Assembly: GCA_002269645.1 (NCBI GenBank)
Contig: NIVC01001488.1
Coordinates: forward strand, 48,026-112,025
Direction of reading: 5' to 3'
DNA: 64,000 nt
Origin: Macrostomum lignano
Lineage: Eukaryota
Made by a program: the position numbers and the translations under genes. Of the stretch, positions 1 through 64,000 are shown in pieces; position 1 is the first letter of the stretch; each line of letters opens with the position of its first letter. The notes beneath the pieces were generated by a model. The model worked only from the letters and a program-made list of their open reading frames with translations. It was not told the origin of the DNA and searched no databases.

Positions 1-80
1 TCGAGTGTTTCAGAAAGTTTGTACAAACATCCGACTGCTTTGAACCAAAATTGAACCAAAACAGTCCATATCTGACTCAC

Positions 81-1202
81 TTGGTACTGAGGATGACGCG
101 TCCATCGGGCGAGACCTGCAGCAGGATTTGGGCACGGCAATCTTGTGAAAGAGGCCGGCCTTCTCGTTCAGAAAGTAGATGTCGGGCTGCCACACATTAT
201 CCACCATGAAGCCGATGCTGAGCACGTCGGTGAGCGAACTGCTGTATTTAAGCCGGTCGTCGTACCAGATTCTCCGAAAGTACATCGATGCGGAAAAGTC
301 CTGTGATTTTTTGTAAGAGATTTTAATGTTATAAAACTGAGCTGAACTTGTTCTGATAATGCTCGCGCTTATTCACGAGATTGAGCAATGAGTCAATGAC
401 TGAAAATATGATTGCATATCAATCAATAATTGTGATAGGAGCTGTGCTTCTTTGCTATCTTAGTTATCTGCTGCAATTGAAGTCTGCCAATATGTTTAAT
501 TTGCTGTCTACAGAGTCAGCTGTCAGTTAACCACGCGCACTGTCACCGCTCCTGTTGCAATCTGTTGTTCCGTCGGCAACTCCAGCTGACAGGCCACATC
601 ATTCACACCAGATCATGTTGCCGCTGACGCTGGAGGCATCGGTGAGAGCACACATGCACTCGGCCCGTGTTCGGTCACCGATGCGGCCTATGTTCACATC
701 CTAGCCTAGAGAACGCCCTGTAATGCTGATGTCCTACTTAATAACACCCAATAAACAGGAGTATCTGTTGTTGCTATTGTTGTGGTAAAGGATAACAACT
801 TTACTACTGTTTAACAGTTTAGAACAGCCTACGATGTCACGAAAACCAAATCATTTTAAGCATTAATTTAGATTATAAGAAAGATTGAGCACTAAGGCTC
901 ACCATATTGACCTCGTTTGTAGCCGTGACCTCGATGATGTAGATGCTGATATTGACGATGACTGGCAGTCGCTTTTCCAGGTTGGGCCGCACCTGACTGT
1001 TGTAGGGCGAGGCCAGCAGACTCGTGGCCAGACTGGCGAGCACCTGCGACTGCGAGTTGTTGGCGTTGAAGTTGTCAGCCGAGGTGGTTGGAGGCACTGT
1101 CGTGCTGGCGTCCGCCGTCGGTAACAAGCTTGGAAAATACAGCAGCGGCAGCTGCAGCAGGTGCTGCAGAAGCAGATTTCTATCGTACAAGAGTGTCCTC
1201 AT
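81..1202 (-). CDS. Cys-loop ligand-gated ion channel subunit (GABA/glycine/GluCl-like), N-terminal two exons; gene runs off the left edge
   Basis: Exon 1202-903 encodes a hydrophobic leader plus YNSQVRPN..PVIVNISIYIIEVTATNEVNM and ends at a GTGAGC donor. Exon 300-81 follows an AG and encodes DFSASMYFRRIWYDDRLKY..VWQPDIYFLNEKAGLFHKIAVP, then after a 1-nt frameshift ILLQVSPDGRVILSTK, ending at GTGAGT. These are the classic YxxxxRP, WxDxRL and WxPDxxFxNEK motifs. Confidence 0.9.
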
Positions 1203-2802
1203 TTTATCGAGCGCCCGAAAGGTAGGAACTGAGTCTGAGCTTAGCTGAGCTTAAATACTGCAGTATCGATGCATCAAACAGTCACCGCCATGGCACCCCT
1301 CTCTGACTAAAAACTGCTTTCATATATAGCTTGATTTGGGAAGGCTTCCACACTGGGCCTGTTGAAAAAAACAGATGCATTCCCATGACGAATCAGAGTG
1401 CGGCCGAGACAAAATGCTGGAGCCGTGTGTGCCAGTGAATCTAGCAAATAAGCGGCATGGGAAATGCAGTTTGAGTTGATTGGAGGAGCATGCGAGTGAT
1501 GCAACTGGATGAGGAATAGTTAGAGGTGAGATGGATGGGTAGAAAGGATGATCGAGTTGGAGCTGGAGAGAGAATTAAACTCAATTTGAAGACACGAATT
1601 CATAGGATTACAATACATGCACGCATGGTTATGCAACGCAGGAATAGAAACTCAAGGAGCACTAATGCTGCAAGGATCCTATAGGAGCATTAGTACAGCT
1701 ACAGGTTTGGTGTGGATCAGACATCCGAGTTACCTAGCCCAAGTGGATCCTGAAGCCCTCTCGTACTTTGTGAAGCAGGCACTACAAGGGAAAAACTCTG
1801 CGCATCATTCGCACCGAATCAAACCAAGGGCCGGGGCGCCAGAATCGTGGCGCCAGGGCGTTTACCGCCAGTTGCTCTGCCCCCGAGCTTCCAGTTAGTA
1901 CAGCGACCCTCCTGAGCGAAATTCAAAAGCCAAATCCCAACTTTATAATATCCTGTGACAGCGTCAAAAACAGTCTTTTATCGTTTCCTTTAGCTCAAAC
2001 CGAACTCTCAGAAATCAACAGTCATTATTTGGCGGGAGAAAGTACTTCAGCTCGCATTGTAAAGATCACGCCCGCCTTAAATAGACAAATTTAAGAATTG
2101 TTTTACTGCACGCGCTGACTTGACGCCAGCTGGACGCTGAAGGCTGCGTGAACAGTTAATTTCAACTCAACAGTCCATTCACAAAGCTGAGCGACTACTT
2201 GCTCTAATTCAATGGTCGTACTGTGCTAATTCTATTAATTAGCTAATTCCGGAAGTCAAGGGAATCCGTGTGTTAATATAGTTTTGCCGTAAGGTTTCGC
2301 TGAGGCACAAATGGATTCAGAAACGCTTGCACGCCAGTATTTTTAGTAGAGACCAAAGCGAGCCAGGTTTTTCACCTGTTTTGAATCGATTCCGCATTAT
2401 ACGCTCGCACTGCGGACTCACTGCCTGCCAGAACAGCTTAAGCAATATCTCATCTATTCCAAATCGCATTGTGAAGCAGAAGACACCTGCCAGATGTTTA
2501 AAACCGTCAGCTTCAGCTATTTTTCACGAGCTAGCTTTTCCTGTTTGAGAAAGTGGTAGTGAAAAATATGCTTTTCAGGGTAGTTTATCGATGGAAAAGA
2601 CTTCAATTGGGAAAGAAATTTTCTGCACTTTTATAGGCTTGTACAGAGGGCATCTAGACTGAAAGAATCGATGCTACACAGGGAGAGATAGGAAAACAGT
2701 TCAAGAACGCCTTCGTATTTGTCTATTTTAACTTTTTTATTTGAGTTACAGTTTAGTTGTCCGTACGAAAAAAATGTGCTTTACCATAGAACCAATTGGT
2801 CC

Positions 2803-2964
2803 ACTGAACGGTCGGGGGTTCGATTCTCGGCTCACTCGGAACAGTTTGAGTCCTTGAGCAAGACGCTTAACTCTGCATTGCTTCAGTTCACCAGCTGTAA
2901 AATGGGTGCCAGCATTAGCTGGGGTAATTAAGGGTTTGTGTGGCGACCCCCAGTCCTTGGACTC
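2803..2964 (+). mobile_element. 5'-truncated tRNA-derived SINE with CORE-like body
   Basis: B-box GGTTCGATTC at ~2818, followed by GAGTCCTTGAGCAAGACGCTTAACTCTGCATTGCTTCAGTTCACCAGCTGTAAAATGGG, which resembles the CORE-SINE domain. The same head is seen at 36303-36389. Confidence 0.65.
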
Positions 2965-2978
2965 AACAGCCGTACGTA

Positions 2979-3340
2979 TTTTTTTTTAGAGGCAGGGGGT
3001 TGTGTGCACCCTGGCGCACTTTAAGCGACATAGGCACACAACCGGCGAGAGGCATTACTGCCCATTCCGCCGACTCCCCTGAGCAGGCATACAAGCGCGC
3101 GGATACGTACGCAGGCACACACTCACACAGGAGTGTACAGCGGCCCTAACTTTATTTTATCGTTAGGCATGTACACTTCACTGCGCCTTGGGGGGCTGGC
3201 TCTCAAGGCCGTTAATTGCACGAGCAGAGCCAAGCCGAGATTCCAATCCAGCCCCAAATTAATGTGGCTGCACTTGGAATCGAGCCTGGGTCGCTGGCAC
3301 ACCAGAGCAGCTGCGCTACCGCTGGGCTACGGCCCCCCTT
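2979..3340 (-). mobile_element. Full-length tRNA-derived SINE with poly(A) tail and 14-bp target-site duplication
   Basis: The minus strand starts GGGGGCCGTAGCCCAGCGG (A-box) ... GGCTCGATTCC (B-box) and ends in an A-run (T-run from 2979 on plus). It is flanked by the identical AACAGCCGTACGTA at 2965-2978 and 3341-3354. Confidence 0.85.
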
Positions 3341-3589
3341 AACAGCCGTACGTAGCTTTCAGGTTGCATATCTGCCAATTAACACAGATGTAATTAATAA
3401 CTGTTATTACTAATATTATTCATTATATGCAACTCTCCATGGGAGTGGCCAAGGACCAACAACACCAATGGTGTCCCATGGCTAAGAAGAGTTAAAGGGG
3501 AAAGGAAATGAAATAATAAAAAGGGAGATGATGGAAAGAGAACAAACCAGGGAAAAGAGAAGTCTAAAAAACTGATCAAGGTGGTCTTT

Positions 3590-3700
3590 GAGACACCTGG
3601 CTCTTGAATATAGATGGCTTGATGACAGGATTAGCTAATGCTGCAGATAGAGAATTCCATAACTTACAGTATGTGGAAGGGAGTACGAGCCGTACTGTTA
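3590..3700 (-). mobile_element. Decayed 3' end of a CR1/L2-like LINE ORF2
   Basis: One minus frame reads KLWNSLSAALANPVIKPSIFKS, matching the WNxLP...FK C-terminal motif of CR1/L2 ORF2. The match is short and degenerate. Confidence 0.4.
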
Positions 3701-4089
3701 ATATTATTTTACTCACAGCAAAGAACTCCAGCATAGATTAGGCTTCTGGTACGGGCGCTTTTGTTAATTGCTTAGCGATATAACAGCCCCGTATTTTCAC
3801 AAAGGTTTGGGAAAAGCATTGAATTTTAGACAGACAATAAGCACTAGGAAATGGGAATAAATTGCTCGTAACACCCGCTATTGTGTACAACTGTAATTGT
3901 ATTTTATTGTTGTTCACAAAGCAGTTGGAAGCAGCTGTATTTGCCAATAAGAAAGAGACAAAATGCATTGCAAATCTGCTGGCTTTCGCACGCCTGCAGA
4001 AACAACAAAAATACGGCTTTCTGCTGCAACGACGCGTGGATCGACGTCAGCCACACGGGCGGCTCACCGTGCTTGGCTAAGTCGACGAT

Positions 4090-4340
4090 CTCTCCTTGTT
4101 ATTCTCAGATCAAGATCGGAAACGAGCGGGTTTCTAACACGGAACTTTATCAACGCGTTGGCCCGGTCCGTTCAAGCGACCTTTTGCGCCGTTGGCGACT
4201 ACATCTAGCAGACCACGTCATCTCCGCCGAATCCTACTGCCCACAGTCGGTGCTGGAGGTGCTGCTGATGCTGCAGGCTCCCTACCGGCATGGGGCAGGG
4301 CAAGCATCGGGCGTTTGGTCGACTGCCCTCTTGCAGGTAG
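4090..4340 (+). mobile_element. RTE-clade LINE ORF2 C-terminal fragment
   Basis: Within ORF 3881-4399: RVSNTELYQRVGPVRSSDLLRRWRLHLADHVISAE..APYRHGAG, matching the RTE pattern +SNxELxxR...RRLRxxGH+xR. Confidence 0.65.
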
Positions 4341-6614
4341 AAAAGTGCAGCTGGTGGAGCCCTGGGTTGCAGCTGCAGGATTCGCTCATTTATGAGTGAA
4401 GTCGCTTTTAGTTAACGCACAATTAAGAGATAGAATTTTGTGCTCGATCCGTGCCTGACTTGCGCTTGCCGTGCGGGCAAAGCCATCGCTTCAGCACGAC
4501 TCCACACTTCCGTTTCCGCGGGATTCAGATATCAGTGCAGCAGGTCCAAGGCGTTCATGGGGTGCATGGGGAAATTTTGAAATATGACTGCAGCCAAACA
4601 CAATGGAAGTCCGACCAGAGATGCACTGGGTGACTGGAAGAGGTCAAGCTTTTTTTGGAAAATAAGAGAAGTACTATTAGGGGAATAATTAACCACACTC
4701 GGAGCTCAGCTCACTCAGAAGATTGACCGGAAGCATTCAATTAGATTGGGATTGACTGAAATGAGCACGAAGAATTAAAATTCGAAAAAAATTATTCAAA
4801 ACTCTGCAGGACTTTTTTGTTCTTGAAAAATTACAAATTTACCTATAATCACCAAACTGCTTCTCAAGCAAAGCATGAACAGTATCAAGAATATTGTCAA
4901 GATCATTAGGCTGTGACACAAGAAAAGGCCTGTCGAGGCAGGAAGATGTATAAAAGCTGTATATGTATATGTCAACTTACGCTCGTACAAGTACATCTTG
5001 GCACAACTAAGTTATTCACGAGTAGAACAGCAAGGCAACTGACTATAAGCCATCATCGCGCTACCTGGCCATTTTCTCTCGTGTTCGTAGATCACCCTGA
5101 GGGTTCGCTAACATGGCAATTTACTTGCAATTTTAGCTTTTAAGTGCTTTGAGTGGCTTTTGGATTGCATGGTAGAAAAAAGCGGATTGAGCTGATCCGA
5201 GGTCGAGACATTAAAAATCCGTTGAAATAAGAACGCGACGGCTACTTGGGTGCAGGAGATTCGCGATAGTGGATTGCGACTTGAAGAAAGCGAAAAAACT
5301 AGCAGCCGAAAAGCCACTAGAAACTCAATGGCAGACCACTCAGCATAAGAGCAGGTAACGGAGATCCTCTGCTGAGAGAGTTAAGAAATTTATTATGAGA
5401 TCAACTTTCGATCAACTACATCGCTTTAATACCTTCGATATCCTGCTTATGGAAGCCAAGTTGTTTGGATTCTTGATCTTGATGTTTCACTCTGTTTACT
5501 GTACTACTAGCAGTAGCTTGGATAACATTTTTTTCAGGAGTACATGTAGAACAATAGCGAAACTTTTCATAAGCAGTTGGAAGCAAGAACTCTCACTTTC
5601 AGGGGTCAAGATAAAATATTTTTTCTTAGCACCGTTAGAGTTTGAGTTCAGTCTGTAGGCACCCATTTTAGACAGACCTCATGCAAATGATAGTAGAATG
5701 CAAGTTGAAAAGCATCCTTGAAAGCAGGTGATTCAAGTTTCATCAAACACTCAAAATCTCAAGAAGTTTTATGGCACTCAGGGAGGAAGGATTTGGAAAC
5801 GGAATCTCTTAACGACAAAATTCAAGCTACCAGGCTTACCCGATAAAAGCAGCCATTACTCTGATGCTTTGATACATTTCACTGACTCTTGATACAGTTG
5901 AACCATTAAGTTGGAATCAGTTTCAGAGGCACTCACATCGAGACTCTTTTCCCCATAAAAAGACGCTGCTGTTTTCTGCTGCTTAATGCTTACTCCAGAG
6001 TTAAAAGCAAAATAGATATTGCCTTGCTGAATTTGCTAGCGACAAGCGAGAACCGCACCCTTCGGGTCATAAATAAGGATAATATATTCGCAAAGGGGAT
6101 GTGCGCACACTGGCGCAACGACTTCGGCGAAATCGTTTCACAACCAGAGCTGACGGCAACTCTGCCCATTCCGCTGACTCCTGAGCACACACAAGCTCGC
6201 CAATACTCTACGCAGGCACGAACTCTTTAGTACTCAGATGAGATCATCTATCAATTTTATCCATCAAACCCCCGCTGCCGTGTGGAGTGCAATGCATCCA
6301 TTTATCCTCTGATACTAATTAAAAGCTTACTGGACCTACAAAAAGTGTTTTGAATCCGCAAGGCTTGGGCCTAGATTGTCTAATCTGATCAAGGCCCTCA
6401 TTTGACACGCAACTGTCCGCTGCTTTTCCTGTGTACGAGCGTACAGACATTTTTCTGGGCACTGGTCAGAATAAATGGCAAAATTCGTCCGATTGGACGC
6501 TCGGGGGGGGGAGGTTTGACATCACATGTACTATTTAAACTGTATAACTGTAGACTTACATAGGGTAATCATTAGATTGGTTATCTACAAGTAGTTAAAA
6601 ATCAAGCATAAGTC

Positions 6615-7122
6615 ATGAGCAGCTGCTCAAAATCTCCTGACAGGCCAGCTCCAATAGCCGGTCAGCTGGGCGTCTTCGTGAAAAACTTCTGCAGCTACAC
6701 AACTGCTCACGGTTTGGGTCGATTCTCTGAGCAGTCCAGCCTTATTGGCAAGTGCATCTGGGTCGGATTTCTATTGAGCACTTACGGCGGATTTGCCTAC
6801 CACCTGTCCACTTTGTTCGAAAGATTTATCCAGGCTCCCGTGCTCACGACGATGAAGTTTTCTACACTGTCGTTCCAGTTCCCGGATGTGTAAATCTGTC
6901 CAACAAGCACAGTAACGATGAGCATGGCAGTCCAGCAGCTGCCGTCTTACCAAATTTACGCGCTTGAGAACTTTCCCAATCTAGGAATTGGCACGAAAAT
7001 CGCTCTGTACAACTTTGAGCTCCTATCTGGGAGGTATGTGGATCCCAGCAAACCCGCTGTTGCATTGGGGAAGGTGCTCCACAGCACAGAAGCCGCAATA
7101 ATGAGCAAACTTCAGTTTTCGG
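6615..7122 (+). CDS. DEG/ENaC exon 1 (N-terminus, HG motif, TM1, start of ectodomain)
   Basis: ORFs 6615-6893 and 6918-7217 are the same frame, separated by a single TAA. Phase-1 donor G|GTAAAT at 7123. Confidence 0.9.
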
Positions 7123-7361
7123 GTAAATTTTCAGACAGTACTAGCAATCTACGCCCCCCGTTGGGGAGCCAAAGATATGCTATACACGTTTTTTTAATAA
7201 GCTACATGTATCCTTGAAATCTTAAAAAATCTCCTGTCAAACCTTGTAAGCCTTGACATGTCAGTAATTCCCCCCCCCAGCTTTAACATATCAACTTCCC
7301 CCCTTGACATCTCAGCAATGCCCCAATAAGCCTTGGAAATCTAAAAATATCTGTCAACCTT

Positions 7362-7394
7362 CTAACCCTAACCCTAACCCTAACCTAACCCTAA
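7362..7394. repeat. Interstitial telomere-type (CCCTAA)n tract within Helitron family 1; homologous tracts at 9765-9820 and 12703-12764
   Basis: Direct reading; same position in all three family-1 units, with differing lengths. Confidence 0.9.
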
Positions 7395-8289
7395 AGCATT
7401 GAAATTTCAGTAATTCTCTCTAAGAGTCATTATAGCACTACTACAGCATTATAGCGATAAGCTTCTTTTATTTTTTACATAACGCTTTTTTTATCAGCGA
7501 TCCCTCGCCTGAGGAGGCATCAAATAATGTAATAAAAAGTTTTCAATAAACTACATGTAGCTTCTGACTTTAGCCTTGAAATCTCATTTATACCCCCGTG
7601 AGCCTTGACATCTCAGCTATTCCCCCCCGTAAGCCTTGACATGTCAGCGATGGCCCCCATAAACCTTGAAATCTAAAAAATCCACTGTTAACCTTGAAAC
7701 CCGATAAAATATAACCCTCAACCCACACCTGACCTAAACCTAACTTTAACCCAACCTAAAGCCTTGAAATCTCAGCAATTCTTCTCCCCTAAGCCTTGAC
7801 ATTTTAGTGATTCCTTTAAGAATCACAGCACTATAACGATTTCCACCAAGCTTTGACATCGCGCGTAGCAATTCCCAAATGAATCTTTTAACTTCGACAT
7901 GACTTGTCTTTTATGTATACATAGTGCTACTTTTATTTTTTACATGACTCTTCTTCTATCAGCACCCCCCCCCATGGCGAGCCAACAAAGAATGCAATAA
8001 AAAATTGAGTAAAGTACATGAACTTTGAAGTAGCTTCTGACTTTTGCTTTGAGATCCCAGAAACAACCCCCCCCCCCTCGTAATCTCAGTTATTCTCTGA
8101 GAGCCTTTACGTCTCAGTTTTTCTTCCCAGCACAGCATTATAGCTGCATTTCATTTTTACATGACATCCTTCACGTCTGACATGACGCTTCTTTTGATTT
8201 TTACATTACACTTCTTTTATTCTTCCATGATGCTTCTTAATTTTTTAAATGACGCTTTCATTAGTTTTTAAATGAGGCTTCTATGATTT

Positions 8290-9399
8290 TTTCATGACGC
8301 TTCTATGATTGTTTACATGACGCTTCTATGCTTTTTACATGACGCTTCTATGCTTTTTACATGACGCTTCTATGATTATTTCATGACGCTTCTGTGATTG
8401 TTTACATGACGCTTCTATGATTTTTACATGACGCTTCTATGATTTTTATATGACGATTCTATGATTTTTACATGACGCTTCTATGATTTATACATGACGC
8501 TTCCATGATTTTTTACATGACGCTTCTATGTTTTTTACATGACGCTTCTATGATTTTTTCATGACGCTTCTACGATTTCTGCAGGACGCTTCTATGATTT
8601 TTTACATGACGCTTCTATGCTTTTTACATGACGCTTCTATGATTTTTTCATGACGCTCCTATGTTTTTTTCATGACGCTTCTATGATTTTTACATGACGC
8701 TACTATGATTTTTACATGACGCTTCCATGACTTTTTACATGACGCTTCTATGCTTTTTACATGACGCTTCTATGATTTTTTACATGACGCTTCTATGCTT
8801 TTTACATGACGCTTCCATGATTTTTTACATGACGCTTCCATGATTTTTTCATGACGCTTCTATGATTTTTACATGACGCTTCCATGATTTTTTACATGAC
8901 ACTTCTATGATTTTTTGCATGACGCTTCTATGATTTTTTACATGACGCTTCTATGATTGTTTACATGACGCTTCTATGATTTTTTACATGACGCTTCTAT
9001 GATATTTTCATGACGCTTCTATGATTGTTTACATGACGCTTCTATGATTTTTTACATGACGCTTCTATGATTGTTTATATGACGCTTCTATGATTTTTTA
9101 AATGACGCTTCTACGATTTTTTACATGACGCTTTTATGATGTTTTAGATGACGCTTCTATGATTTTTTACATGACGCTTCTATGATTTTTTACATGACGC
9201 TTCTATGATTGTTTACACGATGCTTCTATGATTTTTTACATGACGCTTCTATGATTTTTACATGACGCTTCTATGATTGTTTACATGACGCTTCCATGAT
9301 TTTTTACATGACGCTTCTATGATTTTTTTTCATGACGCTTCCATGATTTTTTACATGACGCTTCTATGATTTTTTACATGACGCTTCTATGATTTTTTA
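8290..9399. repeat. 21-22 bp tandem array (CATGACGCTTCTATGATTTTTTA), Helitron family 1 cargo
   Basis: About 50 visible tandem copies; boundaries approximate. Confidence 0.95.
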
Positions 9400-9541
9400 G
9401 TTTTCTTCTTGGTGTTAAAAAGCTTTAATTAAAAAAATTCCACTCTCTAAAAATTCGAACCATCGTCCCTGCATTTAGCAGTCAGTCTGTTTACCTCTAG
9501 GCTAGCTCTCATCGTTTTGATAATATGAATTTTAGCACTTA

Positions 9542-12476
9542 CTAGCAATCTACGCCCCCCCGTTGGGGAGCCAAAGAAATGCAATTCACGTTTTTTAATA
9601 AGTTACATGTATCCTTGAAATCTTAAAAAATCTCCTATCAAACCTTGTAAGCCTTGACATGTCAGTAATTCCCCCCACAAGCTTTAACATATCAACTTCC
9701 CCCCCTTGACATCTCAGCCATGCCCCCAATAAGCCTTGGAAATCTAAAAATATCTGTCAACCTTCTAACCCTAACCCTAGCCTAACCCCAACCCTAACCC
9801 TAACCCTAACCTAACCCTAAAGCATTGAAATTTCAGTAATTCTCTCTAAGAGTCATTATAGCACTACTACAGCATTATAGCGATTCCCTGCAAGCCTCGA
9901 CATCGTAGGGATTCCCAAATGAATATCTTAACTTCGACATGAAGCTTCTTTTATTTTTTACATTACGCTTTTTTAATCAGCGATCCCTCCCCTGAGGAGG
10001 CATCAAATAATGTAATAAAAAGTTTTCAATAAACTACATGTAGCTTCTGACTTTAGCCTTGAAATCTCATTTATACCCCCGTGAGCCTTGACATCTCAGC
10101 TATTCCCCCCGTAAGCCTTAACATGTCAGCGATGGCACCCATAAACCTTGAAATCTGAAAAATCCCCTGCTAACCTTGAAACTCGATAAAATATAACCCT
10201 CAACCCACACCTGACCTAAACCTAACTTTAACCCAACCTAAAGCCTTGAAATCTCAGCAATTCTTCTCCCCTAAGCCTTGACATTTTAGTGATTCCTTTA
10301 AGAATCACAGCACTATAACGATTTCCACCTAGCTTTGACATCGTAGCAATTCCCAAATGAATCTTTTAACTTCGACATGACTCTTCTTTTATGTATACTT
10401 AGTGCTACTTTTATTTTTTACATGACTCTTCTTCTATCAGCGCCTCCCGTGGCGAGCCAACAAAGAATGCAATAAAAAAATTGAGTAAAGTACATGAACT
10501 TTGAATTAGCTTCTGACTTTTGCTTTGACATCTCAGAAACCCCCCCCGTAATCTCAGTTATTCTCTGAGAGCCTTGACGTCTCAGTAATTCTCCCCAGCA
10601 CAGCATTATAGCTGCATTTAATTTTTCCATGACACCTTTCATGTCTGACATGACGCTTCTTTTATTCTACTATGATGCTTCTTAATTTTTTAAATGACAC
10701 TTTCATTAGTTTTTAAATGACGCTTCTATGATTTTTCATGACGCTTCTATGATTTTTACATGACGCTTCTATGATTTTTTACATGACGCTTCTATGATTG
10801 TTTACATGACGCTTCTATGATTGTTTACATGACGCTTCTATGATTTTTTAAATGACGTTTTTTGATTTTTATATGACGCCTCCATGATTGTTTACATGAC
10901 GCTTTAATGATTTTTTCATGACGCTTCTATGATTTTTACATGACGCTTCTATGATTGTTTACATGACGCTTCTATGATTGTTTATATGACGCTTCTATGA
11001 TTTTTTAAATGACGCTTCTACGATTTTTTACATGACGCTTTTATGATGTTTTAGATGACGCTTCTATGATTTTTTACATGACGCTTCTATGATTTTTTAC
11101 ATGACGCTTCTATGATTGTTTACACGATGCTTCTATGATTTTTTACATGACGCTTCTATGATTTTTTACATGACGCTTCTATGATTGTTTACATGACGCT
11201 TCTATGATTTTTACATGACGCTTCTATGATTGTTTACATGACGCTTCTATGATTGTTTATATGACGCTTCTATGATTTTTACATGACGCTTCTATGATTT
11301 TTTACATGACGCTTCTATGATTTTTTACACGATGCTTCTATGATTTTTTACATGACGCTTCTATGATTTTTTACATGACGCTTGTATGATTTTTTACATG
11401 ACGCTTCTATAATTATTTCATGACGCTTCTACGATTTCTGCAGGACGCTTCAATGATTTTTACATGACACCTCTATGATTTTTACATGACGCTTCTATGA
11501 TTTTTACATGACGCTTCTATGATTTTTTATATGACGCTTCTATGATTGTTTATATGACGCTTCTATGATTTTTTACATGACGCTACTATGATTTTTACAT
11601 TACGCTTCTATGATTGTTTACATGACGCTTCCATGATTGTTTACATGACGCTTCTATGATTTTTTACATGACGCTTCTATGATTGTTTACATGACGCCTC
11701 TATGATTTTTTACATGACGCTTCTATGATTGTTTACATGACGCTTCTATGATTTTTTACATGACACTTCTATGCTTTTTACATGATGCTTCCACGATTTT
11801 TTACATGACACTTCCACGATTTTTTACATGACGCTTCTATGATTTTTTACATGACGCTTTTATGATTTTTTTAGTTTTCTTGGCGTTAAAAAGCTTTAAT
11901 TAAAAAACTCTACTCTCTAAAAATTCGAACCATCGTTTCTGCATTTAGCAGTTCAGTCTGTTTACCTCTAGGCTAGCTCTCATCGTTTTGATAACATGAA
12001 TTCAGCACTTATAATTATAAGTTTCAAAACTCCAAGCATAGAGTAAATCACACGAGGCAGTTATTACATAATCAATTTCTCAGTCAGTCAGTATCAGTTA
12101 ACAATATGGTTGCGCAATCTAAATCAAGTCTGGTGCTACGCTTCCACACTGCATTTTCAATACTGTGACGCAATTCAATTCGGAGTTACAATTCAGTTAT
12201 GATGTAATCCATTTCAGAATCAGAATTCAACCAGTCAGTTTTTTCTCTAGCATTCTTACAATGCATTTCAAGTCGAAAAGTTTGCTTGACCTTTGCAAAA
12301 AAGCATGTTTTTCGAATATTTAATCGCTTTAACATGGAGCAATTTCTTAGCCAAGATGCATGTACCGTCCCAGGAAAATTTCTGATCGAACAGTGCAAGT
12401 CTCATGAAAATCGGTCCAGCCATTTTTTCTCTAATCGATTGCGTACAAACAAACAACTCATTTTTAGTATATAGGA
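9542..12476 (-). mobile_element. Helitron unit, family 1 (2935 bp)
   Basis: CTAG end at 9542 and TC start at 12476. Inserted into the outer copy at CACTTA|TAATTAT. Confidence 0.9.
10710..11870. repeat. 21-22 bp tandem array, second copy
   Basis: Same unit as 8290-9399 and shares diagnostic variant blocks with it; boundaries approximate. Confidence 0.95.
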
Positions 12477-15400
12477 CTAGCAATCTACGCCCCCCGTTGG
12501 GGAGCCAAAGAAATGCAATACACGTTTTTTTAATAAACTACATGTATCCTTGAAATCTTAAAAAATCTCCTGTCAAACCTTGTAAGCCTTGACATGTCAG
12601 TAATTCCCCCCCCCCACAAGCTTTAACATATCAACTTCCCCCCTTGACATCTCAGCAATGCCCCAAATAAGCCTTGGAAATCTAAAAATATCTGTCAACC
12701 TTCTAACCCTAACCCTAGCCTAACCCTAACCCTAACCCTAACCCTAACCCTAACCTAACCCTAAAGCATTGAAATTTCAGTAATTCTCTCTAAGAGTCAT
12801 TATAGCACTACTACAGCATTATAGCGATTCCCTGCAAGCCTCGACATCGTAGAGATTCCCAAATGAATCTCTTAACTTCGACATGAAGCTTATTTTATTT
12901 TTTACATTACGCTTTTTTTATCAGCGATCCCTCCCAGAGGAGGCATCAAATAATGTAATAAAAAGTTTTCAATAAACTACATGTAGCTTCTGACTTTAGC
13001 CTTGAAATCTCATTTATACCCCGTGAACCTTGACATCTCAGATATTCCCCCCGTAAGTCTTAACATGTCAGCGATGGCCCCATAAACCTTGAAATCTAAA
13101 AAATCCCCTGTTATTCTGTTAACCTTGAAATCCGATAAAATATAACCCTCAACCCACACCTGACCTAAACCTAACTTTAACCCAACCTAAAGCCTTGAAA
13201 TCTCAGCAATTCTTCTCCCCTAAGCCTTGACATTTTAGTGATTCCTTCTTTAAGAATCACAGCACTATAACGATTTCCCCAAGCTTTGACATCGTAGCAA
13301 TTCCCAAATGAATCTTTTAACTTCGACATGACTTTTCTTTTATGTATACGTAGTGCTACTTTTATTTTTTACATGACTCTTCTTCTATCAGCGCCCCCCC
13401 CGTGGCGAGCCAACAAATAATGCAATAAAAAATTGAGTAAAGTACATGACTTTGAATTAGCTTCTGACTTTTGCTTTGACATCTCAGAACCCCCCCCCCC
13501 CCGTAATCTCAGTTATTCTCTGAGAGCCTTTACGTCTCAGTTTTTCTCCCCAGCACAGCATTATAGCTGCATTTAATTTTTACATGACACCCTTCATGTC
13601 TGACATGACGCTTCTTTTATTCTACCATGATGCTTCTTAATTTTTTAAATGACACTTTCATTAGTTTTTAAATGAGGCTCCTATGATTTTTTCATGACGC
13701 TTCTATGATTTTTACATGACACTTCTATGATTTTTTATATGACGCTTCTATGATTGTTTATATGACGCTTCTATGCTTTTTACATGACGCTTCTATGATT
13801 TTTACATAACGCTTCCATGATTGTTTACATGACGCTTCTATGATTGTTTACATGACGCTTCTATGATTTTTTAAATGACGCTTCTATGATTATTTCATGA
13901 CGCTTCTACGATTTCTGCAGGACGCTTCAATGATTTTTACATGCCGCTTTTATGATTTTTACATGACGCTTCTATGATTGTTTACATGACGCTTCTATGA
14001 TTGTTTATACGACGCTTCTATGATTTTTACATGACGCTTCTATGCTTTTTACATGACGCTTCTATGATTGTTTACATGACGCTTCTATGATTGTTTCATG
14101 ACGCTTCTATGATTGTTTACATGACGCTTCTATGATTGTTTACATGACGCTTCTATGATTGTTTTCATGACGCTTCTATGATTGTTTATACGACGCTTCT
14201 ATGATTTTTACATGACGCTTCTATGATTTTTACATGACGCTTCTATGATTTTTTACATGACGCTTCTATGATTGTTTCATGACGCTTCTATGATTGTTTA
14301 CATGACGCTTCTATGATTTTTTACATGACGCTTCTATGATTGTTTACATGACGCTTCTATGATTGTTTATACGACGCTTCTATGATTTTTACATGACGCT
14401 TCTATGCTTTTTACATGACGCTTCTATGATTTTTTACATGACGCTTCTATGATTGTTTCATGACGCTTCTATGATTTTTTACATGACGCTTATATGATTG
14501 TTTACATGACGCTTCTATGATTTTTTACATGACGCTTCTATGATTGTTTACATGACGCTTCCATGATTTTTTACATGACGCTTCTATGATTGTTTACATG
14601 ACGCTTCTATGATTGTTTACATGACGCTTCTATGATTGTTTACATGACGCTTCTATGATTGTTTACATGACGCTTCTATGATTTTTATATGACGCTTCTA
14701 TGATTGTTTACATGACGCTTCTATGATTGTTTACATGACGCTTCTATGATTGTTTAAATGACGCTTCTATGATTGTTTACATGACGCTTCTATGATTTTT
14801 TACATGACGCTTCTATGATTGTTTACATGACGCTTCTATGATTTTTTACATGACGCTTCTATGATTGTTTACATGACGCTTCTATGATTTTTTACATGAC
14901 GCTTCTATGATTTTTACATGACGATTCTTTTTAAAAAGTCTTTTAGTTTTCCTGACGTTGAAAAGCTTTAATTAAAAAATTATACTCTATGAAAATCGAA
15001 CCATCGTCGCTGCATTTAACAGTTCAGTTTGTTCACCTCTAGGCTAGCTCTCATCGTTTTGATAACATCAAATTTTGCACTTATATAATTCAACACTTTA
15101 AAATCCAAGCATAGAGTAAATCACACGAAGCAGTTATGACATAATCAGTTTCTCAGTCAGTCAGTATCAGTTAACAATATGGTTACGCAATCTAAATCAA
15201 GTCTGGTGCTACGCTTCCACACTGCATTTTCAATTCAAGTCGGAGTTACAATTCAGTTATGATGCAATCTATTTCAGAATCAGAATTCAACCAGTCAGTT
15301 TTTTCTCTAGCATTCTTACAATGCATTTCAAGTCGAAAAGTTTGCTTGACCTTTGCAAAAAAGCATGTTTTTCGAATATTTAATGCCTTTAGCATCAAGA

Positions 15401-15536
15401 AATTTCTTAGCCACGATGCATGTACAGTCACGGGAAAATTTCTGATTGAACAGTGCAAGTTCGAACAAAATCGGTACAGCCATTTTTTCTCTAATCGATC
15501 ACATAGACACAGACAGACCATTTTTAGTATATAGGA
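12477..15536 (-). mobile_element. Helitron unit, family 1 (3060 bp)
   Basis: Exact head-to-tail junctions TATATAGGA|CTAGCAATC at 12476/12477 and 15536/15537. Confidence 0.9.
13670..14925. repeat. 21-22 bp tandem array, third copy
   Basis: Same unit as 8290-9399; boundaries approximate. Confidence 0.95.
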
Positions 15537-15685
15537 CTAGCAATCTTCGCCCCCCGATGGGGGACATCTGGATAGAATCTCTGTTCTCTACAATTAACAA
15601 AAAGACAGCCAAAAAATCCTTCACAAAGACAACAGACAAACTGCTCAAATGAAGTGAATTGCAATAAGAAATCTTCCCAAGACCA

Positions 15686-16195
15686 CAAGCATCCCCCAGA
15701 TAGCAAGCATCCTCCAGATAGCAAGCATTCTCCCAGATAGCAAGCATTTCCCAGATAGCAAGCATCCCCAAGATAGCAAGCATCCTCCAGATAGCAAGCA
15801 TCCCCAGATAGCAAGCATCCCCCAGATAGCAAGCATCCCCCAGATAGCAAACATCCCCAGATAGCAAGCATTCCCCAGATAGCAAGCATTCCGCAGATAG
15901 CAAGCATCCCCAGATAGCAAGCATCCCCAAGATAGCAAGCATCCCTCAGATAGCAAGCATACCCCAAGATAGCAAGCATCCCTCAGATAGCAAGCATACC
16001 CAGATAGCAAGCATCCCCAGATAGCAAGCATCCCCAGATAGCAAACATCCCCAGATAGCAAGCATCCCCCAGATAGCAAGCATTCCCCAGATAGCAAGCA
16101 TTCCCCAGATAGCAAGCATCCCCAGAAAGCAAGCATCCTCCAAATAGCAAGCATCCCCAAGATAGATAGCATCCCCAAATAGCAACCATCCACCA
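15686..16195. repeat. ~18 bp tandem array (CAGATAGCAAGCATCCCC), Helitron family 2 cargo
   Basis: Visible tandem copies; this array produces the spurious MLAIWG/DACYLG ORFs. Confidence 0.95.
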
Positions 16196-16296
16196 GACAA
16201 TAAGTAGCTAGAGCGACAATTTCCTTAGCTTTATAGTGGCTCCTTTAAATTGGCATGGCGCTTTATACCTTTACATTTGAAATTGGATATCTTGAA

Positions 16297-19200
16297 TGTT
16301 TGACATGGTGGCTCTTTTATGTTTGACATAGTGGCTCTTCTATGTTTGACATGGTGGCTCTTTTATGTTTGACATAGTGGCTCTTTTATGTTCGACATGG
16401 TGGCTCTTCTATGTTTGACATGGTGGCTTTTTTAGGTTTGACATGGTGGCTCTTTTATGTTTGACATGTTGACTTTTTTATGTTCGACACGGTGGCTTTT
16501 TAATGTTCGACATGGTGGCTCTTTTAGGTTTGAACCGGTGGCTCTTTAATGTTTGACATGGTGGCTCTTTAATGTTCGACATGGTGGCTCTTTTATGTTC
16601 GACATGGTGGCTCTTTAATGTTTGACATGGTGGCCCTTTAATGGTTAACATGGCGGCTCTTTAATTTTCGAAATGGTGGCTCCTTAATTTTCGAAATGGT
16701 GGCTGTTTTATGTTTGACATGGTGGCTCTTTAATGTTCGACATGGTGGCTCTTTAATGTTTGACATGGTGTCTGTTTTATGTTTGATATGGTGGCTCTTT
16801 AATGTTCGACATGGTGGCTCTTTAATGTTTGACATGGTAACTATTTTATGTTTGATATGGTGGCTCTTTAATGTTCGACATGGTGGCTCTTTAATGTTCG
16901 ACATGGTGGCTCTTTAATGTTCGACATGGTGGCTCTTTAATTTTTAACATGGTGACTCTTTTATGTTCGACATGGTGGCTCTTTTATGTTTGACATAGTG
17001 GCTCTTCTATGTTTGACATGGTGGCTCTTTAATGTTTGACATGGTGGCTCTATTATGTTTGACATGGTGGCTCTTCTATGTTTGACATGGTGGCTTTTTT
17101 AGGTTTGACATGGTGGCTCTTTTATGTTTGACATGTTGGCTTTTTAATGTTCGACATGGTGGCTTTTTAATGTTCGACATGGTGGCTCCTTTAGGTTTGA
17201 AATGGTGGCTCTTTAATATTTGACAAGGTGGCTCTTTAATGTTCGACATGGTGGCTCTTTTAGGTTTGAACCGGTGGCTCTTTAATGTTTGACATGGTGT
17301 CTGTTTTATGTTTGACATGGTGGCTCTTTAATGTTCGACATGGTGGCTCTTTAATGTTCGACATGGTGGCTCTTTAATTTTTAACATGGTGACTCTTTTA
17401 TGTTCGACATGGTGGCTCCTTAAGGTTTGAAATATTGGCTCTTTAATGTTTAACATGGTGGCTTTTCTATGTTCGACATGGTGGCTTTTCTATGTTCGAC
17501 ATGGTGGCTCTTGTATGTTCGACATGGTGGCTCTTTTAATGGTCGACATGGTGGCTCTTTAATGTTCTTCATGTTGGCTCTTTTATGTTTGACATGGTGG
17601 CTTTTTTATGTTTGACATGGTGGCTCTTTTATGTTCTACATAGCTGCTCTTTTATGTTCGACATTGTGGCTCTTGTATGTTCGACAGGGTCGCTCTTTTA
17701 GGTTTGAAATGGTGGCTCTTTAATATTTGACAAGGTGGCCCTTTAATGTTTAACATGGCGGCTCTTAAATTTTCGAAATGGTGGCTGTTTTATATTTGAC
17801 ATGGTGGCTCTTTAATGTTCGACATGGTGGCTCTTTAATGTTCTTAATGGTGTCTGTTTTATGTTTGACATGGTTGCTCTTTTATGTTCGACATGGTGGC
17901 TCTTTAATTTTTAACATGGTAACTCTTTTATGTTTGATATGGTGGCTCTTTTATGTTCGACATGGTGGCTCTTGTATGTTCGACATGGTGGCTTCTTTAG
18001 GTTTGAAATGGTGGCTCTTTAATATTTGACAAGGTGGCTCTTTAATGTTCGACATGGTGGCTCTTTTAGGTTTGAAATGGTGGCTCTTTAATATTTGACA
18101 AGGTGGCTCTTTAATGTTTGACATGGTGGCTCTTTAATGTTCGACATGGTGGCTCTTTAATGTTTGACATGGTAACTCTTTTATGTTTGATATGGTGGCT
18201 CTTTTATGTTCGACATGGTGGCTCTTTAATGTTTGACATGGTGGCTCTTTAATGTTTGACATGGTAACTCTTTTATGTTTGATATGGTGGCTCTTTAATG
18301 TTCGACATGGTGGCTCTTGTATGTTCGACATGGTGGCTTCTTTAGGTTTGAAATGGTGGCTCTTTAATATTTGACAAGGTGGCTCTTTAATGTTTGACAT
18401 GGTGGCTCTTTAATGTTTGACATGGTGGCTCTTTTAGGTTTGAAATGGTGGCTTTTTAATGTTTGACAATGTGGCTCTTTAATGTTTGACATGGTGGCTT
18501 TTTAATGTTCGACATGGTGGCTCTTTTAGGTTTGAACCGGTGGCTCTTTAATGTTTGACATGGTGGCTCTTTAATGTTTGACATGGTGTCTGTTTTATGT
18601 TTGACATGGTGGCTCTTTAATGTTCGACATGGTGGCTCTTTTAGGTTTGAACCGGTGGCTCTTTAATGTTTGACATGGTGGCTCTTTAATGTTTGAAATG
18701 GTGGCTCTTTAATGTTCGACATGGTGGCTCTTTAATTTTTAACATGGTGACTCTTTTATGTTCGACATGGTGGCTCCTTTAGGTTTGAAATATTGGCTCT
18801 TTAATGTTTAACATGGTGGCTTTTCTATGTTCGACATGGTGGCTTTTCTATGTTCGACATGGTGGCTCTTGTATGTTCGACATGGTGGCTCTTTTATGTT
18901 CGACATGGTGGCTCTTGTATGTTCGACAGGGTCGCTCTTTTAGGTTTGAAATGGTGGCTCTTTAATATTTGACAAGGTGGCCCTTTAATGTTTAACATAG
19001 CGGCTCTTAAATTTTTGAAATGGTGGCTCCTTAATTTTCGAAATGGTGGCTGTTTTATATTTGACATGGTGGCTCTTTAATGTTCTTAATGGTGTCTGTT
19101 TTATGTTTGACATGGTGGCTCTTTAATTTTTAACATGGTGGCTCTTTTAGGTTTGAAACGGTGGCTCTTTAATGTTTGACATGGTGACTCTTTAATGTTT

Positions 19201-19905
19201 GACATGGTGGCTTTTCTATGTTCGACATGGTGGCTCTTGTATGTTCGACATGGTGGCTTCTTTAGGTTTGAAATGGTGGCTCTTTAATATTTGACAAGGT
19301 GGCTCTTTAATGTTCGACATGGTGGCTCTTTAATGTTTGACATGGTGGCTCTTTTAGGTTTGAAATGGTGGGTCTTTAATGCTTGACAATGTGGCTCTTT
19401 AATGTTTGACATGGTGGCTCTTTAATGTTCGACATGGTGGCTCTTTAATGTTTGACATGGTAACTCTTTTATGTTTAATATGGTGGCTCTTTTATGTTCG
19501 ACATGGTGGCTCTTTAATGTTTGACATGGTGGCTATTGAATGTTTGACATGGTAACTATTTTAGGTTTGAAATGGTGGGTCTTTAATGCTTGACAATGTG
19601 GCTCTTTAATGTTTGACATGGTAACTCTTTTATGTTTGATATGGTGGCTCTTTTATGTTCGACATGGTGGCTCTTTAATTTTCGACATGGTGGCTCCTTT
19701 AGGTTTGAAATGGTGGCTCTTTAATGTTTGACATGGTGGCTCTTCTATGTTCGACATGGTGGCTCTTTAATGTTCGACATGGTGGCTCTTTAATTTTTAA
19801 CATGGTAACTCTTTTATGTTCGATATGGTGGCTCTTTTATGTTCGACATGGTGGTTCTTTAATGTTCGACATGGTGGCTCCTTTAGGTTTGACATGGTGG
19901 CTCTT
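16297..19905. repeat. ~23 bp tandem array (ATGTTTGACATGGTGGCTCTTTA), Helitron family 2 cargo
   Basis: About 3.6 kb of visible tandem copies. Confidence 0.95.
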
Positions 19906-20677
19906 CTATTGCGCTTTTTTTATGTTTAGCAGTTTTTTAGTTTTTAAGGTGTTTTAATAAAAAAATTATTTTGCGCTTCTAAGACTCGAACCCAGGTCGC
20001 TACATTAGCATTCCAGTCTGTTCGCATCAGGGCTATCTCTTTTCAATTGGAGAACATGAATTGTGGCCCTTATAATTCAATTCTTACAGCAAGTCAATTG
20101 GAGTAAAAAGTTATGACATAATCAATTTCTCAGTCAGCCAGTATCAGTCTCACTTCGAGTTAGCAATATGGTTACGCAATTTCAATCAAGTCGTGTGTGC
20201 ATTTCTTCGGCACTGTTTTCAACTTGTTGTGATGCAATCTTTATCAGAATTGAAATTCAGTCAGTCAGTTTTTTCTCTAGCATTCTTACAATGCATTTCA
20301 AGTCGAAAATTTTGCTTGACCTTTGCAAAAAAGCGTGTTTTTCGAATATTTAATCCCTTTAACATTGAGCAATTTCTTAGCCAAGATGCATGTACTGTGC
20401 CAGGAAAATTTCTGATCGAATGATGCAAGTTTGAAGAAAATCGGTTGAGCCGTTTTTTCTGAAATCAATCGCATACCCATATACATACATACATACAGAC
20501 AACTCATTTTTAGTATATAGGACTAGCAATCTTCGCCCCCCGATGGGGGGCATCTAGATAGAATCTCTGGCACTCTACAAGTATCAAAAAGACGGCCAAA
20601 TAAAGCCTTCACATAGACAATAGAAAAACTGCTCAAATGAAGTGCAATGCAAAAAAATATCCCAGGACAGCAAGCAA

Positions 20678-21675
20678 CCCCCCAGATAGCAAGCACCCCC
20701 AGATAGCAAGCATCCACCTAATAGCAAGCACCCTTAGATAGCAAGCATCCCCAGATAGCAAGCATCTCCAGATAGCAAGCACCCCCAGATAGCAGGCACC
20801 CCAGATAGCAAGCATCCACCTAATAGCAAGCACCCTTAGATAGCAAGCACCCCCAGATAGCAAGCACCCCCAGATAGCAAGCACCCCAAGTAGCAAGCAT
20901 CTCTAGATAGCAAGCACCCCCAGATAGCAGGCACCCCAGATAGCAAGCATCCACCTAATAGCAAGCACCCCAAGATAGCAAGCAATTACCTAATAGCAAG
21001 CACCCTTAGATAGCAAGCACCCCCAGATAGCAAGCACCCCCAGATAGCAAGCATCTCCAGATAGCAAGCACCCCCAGATAGCAAGCATCCACCTAATAGC
21101 AAGCACCCCCAGATAGCAAGCATCCACCTAATAGCAAGCATCCACCTAATAGCAAGCACCCCCAGATAGCAAGCACCCCCAGATAGCAAGCATCTCTAGA
21201 TAGCAAGCACCCCCAGATAGCAGGCACCCCAGATAGCAAGCATCCACCTAATAGCAAGCACCCCCAGATAGCAAGCATCTCCAGATAGCAAGCACCCCCA
21301 GATAGCAGGCACCCCAGATAGCAAGCATCCACCTAATAGCAAGCACCCCCAGATAGCAAGCACCCCCAGATAGCAAGAACCCCCAGATAGCAGGCACCCC
21401 AGATAGCAAGCATCCACCTAATAGCAAGCACCCCCAGATAGCAAGCACCCCCAGATAGCAAGCACCCCCAGATAGCAAGCACCCCCAGATAGCACGCATC
21501 TCCAGATAGCAAGCACTCCAAGATAGCAGGCACCCCAGATAGCAAGCATCCACCTAATAGCAAGCACCCCCAGATAGCTAGAACCCCCAAGATAGCAAGC
21601 ATTCCCCCAGATAGCAAGCACCCCCAGATAGCACGCATCTCCAGATAGCAAGCACTCCAAGATAGTAGGCACCCC
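20678..21675. repeat. ~18 bp tandem array, second copy
   Basis: CAGATAGCAAGCACCCC variants. Confidence 0.95.
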
Positions 21676-21677
21676 AT

Positions 21678-23375
21678 TTATGTTTGACATGGTAGCTGTT
21701 TTGTGTCTGACATGGTGGCTCTTTAATGTTTGAGCTGGTGGCTCTTTTATGTTTGACATGGTGGCACTTTAATGTCTGAAATGGAGTCATGTATACGCTT
21801 GACATGGTGACTCGTAGATGTTTGACAAAGTGGCTCTTTTATGTTCGACATGTGGCTCTTTAATGTTTGACATGGTGGCTCTTTAATGTTTGACATGGTG
21901 GCTCTTTAATGTTTGACATGGTGGGTCTTTAATTTATGACATGGTGGCTCTTTTATGTTTGACATGATGGCTCTTTAATGTTCGACATGGTGGCTGTTTA
22001 ATGTTTGTTATGTAGTCATATGTATATGTTTTACATGGTGGCTCTTTTATGTGTGACATGGAGTCACGTATATATTTGACATGGAGTCACATATGTTTGA
22101 CATGGTGGCTCTTTAGTGTTCGATATGGTGGCTCTTTAATGTTTGACATGGTGGCTCTTTTATGTTTGACATAGTGGCTCTTTAATGTCTGACATGGTGG
22201 CTCTTTAATGTTTGACATGGTGGCTCTTTTATGTTTGACATGATGGCTCTTTAATGTTCGACATGGTGGGCTGTTTAATGTTTGTTATGTAGTCATATGT
22301 ATATGTTTTACATGGTGGCCCTTTTATGTGTGACATGGAGGCACGTATATATTCGACATGGAGTCACATATGTTTGACATGGTGGCTCTTTAGTGTTCGA
22401 TATGGTGGCTCTTTAATGTTTGACATGGTGGCTCTTTAATGTCTGACATGGTGGCTCTTTAATGTTTGACATGGTGGCTCTTTTATGTTCGACATGTTGG
22501 CTCTTTAGTGTTTGACATGGCTCTTTAATGTTTGACATGGTGGCTCTTTTATGCTTGACATGGTGGCTCTTTAATGTTCGACATGGTGGCTCTTTAATGT
22601 TTGACATGGTGGCTCTTTTATGCTTGACATGGTGGCTCTTTTATGTTTGACATGGTGGCTCTTTTTTGTTCTACATGGTAACTCTTTTATGTTTGATACG
22701 GTGGCTTTTTAATATCTGACATTGTGGCTCTTCTATGTTTGACATTGTGGCTCTTTTATGTTTGACATGGTGGCTCTTTAATGTTTGACATGGTGGCTCT
22801 TTAATGTACGACATAAAGGTTCGTTTATGTTCGACATGGTGGCTCTTTTAGGTTTGACATGGTAGCTCTTTTATGTTCGACATGGTGGCTCTTTTAGGTT
22901 TGACATGGTGGCTCTTTTAGTTTTGACATGGTAGCTCTTTTATGTTCGACATGGTGGCTCTTAAATGTTTCACATGATGGCTCTTAAATGTCTTACATGG
23001 TGGCTCTTTTATGTTTGACAATGTGGCTCTTTAATGTTTTACATGGCGGCTCTTTTATGTTCGAAATGGTGGCTCTTTAATGTTCGACATGGTGGCTCTT
23101 TAATGTTTGACATGCTAGCTCTTTAATGTTCGACATAGTGGCTCTTTTATGTTTGGCATGGTGGCTCTTTAATGTTCTTCATGGTGGCTCTTTTACGTTT
23201 GACATGGTGGCACTTTAATGTTCGACGTGGTGGCTCTTTAATATTCGAAATGGTGACTCTTTAATGTTTCACATGGTGGCTCTTTAATGTTTGACATAGA
23301 GTCACGTATTTGTTTTACATGGTGCCCATGTAATGTTTGACATGGTGCCTCTTTTATGTTTGACATTGTGCTTTT
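21678..23375. repeat. ~23 bp tandem array, second copy
   Basis: Same unit as 16297-19905 but more degenerate. Confidence 0.95.
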
Positions 23376-23434
23376 TTATGTTTAGCAGTTTCGTGTTTTC
23401 AAGGTGTTTTATAAAAAAATTATTTTGCACTACT

Positions 23435-23493
23435 AAGATTCGAACCCAGGTCGCTACGTTGGCAGTCCAGTCTGTTCGGATCTAGGCTATCTC
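23435..23493 (-). ncRNA. tRNA-derived Pol III A/B-box cassette inside Helitron; homologues at 9451-9508, 11921-11979, 14994-15050 and 19981-20040
   Basis: Minus strand TAGCCTAGATCC..CTGGACTGCCAAC..CTGGGTTCGAATCTTAG followed by a T-run. The T-arm can pair; the acceptor and anticodon stems are imperfect, so this is not a true tRNA. Confidence 0.6.
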
Positions 23494-24510
23494 TTTTCAA
23501 TTGGAGTACATGAATTGTGGCCCTTATAATTAAATTCTTACAGCAAGTCAATTGGGGTAAAAAGTTATGACATAATCAATTTCTCAGTCAGCCAGTATCA
23601 GTCTCAGTTCAAGTTAGCAGTATTGGTTACGCAATTTTAATCAAGTCGTGTGTGCATTTCTTCGGCACTGTTTTCAACTTGTTGTGATGCAATCTTTATG
23701 ACAATCAGAATTCAGCCAGTCAGTTTTTTTCTCTAGCATTCTTACAATGAATTTTAGGTCGAAAGAGCTGCTTGACCTTTGCAAAAAAGCATGTTTTTCG
23801 AATATTTAATCCCTTTATCATTGAGCAATTTTTTAGCCAAGATGCATGTACCGTCCCAGGAAAATTTCTGATCGAATGGTGCAAGTTTGAAGAAAATCGG
23901 TTGAGCCATTTTTTCTGAAATCTATCGCATACCTACCCACATACAGACAACTCATTTTTAGTATATAGGATTAGTATATTTAGATTATTATAAGTTTCAA
24001 AACTCCAAGCATAGAGTAAATTACACGAGGCAGTTATGACATAATCAATTTCTCAGTCAGTCAGTATCAGTTAGCAATATGGTTACGCAATTTGAATCAA
24101 GTCTGGTGCTACGCTTCCACACTGCATTTTCAATACTGTGACGCAATTTAAGTCGGAGTTACAATTCAGTTATGATGCAATCTATTTCAGAATCAGAATT
24201 CAACCAGTCAGTTTTTTCTCTAGCATTCTTACAATGCATTTCAAGTCGAAAAGTTTGCTTGACCTTTGCAAAAAAGCATGTTTTTCGAATATTTAATCCC
24301 TTTAACATGGAGCAATTTCTTAGCCAAGATGCATGTACCGTCACTGGAAAATTTCTGATCGAACAGTGCAAGTCTCATGAAAATCGGTCCAGCCATTTTT
24401 TCTCTAATCGATTACAAGCAAGCAAGCAAGATTTTCATTTTTAGTATATAGGATTTGCATGTACTACTATACTTTGGCAAAGCTGATGCATAAGAAATTC
24501 AAATTTTCAG

Positions 24511-24810
24511 ACACGGCTGAATGTCGAACAACGTTCTCAGGAGAGGATTAAGTTGGATCTAAGAGCTCAGCTATCATCTATCAGCGCTCAAATATAGCGC
24601 TGGAGTCAGAGAACATCACTGCAATTAAACTTCCGCCACTCAGGTCCCAAGTGCGGTGCATGAATTGGAACGATGCTGCTCGGAAATTGAAACGAAGAAG
24701 TGCTGAAGCACTTGCTGACAAGCTGCTCGCGCTTAACTACTCAAACAGCGAGTCAAGGTGCCGCTCTCCCCCTGGCCTACCTCTGACGGAGTTTTTAACC
24801 ATAGCGAACC
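24511..24810 (+). CDS. DEG/ENaC exon 2: kringle-like module
   Basis: TTTTCAG acceptor and GTAAGT donor, 300 nt, phase 1-1. It reads DTAECRTTFSGED*VGSKSS...RCMNWN...SRCRSPPG, matching the kringle C-x5-G-x-x-Y-x-G, C-x-x-W and CRxP motifs. The C-terminal PWC/C..C part of a canonical kringle is absent. Confidence 0.65.
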
Positions 24811-24881
24811 GTAAGTGCCAAGCGTTCCAACAAAACATCTACATAAGTTGGTTAACTTTCAATCCACGCCTTGAATCCCAG

Positions 24882-25175
24882 GTCCACTACTGAAACTGCT
24901 TGGATGCTATGCTGCAAACTCGACCGGCTTTGAGTTCAACTTTACTTGCGGCACCGGCGGGCTGGTCAGCCACGAGGCCTGCGCCGACTGCTGCGGTCTC
25001 CTTGGATACTCGCACATCGGGCTGCAGCCCGGCAGCTGCCTCTGTGGCAACGGCTTTCCCGGCTCGGGCAACAGCAGTAGCAACAGCAGCATCTGCAACA
25101 GCAGCTGCATCAGCAACCGGAAGCAGGCCTGCGGATCGCCGACTGCCGTAACCGTGATACAGATTGCGGACACGG
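24882..25175 (+). CDS. DEG/ENaC exon 3: WSC domain
   Basis: CCCAG acceptor and GT donor, 294 nt, phase 1-1, no stops. It reads LLGCYAANSTG..SHEACADCCGLLGYSHIGLQPGSCLCGNGFP..SICNSSCISNRKQACGSPTAVTVIQI, which has WSC Cys spacing (GC+, CxxxC, GY, CxCGN, CxxxC, QxCG). This frame is not in the supplied ORF track. Confidence 0.85.
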
Positions 25176-26437
25176 GTGGGTTGTTTGGTTAAAAGTCGCA
25201 AAATCTTTATTTTTAAGCATCATTCTACAAGCTAATTCCATATTTTCAGGGATATTAGTCACAATTGAGTCGGAATAAATAAACTATTTATTTAATTAGA
25301 GTTGAAAACAGAAAGTAAGTGTGGCGCAGGGCTTAAACGGGTATAATAACAAGGCAATAAATTAGAGGGAGAGGTTGGGTGCAGATAAGAAAAGGAGGGG
25401 GTGGAATGCGCGACTGAGGAAAGAGGCGAGACTGAAGAGCCAATCAGAAGGCGTCAAGGGAGAGAGAGAGAAGAGACAAGACCTGAACAAGACAGAGGGA
25501 GAGAAAACAAGTAAACAGATACAAGTGCAAACAAACTGAATAAGTGGCTAAGAAAGCCGCGAAATTGACGAATCATTCCGCTTACAGAACCGAAGCCTTT
25601 GCAAATCGGAAACTTCAGCAATCTGACAGTCTTATCTAACGGGCCGTATTGTTTCTTTTTGGATGAGCTTGATAAACTGAATGCAGCCTTCTGTGACATT
25701 CCGTTTTGCCGTAAGTTTTCGAATTAGGCAAAGTTTTAGCTTTAGCTCTTAAAATCGATAGTGGCGCTCTTTATTGCATTTCAGCTACTGCCAGCGCCTT
25801 TGATTGCATAGTAAGCTCCGATGAAGAGGTCGTTCAAAAGCAGCAGCGAGCAAAGTATACTGGTCGAAAAAATGTTTCCTCTACCGGAAAGCCGTGCTTG
25901 CCATGGAGCTCGCTTGAAGAAAGCATGTCGAGGCGCTTCTTTTTCGGTTTGTTTGAACCGAACAAGTCATTTTGAATTCTGTCTGAAGGCACTGATAAAA
26001 TCTTTTTTGATTTTTCTTTCAGGACCATACAATTTTCTCGGCTTTGACATTCGAACGCCCGACTACAGTGAACAAGGTGGCGAAAATTTTTGTCGATCAG
26101 TTGAAATCATAGCGGAAGATAGCGTTGAATCCAGAGTAAAACGGTATAATATACGTACTTTTCTTTGAACATTGATTAGGTAAATGCATTTGCCTCAAGT
26201 CATACGTACCGCCCCTCACGTGGTTGCTTCAGTCGGTATCCGATTGCTTTTTCTGACACACCTGTGTGCGCCGTGAACACTGGAGCTGCCGTTGCGTTCG
26301 CGAACGTTGAGCTTGAGCCATGCGACATTGCATACTGCTGTAATTATGCCAAATGTTGTAGCTATAGTCGAAGAATAAGAGCGTAATGCAGTCTCAACAA
26401 CAATAAAATTAACCGCAATTAAACTCTGCGCCCATAG

Positions 26438-28918
26438 ATTCAGCAGTACCGACTGTGACAGGGGCCATCAGGGACTCGGTCGGGAGCCACCTGCTGGCAC
26501 GCCAGTTCGGCAGCGACCTCAGTATCAGCCTTGCGAACTGCAGCTTCGCTGGTCAGAAATGCACAAAGGATGACTTTTTGAACATTGCCCACCCCCAGCT
26601 GGGCATGTGCCATCAGTTTCTCAAGCAGCGTTTCACTGCCAGCATGACCAGCAGGCAACAGGCCCAGAGTCAGCTGTCAATCAAGTACTTTACTGACGCA
26701 ACCGACTCGAAGGGACAGATGGTAGCCAACATGGATCAACTGGCTGGAGTCGTGCACGGCAGCGTGGATTCCGATGCCAGCCGAATTGCATTCAAGGGAG
26801 GAATTTTCGCCTAAACTTTTCAGGGACCAACTTTTCAGGAAACTGGAAACTGATGGTCCAATAGGAGCTGGGAGACCACAGAGGGGCGCAGCCAGGGGGA
26901 GGGCAATGGCACCGCGGCCCCATCCCCAGTAAGTAACAGAAATTATGGTGCCCTTTTCCAGCTGACTGGCGCCTCCTTCAAGACAGCTTTAGTGCCCCTC
27001 ACAATGGGTTGGGCACCCTCTGTTCCTAATTTTAGCATTACCTTAACAACTAGTTTGCCTTTGGCGCCAATGGTACTGGCGCCACTACTGGTGCTGTCGC
27101 CCACGAAAAGCACGGATCATCAATAATAAATCCTTGCTTCGCTCTAGGACCTCAGAAAACGGAGTAGACGACGAGAAATTATGAACCATGCAAGATTTTC
27201 TTCTCTTTTTAAGTCCACCAAGCCGTCTCCCTATCATTGTCTTCATCTTACAGGCGATAATCGTTCCGGAGAGCAGCTTCCCCTGGCCATCGAAGGGCAT
27301 CGACGTAGCCGCTGCTCAACGCATGGATGTGCAGCTGAGACTCGATAAATTCTCCAAACTCTCCACCGCTCGGAGACCCTGCTCGGAGGTTCCCGAGCCA
27401 ATTGTGTACCGGCTACCGTCGTGGAAGCAGGCCGATTCGAACAAGGAATTGGAGTAAGTGCGAAAGTGCTCTACCTGCCATGGTAGCAAGCACTGTTTTA
27501 AGAATACCATTAATTTTGTAATAACACTTCAGCATGAGTACGGATCTTGAGGCGGTAGTCTCTGCCGCCGATTGGAAACAAAGGCTCGCACACTTTCAAA
27601 TGATGCTGGAAACTCTGAACAGCTCCAGGTTTGTTTAAGAAAAAAGGCTTCACAAAGGACAAATTTTTTAAGTTCCAAATATTTATTGATTTTTAGAGCT
27701 TTAACTGGAGTAGACAAAGTATTCAGCTACACTGACATGGAGGACTGCATCAACACCTACGTTGTCGAGAAGTTCATCGATAAATGCCGCTGCTTGCCCT
27801 CGTTTTTGCCTGTCCGAGCCGATTTCTTTGCAAGACATGCTTACTGCTTCGACACCCAAACTATGCCAAATATTTCCACGGAAACCGACTTATGCTTCAG
27901 GAATCAAGTCGCGAATCTGGTGCAGTACCAGTTCGATGCCGTCAGCCTCTGCAAGGCTGCGTGCTACACAACTGATTTCAGCGCCCGGCACATTACGTAT
28001 CCGTGGCCGAATCTGAACAGCTTCCGGTCGCTGGCGTTTTTGAAGAACCTCGCCTTTGCCCTCGGATACGGCAGCAGTCCGAGTGGCCTCAGGGGAATCA
28101 ACAGCGTCTACTGCGCCTATTTGAGATCGCTGAACTTCACTCAATCGCCAGCCAGTATGAGGAACCCGCTGGACATTCTCAGCTTCGACAGCGAGCTGAC
28201 GGCACTTCAAAACAGACTTGCCCAGCTAACAGTTCAGGCCTGGACATCGTACGGACAGGAGGTCTCAGAGGAAGAGGCTTATCCCGCCAAGAACCTTCTG
28301 GCTGACATTGGAGGTTAGATAACAAGTTTGCTAACGAAATTGTTTCCTAGTACTCGTAACTAAATGTTCGATTCGCTTGTAATTGAAAAACTGGCCCAAA
28401 GGTTGTCGTACGATTCACATCCACGAAGGCCAACCCCCAAGGAACCCGGAAGTGTACATGTCTGACGATTAGAAAGTCAAGGCCGCTGTTAATCCCGTGT
28501 GAGCGTGAGGGAGGCTGGTTCAGCGATTCAAGCCAGTGAAAGCTATCCCTAGCCGGACCATTCAAAGCATTGTCGAGTCCAAAGAGGTTTTACTTACGTG
28601 CTGTGGCAAATCTTTTTAAGTAAATTTTATCTGCATAAAAACCAAGAAGTTATCGATACTTTTTGCAAGTAAACCTTCAATTTTACTTTAGGAGCCCTTG
28701 GTCTCTGGTCCGGAATTTCTATTCTGACTGCCTGCGAACTGTTTGAGCTTCTGCTCTACTTTGCGCTGGCTGTGGGAGCTCGAATGCGCGAGTGTCGTCA
28801 GGCAGCCACCGGCTCTGCTGGGCACCTGCAAGGACCTGCAGTTTTGAGTAGCGGCAGCAGGCCGACTGTGCGAGCCGACGATGTTGAATTGAAAATTGAT
28901 GCAGACTCCAAGCTGTGA
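26438..28918 (+). CDS. DEG/ENaC exons 4-7 (palm, thumb, TM2, C-terminus)
   Basis: Exons 26438-26796, 27254-27453, 27697-28313 and 28692-28918. DIGG is joined to ALGLWSGISILTACELFE, and the CDS ends at TGA 28916-28918. Confidence 0.9.
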
Positions 28919-29447
28919 CTTGAGGCTGCAAATGATTCCAAGAGTTTATGGATGCAGTGTTCCATGGACACATTAAAGTCGGATCTTGGCGGAACTACGA
29001 TTACCGTAACTTACACGATAACAGCTCGAGAGAGATTCCCAGAAATACAACAAAAATTAATGCTGCCTAAAATAACAGAATACTTTTTATATGCTACTTT
29101 GACCTTGTCAAAAGTCACCTGAAAAGATTACCTGAAAGTTCCCGAAAGCTTTTCAGTGGCCCGACAGCAATACTCCAACGCCCGATTGCACAGGAATGAG
29201 CCATTGTGTTGCTAAAAATAACTCATACGATATCTCAGTACGAGTACTCACTCCTTCTGGGGTTTTTCAACCAGTAGAACTTGCCTGCAATGCAAATTGA
29301 ACTAAAATAGATACATGGAAGAAATCTGGTGGCAACTATCTTTGGTATTAACAGTTTGCCCAAGTTTACCATTTTAGGAATTTTGTGTACAATGGTCAAA
29401 ACATACTTACTGGTCGCCATAAATGTCTGACGAAAACAATAAACTGA

Positions 29448-31302
<1,855 letters not shown>

Positions 31303-31720
31303 GTTAAATTACAGGAGGGACTTGACTGCGTTTCTGAGCTCAGTTTGAGTTGCTTTTGAGTCAGTTGCTCAAATGCTGCAATGCTGCTCACTGGACTGAC
31401 ACCTCATCTGTTATCATAACTGTACATTGTCAGCTTCTTTAACTACGCAAGATTAATAAACTGCGAGCTACAATAAATTATTCCGACTTTTTTTCGAAAA
31501 TACTCAAATAAATAAAACTCAAGTTAAAAATTTTTTGCTAAACGCACCTGTGCCTAATGATTCTAAGGTGCCTTAACATTACTCAATTTCTTAAAACGTT
31601 TTATTGGAAGACTGAATTGAGAAGTAATCAGGCGAATTTCTGCAACGATGTTTTTTAATCGAGAAACTGGTAAAAATCAAGACGCGTCTGGTTCTCCGTC
31701 CTATGTATTTACCAGCGTCG

Positions 31721-34700
31721 TCACCGGCCACTGGGAGACTCTGGCCCGGAGCACAGGCTCAACACCTCGGCGTGCTGCAGCTGCACGGTGAGCCGCATCG
31801 CTTGCAGCTGCGCCACCAGCTCCGGTTCGCGACCTCGGCGGCGAAAGTCGTGCAGCTGCTTGGCGTAGTACACCAGCAGGCCAGCGTCCAGGGCGGTCGA
31901 CGCGGCCGAGCCGACGGCCGTGCCGAGCACGCGGGCCATGGAGATGGCGCTGGCTCGGCCGACGCCCTGCAGTTGTTTAAAAGTCAGCCTAAAAATGACA
32001 GTCTATCCGGCATTCATTTGAGCATGTTCTCAATGAAACTGGAAGCAAGCGGAACCAACTGGATCGAAGCGTGTTGACTGGGACTCTTGGTTTCACTCAC
32101 CAGTCAATATAAAATGTAAAATTTTCCTGTTTCTGCCTGTTTTAGTCTATTTGAGCCATTGCTCATCCCTATAACAGAGTCTCACCTTTTGACTGGCTTA
32201 AGGCACGCGTAGAGGAGAAGGATCTGATTGACTCTTAATACTAAAACTGGTGCGATGTTTGTTTGTGTGTTGCAATTTTTCTCCTAAACTACTGGCAAGT
32301 CAGCGTTGAAACTTATATGGGAAAACTGCAAATTTTCCGGATTGGGTTTATAGCTATTTTAATCTTTCATTTTTACATTTTAAGATCCCTAAAAAAGCAG
32401 AAAACTGTTTTTTTAACCCTCAATAACCTTCTTTGGCCACTCTGCCTGGGGCTGCAGCCAGTTTGTAAAAATAGCCACCCCAACCTCCGCCCGCGGGCCG
32501 CTGTGTATTGAGGGGTGGTGGGTGCGCGTGTTCCGCGTTCAATGCAAATAACCCCCCCCCCGCGTGTTGGGGGTTCAATTAAATTTAACGATTCCCCCGG
32601 AATGGGAGGGGGTTGGGCTTGGGCTGAGTGTACATAGCAGTTGTACAGTGTAAGGAGATAGCTAGGACTGTGTCGAGATTTAATTGGTTTTATTATCGGC
32701 GGCATTCAATAGGCAGCCATGTGTATTTGCTGGGCAGTAAAATTTAATGAATAAACTTGCGAGCCTCTTTAGCAGGCTGTGAACGTACACTCGATACTTT
32801 AATGCTTTAAATCAGGAAATTTCAAGCGCTAACTGTTCCTCGAGTTTTAAACTTTCAGAGGAGAGACTTATATTACTGGAAAGATCTTGCAATACTGAGT
32901 TCGGGGATATAAGTTGTTTGCTTTAAATGTGAAAACAAAAAGCACAGCATTTAAAAAACGATTTCCATACTTTTAACTTTCGGCAGTGTACTCATTTTGG
33001 AGTTCAATGGGGGTTCGACCAACCCCCAACAGTTGGTGGGAGGGGGGGGTTCAACTTTTAATTGCCACTGCGTATTGGAAGGGGGTCAGTCGCTGTGTAT
33101 TGGAGGGTTGATTTAGTTTGCGCAATCTTTTTGTTAACTTTTACCGAGACTGATACTGACTGACTGTGAAATCGGTTGCGCATTCAATTAATTCAATTGG
33201 TTCAACACGCTGCTGCGTTGTAGCTCTAACCCTAACCCTAACCCTAACCCTAACCACTAAATCCTGAGAGTTGATTCTTTTTTACGGAGAAAATTTCGAT
33301 TCAGTCCAGTTTAATGGAGAGAATTTCTGTTTCGCGAAGACGATTTTGATGGATGTCAGTTTCACGGAGAGGATTTCCATGGAGTCCAGTTTCACGGAGA
33401 GGATTTCTGTTTCTCGGAGGGGATTTTGATGAATGTCAGTTTCACGGAGAGGATTTCCATGGAGTCCAGTTTCACGGAGAGGATTTCTATTTCTCGGAGG
33501 GGATTTTGATGAATGTCAGTTTCACGGAGAGGTGTTTGATGGAGTTTTCTTTTACGGAGAAGATTTCGATGATGTTCAGTTTCGCGGAGAGGAGTTGGAT
33601 GATGGGATTCAGGGAATGGCATTTCAGGGAATGGAGTTCCGGTGATGGGAATTCTTCCCCTTTCTCCTCCAGAGGAGGAGTTGGCCTCGTATTTTATAAG
33701 ATTCTCAGTGGCTCCGGGTTTAACTGCATCTTCATTTAGGAGCGTTGCCATGGGTTTTATGGTGGAGGAGGAAGCCAAAAATTCTAAATTACTAAATCCC
33801 TACACTGCTTTGGGAATCGGAGATGCTAGAACTCCTTTGAGAGCCTCGGGCACTCAATCTGGTGCTATATTTTGGCACCCTGAAGCAATTTTTTTTAGTT
33901 CCATAAGTCCCAAAGTGGGGCGGGGGAACAAAACATTGGCATGTCTTCCCATAGCTTTTTCTGAGGGGAACATGTGACGTCCTTGTCTTCAGTTTCGTTG
34001 CCGTCCTGGCAAGCAGCCAAGCGCCCTACCTGAACTACGCCCTCGGTGATGTCCAAACTGCAATGAAGCGCCGCAGATCGCAGAGAGACCGCTAGCGCCT
34101 CACCACTTGGCAGATTTCCTGCATTGGCGCTGCCAAACAGAGACACTCGCACCAGCGACAGAGTCAGCCGGGCGGCTCTTGTCAAAGCTGTGAGAATTCG
34201 TTCACGCTCGTCCGATCTCAGCTCAGTAACCTCAGCTGCGGCCCACTCGCTTGGGCTATTAGTGTGTCCTATTAGACTACTCCGCTTATTGTCTTCTGGG
34301 AAGCATTCAACTGTATTTGTTTGGTCGCCCTCCGCAACTGAGGCTGCTCCCTCTCTGCCGATATCCTCCGCAGGTTCTGCTCTAAAGCCGCCGCTTAACT
34401 GTCTCTCACCGATTTCAGTCTCCGACTGCCCTCCAGCGAAAACACTTTGATTCGTCTGCCCCCCCTCGAACTCGACTCCCCGTCTGGATTGCCACTCAGC
34501 CCCGCTTTCATCGCTGACCAGCTCTTCGGCTACACTGCGTCCTCTTCTAAACCGGGCTTGGTCACCGTCAGCTGCCTCTTCAACCCTTCCTTCAGTGCCG
34601 CCTAATCGGTGCCGCAGTATCCCGTCAGGCTGCTCTACTGATTGGCCGATTCTGCCAACGAAATCGTCGGCGAGGCGCTCCACGACGAACTCGTGCGCTC

Positions 34701-36079
34701 CGACCACCAGGGCCAGCAGCTGGTCGGCTCGCCGAGCAGCGTCAATCTGGGCCACTCGGTCGTCGGGTACGCCAGCCTCGGCCAGGAGACGGGCGTGCAG
34801 CTTGCGACAGGAGCGCACCTCGAATATAAGCCAGGACAGCAGGCGACAGACCCGGCTGCCCAGATGCCTGTCACGGTGCCGCCGGACTGAAAGTTTAGCC
34901 TGAAAGGAAAGCACACAGGGGTACTATAAAACTGCATGTCCAGCAGTCTGGAAATAGGGACTCCCCTAGATTGAGAATCAGTCACTCATTGGCAACGATT
35001 GCCCAAGTTGTATTCAAGGTTGGTCCCACAAAGGTCTCCCGGATTCTCTGCACTGGGTTGATGAATGACTTAATCTTGTTCTGATGATTTTTACTTAATT
35101 ATACGTAGTTACAGCAGTTTTCTCAGAAAAAAACCGTTTCACTAACTATCGTATCGTCTGCATTCAGCTCCATGGCTTACACGCCAGTTATGAGTCAAAC
35201 TGGCATCCTCATGGCTTTAAGAAGCGCCTGCATCAACAACGAGGGCCATAGTGCTGAGCAGTGAGTAGCAGCTGTCACAGCACATTCACGCAAATTGTGC
35301 TAAGTAAAAGATGCCACCAAAAAATTAGGTTTAAGCAGGTCAAGTTTCAGACCAATCCATCAATCCAATGCAGAGAAAACTCTGCTTCTTGTCCGGGAGA
35401 CCTTTCTAAACCACCCTGTATTGTAAAAACCAGATTTACGGCACATTCCTTAGCTGGTCAGTTCAAACAGAGCCAAGCTAGTGTACCTGGGTCAGCAAGG
35501 AAGCTGCCAGCTGGTCAGTTCAAACAGAGCCAAGCTAGTGCACCTGGGTCAGCAAGGAGCTGCCAGCTGGTCAGTTCAAACAGAGCCAAGCTAGTGTACC
35601 TGGGTCAGCAAGGAAGCTGCCAGCTGGTCAGTTCAAACAGAGCCAAGCTAGTGTACCTGGGTCAGCAAGGAAGCTGCCAGCTGGTCAACTACGCTTTCCA
35701 ACAAGCGCAGGCTGTCGTTGAAATGCTTCCGCACACGCCGCGCAATGCCAGTCTGCGCCGCTGCGTGACGCACCGCCGCCGCGCCGCCGCTGACGCCGCC
35801 GCCGACAGCAACAACTGTGCCAGCAATGGCTAGCGGCAAGGCCGCACCCAGGCTGGCCATCAGCAGGGCGAAGCCAACTACGGAGACCACGCCGCCAGCG
35901 ACGGCAACTGCGCTGCCACCCAGCTTGACAACCGTGCTGGACTCGAAGCTTCTGCGCGCCTCGTTCATGGCTGCCTCAATGTCGGCCGCTAGAAGAATTC
36001 GCAGCTGCGCCCAGGGACCGCAAAGCTCGGCGCACGCTTCTGACACGGCCGATTCGACTGCTTCAGCGACTGACGGCAT
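31721..36079 (-). CDS. Apolipoprotein L-like protein (~512 aa, 3 exons)
   Basis: Exons 36079-35657, 34899-34030 and 31966-31721, all phase 0. It has a Gly/Ala hydrophobic hairpin (LGGSAVAVAGGVVSVVGFALLMASLGAALPLAIAGTVVAVGGGVSGGAAAV) and a C-terminal ARVLGTAVGSAASTALDAGLLVYYAKQLHD..EPELVAQLQAM, both ApoL-like. The exact exon 2 ends are a best guess. Confidence 0.72.
33226..33660. repeat. (CCCTAA)n tract followed by a degenerate ~27 bp array with an 80-bp duplication; unclassified repeat in ApoL-like intron
   Basis: CTAACCCTAACCC.. at 33226-33255; CAGTTTCACGGAGAGGATT units; a duplicated block at ~33353 and ~33433. Confidence 0.6.
35452..35687. repeat. 57 bp x4 tandem repeat spanning the ApoL-like exon 1 splice donor
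   Basis: Unit starts at 35452, 35509, 35565, 35622 and (partial) 35679. Each unit contains CAG|GT(A/G)CAC on the minus strand. Confidence 0.9.
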
Positions 36080-36302
36080 CGCTTCCGTTGTTGGGATTTA
36101 ACTTGGCGACGCTAATTTCTACTCAAGATAGCAGACTGGATCTTTACAAGCAAAGCGAAGTGAACAAGCTGAGTAGATCATCAAGCAGCAAAAGGTTTAA
36201 AAGGTTGTTCTTCCGTGATCTCTGCTAAGCCAGGCGCTCCGATGACTTGTAAATTACCATAGACTAAAGAATTTGTTGGTGCCTGGATTAACTGAGTGTA
36301 GC

Positions 36303-36389
36303 AACAGTAGCCGAAGTGGTTAGAGCATCGGAATCACAACTGAAAGGGTCGGGGTTCGATTCTCGACACCACTCGGAACAGTTTGTGTC
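36303..36389 (+). mobile_element. tRNA-derived SINE head (same family as 2803-2964), 3'-truncated
   Basis: A-box TAGCCGAAGTGG, B-box GGTTCGATTC, then CACTCGGAACAGTTTG shared with the 2803 copy. Confidence 0.7.
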
Positions 36390-37334
36390 TCTGATTTTAA
36401 GTAGACCTGCGGAAAATCAAGGGGATTTTCGTACTCTGCGGAAATTTTTCATTTCTGAATTTGCTCTTATGTTATACCCCAATACCCCAATTCTGACTAC
36501 TGGTTCGGTTTGTTGTTCAATGTCTTTGTGGAAATTGTTATGCTGCGATTTTGTTGCACTGTTCTTGTGATTTTCGGATTTGCTATAGTCGATCCAGACT
36601 ACCTGATGTCATCTGATCACCGTCATCTTTATTGTATCCCTGCCCTTCCTGTCCTGTCCTCTCCCTTCCTGTCCTGTCCTCTCCCTTCCTTTCCTGTCCC
36701 TCTCCCTTCCTTTCCTGTCCCTGTCCTTTCCCCGTACCAAGATTTCTGAGCATTCAGAATGGAATTTGCTTATCCATTCACTTGCGCGCTTGCGGCTTGC
36801 ATGCATTCACAGCTAGCTGCATCAGTTGCGGCGAGATGAAGTTTTAGCTCAAAACTGGCTTAGGGGGTCATCTGAACCAGCGCAAAACAGCCTTGGGTAG
36901 GGCGTTTGTGAACCTAAAAAGTAGTAAAAATTTATGTGTCTAGCTTCATTTTTTAGGGCTTGCATTGGTTAGGACATATTTTTCTACCCTGCGGAATTTC
37001 TCGGAAGAAAAATGGGCAAAGTGGCGTGGCAACACTGCTTCAGTTCATCCAGCTGCAAATTGGGTGCGTGTGCTTGGCGTCCATTCCAAAATCTCGTTCC
37101 ATTTTGGTTGTCATTTTAAGCGGCAGTCCAGTGGCCGTGGCGACCATGTGCCGAAATTTTTTGTTTTTGCGTTTTGGAGACCGGAGTCTCAGTTTTTTGC
37201 GTCGGGTCCAGGGAATTGGCTTATTTGCGTCATTTTCATTCAGGATGCTTGAAAAACCAACTGAGTCTCAAAGTGAAATTGACACGTGCTGCTAAAGTTG
37301 CTACTTACCGCAAGTTGTAGTCTCGACAGAAGAC

Positions 37335-37361
37335 AGAAGAGAGGAGGAGAGAGGGGAGAGA

Positions 37362-37394
<33 letters not shown>

Positions 37395-37592
37395 GGGACA
37401 GATAAGGGGAGAGAGAAGACGGGAGAGAAGATGGGAAGAGATAAGGGGAGAGAGAAGAGGGGAGAGAGAAGAGGGGAGTGAGAGAAGGGGAGAGAAGAAG
37501 GGAGAGATAAGGGGAGAGAGAAGAGGGGAGAGAAAAGAGGGGAGAGAAGAGGGGAGAGAAAAGAGGGGAGAGAAGAGGGGAGAAAAGAGAGG

Positions 37593-37635
<43 letters not shown>
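37335..37635. repeat. Polypurine tract ending in a (GA)n microsatellite
   Basis: Direct reading. Confidence 0.9.
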
Positions 37636-37637
<2 letters not shown>

Positions 37638-39602
37638 GAAAAGACACGACAATGAGCGAGCGGGCCGGATTGCTATTATGAAGCTTCGAAGGGCTCTGAG
37701 AGCCGGATAGAGGGGCTTCGCCGGCTGCATGTAGTTTGAATGCTTATGTTCATTCCATCTCATTGAGCAGTGCTCAAGCTATGGATAGCTAACTCTGAAC
37801 TTTAATCAGTACTTGCTATCGGTGTTCGCAAGACAATGGAGCCTTCCATTTCAGAAGTAGGCAGTGGCCTTATTTGTAAAGAAAAACAGCAAAAAAATGA
37901 AACAATTTAAACAAAACACAGGCCTTGATTTATTTCTATAGCGATAGAAGCATTGTTATAAAGGTATTTTCAGAAACAGAAAAGATTAGTAAAAATAAGT
38001 GTTGCTGTATAGAAATATTAGTAATATGTGGCGTGAAGTGCTTTTTTTATTTTAATTTCCAATAAAAAATTCCGCTTTCGCAAATTATCGAATGAAAAAC
38101 TGTAATTTTTTTCTTAAAAGACGGACAGAGACAGCGCGAGGGTGCGAGGCGAGCTCAGCAAATTTGACGGTTATCACAGCACAGCCGGACAAGAATTGAT
38201 TATAAATTTCTATTGCTATGAACAGCGGGGCCAGCAGTTACTATTAGTAGTATATGCAGCAAATGTGAGCTGGAGGGGGCCGGGCACAGCTTGACCTTAG
38301 ATGAACCCGGCAAAGAGATGCTTCGCTAGAGTGCGGCGGCTACCGTTTCATTTAAACAAACAAAAACACAGAAATGACGGGGCGAACAGAAGAGTGTAAA
38401 TAGAATAGAAAATAATATCTTCCCATACTACTGATAACCATCTTGCTAATTTCTATGTATCTACGGTATATATAAATATATATATATAACAAGTAAGCAT
38501 TTAGGCCTAGTAATGATAAACCTACGAATTAAATTATCTTGTAGGCTGTCTGTGCAGTTAATACCTTTAATTGTAACAAAAATATGTAATAGAAAAATTT
38601 TACTTTACGGCTGGTTGCGTTTGAAAAGATCGCTAAGGGGGGGGGCGCTGGCGAGTCTTAGTAAATTCTGTAATTAATAAAATAATATTTCTAATCGCAA
38701 TCATTAACAGAATCTTTGCTCACATCTAGAAAAGACAGTGGGGAGTCCAGAGGGGAGAAGCCGCTAGAAATTCAATTTTTTCTTAAATAATTCCAGCACT
38801 CAGAAAAATTCAATTCTTCAGATTCAAATCTGAGAAGCTCAAAGTCGGCCGTTTCCCCTCTGGATCTGAGCAAGAGTAACTGGGGGAACCAGAAGATGGA
38901 GAGAGGCGCACACGGGACAGACAAGAAAATGAGCGCTATGGATGAAACCTGCCAGAGGTTTGCCGGGTGCGTGCGACAGTCTCGAGCGCAATGACGGGCA
39001 GCTCGCGAAAGTTCGAAAACAGACGAGCGGCTTGGGAAAAAAGGCAGCACAAAAAAGCTGGGAAACTGCGGCTGAGAGGGCGGCGAGACGCCGCTCTCCG
39101 AGCTCGAAACCGAACAGAAAAGCCTGGATTAAACAATTGAAATTTTCCAACACGCTGGACCCAAAGCTTGATTAAAAAATTCCGAATTTTTACACAATTT
39201 TTTTTACTACTGATTACGCCTAATTGTACATGAGTAGTGCGAGTAGCGCAAGGCAAACGATTTTTTTTCGAAAAAAACAATAATTGAGAAAATAGGCGGG
39301 AATGAATTTTCTGATTCAAAATTGAACGGCACGAGAAGAAAAACTTGGGAAATTTGAAAGATATTATTAAAAAAACGGACGGAACGTCTGTGACCCACTT
39401 AGAAGTAGCAGTAGTATATATCAGCTAGTTTTACTTATCCTTACAGACTTTACAGCCGGGCTGGCTACCCCGGCACGCAGCGGGGCAGGGCGGGAACTGA
39501 CAGAAGAGAAAAACAAGCAAGTCTAGAAGAATCCAAGAATGAAAACCCGGGTGTCTGATGTTATTGTTGCTACCAATTGTTAAACAATTTCTCAGTCTAC
39601 GT

Positions 39603-42600
39603 TCACTTTTTAAGCGAGGACTTCAGGCTGGGGCCGCGGCTCAGCCGCATGCCGGCCGGCCGGCCCGACGGGGTGGACGAGCGCAGCGCTCCGCCGGCGC
39701 CGCCGAGGCGCGAAGGCGAGCCGGCGCGCTTTCCGGCGCCGCCGGGGAAGGCGTTGTGCAAGTCGAGGGCCTCGTCGAGCCGGCGGGACTCGGCGTCGAA
39801 CAGGGCGGCGTCCAGGCCGGGGTCGCGGCTGACGGTGCCGAGCGACGAGTCCAGGATGGTACGAATGTCGGACAGGTCGCCGGCGGCGCCGCGGGCCGAC
39901 TTGGACAGGAACTGGTTCCTACGGCGCACCTCCTGCGCCAGCTGGTCTTTCAGCGTGGCAACCTGCGAGCGAGAAAAAATCATTATTTTTTGTGCTAATT
40001 GCGTCACTTATAAATGGATTCAATATTTTTTTACGTTTTATGTCCTTATTTTTCTACTTAAAAATTATTTAGTAGTATGATGCGGAACTGTAAAGATTCT
40101 ATTTTTTGTAGTTAAACATGAAATTTTACTCAACATAAAATTCTCTGAGACTCACCTGCTCTTCCAGTCCCTTGACCCGCTGTCTGTGCAGGCGCTCCCG
40201 GTTCTCCAGAGTTCGCTCCGCAGCCAGCTGGCCAGCCTTCAGCCGCTCCAGCTCCGTGTCGGTCTCTTCGCGATGCTTGGCGCCTAGGTCCATCAGGCGC
40301 TGCGAGTGGGCCTGCTCCGCCTCGGCAAGGTGACTCTGCAGGGCCTGCACCTGGCGCTGGAGGGCTTCGTTCTCCTCCTCCAACCGACGCAAAGCGGAGT
40401 CGAGCTCGCCGCGAGCGAAAGCCGACTTGGAGGCCGCCTCCTCCGTGCGGATGCGCTCCCGCTCCACCTGGCGGGGCGGTGAAGCGCGGCTGCACTTTAT
40501 GGCCTCATTGGCTTTTCATGACCGTTTAAATATAGCTTGGGGCGATTACCTCGGGTAGTTTATGGCGATTATTTCTGGTATTTTATGGCGATTATCTCGG
40601 GTAGTTTATGGCGATTATCTCGGGTAGTTTATGGCGATTATCTCGGGTAGTTTATGGCGATTATTTCTGGTATTTTATGGCGATTATCTCGGGTAGTTTA
40701 TGGCGATTATCTCGGGTAGTTTATGGCGATTATCTCGGATAGTTTATGGCGATTATCTCGGGTAGTTTATGGCGATTATCTCGGGTAGTTTAGGGCGATT
40801 ATCTCGGGTAGTTTATGGCGATTATCTTAGGTAGTTTATGGCGATTATCTCGGGTAGATTATGGCGATTATTTCTGGTAGTTTTTGTTTATGGCGATTAT
40901 CTCAGGTAGTTTAGGGCGATTATCTCGGGTTGTTTATGGCGATTATCTCGGGTAGTTTAGGGCGATTATCTCGGGTAGTTTATGGCGATTATCTCGGGTA
41001 GTTTAGGGCGATTATCTCGGGTAGTTTATGGCGATTATCTCAGGTAGTTTATGGCGATTATCTCGGGTAGATTATGGCGATTATTTCTGGTAGTTTTTGT
41101 TTATGGCGATTATCTCAGGTAGTTTAGGGCGATTATCTCGGGTAGTTTATGGCGATTATCTCAGGTAGTTTATGGCGATTATTTCTGGAATTTTATGGCG
41201 ATTATCTCGGGTAGTTTAGGGCGATTATCTAAAAGGTTCGATCCTCTGAAGGGGTTGTTGGGCAATATTATAAAACCTTTTGGGAGCAGTTCCTAGACAA
41301 GCCAAATAACATCGGTAGATAAAAAACTTGCAAGTATAAAAAACACGTGACCGAAAAAGAAAAAAAAACATAAAAATCTTTGACAGGAACTCGTGAGTGG
41401 TCAGTAGCATTTTGAGCTCTTTTTAAGTGTAAAAAAAATTGTAAAATCCGAAAATTATAACAATTTTGGAAATAAAAGAATATTCATTACTATGCTGAAT
41501 AACCGTGAGTTAAAACCAAATTAATAATCTGGTCCGCCTTTCCCGGCACCTACTATCTATTAGCGACAGATCGTCGCAGAAATCGGCGGGGGTTTCCACG
41601 AACGGGCCGTGCTCGGGGCAGTACTGGCGCACCAGCAGGACGAGGCCGCCGCAGTGGCGACAGTGCACAAGCGAGCGGGACTCGACTTGGCCGCAGTGGT
41701 GGGGCTTTTCAAAGCAGAATGAATAATCGAATATAAAATTCATATAAATTATACTACACTACTTATTGCGTCATACAGTAGGTAGAATAAAGGAACATTG
41801 TAATCATTAATTACTCTATGGAAATTCATACTAAAAATATTTTTGTTGATTTCGACACGAAGCTTTTAGCGATATGTATCGATAGAAATATTGAAAAGCC
41901 TAAAATAACAAACCTTGTCGAGCGTCTTCTTCAGCGCGGTCTTGTCCTTCTCCAATCGGCTGGCCGACTTCTCAATCTCCTTCTTTTCATTCTCCAAGCC
42001 GGCCAGGGCGCGCTGAAGGCTCTGCACCCGCTCCTGCATGGCGGCGCGCTCTTGATTGGCCTTGTTGAGCTTCTGCGTGAGCTCCTGCTCAGCCTCCTGC
42101 TTCTGGGCCAGCAGAGAGTTCGTCTGCCGATTTGAGTCCTCCAGATCGTTGCGCCGGTGCTCGTTGTCGGTGAGCTCACCCTGACAGTGTATTTTTGTTC
42201 GATTGTACAATGAGAAATAAAAAAGATATTCCCTATGGCATTCTAAATGGCACTCTATGTCAGTCTACGTCTATGGCACTCTGTCAGTCTATGTCTATGG
42301 CACTCTATGTCAGTCTATGTCTATGGCACTCTATGTCAGTCTATGTCTATGGCACTCTGTCAGTCTATGTCTATGGCACTCTATGTCAGTCTATGTCTAT
42401 GGCACTCTATGTCAGTCTATGTATTTGGCACTCTATGTCAGTCTATGTCTATGGCACTCTATGTCAGTCTATGTCTATGGCACGCCATGTCAGTCTATGT
42501 CTATGGCACTCTGTCAGTCTATGTCTATGGCACTCTGTCAGTCTATGTCTATGGCACTCTGTCAGTCTATGTCTATGGCACTCTGTCAGTCTATGTCTAT

Positions 42601-45600
42601 GGCACTCTGTCAGTCTATGTCTATGGCACTCCATGTCAGTCTATGTCTATGGCACTCCATGTCAGTCTATGTCTATGGCACTCCATGTCAGTCTATGTCT
42701 ATGACACTCTGTCAGTCCGTCTATGGCACTCTATGTCAGTCTATGTCTATGGCACTCTGTCAGTCCGTCCATGGCACTCTATGTCAGTCTATGTCTATGG
42801 CACTCTGTCAGTCTATGTCTATGGCACTCCATGTCAGTCTATGTCTATGGCACTCTATGTCAGTCTATGTCTATGGCACTCCATGTCAGTCTATGTCTAT
42901 GGTAGTTTATGTCAGTCTATGTCTATGGCACTCCATGTCAGTCTATGTCTATGGCACTCCATGTCAGTCTATGTCTATGGCACTCCATGTCAGTCTATGT
43001 CTATGGCACTCCATGTCAGTCTATGTCTATGGCACTCCATGTCAGTCTATGTCTATGGCACTCCATGTCAGTCTATGTCTAAGGTACTCTGTCAGTCTAT
43101 GTCTATGGCACTCCATGTCAGTATATGTCTATGGCACTCCATGTCAGTCTATGTTTATGGCACTCCATGTCAGTCTATGTCTATGGCACTCTGTCAGTCT
43201 ATGTCTATGGCACTCTGTCAGTCTATGTCTATGGCACTCTGTCAGTCTATGTCTAAGGTACTCTGTCAGTCTATGTCTAAGGTACTCTGTCAGTCTATGT
43301 CTATGGCACTCCATGTCAGTCTATGTCTATGGCACTCTATGTCAGTCTATGTCTATGGCACTCCATGTCAGTCTATGTCTATGGCACTCTATGTCAGTCT
43401 ATGTCTATGGCACTCTGTCAGTCTATGTCTAAGGTACTCTGTCAGTCTATGTCTAAGGTACTCTGTCAGTCTATGTCTATGGCACTCCATGTCAGTCTAT
43501 GTCTATGGCACTCCATGTCAGTCTATGTCTATGGCACTCCATGTCAGTCTATGTCTATGGCACTCTATGTCAGTCTATGTCTATGGCACTCTATGTCAGT
43601 CTATGTCTATGGCACTCTATGTCAGTCTATGTCTATGGCACTCTATGTCAGTCTATGTCTATGGCACTCTATGTCAGTCTATGTCTATGGCACTCTATGT
43701 CAGTTTATGTCTATGGCACTCTATGTCAGTCTATGCCTATGGCAGTCAATGACAGCCATATTATCCAATCGCAATACCTGCAGAGACTGCACTCGCTCCA
43801 GCAGCTGGTGATTCTGGTGCTTGGCCTCGTTCATAGCGGCGTGCGTGTTGTCAAGACGCTCCTGCAGAACCCGCCGATCATGCTCGGAGCTGGTGAGCGC
43901 CTTCTGCAGCTGGCCGACCCGCTCCTGCAGGCTGTCGATGGTGGCGGCCATGTCGGACACGGAGCCGTTGAGCTGCTGCACGCGGTCCTTCTGCTGGCTG
44001 CCGTCCTCTTCAGTCTTGGCCAGGGAGACGCTGAGCCGCTCGATGGTGAGCTGCAGCGACTGCGCCTTGGACTCGAGGTCCGCAATCTGCTTGTTCAGGT
44101 TGTCCACGCGGTCGTGTAGCACCTGGAATTCAACAACAGGATAATTCAATTCAAACTACGAATCATAGCCGGCAAAGGCGAATCTGATCAATCTGATTAG
44201 CGGCGCGATTCCCCAACCTGATTCTCGGCGTCCTTATCGCCCAAAGCGAGGCGCATTCTCTGCAGGTCGCCCTCGAGCGCGCGTTTGGTCAGCTCCAGCT
44301 GGGTGCAACGGTTCTCCACGTCGTCAAGGGAACGTTTCAGGTTCTTCTTGTCCTCCTCTTGACGGGCGTCGTGCTGCTTCATCTTGTTCAACTTCTCCTG
44401 AAAGGTGGAAGTGATTTTTAATAGTATATACATATTGCACTACTCATGACGTCATTGATTAAGTCGGAAACAAGCATTAAATATCTTTGGCAAAAATCTT
44501 TATTGAACTACTTGTGATGTCATCTGTTCAGTAGTTACAAAGGGCATTGTAATACAAAAAGAATTTCGCCTTACCTGCAGCTGGCGCTTCTCGGTCTCCA
44601 GGCCGGAGATCTGACGCTCCAGGCCGGACATCTTGTCGCCAAGGGCCTTCTTCTCGCGCTCGTTGCGCCTGATGGTCTCCTCCTGGAGCATCAGCGCGGT
44701 CTGGGCGCTGGCCAGCCGGCCGTCAATGCCTTTCTTGTCCTCCTCGGTCTCGCATAGGTTCCGGTGCAGCTGCTGGGTTCGCTGCTCGTTGCGCTGGGCG
44801 GCCTCCTCCATCTCGGCGACGCGCTGCTCCAGCGAGCGGGCCGCGGCCAGGGCGTCGTCGCGCTCGCGCTCCGTGTTGACGAGCTGCTGGACGAAGTCGC
44901 GCAGAGCCAGACGGACAGCCTCCGGATCGATGTCGCAGGCGTTGGCAATGTCGCCGCGGGACGGCGAGCCGGAGCGGAATGGCGAGCGGCCGCGGGCGGC
45001 GGGAGAGCCGGAGCGCGGGATCGGCGAGCCGCGGCCCTCGGCGGTGGTGGCGAACGGCTGTGAGCCGTCGAAGCCTATTCAATGCCAAGTTGCAATTTCA
45101 ATGGCATTATTTAAGTTGATCAATGCTACTGATAGTAGGTTGGGCAAACATTTTGCAATCCATTTGTATTAACGCCGGCAAATTGTTAAAGTTAAAGTAT
45201 TGCGCTAAAACCGACGGGGTCACAATAAGTATATTTCAAAGTTCCAAGGGTACTTTATAGAAAATCAAATTTATCCAGCTGCATGCAAAAACCAGACCAT
45301 ATAAATCTGCATAAATTCGACATTCGACACGTCAAAAACACAAAAGCAACCTTGAATGCGATTTGCCCTACCCGCTTGGGGGAGCTGCTTGATGATAATG
45401 AAACATTATTGCCTACTATAAGTAAGCGAAGCGCGAATGCTTTGCTTTGACACTGACTAAGTAATATTGAACTTATTTTTTCAGTTTCTATATTGCAAGA
45501 ATTCATTCATGCTCATGCTAGCGAACTGTCTGCAGCTGCCGTCTTGGAACTGTTGGAATTAATAAGCTCATCATCAGTCTGGATAATCTGCGGCTACTCA

Positions 45601-48600
45601 GGCAGAGCCAGCAGCTCATAGTCAAGGCAGTCGCACAGTTGGCCGGCCCGTTCGGAGCGGCCGCCCGCTGCGAAGAGTGAAATTAGTTTTACTTGAAGCA
45701 TTATAGTGTATACCGCTATAGTTATTAAAAACCTGTTAGAGTTAGACTACTTGTAGTAGGTGAAATGCGCGCAGCTGTAATAAATAAAATGCAAATAAAT
45801 TTATTAGAAATACAAAAATTGCACCATAGCTTTACGAACTCACTGCAGCAGGTTGAGACGGTTAGAGGCAGCTAGTTCTGGCCTAGAATTTGAGCAACTT
45901 TGAGCAACTAAAACTCTATTGTGCTGTTGCAGGCCATTTTTATTCAGCCACGAGAACGGAGAGAAAGAGATGGGCGGAGGCGGGGAGGGCAGTAGCGAGT
46001 TTACAATGGGCAGGCAGCCGCACAGCCTGAGGGCGAGGCCGATGCTCATCTAAGCGTGACCAGCGCTGCTCTCACAGCTGTGTGCCATTCTCAATCAATG
46101 AGCAGTTCAAACAGCCCCATCTCCCTCCCCTCAGTCTACACTAGTAGCGCAGGGTTGTCATGACAACCAGAGCCCGAACTCGGACTGAAAGTGACAGAAC
46201 GAAAAGCAGAGAGGGGGGTCAGAGACAGCGAAACTGAGAATGGCAGAGTAGAAGCCCCCCTAGCAGATGAAATGCGATATCTAAGCAGTTAATCTTGTTG
46301 TTAAATTATTAAATAAAGCGTTTACCCTTGTAAGCTACGTTAGCTTCGTTAAGGCTCAGAGACGAGCTGGTTAGTGTGCGCCTAACATAGCCGGGCCCGC
46401 CAGCTGCTGAGTATCTGTGCTGCTGCTGCTGCTGCTGCTGGGGGCTGTTAGCGTTGGAGCCCGGCCGAGACCGGTGCAGGTTAAGCAGGGAAGTCGGCTT
46501 GCGCAAGGCGTTAGGCGGCTGCTGCTGCTCGCCGGACCTACCCTTGGTGGGGCTGTTCGGCCGGCTGCGCCTGGCCGGGCTGGGCGACCGGCCGCGCATG
46601 GGGCTGGGCGAGCGCGGGTTGTCCTGCCGGAATCCGATGAGGCGGCGCATTGATGAGTGGATGCTGGCCAGCTTGTACTCCAGCTCCTTCTTCACCGAGT
46701 CAGTGCGGGCCAGAGTGGTCTCCAGGGCGTTGATGCGGCCTTCGGCTCCGCCCAGCGCCTGGCGGAGCTCGTTGTTCTCGGCGCTGGCGGCCTCCACACT
46801 GAGCTGCAGTTCGCTGCGGGCGTCATCGAGACGGCGGAGCTCCTTGCGGGCGTCCTCCATGGCCAGGGCGAAGTCGCGCTGCTTGCTGCGCAGCTCCTCC
46901 TCGAGGTCGGCCTCGCGGCGCTTGGAGTTGCCGAGCTCCTTGCGGAGCGCCTCGCGGGAGGCCTCCGTCTCCACCACCTGCGGGGTTATTGGGTCATTGG
47001 GGACTGCTATGAGCCCTTCACTGGGTCATTGGGGACTGCTATGAGCCCTTTACTGGGTCATTGGGGACTGCTATGAGCCCTTCACTGGGTCATTGGGGAT
47101 CATTATAAAAGGCTGCATGGGACTTAGCATATCTCTGCAGGCAGAAGTCATCAGGTTCCGTCATGACCAAGTTAATTAGTTGGACGATCTTTGGACGAAA
47201 GTTTTTCTAATCAATAAATTGCTTTCTAAAAAGCACTTTCTAATCATTCTTCCATCTGTCAATCTGTCATTTTATAAACAGCAAATGAAATTTATGGCTG
47301 TTGAAGTTTGGGGCTCAGCTGTCAGCGGTGAGAACTGATGCCAATAAATTATTAATAACAGGCCCAACCCATCCTGAAGAGTCCATTGGAAAACTCAGAA
47401 TGCCCTTAATTTGACTGATTGAGTGATTGATTGAACTGCCTGAGTGACTGGCTTGGAAGCTAAGAGGAACGGAAGAGGAGCCAGTGAGTCCTGGCTGGGC
47501 TCAAATTTCTAATTACGATTGAAAAAACTTCTTTTTCAGATGGTTTCGTCTCTTGAACAGAAAATATGAATATCAATAATGAGAGTTAATGGGTAACTTG
47601 GGAGTCACTGGGTATCTTGAGAGTCACTGGGTATCTTGGGAGTCATTGGGTATCGTGAGAGTCACTGGGTATCTTGAGAGTCACTGGGTATCTTGGGAGT
47701 CACTGGGTACCTGGGAGTCACTGGGTATCTGGGAGTCACTGGGTATCTTGAGAGTCACTGGGTATCGTGAGAGTCACTGGGTAACTTGGGAGTCTCTGGG
47801 TATCTTGAGAGTCACTGGGTATCTGGGAGTCACTGGGTATCTTGCGAGACTGGGTATAGGGAGTCACTGGGTATCTTGCGAGACTGGGTATCTGGGAGTC
47901 ACTGGGTATCTTGCGAGACTGGGTATCTGGGAGTCACTGGATATCTTGCGAGACTGGGTATCTGGGAGTCACTGGGTATCTTGCGAGACTGGGTATCTGG
48001 GAGTCACTGGGTATCTTGAGAGTCACTGGGTATCTTGGGAGTCATTGGGTATCGTGAGAGTCACTGGGTATCTTGAGAGTCACTGGGTATCTTGGGAGTC
48101 ACTGGGTACCTGGGAGTCACTGGGTATCTGGGAGTCACTGGGTATCTTGAGAGTCACTGGGTATCGTGAGAGTCACTGGGTAACTTGGGAGTCTCTGGGT
48201 ATCTTGAGAGTCACTGGGTATCTGGGAGTCACTGGGTATCTTGCGAGACTGGGTATAGGGAGTCACTGGGTATCTTGCGAGACTGGGTATCTGGGAGTCA
48301 CTGGGTATCTTGCGAGACTGGGTATCTGGGAGTCACTGGATATCTTGCGAGACTGGGTATCTGGGAGTCACTGGGTATCTTGCGAGACTGGGTATCTGGG
48401 AGTCACTGGGTATCTTGACAGTCACTGGGTATCTTGAGAGTCACTGGGTATCTGGGAGTCACTGGGTATCTTGAGAGTCACTGGGTATCTGGGAGTCACT
48501 GGGTATCTTGCTTAACTGGATATCGGAATCACTGGATGTCCTAAGTGTCTTTGGGTATTTGAGCTGATAAAACTCATCAAAGAATTATGAAGTCCCAGAC

Positions 48601-51600
48601 TCTGTCCCTCATCGCTCACCTTCTGCTTGAGTCCGAAGTTCTCCCGGCGGTTCTCCTCGTCCTTCTCCTCGTCGTGGGCCACCCGGGACTGCAGGTCGCA
48701 GACCTCCTTGCACAGCTTGCCCCGCTCAGTGTCCAGCATCTTCACCTGGCGACGGAGCTCCTGCAGCTCGCGCTTGGCCTCCACCCGGGCCTTCTCGACC
48801 TCGCGCAGGTTGCCGCGAAGGTCGGCGACCTCCTTGCCGAGGGCGGCCTTCTGCTCCTCAAGCACGCCGATGCGCTGCTTCTGCTCGGCGATAGACCGGT
48901 CGCGCTCGATGCGCTCGGCCTCCATCTCCTTGATCTGGGCGGGGACAGGGGTGCGGACTGGGCTGGTCTGACCGGTTCTCACTGCCTGTCTGACCGGTTC
49001 CCACTGCCTGTCTGACCGGTTCTCACTGCCTGTCTGACCGGTTCCCACTGCCTGTCTGACCGGTTCCCACTGCCTGTCTGACCGGTTCTCACTGCCTGTC
49101 TGACCGGTTCTCACTGCCTGGCTGACCGGTTCTCACTGCCTGTCTGACCGGTTCTCACTGCCTGTCTGACCGGCTCTCACTGTCTCCTTCACTGGTTCTC
49201 ACTACCTGTCCCAGCCTTGGCCACCAGACCTCTCACCTTTTTCCTCAGCTCCTCGTTGCTCTTCTCCACGGCTTCCCGGGCGCGGCCCTCCTCGGCCAGC
49301 TGGCGTTTGAGCTCGAAAATCTCGCGCTTCTGGGCGTCCAGCGCCTCCTCCTGCTCGCGGATCCGGCGATTGGCGTCGATGAGCTCGCGGCGCAGGTTGT
49401 CCCTGGCGTCCTCGGCCATGCGCAGCTGCACCTTCAGCTCCGCCACCTCGCGGCAGGCGGCCTCGCGCTGCTGAGTGAGCTCGTTAATCTGCTCATTCAG
49501 CTTGCGCACCTCGGCCTCGTGCTCCTCCACTGTCTGCTCGAACTGGTCGCGGAATTTCTTCAGCTCGCCGTTCAAACTGTTGATGGTCTCCTTGTCCTGC
49601 TGCTGCTTGGCGGCCGCCTCGCGCCGGGCGCGGTCCAGCTCAGAGGCGACGGTCTGGGGGAGAGAGGGACGAGCGAACGGGGATCGGGTGACGTGGTAGC
49701 GGGGGGAGGAGCTTTCTTAGAATGCCGACCAGCCAATCGGATGCAGGTGGGAGGGTCACGTGACTAATTAATCGATTAATTAATTGATTAACAGGCAAGA
49801 CCAGCGGTCCTGCGCAGCAATTCCAAACGCAGTCACATGCCATTAATTTGGGGCTAAATTGGAATCTCGGCTTGGACCAACCGCCCCCCCCCCCAAAGCA
49901 CAGTGAATTTTACATGACTAAATATAAATAAAGTTAGGGTCACTGTACACTCCTGTGTGAGTGCGTGCCTGTGCTTGTGTGCCTGCTCAGGGGAGTCCCC
50001 GGTTGTGTGACAATGTCGCCTAAAGTGCCCCAGGCTTCAATAAGAAAACAAGCCATAAGCATAGATAGAGATTCACGCCTAGCAACTAAGAGATCAAGTG
50101 ACTAAACTCGCACCTGCAGCTCGGCGTGCGTGTTGCCCAGCCGCTCCAGAATGGTGGACTTCTCCTGCTCCACAATGCTCAGCGCCTGCTGCTTGTCATT
50201 CTCGGCCAGCATGAGGCTCTCGTCCCGCTCGCGCTGGCAGGCGGCGATCTCAGTGTGCAGCTGCTCGCGTTCGCGCTCGAACGAGCTGACCATCTCCTCG
50301 CGCTCCATGTTGTTCTGGTGGATCATCTCCTGGCGCTGGTTCTCGTATTCGGCGCGCTGGTTGTCCTGCGGGACAGATGGGATGGAGAGGGGGATGTTAC
50401 CGGACTTCCTGACAGCTTTGAGAATAGCCTCTGAGTAGAATAAGTCATGAGATTCTCTCAGAGTCACTGAGCACAGTCACGTGACGCTCTCAGAGTCATC
50501 GAGAAGAAAAAAGTCACGTGACGCTCTCAGAGTCATCGAGAAGAGTCACGTGATGCTCTCAGAGTTATCAAGAAGAGTCACGTGACGCTCCCAGAGTCAT
50601 CGAGAAGAGTCACGTGATGCTCTCAGAGTTATCAAGAAGAGTCACGTGATGCTCTCAGAGTCATCAAGAAGAAAAGAGTCACGTGACGCTCTCAGAGTCA
50701 GGGGGCCCGTTCTATAAAGCCATCGTAAGATAAGATCGTTCTTAGCTTCTATCTCCGCAGTATAAAAGTTCCGACGTACGTTCGAACTTCACTACGACAG
50801 CTTTATAGTACGACCCCAAAGAGAAGAAGAGAGTCACGTGACGCTCCCAGAGTCATCGAGAAGAAAAGAGTCACGTGACGCTCTCAGAGAGTTACTGAAC
50901 GGATGATAATGAGTTAAAGCATCACAAGAAATCCAGAAATTTGCTCACCTTCTCCTTGGTCAGCCTCTCCAGATCGTCCTCATGAGACTGCTGCTCCTGA
51001 GCCAGGGCGTGCTTCAGGTCGCGCTCCATCTGCTGCATCTTCTGCTGCAGATTCTCGCGCTGTCTGGTGAGCTTGTCGCATTCGACCTCGAACTCCTTGG
51101 TGATGCGGCTGATCTCGGCTGCAGCAGTGAGGGTTTGAGATATTCGAGCTGAGAGTTGACAGAACAGATTTATTAAAAAAAGAGATGCAGTCTGTTTGGC
51201 AGGCCTCAGCAATGATAAGCTACAGCAAACAGCGACTGAGTGGCTATTGGCCATGCAGCTTACCATTGAGATTCTCCTTCTTGATGATGAGCTCCTGGTT
51301 CTCGCCCTCCAGCTGGCCTTTGCGAGTCTCCAGCTGGACGATCAGCTCCTGGGCCTCGTGCAGCGCGTCCTCGAGCTGGTCCTTGTCGGCCCGCAGCCCG
51401 GAGGCCAGCTCGCCAAGGCGGCGAATCTCCCGCTCGCAGGCGGTGAGCTGCACAACGAGCTCGCCCTTCTCCTTGGTGAGGTCCTCCTTCTCCTTGGCAA
51501 CTCGGAGGACGGTGTTGGACGCCCGCTCAGTCTCCCGGCGCGAGGCCAGCAGCTCCTCGGCCAGGGCTCGCTTCTGCCTGCCGATGGCGTTCAGCTGCTC

Positions 51601-54600
51601 GGCAAGCTCCAGCCGCTCCCGGTTGATTGACTGCAGCTCGTCTTCCAGCTTCTCGCGCGACATCTCGCTGAGCTCGAGTGTCTGATATAGGCCGGCCTTC
51701 TCGTTGTCCAGCTCCATCTTCTCCTGCTCACAGCGGAGCAGCTCCTCGCGGATGCCGTACTTCTCCTGCTCGAGGGCCTGCTTCTCCCCTGACAGCTGCG
51801 CCTTCTCGTTCTCGTACATCATGAGGATCTTGTTCAGCTCCACCTTGTCGTGCCCAAGGCCCTCGTTCAGCGACTGCATCTTTAGCAGGGCGTCCCGTAG
51901 GGCAGCCTCCTCGCTCTTCATCTTGTTGAGCTCGAGCTCCAACTCGGCCTTGGCCAGCTCGCTGCGGGACAGCGCGTCGGAGACTTCGGCCTTTTCCTGG
52001 TCCAGCACCTCCTTCTCCAGACAGGCCCGGTTGAGGTTCTCCTTGGTCTGCACCAGGTCGGACTTCAGGTTGCTCAGCTTCTCCTCCAGCTGGTCGATGC
52101 AGCGCTGGCACCGCTCGTTCTCCTTCACCTGCCTGTCCAGGTCCTTCTTCTGGTCGGCCTTCTGATCTTCGAGGCAGTCGCGGCAGCGCTGCAGCTCGCT
52201 GTTGGCCTGCTGCAGCCGGTCCAGGTCCGCGTGCAGCGACTCGATCTGCTCGTTCAGGGCCGAGCGGACCTGCGGGACAAGCCGGGTTTCGATACATATC
52301 GGCTGAACTTTGTCGCTTATCTACTTCTCTCACACTTTTATCTCCTATCTCATCTTTATCTACTCCTCTCACACTTGTCTACTTCTATAGCATCTTTATC
52401 TACTTCTCTATCACACTTATCGACTTCTCTCTTATCTTTATCTACTTCTCCCTCACATCTACATACTTATATCTCTCTCCTCTATATACTTCTCTCACAC
52501 TTATCTACTTCTCTCTCTCATTTATCGACCTTTCTCTCACCTTTATCCACTTCTCTCTCAACCATATCTACTTCTCTACCTAACCCCTATATCCTTCGCA
52601 TTGACTGCATTCTACCTTCTATTCATAGTCTATCTACTTCTACCTTAAACCGAAATCTCACTCCTATTTACTTTATATTTCTCACTGCTATCTACTTTCG
52701 TTCATCTGTATCTCAGCTAGTTTAAGCTTCATCATTCAGTCTTGCCCCATGCCTCCAGAATCCCAGTCTGCCCCTTAAATCTCCTCTCCCTGGCCGCACC
52801 TTCTCCAGTTGGCTCCTCTCCTGCTCGCGGGCGGTCAAGGCGGACTTCAGCCGTTCGTAGTCGCGGCCGCTATCGGTCTGCGCCCTCTGCACTGTGTCCA
52901 GCTCCTCGCGCAGGCCCAGCACCTGGTGCTCCAGTCGTCGGCGCTCGTTCTCAGACTCGTCCAGCTGTCGGCGTATGTTGTCCCCGGCGTCCTTGGCGCT
53001 GGCCAGCTTGCCGCGCAGCTCCTGCACCTGCAGACACATCGGAGCGGCATGGGGGTTGGCAGTGATGCAATGCCGGACTAGGAGACCAGTCGCCAATGGG
53101 AAACGGGACACCGTGAGACGCGAGGTGTAAATAAGGATAGGTATAAAATATGGCGGCGCCAATGGGAAAATGGGGCGCCGATGGGGAAATCATGGGGCGC
53201 CAATGGGAAAATGGGGCGCCGATGGGGAAATCATGGGGCGCCAATGGGAAAATCATGGGGGCGCCAATGGGAAAATCATGGGGGCGCCAATGGGAAAATC
53301 ATGGGGCGCCAATTGGAAAATCATGGGGCGCCAATTGGAAAATCATGGGGGCGCCAATGGGAAATTCATGGGGCGCCAATTGGAAAATCATGAAGGCGCC
53401 AATGGGAAAATGGGGCGCCGATGGGGAAATCATGGGGCGCCAATGGGAAAATCATGGGGGCGCCAATGGGAAAATCATGGGGGCGCCAATGGGAAATTCA
53501 TGGGGACGCCAATGGGAAAAATCATGGGGGCGCCAATGGGAAAATCATGGGGGCGCCAATGGGAAATTCATGGGGCGCCAATTGGAAAATCATGAAGGCG
53601 CCAATGGGAAAAATCATGGGGGCGCCAATGGGAAAATCATGGGGGCGCCAATTGGAAAATCATGGGGCGCCAATTGGAAAATCATGAAGGCGCCAATGGG
53701 AAAATCATGGGGGCGCCAATGGGAAAATCATGGGGGCGCCAATTGGAAAATCATGGAGGCGCCAAAGGAGCACCGGTGCACAGCGGCCTTCATCAACTCA
53801 GCGTGAAAGTCCCCAGGCGCCTACCTGCAAGGCCCTCTTGTTCAGCGCGGCCTGTACGGCGCTGTAGGTGGAGTCAGCGAACGCAGGAGACCGCGAGCGC
53901 TGCCGACCGGCCGGCGAGCGACCGCCGCGACCGACCGGCGACACGGAGCGACCCCGACCGGCGTCCGAGAAGTCGCGGTACCCGTCGGCGTCGCTGATGA
54001 CGGCCTGGGCAATGTCGCGCAGGCTCTGGTGCATGGCCTCGGTCTCCTCGATTAGCGCGCGTGTGGCCGCGTCGTCAGCACCCTGGGAGTTTGAGTCCGA
54101 GAGGAATAAATTAGATATTGATCTCATTGATCTCAAATAATCTCACCTCATAGATTAGACTTACACGTAAATCCCAAATAATCTCACCCATTAGATTTGA
54201 TATTGATCTCAAATAATCTCACCCATGAGATTTGCTATTGATCTCAAATAATCTCACCCATGAGATTTGATATTGATGTCAAATAATCTCACCCATTAGA
54301 TTTGATATTGATATCAAATAATCTCACCTATGAGATTTGATATTGATCTCAAATAATCCCACCCATGAGATTTGATATTGATATCAAATGATCCCACCAA
54401 TGAGATTTGATATTAATCTAAAATAATCTCACCCATTAGATTAGATATCGATGCTAAAATAAACTAACCGCATAAACAATCTCCTACACTGACAAATCTC
54501 AAGCATCCGCATACTCAGACTCAGGAGATCGCAGCAGACCTCAAGCCTGAGAGAAACTCACCGGTGGCTCGGCAGATTGCGAGCGACTTGCGCTGCCGCC

Positions 54601-57600
54601 GCCGCCGCCGCCGCCGCTGCTGCGCAGCCGCTGCAGGTGGGACAGGGTTCGATCCTTCTCGGCCAACTGGAATTTCAGCTTCTCGTTCTGCACCGACAGC
54701 TCGTTGACCCGGCCGCTCAGGTCGGCCTGATGCGCCTCGAACTTGGCCTGCAGGTCCTGCAGCTCCCGGGTTCGTTCGCGGAGCGCCGATTCCAGATTGG
54801 CGCGCCCGGAGCGCTCCTGATCCAGCGCCACGGCGCCCTGCGTCTCGGCCGATTTCAGGTTGGCATTGAGATTCTGGCAGGCCGCGTGGACGCCGCGGGA
54901 CTGGCGGGTCATCTCGTTCTTGAAGTTGTTCAAGTCGCGCTCGTTGGCGGTCTTCAGCTCGTTGAACTGGCGCCGGAAGCTCACCAGGTTGCGCCACAGC
55001 GACAGCAGGCGGTTGTGCTCGGACGAGAAGTACTCGGAGAAGCTGGCCTCCTCATCGCGCCATTCGGACTCGCGGCGCTCGAGGTCGGACCGGGTGCGCT
55101 GGAAGTCCTCGCTGAGCCGCTTCATGTCCTCCGTGAGCGACTGGTTCACCTGGGTGGCCTGGTCCAGCTGCTCCCGCAGCATCGCGTTCACGTGGGCCAG
55201 GGAGGCCGATCTGGGCGGGGCGTTCGGGTCGGTGGTAGACAAGGACTCGAATGCTAAGGACGTTGCTAAGCATCCTATAAACTTTTATGAACTGAACTCG
55301 GGTTTATTCACATATCTCAGCCTTGATTCACATATCTCAATCTTGATTCACATATCTCAGCCTTGATTCACATATCTCAATATTGATTCACATATCTCAG
55401 CCTTGATTCACATACTTCAGCCTTGATTCACATATCTCAATCATGATTCGCATATCTCAGCCTTGATTCACATATCTCAGCCTTGATTCACATATCTCAA
55501 TCTTGATTCACATATCTCAATCTTGATTCACATATCTCAGCCTTGATTCACATATCTCAGCCTTGATTCACATATCTCAGCCTTGATTCACATATTTCAG
55601 CCTTGATTCACATATCTCAGCCTTGATTGACGTCTCTCAGCCTTTATTCACAAATCTCAGTCTTGATTAACATGTTTCAGTCTTGATTCACATATCTCAT
55701 AATTGATTTATGTCTCTCGGCCTCGATTCACAAATCTCACTCTTGATTCACGCCTCGCAGCCTTGATTCGCATATCTCGGCTTTGATTCACGTCTGGCAG
55801 CCTTCATTCACGCCTCATACTCTTGATTCACGCCTGTCAGTACGTGACTTAACCTATTACTCCCGTTCTCATACTATTACTACCCTATATTCGTTCACAA
55901 GTCCAAACGTTGATTGACATTCACACCCATATTCTTCTTCTTTCGATTTTTCCCACTTGATTCCCATTCCGTTTAAATGCCCATTTCTCAGCCATGATTC
56001 ACAACCACTTTGTTCGTGTACAAAATCTGTCACTACCGATTCACAATCAAATATTCTACGTTCACAAGTGCGCTCATGGGTGGCTTGAGCACAGAGCGAA
56101 ACAAGCACAAGAAGGCAAAACACCGCCCTACTCAGCAGGGTTGAAGCCTCATACAAGAGAGCGGGGCAGGCAGGCAGTGGAGGGTAAAGATGCGCTGCAC
56201 TACTCTCACAAACTCTCTCATAAACATTTCTGATGTTTTTACAACTGCGCCTTGCCTCTCTGCCTCCCCAGCCTTACAAAACATTCTTGATGAAAAAAAT
56301 TGAGCGGGCAAACTCCCCACCTCATGCTGCCTCACTGCATTCCATCTTGTTTTATGAGCACGGGACAGGGCAGTGGGTAGTAGGGAGAGCGCCGGGTGTA
56401 CAAATGGAAACAATTGATAATACACATTGCTAACTGAAACTTTTTATGGCGACTCATCGGTGGTACGGGGAGCGAGTGAGTGGGATAAACTAGGGGGATG
56501 ATAGAGGGCGAGTTGGTTGCCGCGTTGGGTGGGACATGGCTGAGTAATAAGATCGGTTATGGGCAGGAATGGCATATCAAGTGGTGCTAAAAAGAGACAA
56601 ACAGAAGTTTAGAGTGCCGAAATAAAAAGGAAGATGGAATGCAAAAAAGATGGGGGTGGGGGGACGGAGCAGATGATGGATAGAGCGGAAGAGATGGGGA
56701 GTAGAACGGAAAAGATAATGGTAGGGGCGGAAGTGATGAGGGTAGGGGCGAAAGTGATGAGGGTAGGAGCGGAAGAGATGAGGGTAGGGGCGGAAGAGAT
56801 GAAGTAGCGGCGGAAGAGATAAGGGAGGGGCGGAAGTGACGAGGGTGAGGGCGGAAGTGATGAGGGTGGGGGCGGAAGTGATGAGGGTGGGGCAGAAGTG
56901 ATGAGGGTGGGGGCGGAAGTGACGAGGGTGGGGCAGAAGTGATGAGGGTGGGGGCGGAAGTGATGAGGGTGGGGGCGGAAGTGATGAGGATGGGGCAGAA
57001 GTGACGAGGGTGGGGCAGAAGTGATGAGGGTGGGGCGGAAAAGGCGAGAAAGAGAGCGGAAGAGATGAGGGTGGCGGCGAAAGAGATGAGGAATAGAGCG
57101 GAAGAGATGAGGGTGGGGCGGATGAGAGGAGGGTGGGGGCAAAAGAGAGGAGGGTAGATGCGGAAGAGAGGAGGGTGGGGGCGGAAGAGAGGAGGGTGGG
57201 GCGGAAGAGATGAGGGTGGGGGCAGAGCAGATGACGGATAGAGCGGAAGAGATAAGGAATGGCGGTGCGTGGATGCCAGAGTTCAGTGCAGAGACACTCA
57301 GTGAAGGGCAACGAGAAGCAAGCTTATAAAAGCTGGTGGAAAAGGGCGAGGATTTGCTCCGAAGAGCAGACATCGTGCTCAAAGCTGCTCCCAAAATTTC
57401 TCCCTAGGCGGCACTTGAATCCCCCCTGGAGGACAGCAGCAACTGGCTGCAGACTAGAATAACAATGAGAAGAAACACGCAGTACCGGCACAGTCCCAGG
57501 AATTGGGGGAAATTAATAATTCTTCAGCAGAATGCCGGTGTCAACCACCCGCAATTTCCTCATCAGGGATGCTGACTGCGTGTTGCATCGCTTGCTGAGA

Positions 57601-60600
57601 CAATATTGGACTTTGTGGGGCAGGGGAAAAACTCCCTAAGTAAAAAGCACCGCTGCTTGCCCACCTCTGCTGCTCCTCCTCAAGGCGGATGAGGGCCGAC
57701 TCCAGATCGCTTGAATGGTCTTCATCGCCTCCAGAGCGCAGGCGAGTCTCAGAGTCCAGCTTGAACTGGTAGCTGTCGTTCTGCAACAGCGGGAGCGCAA
57801 ATGGGGAAAAAACTGATCAATGCTTGTGCAGCATTGGAATAACTGACCGCAGCCCGCCAAGTAAAATTTGGATGCCATGGCACCGAATAAAAAACCGCTA
57901 GAGAGAGTCCGCGTTTGTTAAATTAAAATAGCTGCGATTGCAGGTTAAATAAGCTGGCTGTGCATGCAGTTTCTCTGTGCTGCGCGAGACAGGGACAAAA
58001 ATCACGGCCTAACCCAGTCCCCCACAATACCCCTGCCCCAGTCCCTCACTTTACCCCTGCCCCAGTCCCCCACTATACCCCTGCCCCAGTCCCTCACTAT
58101 ACCCCTGCCCCAGTCCCCCACAATACCCCTGCCCCAGTCCCCCACTTTACCCCTGCCCCAGTCCCCCACTATACCCCTGCCCCAGTCCCTCACTATACCC
58201 CTGCCCCAGTCCCCCACAATACCCCTGCCCCAGTCCCCCACTATACCCCTGCCCCAGTCCCCCACAATACCCCTGCCCCAGTCCCTCACAATACCCCTGC
58301 CCCAGTCCCTCACAATACCCCTGCCCCAGTCCCCCACAATACCCCTGCTCCAGTCCCTCACTATACCCCTGCCCCAGTCCCTCACTATACCCCTGCCCCA
58401 GTCCCTCACAATACCCCTGCCCCAGTCCCTCACTATACCCCTGACCCAGTTCCTCACTATACCCCTGCCCCAGTCCCTCACTATACCCCTGACCCAGTCC
58501 CTCACTATACCCCTGACCAGTCCCTCACTATACCCCTGACCAGTCCCTCACTATACCCCTGCCCCAGTCCCCCACAATACCCCTGCCCCAGTCCCTCACT
58601 ATACCCCTGACCCAGTCCCTCACTATACCCCTGACCCAGTCCCTCACTATACCCCTGACCAGTCCCTCATTATACCCCTGCCCCAGTCCCCCACAATACC
58701 CCTGCCCCAGTCCCTCACTATACCCCTGCCCCAGTCCCTCACTATACCCCTGCCCCAGTCCCTCACTATACCCCTGACCCAGTCCCTCACAATACCCCTG
58801 CCCAAGTCCCTGACAATACCCCTGCCCCAGTCCCTCACAATACCCCTGCCCCAGTCCCTCACAATACCCCTGCCCCAGTCCCTCACAATACCCCTGCCCC
58901 AGTCCCTCACAATACCCCTGACCCAGTCCCTCACTATACCCCTGACCCAGTCCCTCACAATACCCCTGCCCCAGTCCCTCACTATACCCCTGACCCAGTC
59001 CCTCACTATACCCCTGCCCCAGTCCCTCACTATACCCCTGACCCAGTCCCTCACTATACCCCTGCCCCAGTCCCTCACTATACCCCTGCCCCAGTCCCTC
59101 ACAATACCCCTGCCCCAGTCCCTCACTATACCCCTGACCCAGTTCCTCACTATACCCCTGCCCCAGTCCCTCACTATACCCCTGACCCAGTTCCTCACTA
59201 TACCCCTGCCCCAGTCCCTCACTATACCCCTGACCAGTCCCTCACTATACCCCTGACCAGTCCCTCACTATACCCCTGCCCCAGTCCCCCACAATACCCC
59301 TGCCCCAGTCCCTCACTATACCCCTGACCCAGTCCCTCACTATACCCCTGACCCAGTCCCTCACTATACCCCTGACCAGTCCCTCACTATACCCCTGCCC
59401 CAGTCCCCCACAATACCCCTGCCCCAGTCCCTCACTATACCCCTGCCCCAGTCCCTCACTATACCCCTGCCCCAGTCCCTCACTATACCCCTGCCCAGTC
59501 CCTCACTATACCCCTGCCCCAGTCCCTCACTAGATACCCCTGCCCCTAAATGTACAAGTGCCACGCCACGGAGACAAGTTTTAAAATTTCAATCTATAAT
59601 AAGAATATTTCTAAAAGCTGCTACTTAGCAGAAAACAGTTAAATCAATAAGATGTTATAAAAACATACAGATTATGAAATTAGACCGGTGCAGAATTATT
59701 GGTAGACAGCAGCAAACACGGTGCAGAACGTAAATCCGCAACTCCGAGAGGATTATAATCGGGTTTGGATAAAACGGACAGCCAAGGTGCTGTTGCTATG
59801 GCTACGAAATCAACGTTTGTGCTTTTGTTTTAAACGCAAAAATCAAGCCGTCAGCTTGGACTCACGCGTTTGCGGTCAGCTTCCTGCTCCATCACCTGAA
59901 CTTTTGCCTCCATCTCGCTGCACTTTTTCTTGTATTGCAGCACCTTCGCGTAGGTTTGAAATCATTTTGGGTGATCATTCACCATGGTGACAAGTTAGGC
60001 ACGGCAACACAAAACAGAATTCGCGCATTATTCGCGTGGATAATGTTAAATCAGCGGTAGAATGTACTTTTAAACTCCTCATAAGCAAACCCGGCATGCG
60101 GCTAAGGCAGCGAATAAACACGGATTAGATTGATTAAAAGTAGTGCAATCTAGCATGGGACTCTCCCTGCGGCATGCCAAACAGATCAAATCTGCTTCAA
60201 GACTTTGATCACCGATTGCTTGAAACTCCGCAGCTGAGTCTTCAGCCGCTGGTTCTCAAGGTCACTCTCGGACACCTTCTTCTTGTAGGCCAGTACCTAA
60301 GTTTTATAGGTCATTGTTGAAAAAGCAAATACACATTCTAATTCTGCACAATACGATGGCTGAGAATGTGTCCTAAATTTAGTGCCAAATCTTAAACAGA
60401 TCTTCATCGGGTTTGTGATAGTGGAGCTTAGCTAAAAATGAGTAAATGATGGCAAAAAAGTCATTCAATTGGTTTTAACTAGTAAACTGCATGTAGTTAC
60501 AAGTAACCAATTCATAACATATTTAATGCATTTTGTGCTAAGAAATGACAGGAAACCGCAAAGGATCCTGGAGGTGATTAGTAAATTAGCAATAATAGGA

Positions 60601-62319
60601 AGGAGATGCACGGAGGTGGCGCTAAAGGGCGAGCGTGCCGGCAAGCACTGAAATTTAACTGCTGCGAAGGCAATAGCGGGGCAATTGATGGGATTGAGGG
60701 GATAAAGGAGAACAAAGGGGATGAAGGGAAGAAGAGGGGATGTAGAGGATATAGGGGATGGGGGATAGAGGGGATAGAGGGGACTGAGGATGGAGAAAAT
60801 AGAGGGATAGAAGGCATGGAGGGCATGGAGGGCATGGAGGGGATAGAGGGCATGGAGGGGATGAAGGGGGCAGAGGAGATAGAGGGCATGGAGGGGATGG
60901 AGGGGACAGAGGGGATGGAGGGGATGGAGGGGATAGAGGGCATGGAGGGGATAGAGGGCATGGAGGGCATGGAGGGGACAGAGGGGATGGAGGGGATGGA
61001 GGGGATAGAGGGCATGGAGGGTATGGAAAAGGGGATAGAGGAGGGGATAGGGGGTATATAGGAGGGGATGGAGGGATGGAAGGGACAGAGGGGATGAAGG
61101 GAACAGAGGGGATGGAGGGGATAGAGGAGGGGATGAAGGGATAGACGGAATAGAGGTAACAAATCAGATGCAGGGAGCACAGGTGATATAAGGGAATACA
61201 TGGGTAACTGAGTCAGCAGTTTCTAGGCAAAGCATTGGTCCAGTGGCGGCACAGGTAAGCCATAGGCATAGGCATAGAAATACGCCAATCAGACAGACAG
61301 GCGGCACTCACCTTGGCCTGCAGTTTCTGCACCAGCTGGGCCTGCCGCTGCTGGCCCTCCTGGTACGTGGCCAGCTTGCGCTTGTAGCTCTGCTGCTCAT
61401 CGTCCAGGCGCTTGCGGAGGTCCATGTTCATCTGCATGAGGCCCCTGGAGCCGGGATCGTCACCGGGGTCCTCGTGCTGCTGGAAAACGGGGGTGGCGAG
61501 GTGGCTGGAGTTAGCGGACTCCCGGCAGTAGTCCTCGGGGTCGGAGTTGTCGTAGCCGCTGTCCGGGCAGGAGGCGGTGCCGATCGATGCGCCAAGAGCG
61601 GCGCTGGCGGCTGTGAGGTTCCGGACTGGAATCCGGGGCGCAGCCTGGCTGCTGCAGTTCTGGCAGCCAAGCAGAGCAGCCTGGCAGCTTTTGTCCTCGC
61701 AGGACGGCTGCTTTTGCTGCTGCTTCTGCTTGCTGGTCAAGCACACCTGGGAAACTGCCTTCTTCATCAACATCGACGTTTCTAATGTCGATGAATGAGC
61801 CGACTTGACAGCTGCTTCCATAGCAACAGAGCTAGCAGTTGACGCTAGCAGGCAGTTGTGAGAAGCGACTCGATTCGAGGAATTGGAGCGGCGCTGCTTG
61901 CTGGCCGGGTGCGGCAATTTGTCTGCCGCCTTCTTCACCGGCAGATTTCTAGGCCGAGCAAACATCTCAAAGTTTCCCCTGGCTGGCAGGCGGTTCTGCT
62001 TTCTCACTAATTCTTCACTCAGCTCGAGTGGTCAAGCTCCATTCGGTTTTGAGAAGTTTTTTAAACCCCAATTTAAGAGGCAGGAAGCGGGAGGGAACGC
62101 GCAGGACTTCCAGTTCGGTGAGAATTCAGAATGGAAAGCTTTTTGCTAATTAGTTAATGCAGTGATCGAGTCGGTGAGGGGAGACCCGAGGCACAGGAAG
62201 CTGGTGAAATATATATATATGCGGATGTCTGACTGCGGCAATGAAATTCTTATTCTAAGAAACAGGGCGCGCACAGCACTTACGCGGTAGTCCACGTAGT
62301 CAAAACCGTCGTCTGTCAT
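39603..62319 (-). CDS. CROCC: Rootletin (ciliary rootlet coiled-coil protein), ~2030 aa
   Basis: Exons 62319-62284, 61479-61312, 59943-59866 (or 60296-60213), 57780-57665, 55210-54562, 54082-53825, 53027-52800, 52269-51264, 51118-50949, 50365-50114, 49653-49237, 48934-48620, 46977-46542, 45074-44575, 44397-44218, 44122-43778, 42180-41914, 40467-40156 and 39962-39603. All introns are GT-AG, phases are consistent, and the total is 6093 nt. Rootletin motifs include [31 protein letters not shown], [26 protein letters not shown] and [13 protein letters not shown]. Confidence 0.93.
40542..41229. repeat. 23 bp intronic minisatellite (GGCGATTATCTCGGGTAGTTTAT)
   Basis: About 30 copies. Confidence 0.95.
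41510..41704 (-). CDS. Rootletin candidate alternative terminal exon, Cys/His-rich
   Basis: Phase-0 AG acceptor and strongly GC3-biased codons within an AT-rich intron. Reads [64 protein letters not shown]. Confidence 0.55.
   Translation of the reverse strand, partial: PHHCGQVESRSLVHCRHCGGLVLLVRQYCPEHGPFVETPADFCDDLSLIDSRCRERRTRLLIWF
42232..43745. repeat. 24/26 bp intronic minisatellite (ATGGCACTCT(AT)GTCAGTCTATGTCT)
   Basis: About 60 copies; source of the spurious 501-aa ORF. Confidence 0.95.
46154..46167. promoter_or_regulatory. Palindromic RFX X-box-like site in a rootletin intron
   Basis: GTTGTCATGACAAC, a perfect palindrome matching the X-box pattern. Confidence 0.5.
46990..47101. repeat. 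~32 bp tandem repeat (x3.5) next to a splice acceptor
   Basis: GGGTCATTGGGGACTGCTATGAGCCCTTCACT units. Confidence 0.9.
47590..48540. repeat. ~18-19 bp intronic minisatellite (GAGTCACTGGGTATCTTG) with a 399-bp higher-order duplication
   Basis: Identical translated blocks start at 47786 and 48185. Confidence 0.93.
48964..49200. repeat. 22 bp intronic minisatellite (CTGACCGGTTCTCACTGCCTGT)
   Basis: Fills most of a 302-bp intron. Confidence 0.93.
50450..50890. repeat. ~34 bp intronic minisatellite (AGAGTCACGTGACGCTCTCAGAGTCATCGAGAAG), interrupted by a MITE
   Basis: Direct reading. Confidence 0.88.
50701..50817. mobile_element. ~117 bp MITE with terminal inverted repeats (possibly PIF/Harbinger-like)
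   Basis: GGGGCCCGTTCTATAAAGC ... GCTTTATAGTACGACCCC form imperfect TIRs, and the element interrupts the array. No TSD could be resolved. Confidence 0.6.
52310..52720. repeat. Degenerate pyrimidine-rich low-complexity repeat (TATCTACTTCTCTC-like)
   Basis: Direct reading. Confidence 0.8.
53150..53765. repeat. 22-24 bp intronic minisatellite (ATGGGGCGCCAATGGGAAAATC)
   Basis: Direct reading. Confidence 0.93.
54110..54450. repeat. 35 bp intronic minisatellite (GATCTCAAATAATCTCACCCATGAGATTTGATATT)
   Basis: Direct reading. Confidence 0.9.
55300..55830. repeat. 20 bp intronic minisatellite (TTGATTCACATATCTCAGCC)
   Basis: Direct reading. Confidence 0.93.
56680..57250. repeat. ~21 bp purine-rich minisatellite (GGCGGAAGTGATGAGGGTGGG)
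   Basis: Direct reading. Confidence 0.9.
58010..59550. repeat. 24 bp intronic minisatellite (CCCAGTCCCTCACTATACCCCTGC)
   Basis: About 64 copies; G-rich on the transcribed (minus) strand. Confidence 0.95.
60213..60296 (-). CDS. Rootletin candidate alternative exon, paralogous to 59943-59866
   Basis: 84 nt, phase 0-0, AG/GT flanked. [28 protein letters not shown] versus [26 protein letters not shown]. Confidence 0.75.
60690..61150. repeat. 9 bp purine-rich repeat (GGAGGGCAT/GGAGGGGAT)
   Basis: Direct reading. Confidence 0.9.
61312..62007 (-). CDS. Rootletin candidate alternative long N-terminal exon (5' in-frame extension of exon 61479-61312)
   Basis: An uninterrupted GC-rich frame runs ~530 nt upstream of the internal acceptor (e.g. 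[18 protein letters not shown]). The true start codon is uncertain. Confidence 0.55.
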
Positions 62320-62349
62320 TGCTTAGCAACCGCTTAGCAACGCGTTGCT
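62318..62349 (-). promoter_or_regulatory. Clustered RFX X-box-like sites at the rootletin start
   Basis: Minus strand GTTGCTAAGCGGTTGCTAAGCAATG overlaps the ATG; palindrome AGCAACGCGTTGCT at 62336-62349. Confidence 0.5.
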
Positions 62350-63098
62350 TAGGGATTAAAATGGATCAGATTAACTAAAATCGGACGGTGCTACTGAGTT
62401 TGGGCAGTGGGAGCGGACCGACCACCTGAGAGGCGAACTGGAGGCTGACAGAAGAAACAGAAGTTTGCAGATGATGAAGCAGAAGAAAGACAGAGAGACT
62501 GTGGGCGTCTAATATAATAGGGAGGCTGGGGTGGCGGGGGGGCAGCCTTAGGCTCTGTGCTGCAGAGTATTCGGGCAGTTTGGCAGACAACAGAGCCAAA
62601 TGGAGGTTAGAGAGCGCGATGGAGATGCGGGAGAGAGAGAGAGAGACAGACAGAGAGCAAATAGGACCAAGGCACTCGAGCACACGCAAACAGGAGAGGC
62701 TTGGCAGGGCCGCAGCCGAGGACGAAGGCAGATACGGTAGGCAGACGGGCGAGAGAGAGAGAGAGAGAGCGCTTAAAGAGTTCTTCAGTTTTCTTGGCAG
62801 CCAAATGACCAGAGAAAACTGCAGGGCGAGCCAGCCCCGGTAGCACCGACTCAAAGAGCAAAGACCCTTGCACACACACACACACACGCTAAGCAGCCGG
62901 TAATAAACGCATCCATCAGGCGATTAGACCCTCTCACCCTCTCTCATCGACCTCTTGTCCGCCGTTTCAACCCCACCCCACCCCTACCCAACCTCGCAAG
63001 CAGAAGCAAACTCAGTCGGGTTTTCAACACTTCGCCGCCGTTCGGTGCTTCGAATCCCCCCCCTGCACCCCACTTTATAGCATAGCCTAGCCTACACC

Positions 63099-63112
63099 GT
63101 CGCCATGACAAC
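63099..63112. promoter_or_regulatory. RFX X-box-like site
   Basis: GTCGCCATGACAAC upstream of a ciliary gene. Confidence 0.55.
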
Positions 63113-63709
63113 AATGCGCTTACGGAGCTGTGAAACAGGTATAGACACACACAGAGCAAGCATCGACACTTGCTCCAAGACGGTCCGAAGCAGCAGCAAG
63201 GTGGAGAGGGAGACCATAAAGCTCTAAATTAGGTCTCGCATTGCGCTGGCTTGTTCTGTATGAATTTTCTCGCTACAAGCTGTAAGCTGCATACGCGTAT
63301 CGCACTCTGTTATCAACCTGCTACCCCACTGTTCCAAGCCTCACCTTGGCGGCAATTGCAGCGCCAATTTCGCCTCATTAGGTGCCGCAAGCCAAATGAA
63401 CCGCATAAAAAAATCGGATGAAAAGTTTCGCAAATTTTTATGCCTCCTTGCAATTTTTTCAGTGCTTAGCAAACTGATGAAGCACCAAATGAGCTTCATA
63501 GAGTAGGAAAAGACTGGCCCAGCTTCCAGCTGCCTAAATTTAAGCACGCGATAGCGGCATAGATGCAGTAGGCAGCTCTGAGTTGACACGGGCAAACAGT
63601 TATTCAATATGCGAGATCGAGCGGCGGCTGCTGCCGTACCCTCACCTGCTTCCCCCTGCGGCTGGCTGCTCTGGATGGCGAGGAGTGGAGGGGAGGCCGA
63701 GAAAACACG

Positions 63710-63723
63710 GTAACCATGGCAAC
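63710..63723. promoter_or_regulatory. RFX X-box
   Basis: GTAACCATGGCAAC, a near-consensus X-box upstream of rootletin. RFX control of ciliary genes is established. Confidence 0.65.
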
Positions 63724-64000
63724 AGCATGTTGACAGAGCAGCGGCACAGCTGGCATCATCGGTGGCGCCTCCACTGGCGAGCAACAAGTTGATATTAGAA
63801 GAAAAAGATAAAAAAGTTTTTATTGGAATTGTTGACTCGAGAGAGGCTGCGGCTCTCGGCCCCGAACCCTAATTGGCGAGAACAGTGAAATTCGATAGGC
63901 AAAGCTGTGCTCGAAGCTTCTATGGAATTTCTGCTTGCCTGTCTGGCACGGTGGGAACCGCATACAAAACTCTGAAGAGCTTTGAGTCTTTTGGTGTCTG

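What the first reader, a model, noticed from the sequence alone, without database searches (positions are those of the whole stretch)
24511..25175. DEG/ENaC channel with a kringle-like + WSC module spliced into its ectodomain
Seen in sequence: two symmetric phase-1/phase-1 exons (300 and 294 nt), largely invisible in the ORF track, fall between DEG/ENaC exon 1 and the CSFAG..C..DDF exon. One encodes a WSC domain with the characteristic Cys spacing. The other encodes kringle N-terminal motifs (C..GED-Y?-VG, CMNW, CRSP) but lacks the PWC end. Established: this position is the variable finger region that binds ligands in ENaC/FaNaC channels; kringle followed by WSC is the Kremen ectodomain order; WSC domains are linked to glycan binding and to stress/mechanosensing (yeast Wsc1, polycystin-1). 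Inference: exon shuffling grafted an adhesion or glycan-binding module onto a sodium channel, suggesting a matrix-tethered or glycan-gated channel class. I cannot confirm whether this architecture has already been catalogued.
Basis: partly seen in the sequence, partly recalled or inferred. Interest (0 to 1): 0.88.

Follow-up and report, generated by a model that had tools for sequence, protein, structure and literature searches.

The report
Flatworm sodium channel with kringle–WSC insert
The two exons are real parts of a flatworm (Macrostomum) DEG/ENaC sodium-channel gene whose outer "finger" region carries a roughly 380-residue kringle-like/WSC binding module, an architecture present in database gene models but not found in the papers searched. 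The copy in this window looks like a recently disabled pseudogene.

Summary
Exon 24882-25175 encodes a WSC domain (Pfam 35.9 bits, cut-off 27.8). Exon 24511-24810 encodes the N-terminal two thirds of a divergent kringle-like domain.

Exon 25588-25710 supplies the "missing" kringle end (GPYCFF…CDIPFC). The WSC domain is therefore nested inside kringle 1, and a second kringle-like domain follows. The conceptual product has 1037 codons, not 834.

At least eight Macrostomum lignano paralogues share the same ASC + kringle-like/WSC architecture, four of them from an RNA-seq-based annotation. One locus has the same exon phases. In a library representing about 15 billion proteins, every full-length module match whose source was checked was M. 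lignano.

The window copy has two in-frame TAA codons at invariant Tyr positions and a GT>GG splice donor, so it is probably a young pseudogene.

I found no paper describing this architecture; UniProt only auto-names the proteins. A role as a glycan- or matrix-binding tether or gate is inference.

Verdict: a new variant of a known channel family, of moderate interest.

The parts
6615..7122 (+). Exon 1 of the DEG/ENaC gene: N-terminus, HG motif (TTAHGLGRF), TM1 and FPDV*ICP. It has an in-frame TAA at 6891-6893 where all homologues have Tyr.
   Evidence: Pfam ASC 39 bits; tblastn to P0001 residues 15-179; stop position.
7123..24510 (+). Intron 1, 17.4 kb, filled with satellite arrays (23-bp and 17/18-bp units) and a repeated ~300-bp spacer element. 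The corresponding intron in M. lignano locus L001 is about 100 bp.
24511..24810 (+). It encodes the N-terminal part of kringle-like domain K1 (Cys1, G-E-D-[Y>stop]-x-G, CMNW, SRCRSPPG). In-frame TAA at 24549-24551.
24882..25175 (+). It encodes a complete WSC domain nested inside K1.
   Evidence: Pfam WSC 35.9 bits vs cut-off 27.8; Kremen1 WSC best PDB hit; Foldseek Kremen1 and Wsc1.
25588..25710 (+). Exon 4, 123 nt, phase 1-1.
   Evidence: (aligns to the Kremen1 kringle C-terminus).
25785..25946 (+). Exon 5: start of kringle-like domain K2 (DC…KYTGRKNVSSTGKPCLPWSS). The donor is less certain (25946 GT, or 25934 GC).
26023..26143 (+). Exon 6: middle of K2 (IRTPDY…GENFCRS). The 3' boundary is less certain.
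26233..26339 (+). Exon 7: end of K2 (TPVC…EPCDIAYC). The 5' boundary is less certain.
   Evidence: alignment A1.
26438..26796 (+). Exon 8: the DEG/ENaC ectodomain resumes (ANCSFAGQKCTKDDF…). The donor after 26796 is GG instead of GT (M. lignano TTCAAG|gtgagt, window TTCAAG|ggagga).
27254..27453 (+). Exon 9, DEG/ENaC ectodomain.
27533..27628 (+). Exon 10, DEG/ENaC ectodomain.
27697..28313 (+). Exon 11, Cys-rich DEG/ENaC ectodomain up to ADIGG.
   Evidence: Pfam ASC.
28692..28918 (+). Exon 12: TM2 (GALGLWSGISILTACELFE, with GIS at the filter position as in FaNaC) and C-terminus. TGA stop at 28916-28918.

Best explanation
The two exons are exons 2 and 3 of a 12-exon DEG/ENaC gene (window 6615-28918, + strand). 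The gene belongs to a subfamily so far seen only in the flatworm Macrostomum lignano, which is very probably the source of the window.

In this subfamily, about 380 residues are inserted between the post-TM1 segment and the CxFxGxxC segment, where FaNaC has about 35 residues. The insert consists of kringle-like domain K1, interrupted between its third and fourth Cys by a complete WSC domain, followed by a second kringle-like domain K2. The whole insert, and each of exons 2-5, is phase 1-1. This fits stepwise exon shuffling into a phase-1 intron, with the WSC exon dropped into the intron inside K1.

The window copy carries two TAA nonsense codons at invariant Tyr positions and a GT>GG donor. 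It is therefore most likely a recently inactivated paralogue.

Inferred, not shown: in intact paralogues the module crowns each subunit of the trimer as a protein- or glycan-binding head. It either tethers the channel to extracellular matrix, mucus or glycocalyx, or binds a ligand, and passes this on to the gate through the finger.
For: Gene and module:
- Homology-guided gene model with conserved exon phases.
- The M. lignano locus has the same exon structure.
- Pfam ASC and WSC are above cut-off.

Paralogues:
- At least eight M. lignano proteins have ASC on both sides of the same module.
- P0001, P0006, P0007 and P0013 come from the GenBank Mlig_3_7 annotation, which is built from RNA-seq and transcriptome assemblies (PMC5730564).

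Kringle evidence:
- The K2 profile hits only kringles in the PDB, down to E 4e-5.
- The module profile hits a six-kringle protein at E 6e-22.
- K1 with the WSC removed aligns to K2 across the insertion point (hhalign E 2.7e-6).
- K1 also aligns to 13 canonical kringles over their full length (probability 94.7%). K2 scores 96.8%. Column-shuffled controls reach at most 8%.
- Kremen1 is the top solved relative by sequence and by fold.

Position: the insertion point relative to FaNaC comes.

Pseudogene: stops at 6891 and 24549 and the GG donor at 26797. M. lignano genes end in TAA, TAG or TGA. A 361-bp repeat is 97% identical to an M. lignano contig.
Against: - Pfam's kringle model never reaches its cut-off: at most 17.9 bits against 34.3, and no hit at all for exon A.
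- The AlphaFold models are of low confidence (pLDDT 58 and 67.5), and the K2 model finds no kringle in Foldseek.
- The window copy has no frameshifts in 3.1 kb. It keeps every Cys and departs from family-invariant positions no more than intact paralogues do (3 of 61). The three defects could therefore be assembly errors or a null allele rather than a fixed pseudogene.
- There is no expression or functional data for any member. The binding or tether role is pure inference.
Confidence: 0.8

Rival explanations
1. The window copy is a working gene. The two TAA codons and the GG donor are assembly or sequencing errors, or belong to one null haplotype of a functional locus.
For: There are no indels in 3.1 kb of coding sequence and all other splice sites are canonical. 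All Cys residues and 58 of 61 family-invariant module positions are kept, as in intact paralogues. A neighbouring actin fragment has a 1-nt homopolymer frameshift, which could be an assembly error.
Against: There are three independent inactivating substitutions, and long-read assembly errors are mostly indels, not substitutions. No protein from this locus is in the 15-billion-protein collection. Intron 1 has swollen to 17 kb of satellites, against about 100 bp in the paralogue.
Confidence: 0.17
2. The ASC + WSC/kringle architecture is a gene-prediction artefact that fuses a nested or neighbouring secreted-protein gene with a channel gene.
For: Chimeric models are common in metazoan annotations (PMC3927609, listed). 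M. lignano has polycistronic, trans-spliced units (PMC5730564). Several UniProt models of this family are visibly truncated or missing exons (P0002-P0004, P0008, P0012).
Against: The module is internal, with channel exons on both sides: TM1 upstream and the remaining ectodomain plus TM2 downstream. All junctions are in frame with matching phases in two loci. The same order recurs in at least eight paralogues that are 30-54% identical. Four models are transcript-based. The module has no start codon or signal peptide of its own.
Confidence: 0.03
3. TAA is read as tyrosine in this organism, so the gene is intact apart from the donor.
For: Both in-frame TAA codons fall on Tyr positions that are invariant in all paralogues. 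By chance this has probability about 0.03 for Tyr and about 0.008 for Tyr>TAA. The gene and the actin fragment both end in TGA.
Against: The M. lignano paralogue P0001 ends in TAA, and neighbouring genes end in TAG and TGA. The window shares a 97%-identical repeat with M. lignano. The other 32 Tyr codons in the gene are TAC or TAT. Tyr codons are the commonest one-step source of stops. To my knowledge no animal nuclear code reassigns TAA.
Confidence: 0.01

Closest known systems
Kremen1/Kremen2 ectodomain (kringle-WSC-CUB; Dickkopf co-receptor)
   Same: It is the best solved-structure match for the module by sequence (E 1.6e-8) and by fold (Foldseek probability 0.98). It also combines a kringle and a WSC domain, which pack against each other (PMC5014086).
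   Different: Kremen has the domains in series, followed by a CUB domain and a single TM helix. Here the WSC is nested inside the kringle, a second kringle-like domain follows, there is no CUB, and the host is an ion channel. Both kringle-like domains carry long insertions and fall below Pfam's cut-off.
FMRFamide-gated sodium channels (FaNaC) and the DEG/ENaC family in general
   Same: Closest solved channels are 7yvb and 8on7 (E 1e-14 and 1e-12). Shared features are the HG motif, FPxVxxC after TM1, the Cys-rich ectodomain and the GIS motif in TM2. From my own knowledge of the family, the finger region is the variable part that holds the peptide site in FaNaC and the protease-sensitive GRIP insert in ENaC.
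   Different: About 35 residues of FaNaC (161-195) are replaced by about 465 residues in P0001, including an autonomous ~380-residue module. I found no report of a DEG/ENaC carrying recognisable adhesion-type domains. The M. lignano channels tested by Dandamudi et al. 2022 (Mlig049925.g2, Mlig051885.g1, Mlig041003.g1) have other gene identifiers than the four GenBank models seen here.
Polycystin-1 and yeast Wsc1 (WSC domains in mechanosensing or stress-sensing surface proteins)
   Same: A WSC domain is displayed at the cell surface and linked to a signalling or channel machine. Yeast Wsc1 is a Foldseek hit (probability 1.0, TM-score 0.54 normalised to the target).
   Different: In those proteins the WSC sits in a receptor that partners with a channel or a kinase pathway. 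Here it is part of the pore-forming subunit itself. A mechanosensory role has not been tested.
MEC-4/MEC-10 degenerins tethered to extracellular matrix
   Same: As an analogy only: a DEG/ENaC channel thought to be gated through extracellular attachments (my own knowledge).
   Different: In C. elegans the matrix links are separate proteins (MEC-1, MEC-5, MEC-9). Here a candidate binding module is built into the channel.

Membership tests
DEG/ENaC (Pfam ASC, PF00858) | Profile match above the curated cut-off | tested here: met
   Window exon 1 scores 39 bits and exon 11 scores 35 bits against a cut-off of 23.6. Homologues score 64-147 bits.
DEG/ENaC (Pfam ASC, PF00858) | Two TM helices, N-terminal HG motif, FPxVTxC after TM1, and a G/S-x-S filter in TM2 | tested here: met
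   Read directly from the sequence: TTAHGLGRF, FPDV*ICP, LWSGISILTACE. These align to FaNaC GLWMGISVLT.
DEG/ENaC (Pfam ASC, PF00858) | Intact reading frame and splice sites (a working gene) | tested here: not met
   TAA at 6891 and 24549; GG donor at 26797. Intact paralogues exist.
DEG/ENaC (Pfam ASC, PF00858) | Amiloride-sensitive Na+ current | not testable with these tools
   Needs expression of an intact paralogue.
WSC domain (PF01822) | Profile match above the curated cut-off over the full domain | tested here: met
   Window exon 3 scores 35.9 bits against 27.8, covering profile positions 2-81 of 82. P0006 scores 39.1 and P0013 scores 41.1. P0001, P0010, P0011 and P0015 score 24.6-26.4, just below the cut-off.
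WSC domain (PF01822) | Similarity to solved WSC structures | tested here: met
   HMMER against the PDB finds the Kremen1 WSC (domain E 3.6e-6) and yeast Wsc1 (E 7.6e-8). Foldseek gives probability 0.98-1.0 to Kremen1 and Wsc1, on a low-confidence model.
WSC domain (PF01822) | Carbohydrate binding | not testable with these tools
   Needs a glycan array with the recombinant module.
Kringle (PF00051) | Profile match above the curated cut-off (34.3 bits) | tested here: not met
   K2 scores 10.6-17.9 bits, over the N-terminal half only. K1 and exon A give no hit.
Kringle (PF00051) | Six-Cys framework with the motifs Y-x-G, C-x-x-W, C-R-x-P, G-P-[WY]-C and C-x-[IV]-P-x-C | tested here: met
   The Cys residues are invariant across paralogues. 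hhalign to 13 kringles covers template columns 3-78 of 78: K1 94.7%, K2 96.8%. Shuffled controls reach at most 7.7%.
Kringle (PF00051) | Significant homology to bona fide kringles in database searches | tested here: met
   The K2 profile against the PDB returns almost only kringles, down to E 4e-5. The module profile hits the six-kringle protein P0132 at E 5.7e-22. K1 alone gives no significant PDB hit but matches K2 at E 2.7e-6.
Kringle (PF00051) | Kringle fold | tested here: inconclusive
   The AlphaFold K2 model (pLDDT 67.5) found no kringle in Foldseek. The whole-module model (pLDDT 58) matched Kremen1 over about 170 columns, but with RMSD 15 Å.
Kremen family | Serial kringle-WSC-CUB ectodomain on a single-pass membrane protein | tested here: not met
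   The order is nested, no CUB hit appears in Pfam, and the host is a two-TM channel.

The most novel reading that the evidence does not exclude
Macrostomum has evolved a class of DEG/ENaC channels in which a Kremen-like kringle/WSC head is built into each finger domain. This head acts as the gating sensor: a covalently integrated tether to glycans or matrix (a mechanosensor with its own gating spring), or a receptor for a protein or glycan ligand. Because every module exon is frame-symmetric, alternative splicing could switch the WSC domain or the whole head on and off.
Probability: 0.2. Interest if true: 0.8.

Novelty: new variant of a known kind. Interest (0 to 1): 0.55.

Why it matters
DEG/ENaC channels are gated by very different stimuli (protons, peptides, proteases, force), and the variable finger region is where much of that specificity lies. 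A subfamily that has taken a complete kringle/WSC adhesion-type module into this position is a natural experiment in how an extracellular binding domain can be coupled to a channel gate.

It gives a concrete construct for testing tether-based or glycan-based gating: an intact paralogue such as P0001 or P0015, with and without the module. It is also a clean example of exon shuffling, with one domain nested inside another. M. lignano is a transgenic model animal, so expression and knock-down tests are feasible.

The copy in this window is probably dead, so its value is as a pointer to the family.

Tried and rejected
1. Word-indexed homology search with the two exons alone found nothing. With the module alignment it returned only 4 hits. 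The exhaustive HMMER scan was needed.
2. The K1 profile with the WSC removed gave only chance-level PDB hits (talin, E about 0.5). Kringle identity for exon A rests on profile-profile comparisons.
3. AlphaFold2 with 8-sequence alignments gave weak models. The K2 model found no kringle in Foldseek. I treat the fold test as inconclusive, not negative.
4. Reassignment of TAA to Tyr was considered because both stops sit on invariant Tyr. I rejected it because M. lignano genes end in TAA and the window shares a 97%-identical repeat with that genome.
5. The idea that the exons belong to another transcript or a fused prediction was rejected. The module is internal, phase-consistent and recurs in transcript-based models.
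6. A GC donor at 26808 (TTC|GCCTAA) could rescue exon 8 in frame, but it is a poor site. The homologous donor position reads GG.
7. I could not name the source record of the window. The collections that can be searched by DNA similarity hold no eukaryotic genomes.

Full report
**What is at the coordinates**

- The second exon (PLLKLLGCYAANSTG…CGSPTAVTVIQIADT) matches Pfam WSC over positions 2-81 of 82. It scores 35.9 bits against a curated cut-off of 27.8.
It contains an in-frame TAA and gets no Pfam kringle hit, even at E ≤ 10.
- ORFs at 6615-6893, 26455-26814 and 27572-28318 match Pfam ASC. The flanking DEG/ENaC gene is therefore real.

**Relatives**

A search with only the channel parts of the gene returned 13 proteins, all from the flatworm Macrostomum lignano. 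Nine carry precomputed Pfam WSC + ASC.

Their sequences hold, between the post-TM1 segment and the CxFxGxxC segment, clear homologues of both reader exons plus about 190 further residues. tblastn of the best hit (P0001, 1049 aa) against the window aligns along the whole protein. It reveals additional coding pieces at about 25593-25712, 25772-25915 and 26049-26117.

**Gene model**

I scored every GT/GC-AG pair near each alignment break by the alignment of the spliced product to P0001. This gives 12 exons:

- 6615-7122
- 24511-24810
- 24882-25175
- 25588-25710
- 25785-25946
- 26023-26143
- 26233-26339
- 26438-26796
- 27254-27453
- 27533-27628
- 27697-28313
- 28692-28918

The model has 1037 codons and ends in TGA.

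Donor 25175, however, pairs with 25588, so four exons were missed.

Exact mapping of P0001 onto its own genomic locus (L001, contig NIVC01004126.1) shows the same exon order and the same intron phases: 1,1,1,1,1,2,1,0,…. Exons 2-5 are each phase 1-1, and the whole insert (exons 2-7) begins and ends in phase 1.

The boundaries of exons 5/6 and 6/7 are the least certain.

**Anatomy of the insert**

An alignment of the window product with five paralogues shows 56 invariant columns, including every Cys.

- Exon 4 reads …SNGPYCFFLDELDKLNAAFCDIPFC. This is the GPWC…C-I-P-x-C end of a kringle.
- A profile of the whole module finds Kremen1 as the best solved protein (E 1.6e-8). The WSC aligns to the Kremen WSC, and exon 4 aligns to the C-terminus of the Kremen kringle.
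- The segment from exons 5-7 (K2), used as a profile, hits almost only kringles in the PDB (prothrombin, HGF, tPA, ROR1/2, apolipoprotein(a)), down to E 4e-5.
- Exon 2 + exon 4 with the WSC removed (K1) gives no significant PDB hit alone.
- K1 does align to K2 across the excision point (hhalign probability 88.5%, E 2.7e-6).
- K1 also aligns to 13 canonical kringles over their entire length (probability 94.7%, E 5.6e-8). K2 gives 96.8%.
- Sixty column-shuffled versions of each alignment scored 11 ± 2.7 (maximum about 20, probability at most 8%), against 46 and 57 for the real ones.
- The exhaustive scan of 1.84 billion representatives also returned a Darwinula protein (E 5.7e-22). Pfam shows that it holds six true kringles.

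The WSC exon therefore sits inside kringle-like domain K1, between Cys3 (SRCRSPPG) and Cys4 (GPYC), and K2 follows.

Both kringle-like domains have long extra loops and stay below Pfam's cut-off (at most 17.9 bits against 34.3). "Kringle-like" is the right level of claim.

AlphaFold2 with only eight sequences gave weak models.

- The whole module (pLDDT 58) matched Kremen1 (probability 0.98) and yeast Wsc1 (probability 1.0).
- K2 alone (pLDDT 67.5) matched no kringle.

The fold test is inconclusive.

**Position in the channel**

P0001 against the PDB finds FaNaC structures first (7yvb, E 1.3e-14). Residues 20-106 align to FaNaC 73-160, and residues 572-600 align to FaNaC 196-224. So about 465 residues replace about 35.

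From general knowledge of ASIC, ENaC and FaNaC structures, this is the finger region.

**Is the architecture real or a prediction artefact?**

The module is internal to the channel, and all junctions keep the frame in two independent loci. The order recurs in paralogues only 30-54% identical to each other.

P0001, P0006, P0007 and P0013 carry BOX15_Mlig locus tags from GenBank assembly GCA_002269645.1. That annotation was derived from RNA-seq with StringTie/TACO and a de novo transcriptome (PMC5730564). This is indirect transcript support for the joined exons in the paralogues. I could not examine reads for the window locus.

**Distribution**

In the exhaustive scan, matches to the whole module were limited to nine or so representatives. 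Every one whose source is known is M. lignano. The other roughly 2,700 hits match only the WSC part or, rarely, kringles.

**State of the window copy**

There are three defects.

- TAA at 6891-6893, inside FPDV[Y]ICP.
- TAA at 24549-24551, inside GE[ED][Y]xG.
- GG in place of the GT donor after 26796. M. lignano reads TTCAAG|gtgagt and the window reads TTCAAG|ggagga.

Both stops replace Tyr residues that are invariant in all paralogues. By chance this has a probability of about 0.03, because Tyr codons are the commonest one-step source of stops.

A recoding explanation is very unlikely. P0001 itself ends in TAA and its neighbours end in TAG and TGA. The window also shares a 361-bp element, 97% identical, with the M. 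lignano contig (2980-3339 against L001 12281-12640), which places the window in M. lignano or a very close relative.

No protein from this locus is in the collection. Intron 1 is 17.4 kb of satellites here, against about 100 bp in L001.

On the other hand, there are no indels. Every Cys is kept, and only 3 of 61 family-invariant module positions differ, the same as in intact paralogues.

The most likely reading is a recently inactivated paralogue, which is plausible in this partly duplicated genome (PMC5730564). Assembly error or a null allele is the main alternative.

**Function**

Nothing is shown. Inference from the parts:

- WSC domains are carbohydrate-binding or surface-sensor modules (yeast Wsc1, PMC9024836).
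- In Kremen, the kringle and WSC form a rigid protein-binding platform (PMC5014086).
- The K1 and K2 sequences lack acidic residues at the CRNPD-x-D position. From memory, that position forms the lysine-binding site of plasminogen kringles. If so, the domains would resemble the non-lysine-binding kringles of Kremen and ROR.

Three copies of a kringle/WSC head on top of the finger domains could tether the channel to matrix or mucus glycans, or bind a ligand, and influence gating. Equally, the head could only localise the channel.

**Literature**

No paper in the library combines WSC or kringle with DEG/ENaC, degenerin or amiloride-sensitive channel.

Dandamudi et al. 2022 expressed three M. lignano DEG/ENaCs from a clade next to FaNaC and saw no peptide responses. 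Their gene identifiers differ from those of the four GenBank models seen here.

UniProt auto-names the family members "WSC domain-containing protein". The architecture is therefore catalogued by machine, but I found no description of it.

**Verdict**

The finding is real and was read largely correctly, but it is incomplete. The module is three nested or tandem domains over six exons, one junction was wrong, and this copy is probably a pseudogene. It is a new variant of a known channel family, confined so far to one flatworm genus, with an attractive but untested mechanistic implication.

Noticed in passing
window 6891-6893 and 24549-24551: Both premature stops in the channel gene are TAA, and both replace Tyr residues that are invariant in all paralogues. 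The chance probability is about 0.03 for Tyr and 0.008 for Tyr>TAA. I read this as ordinary nonsense mutation, because M. lignano genes end in TAA.
   Followed up: partly
window 7123-24510: Intron 1 is 17.4 kb and is made largely of satellite arrays. 23-bp units lie at 8180-9399, 10648-11871, 13603-14928, 16290-19905 and 21677-23383. 17/18-bp units lie at 15686-16197 and 20669-21675. A ~300-bp element repeats between them at about 12186-12483, 15246-15534, 20193-20423 and 24159-24444. The homologous intron in M. lignano locus L001 is about 100 bp.
   Followed up: partly
window ~30270-31302 (+): This is an actin fragment. It starts at about residue 43 of a typical actin, directly after an 18-bp tandem array (29836-30285). 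It has a 1-nt frameshift in a C run near 30460 (…ELRVAP / EEHPVLL…) and then runs without introns to a TGA stop. It is probably a truncated, possibly processed, pseudogene, or the frameshift is an assembly error.
   Followed up: partly
window 2980-3339 (- relative to L001 12281-12640): A 361-bp non-coding stretch is 97% identical to an M. lignano contig. It is presumably an interspersed repeat and is the best clue to the source organism. A second piece (2805-2976) is 88.5% identical to L001 19173-19343.
   Followed up: no
window ~40100-62000 (-): A long multi-exon coiled-coil gene is present, with Pfam Rootletin matches at 54541-55242 (131.8 bits) and 61213-62007 (25.2 bits, below cut-off). 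Several introns hold minisatellites, for example 42200-43800, 47600-48440, 53150-53800 and 56600-59200.
   Followed up: partly
window 10-285 (-): This is an exon of a Cys-loop ligand-gated ion channel (Pfam Neur_chan_LBD, 31 bits). The gene runs off the window's start.
   Followed up: no
proteins P0002, P0003, P0004, P0008, P0012 (M. lignano, UniProt): Several database models of this family are truncated or lack single exons. P0002 starts inside K2, P0011 lacks exon 4, and P0008 is fused to unrelated sequence. Because every module exon is frame-symmetric, some of these could be real exon-skipping isoforms rather than prediction errors.
   Followed up: no
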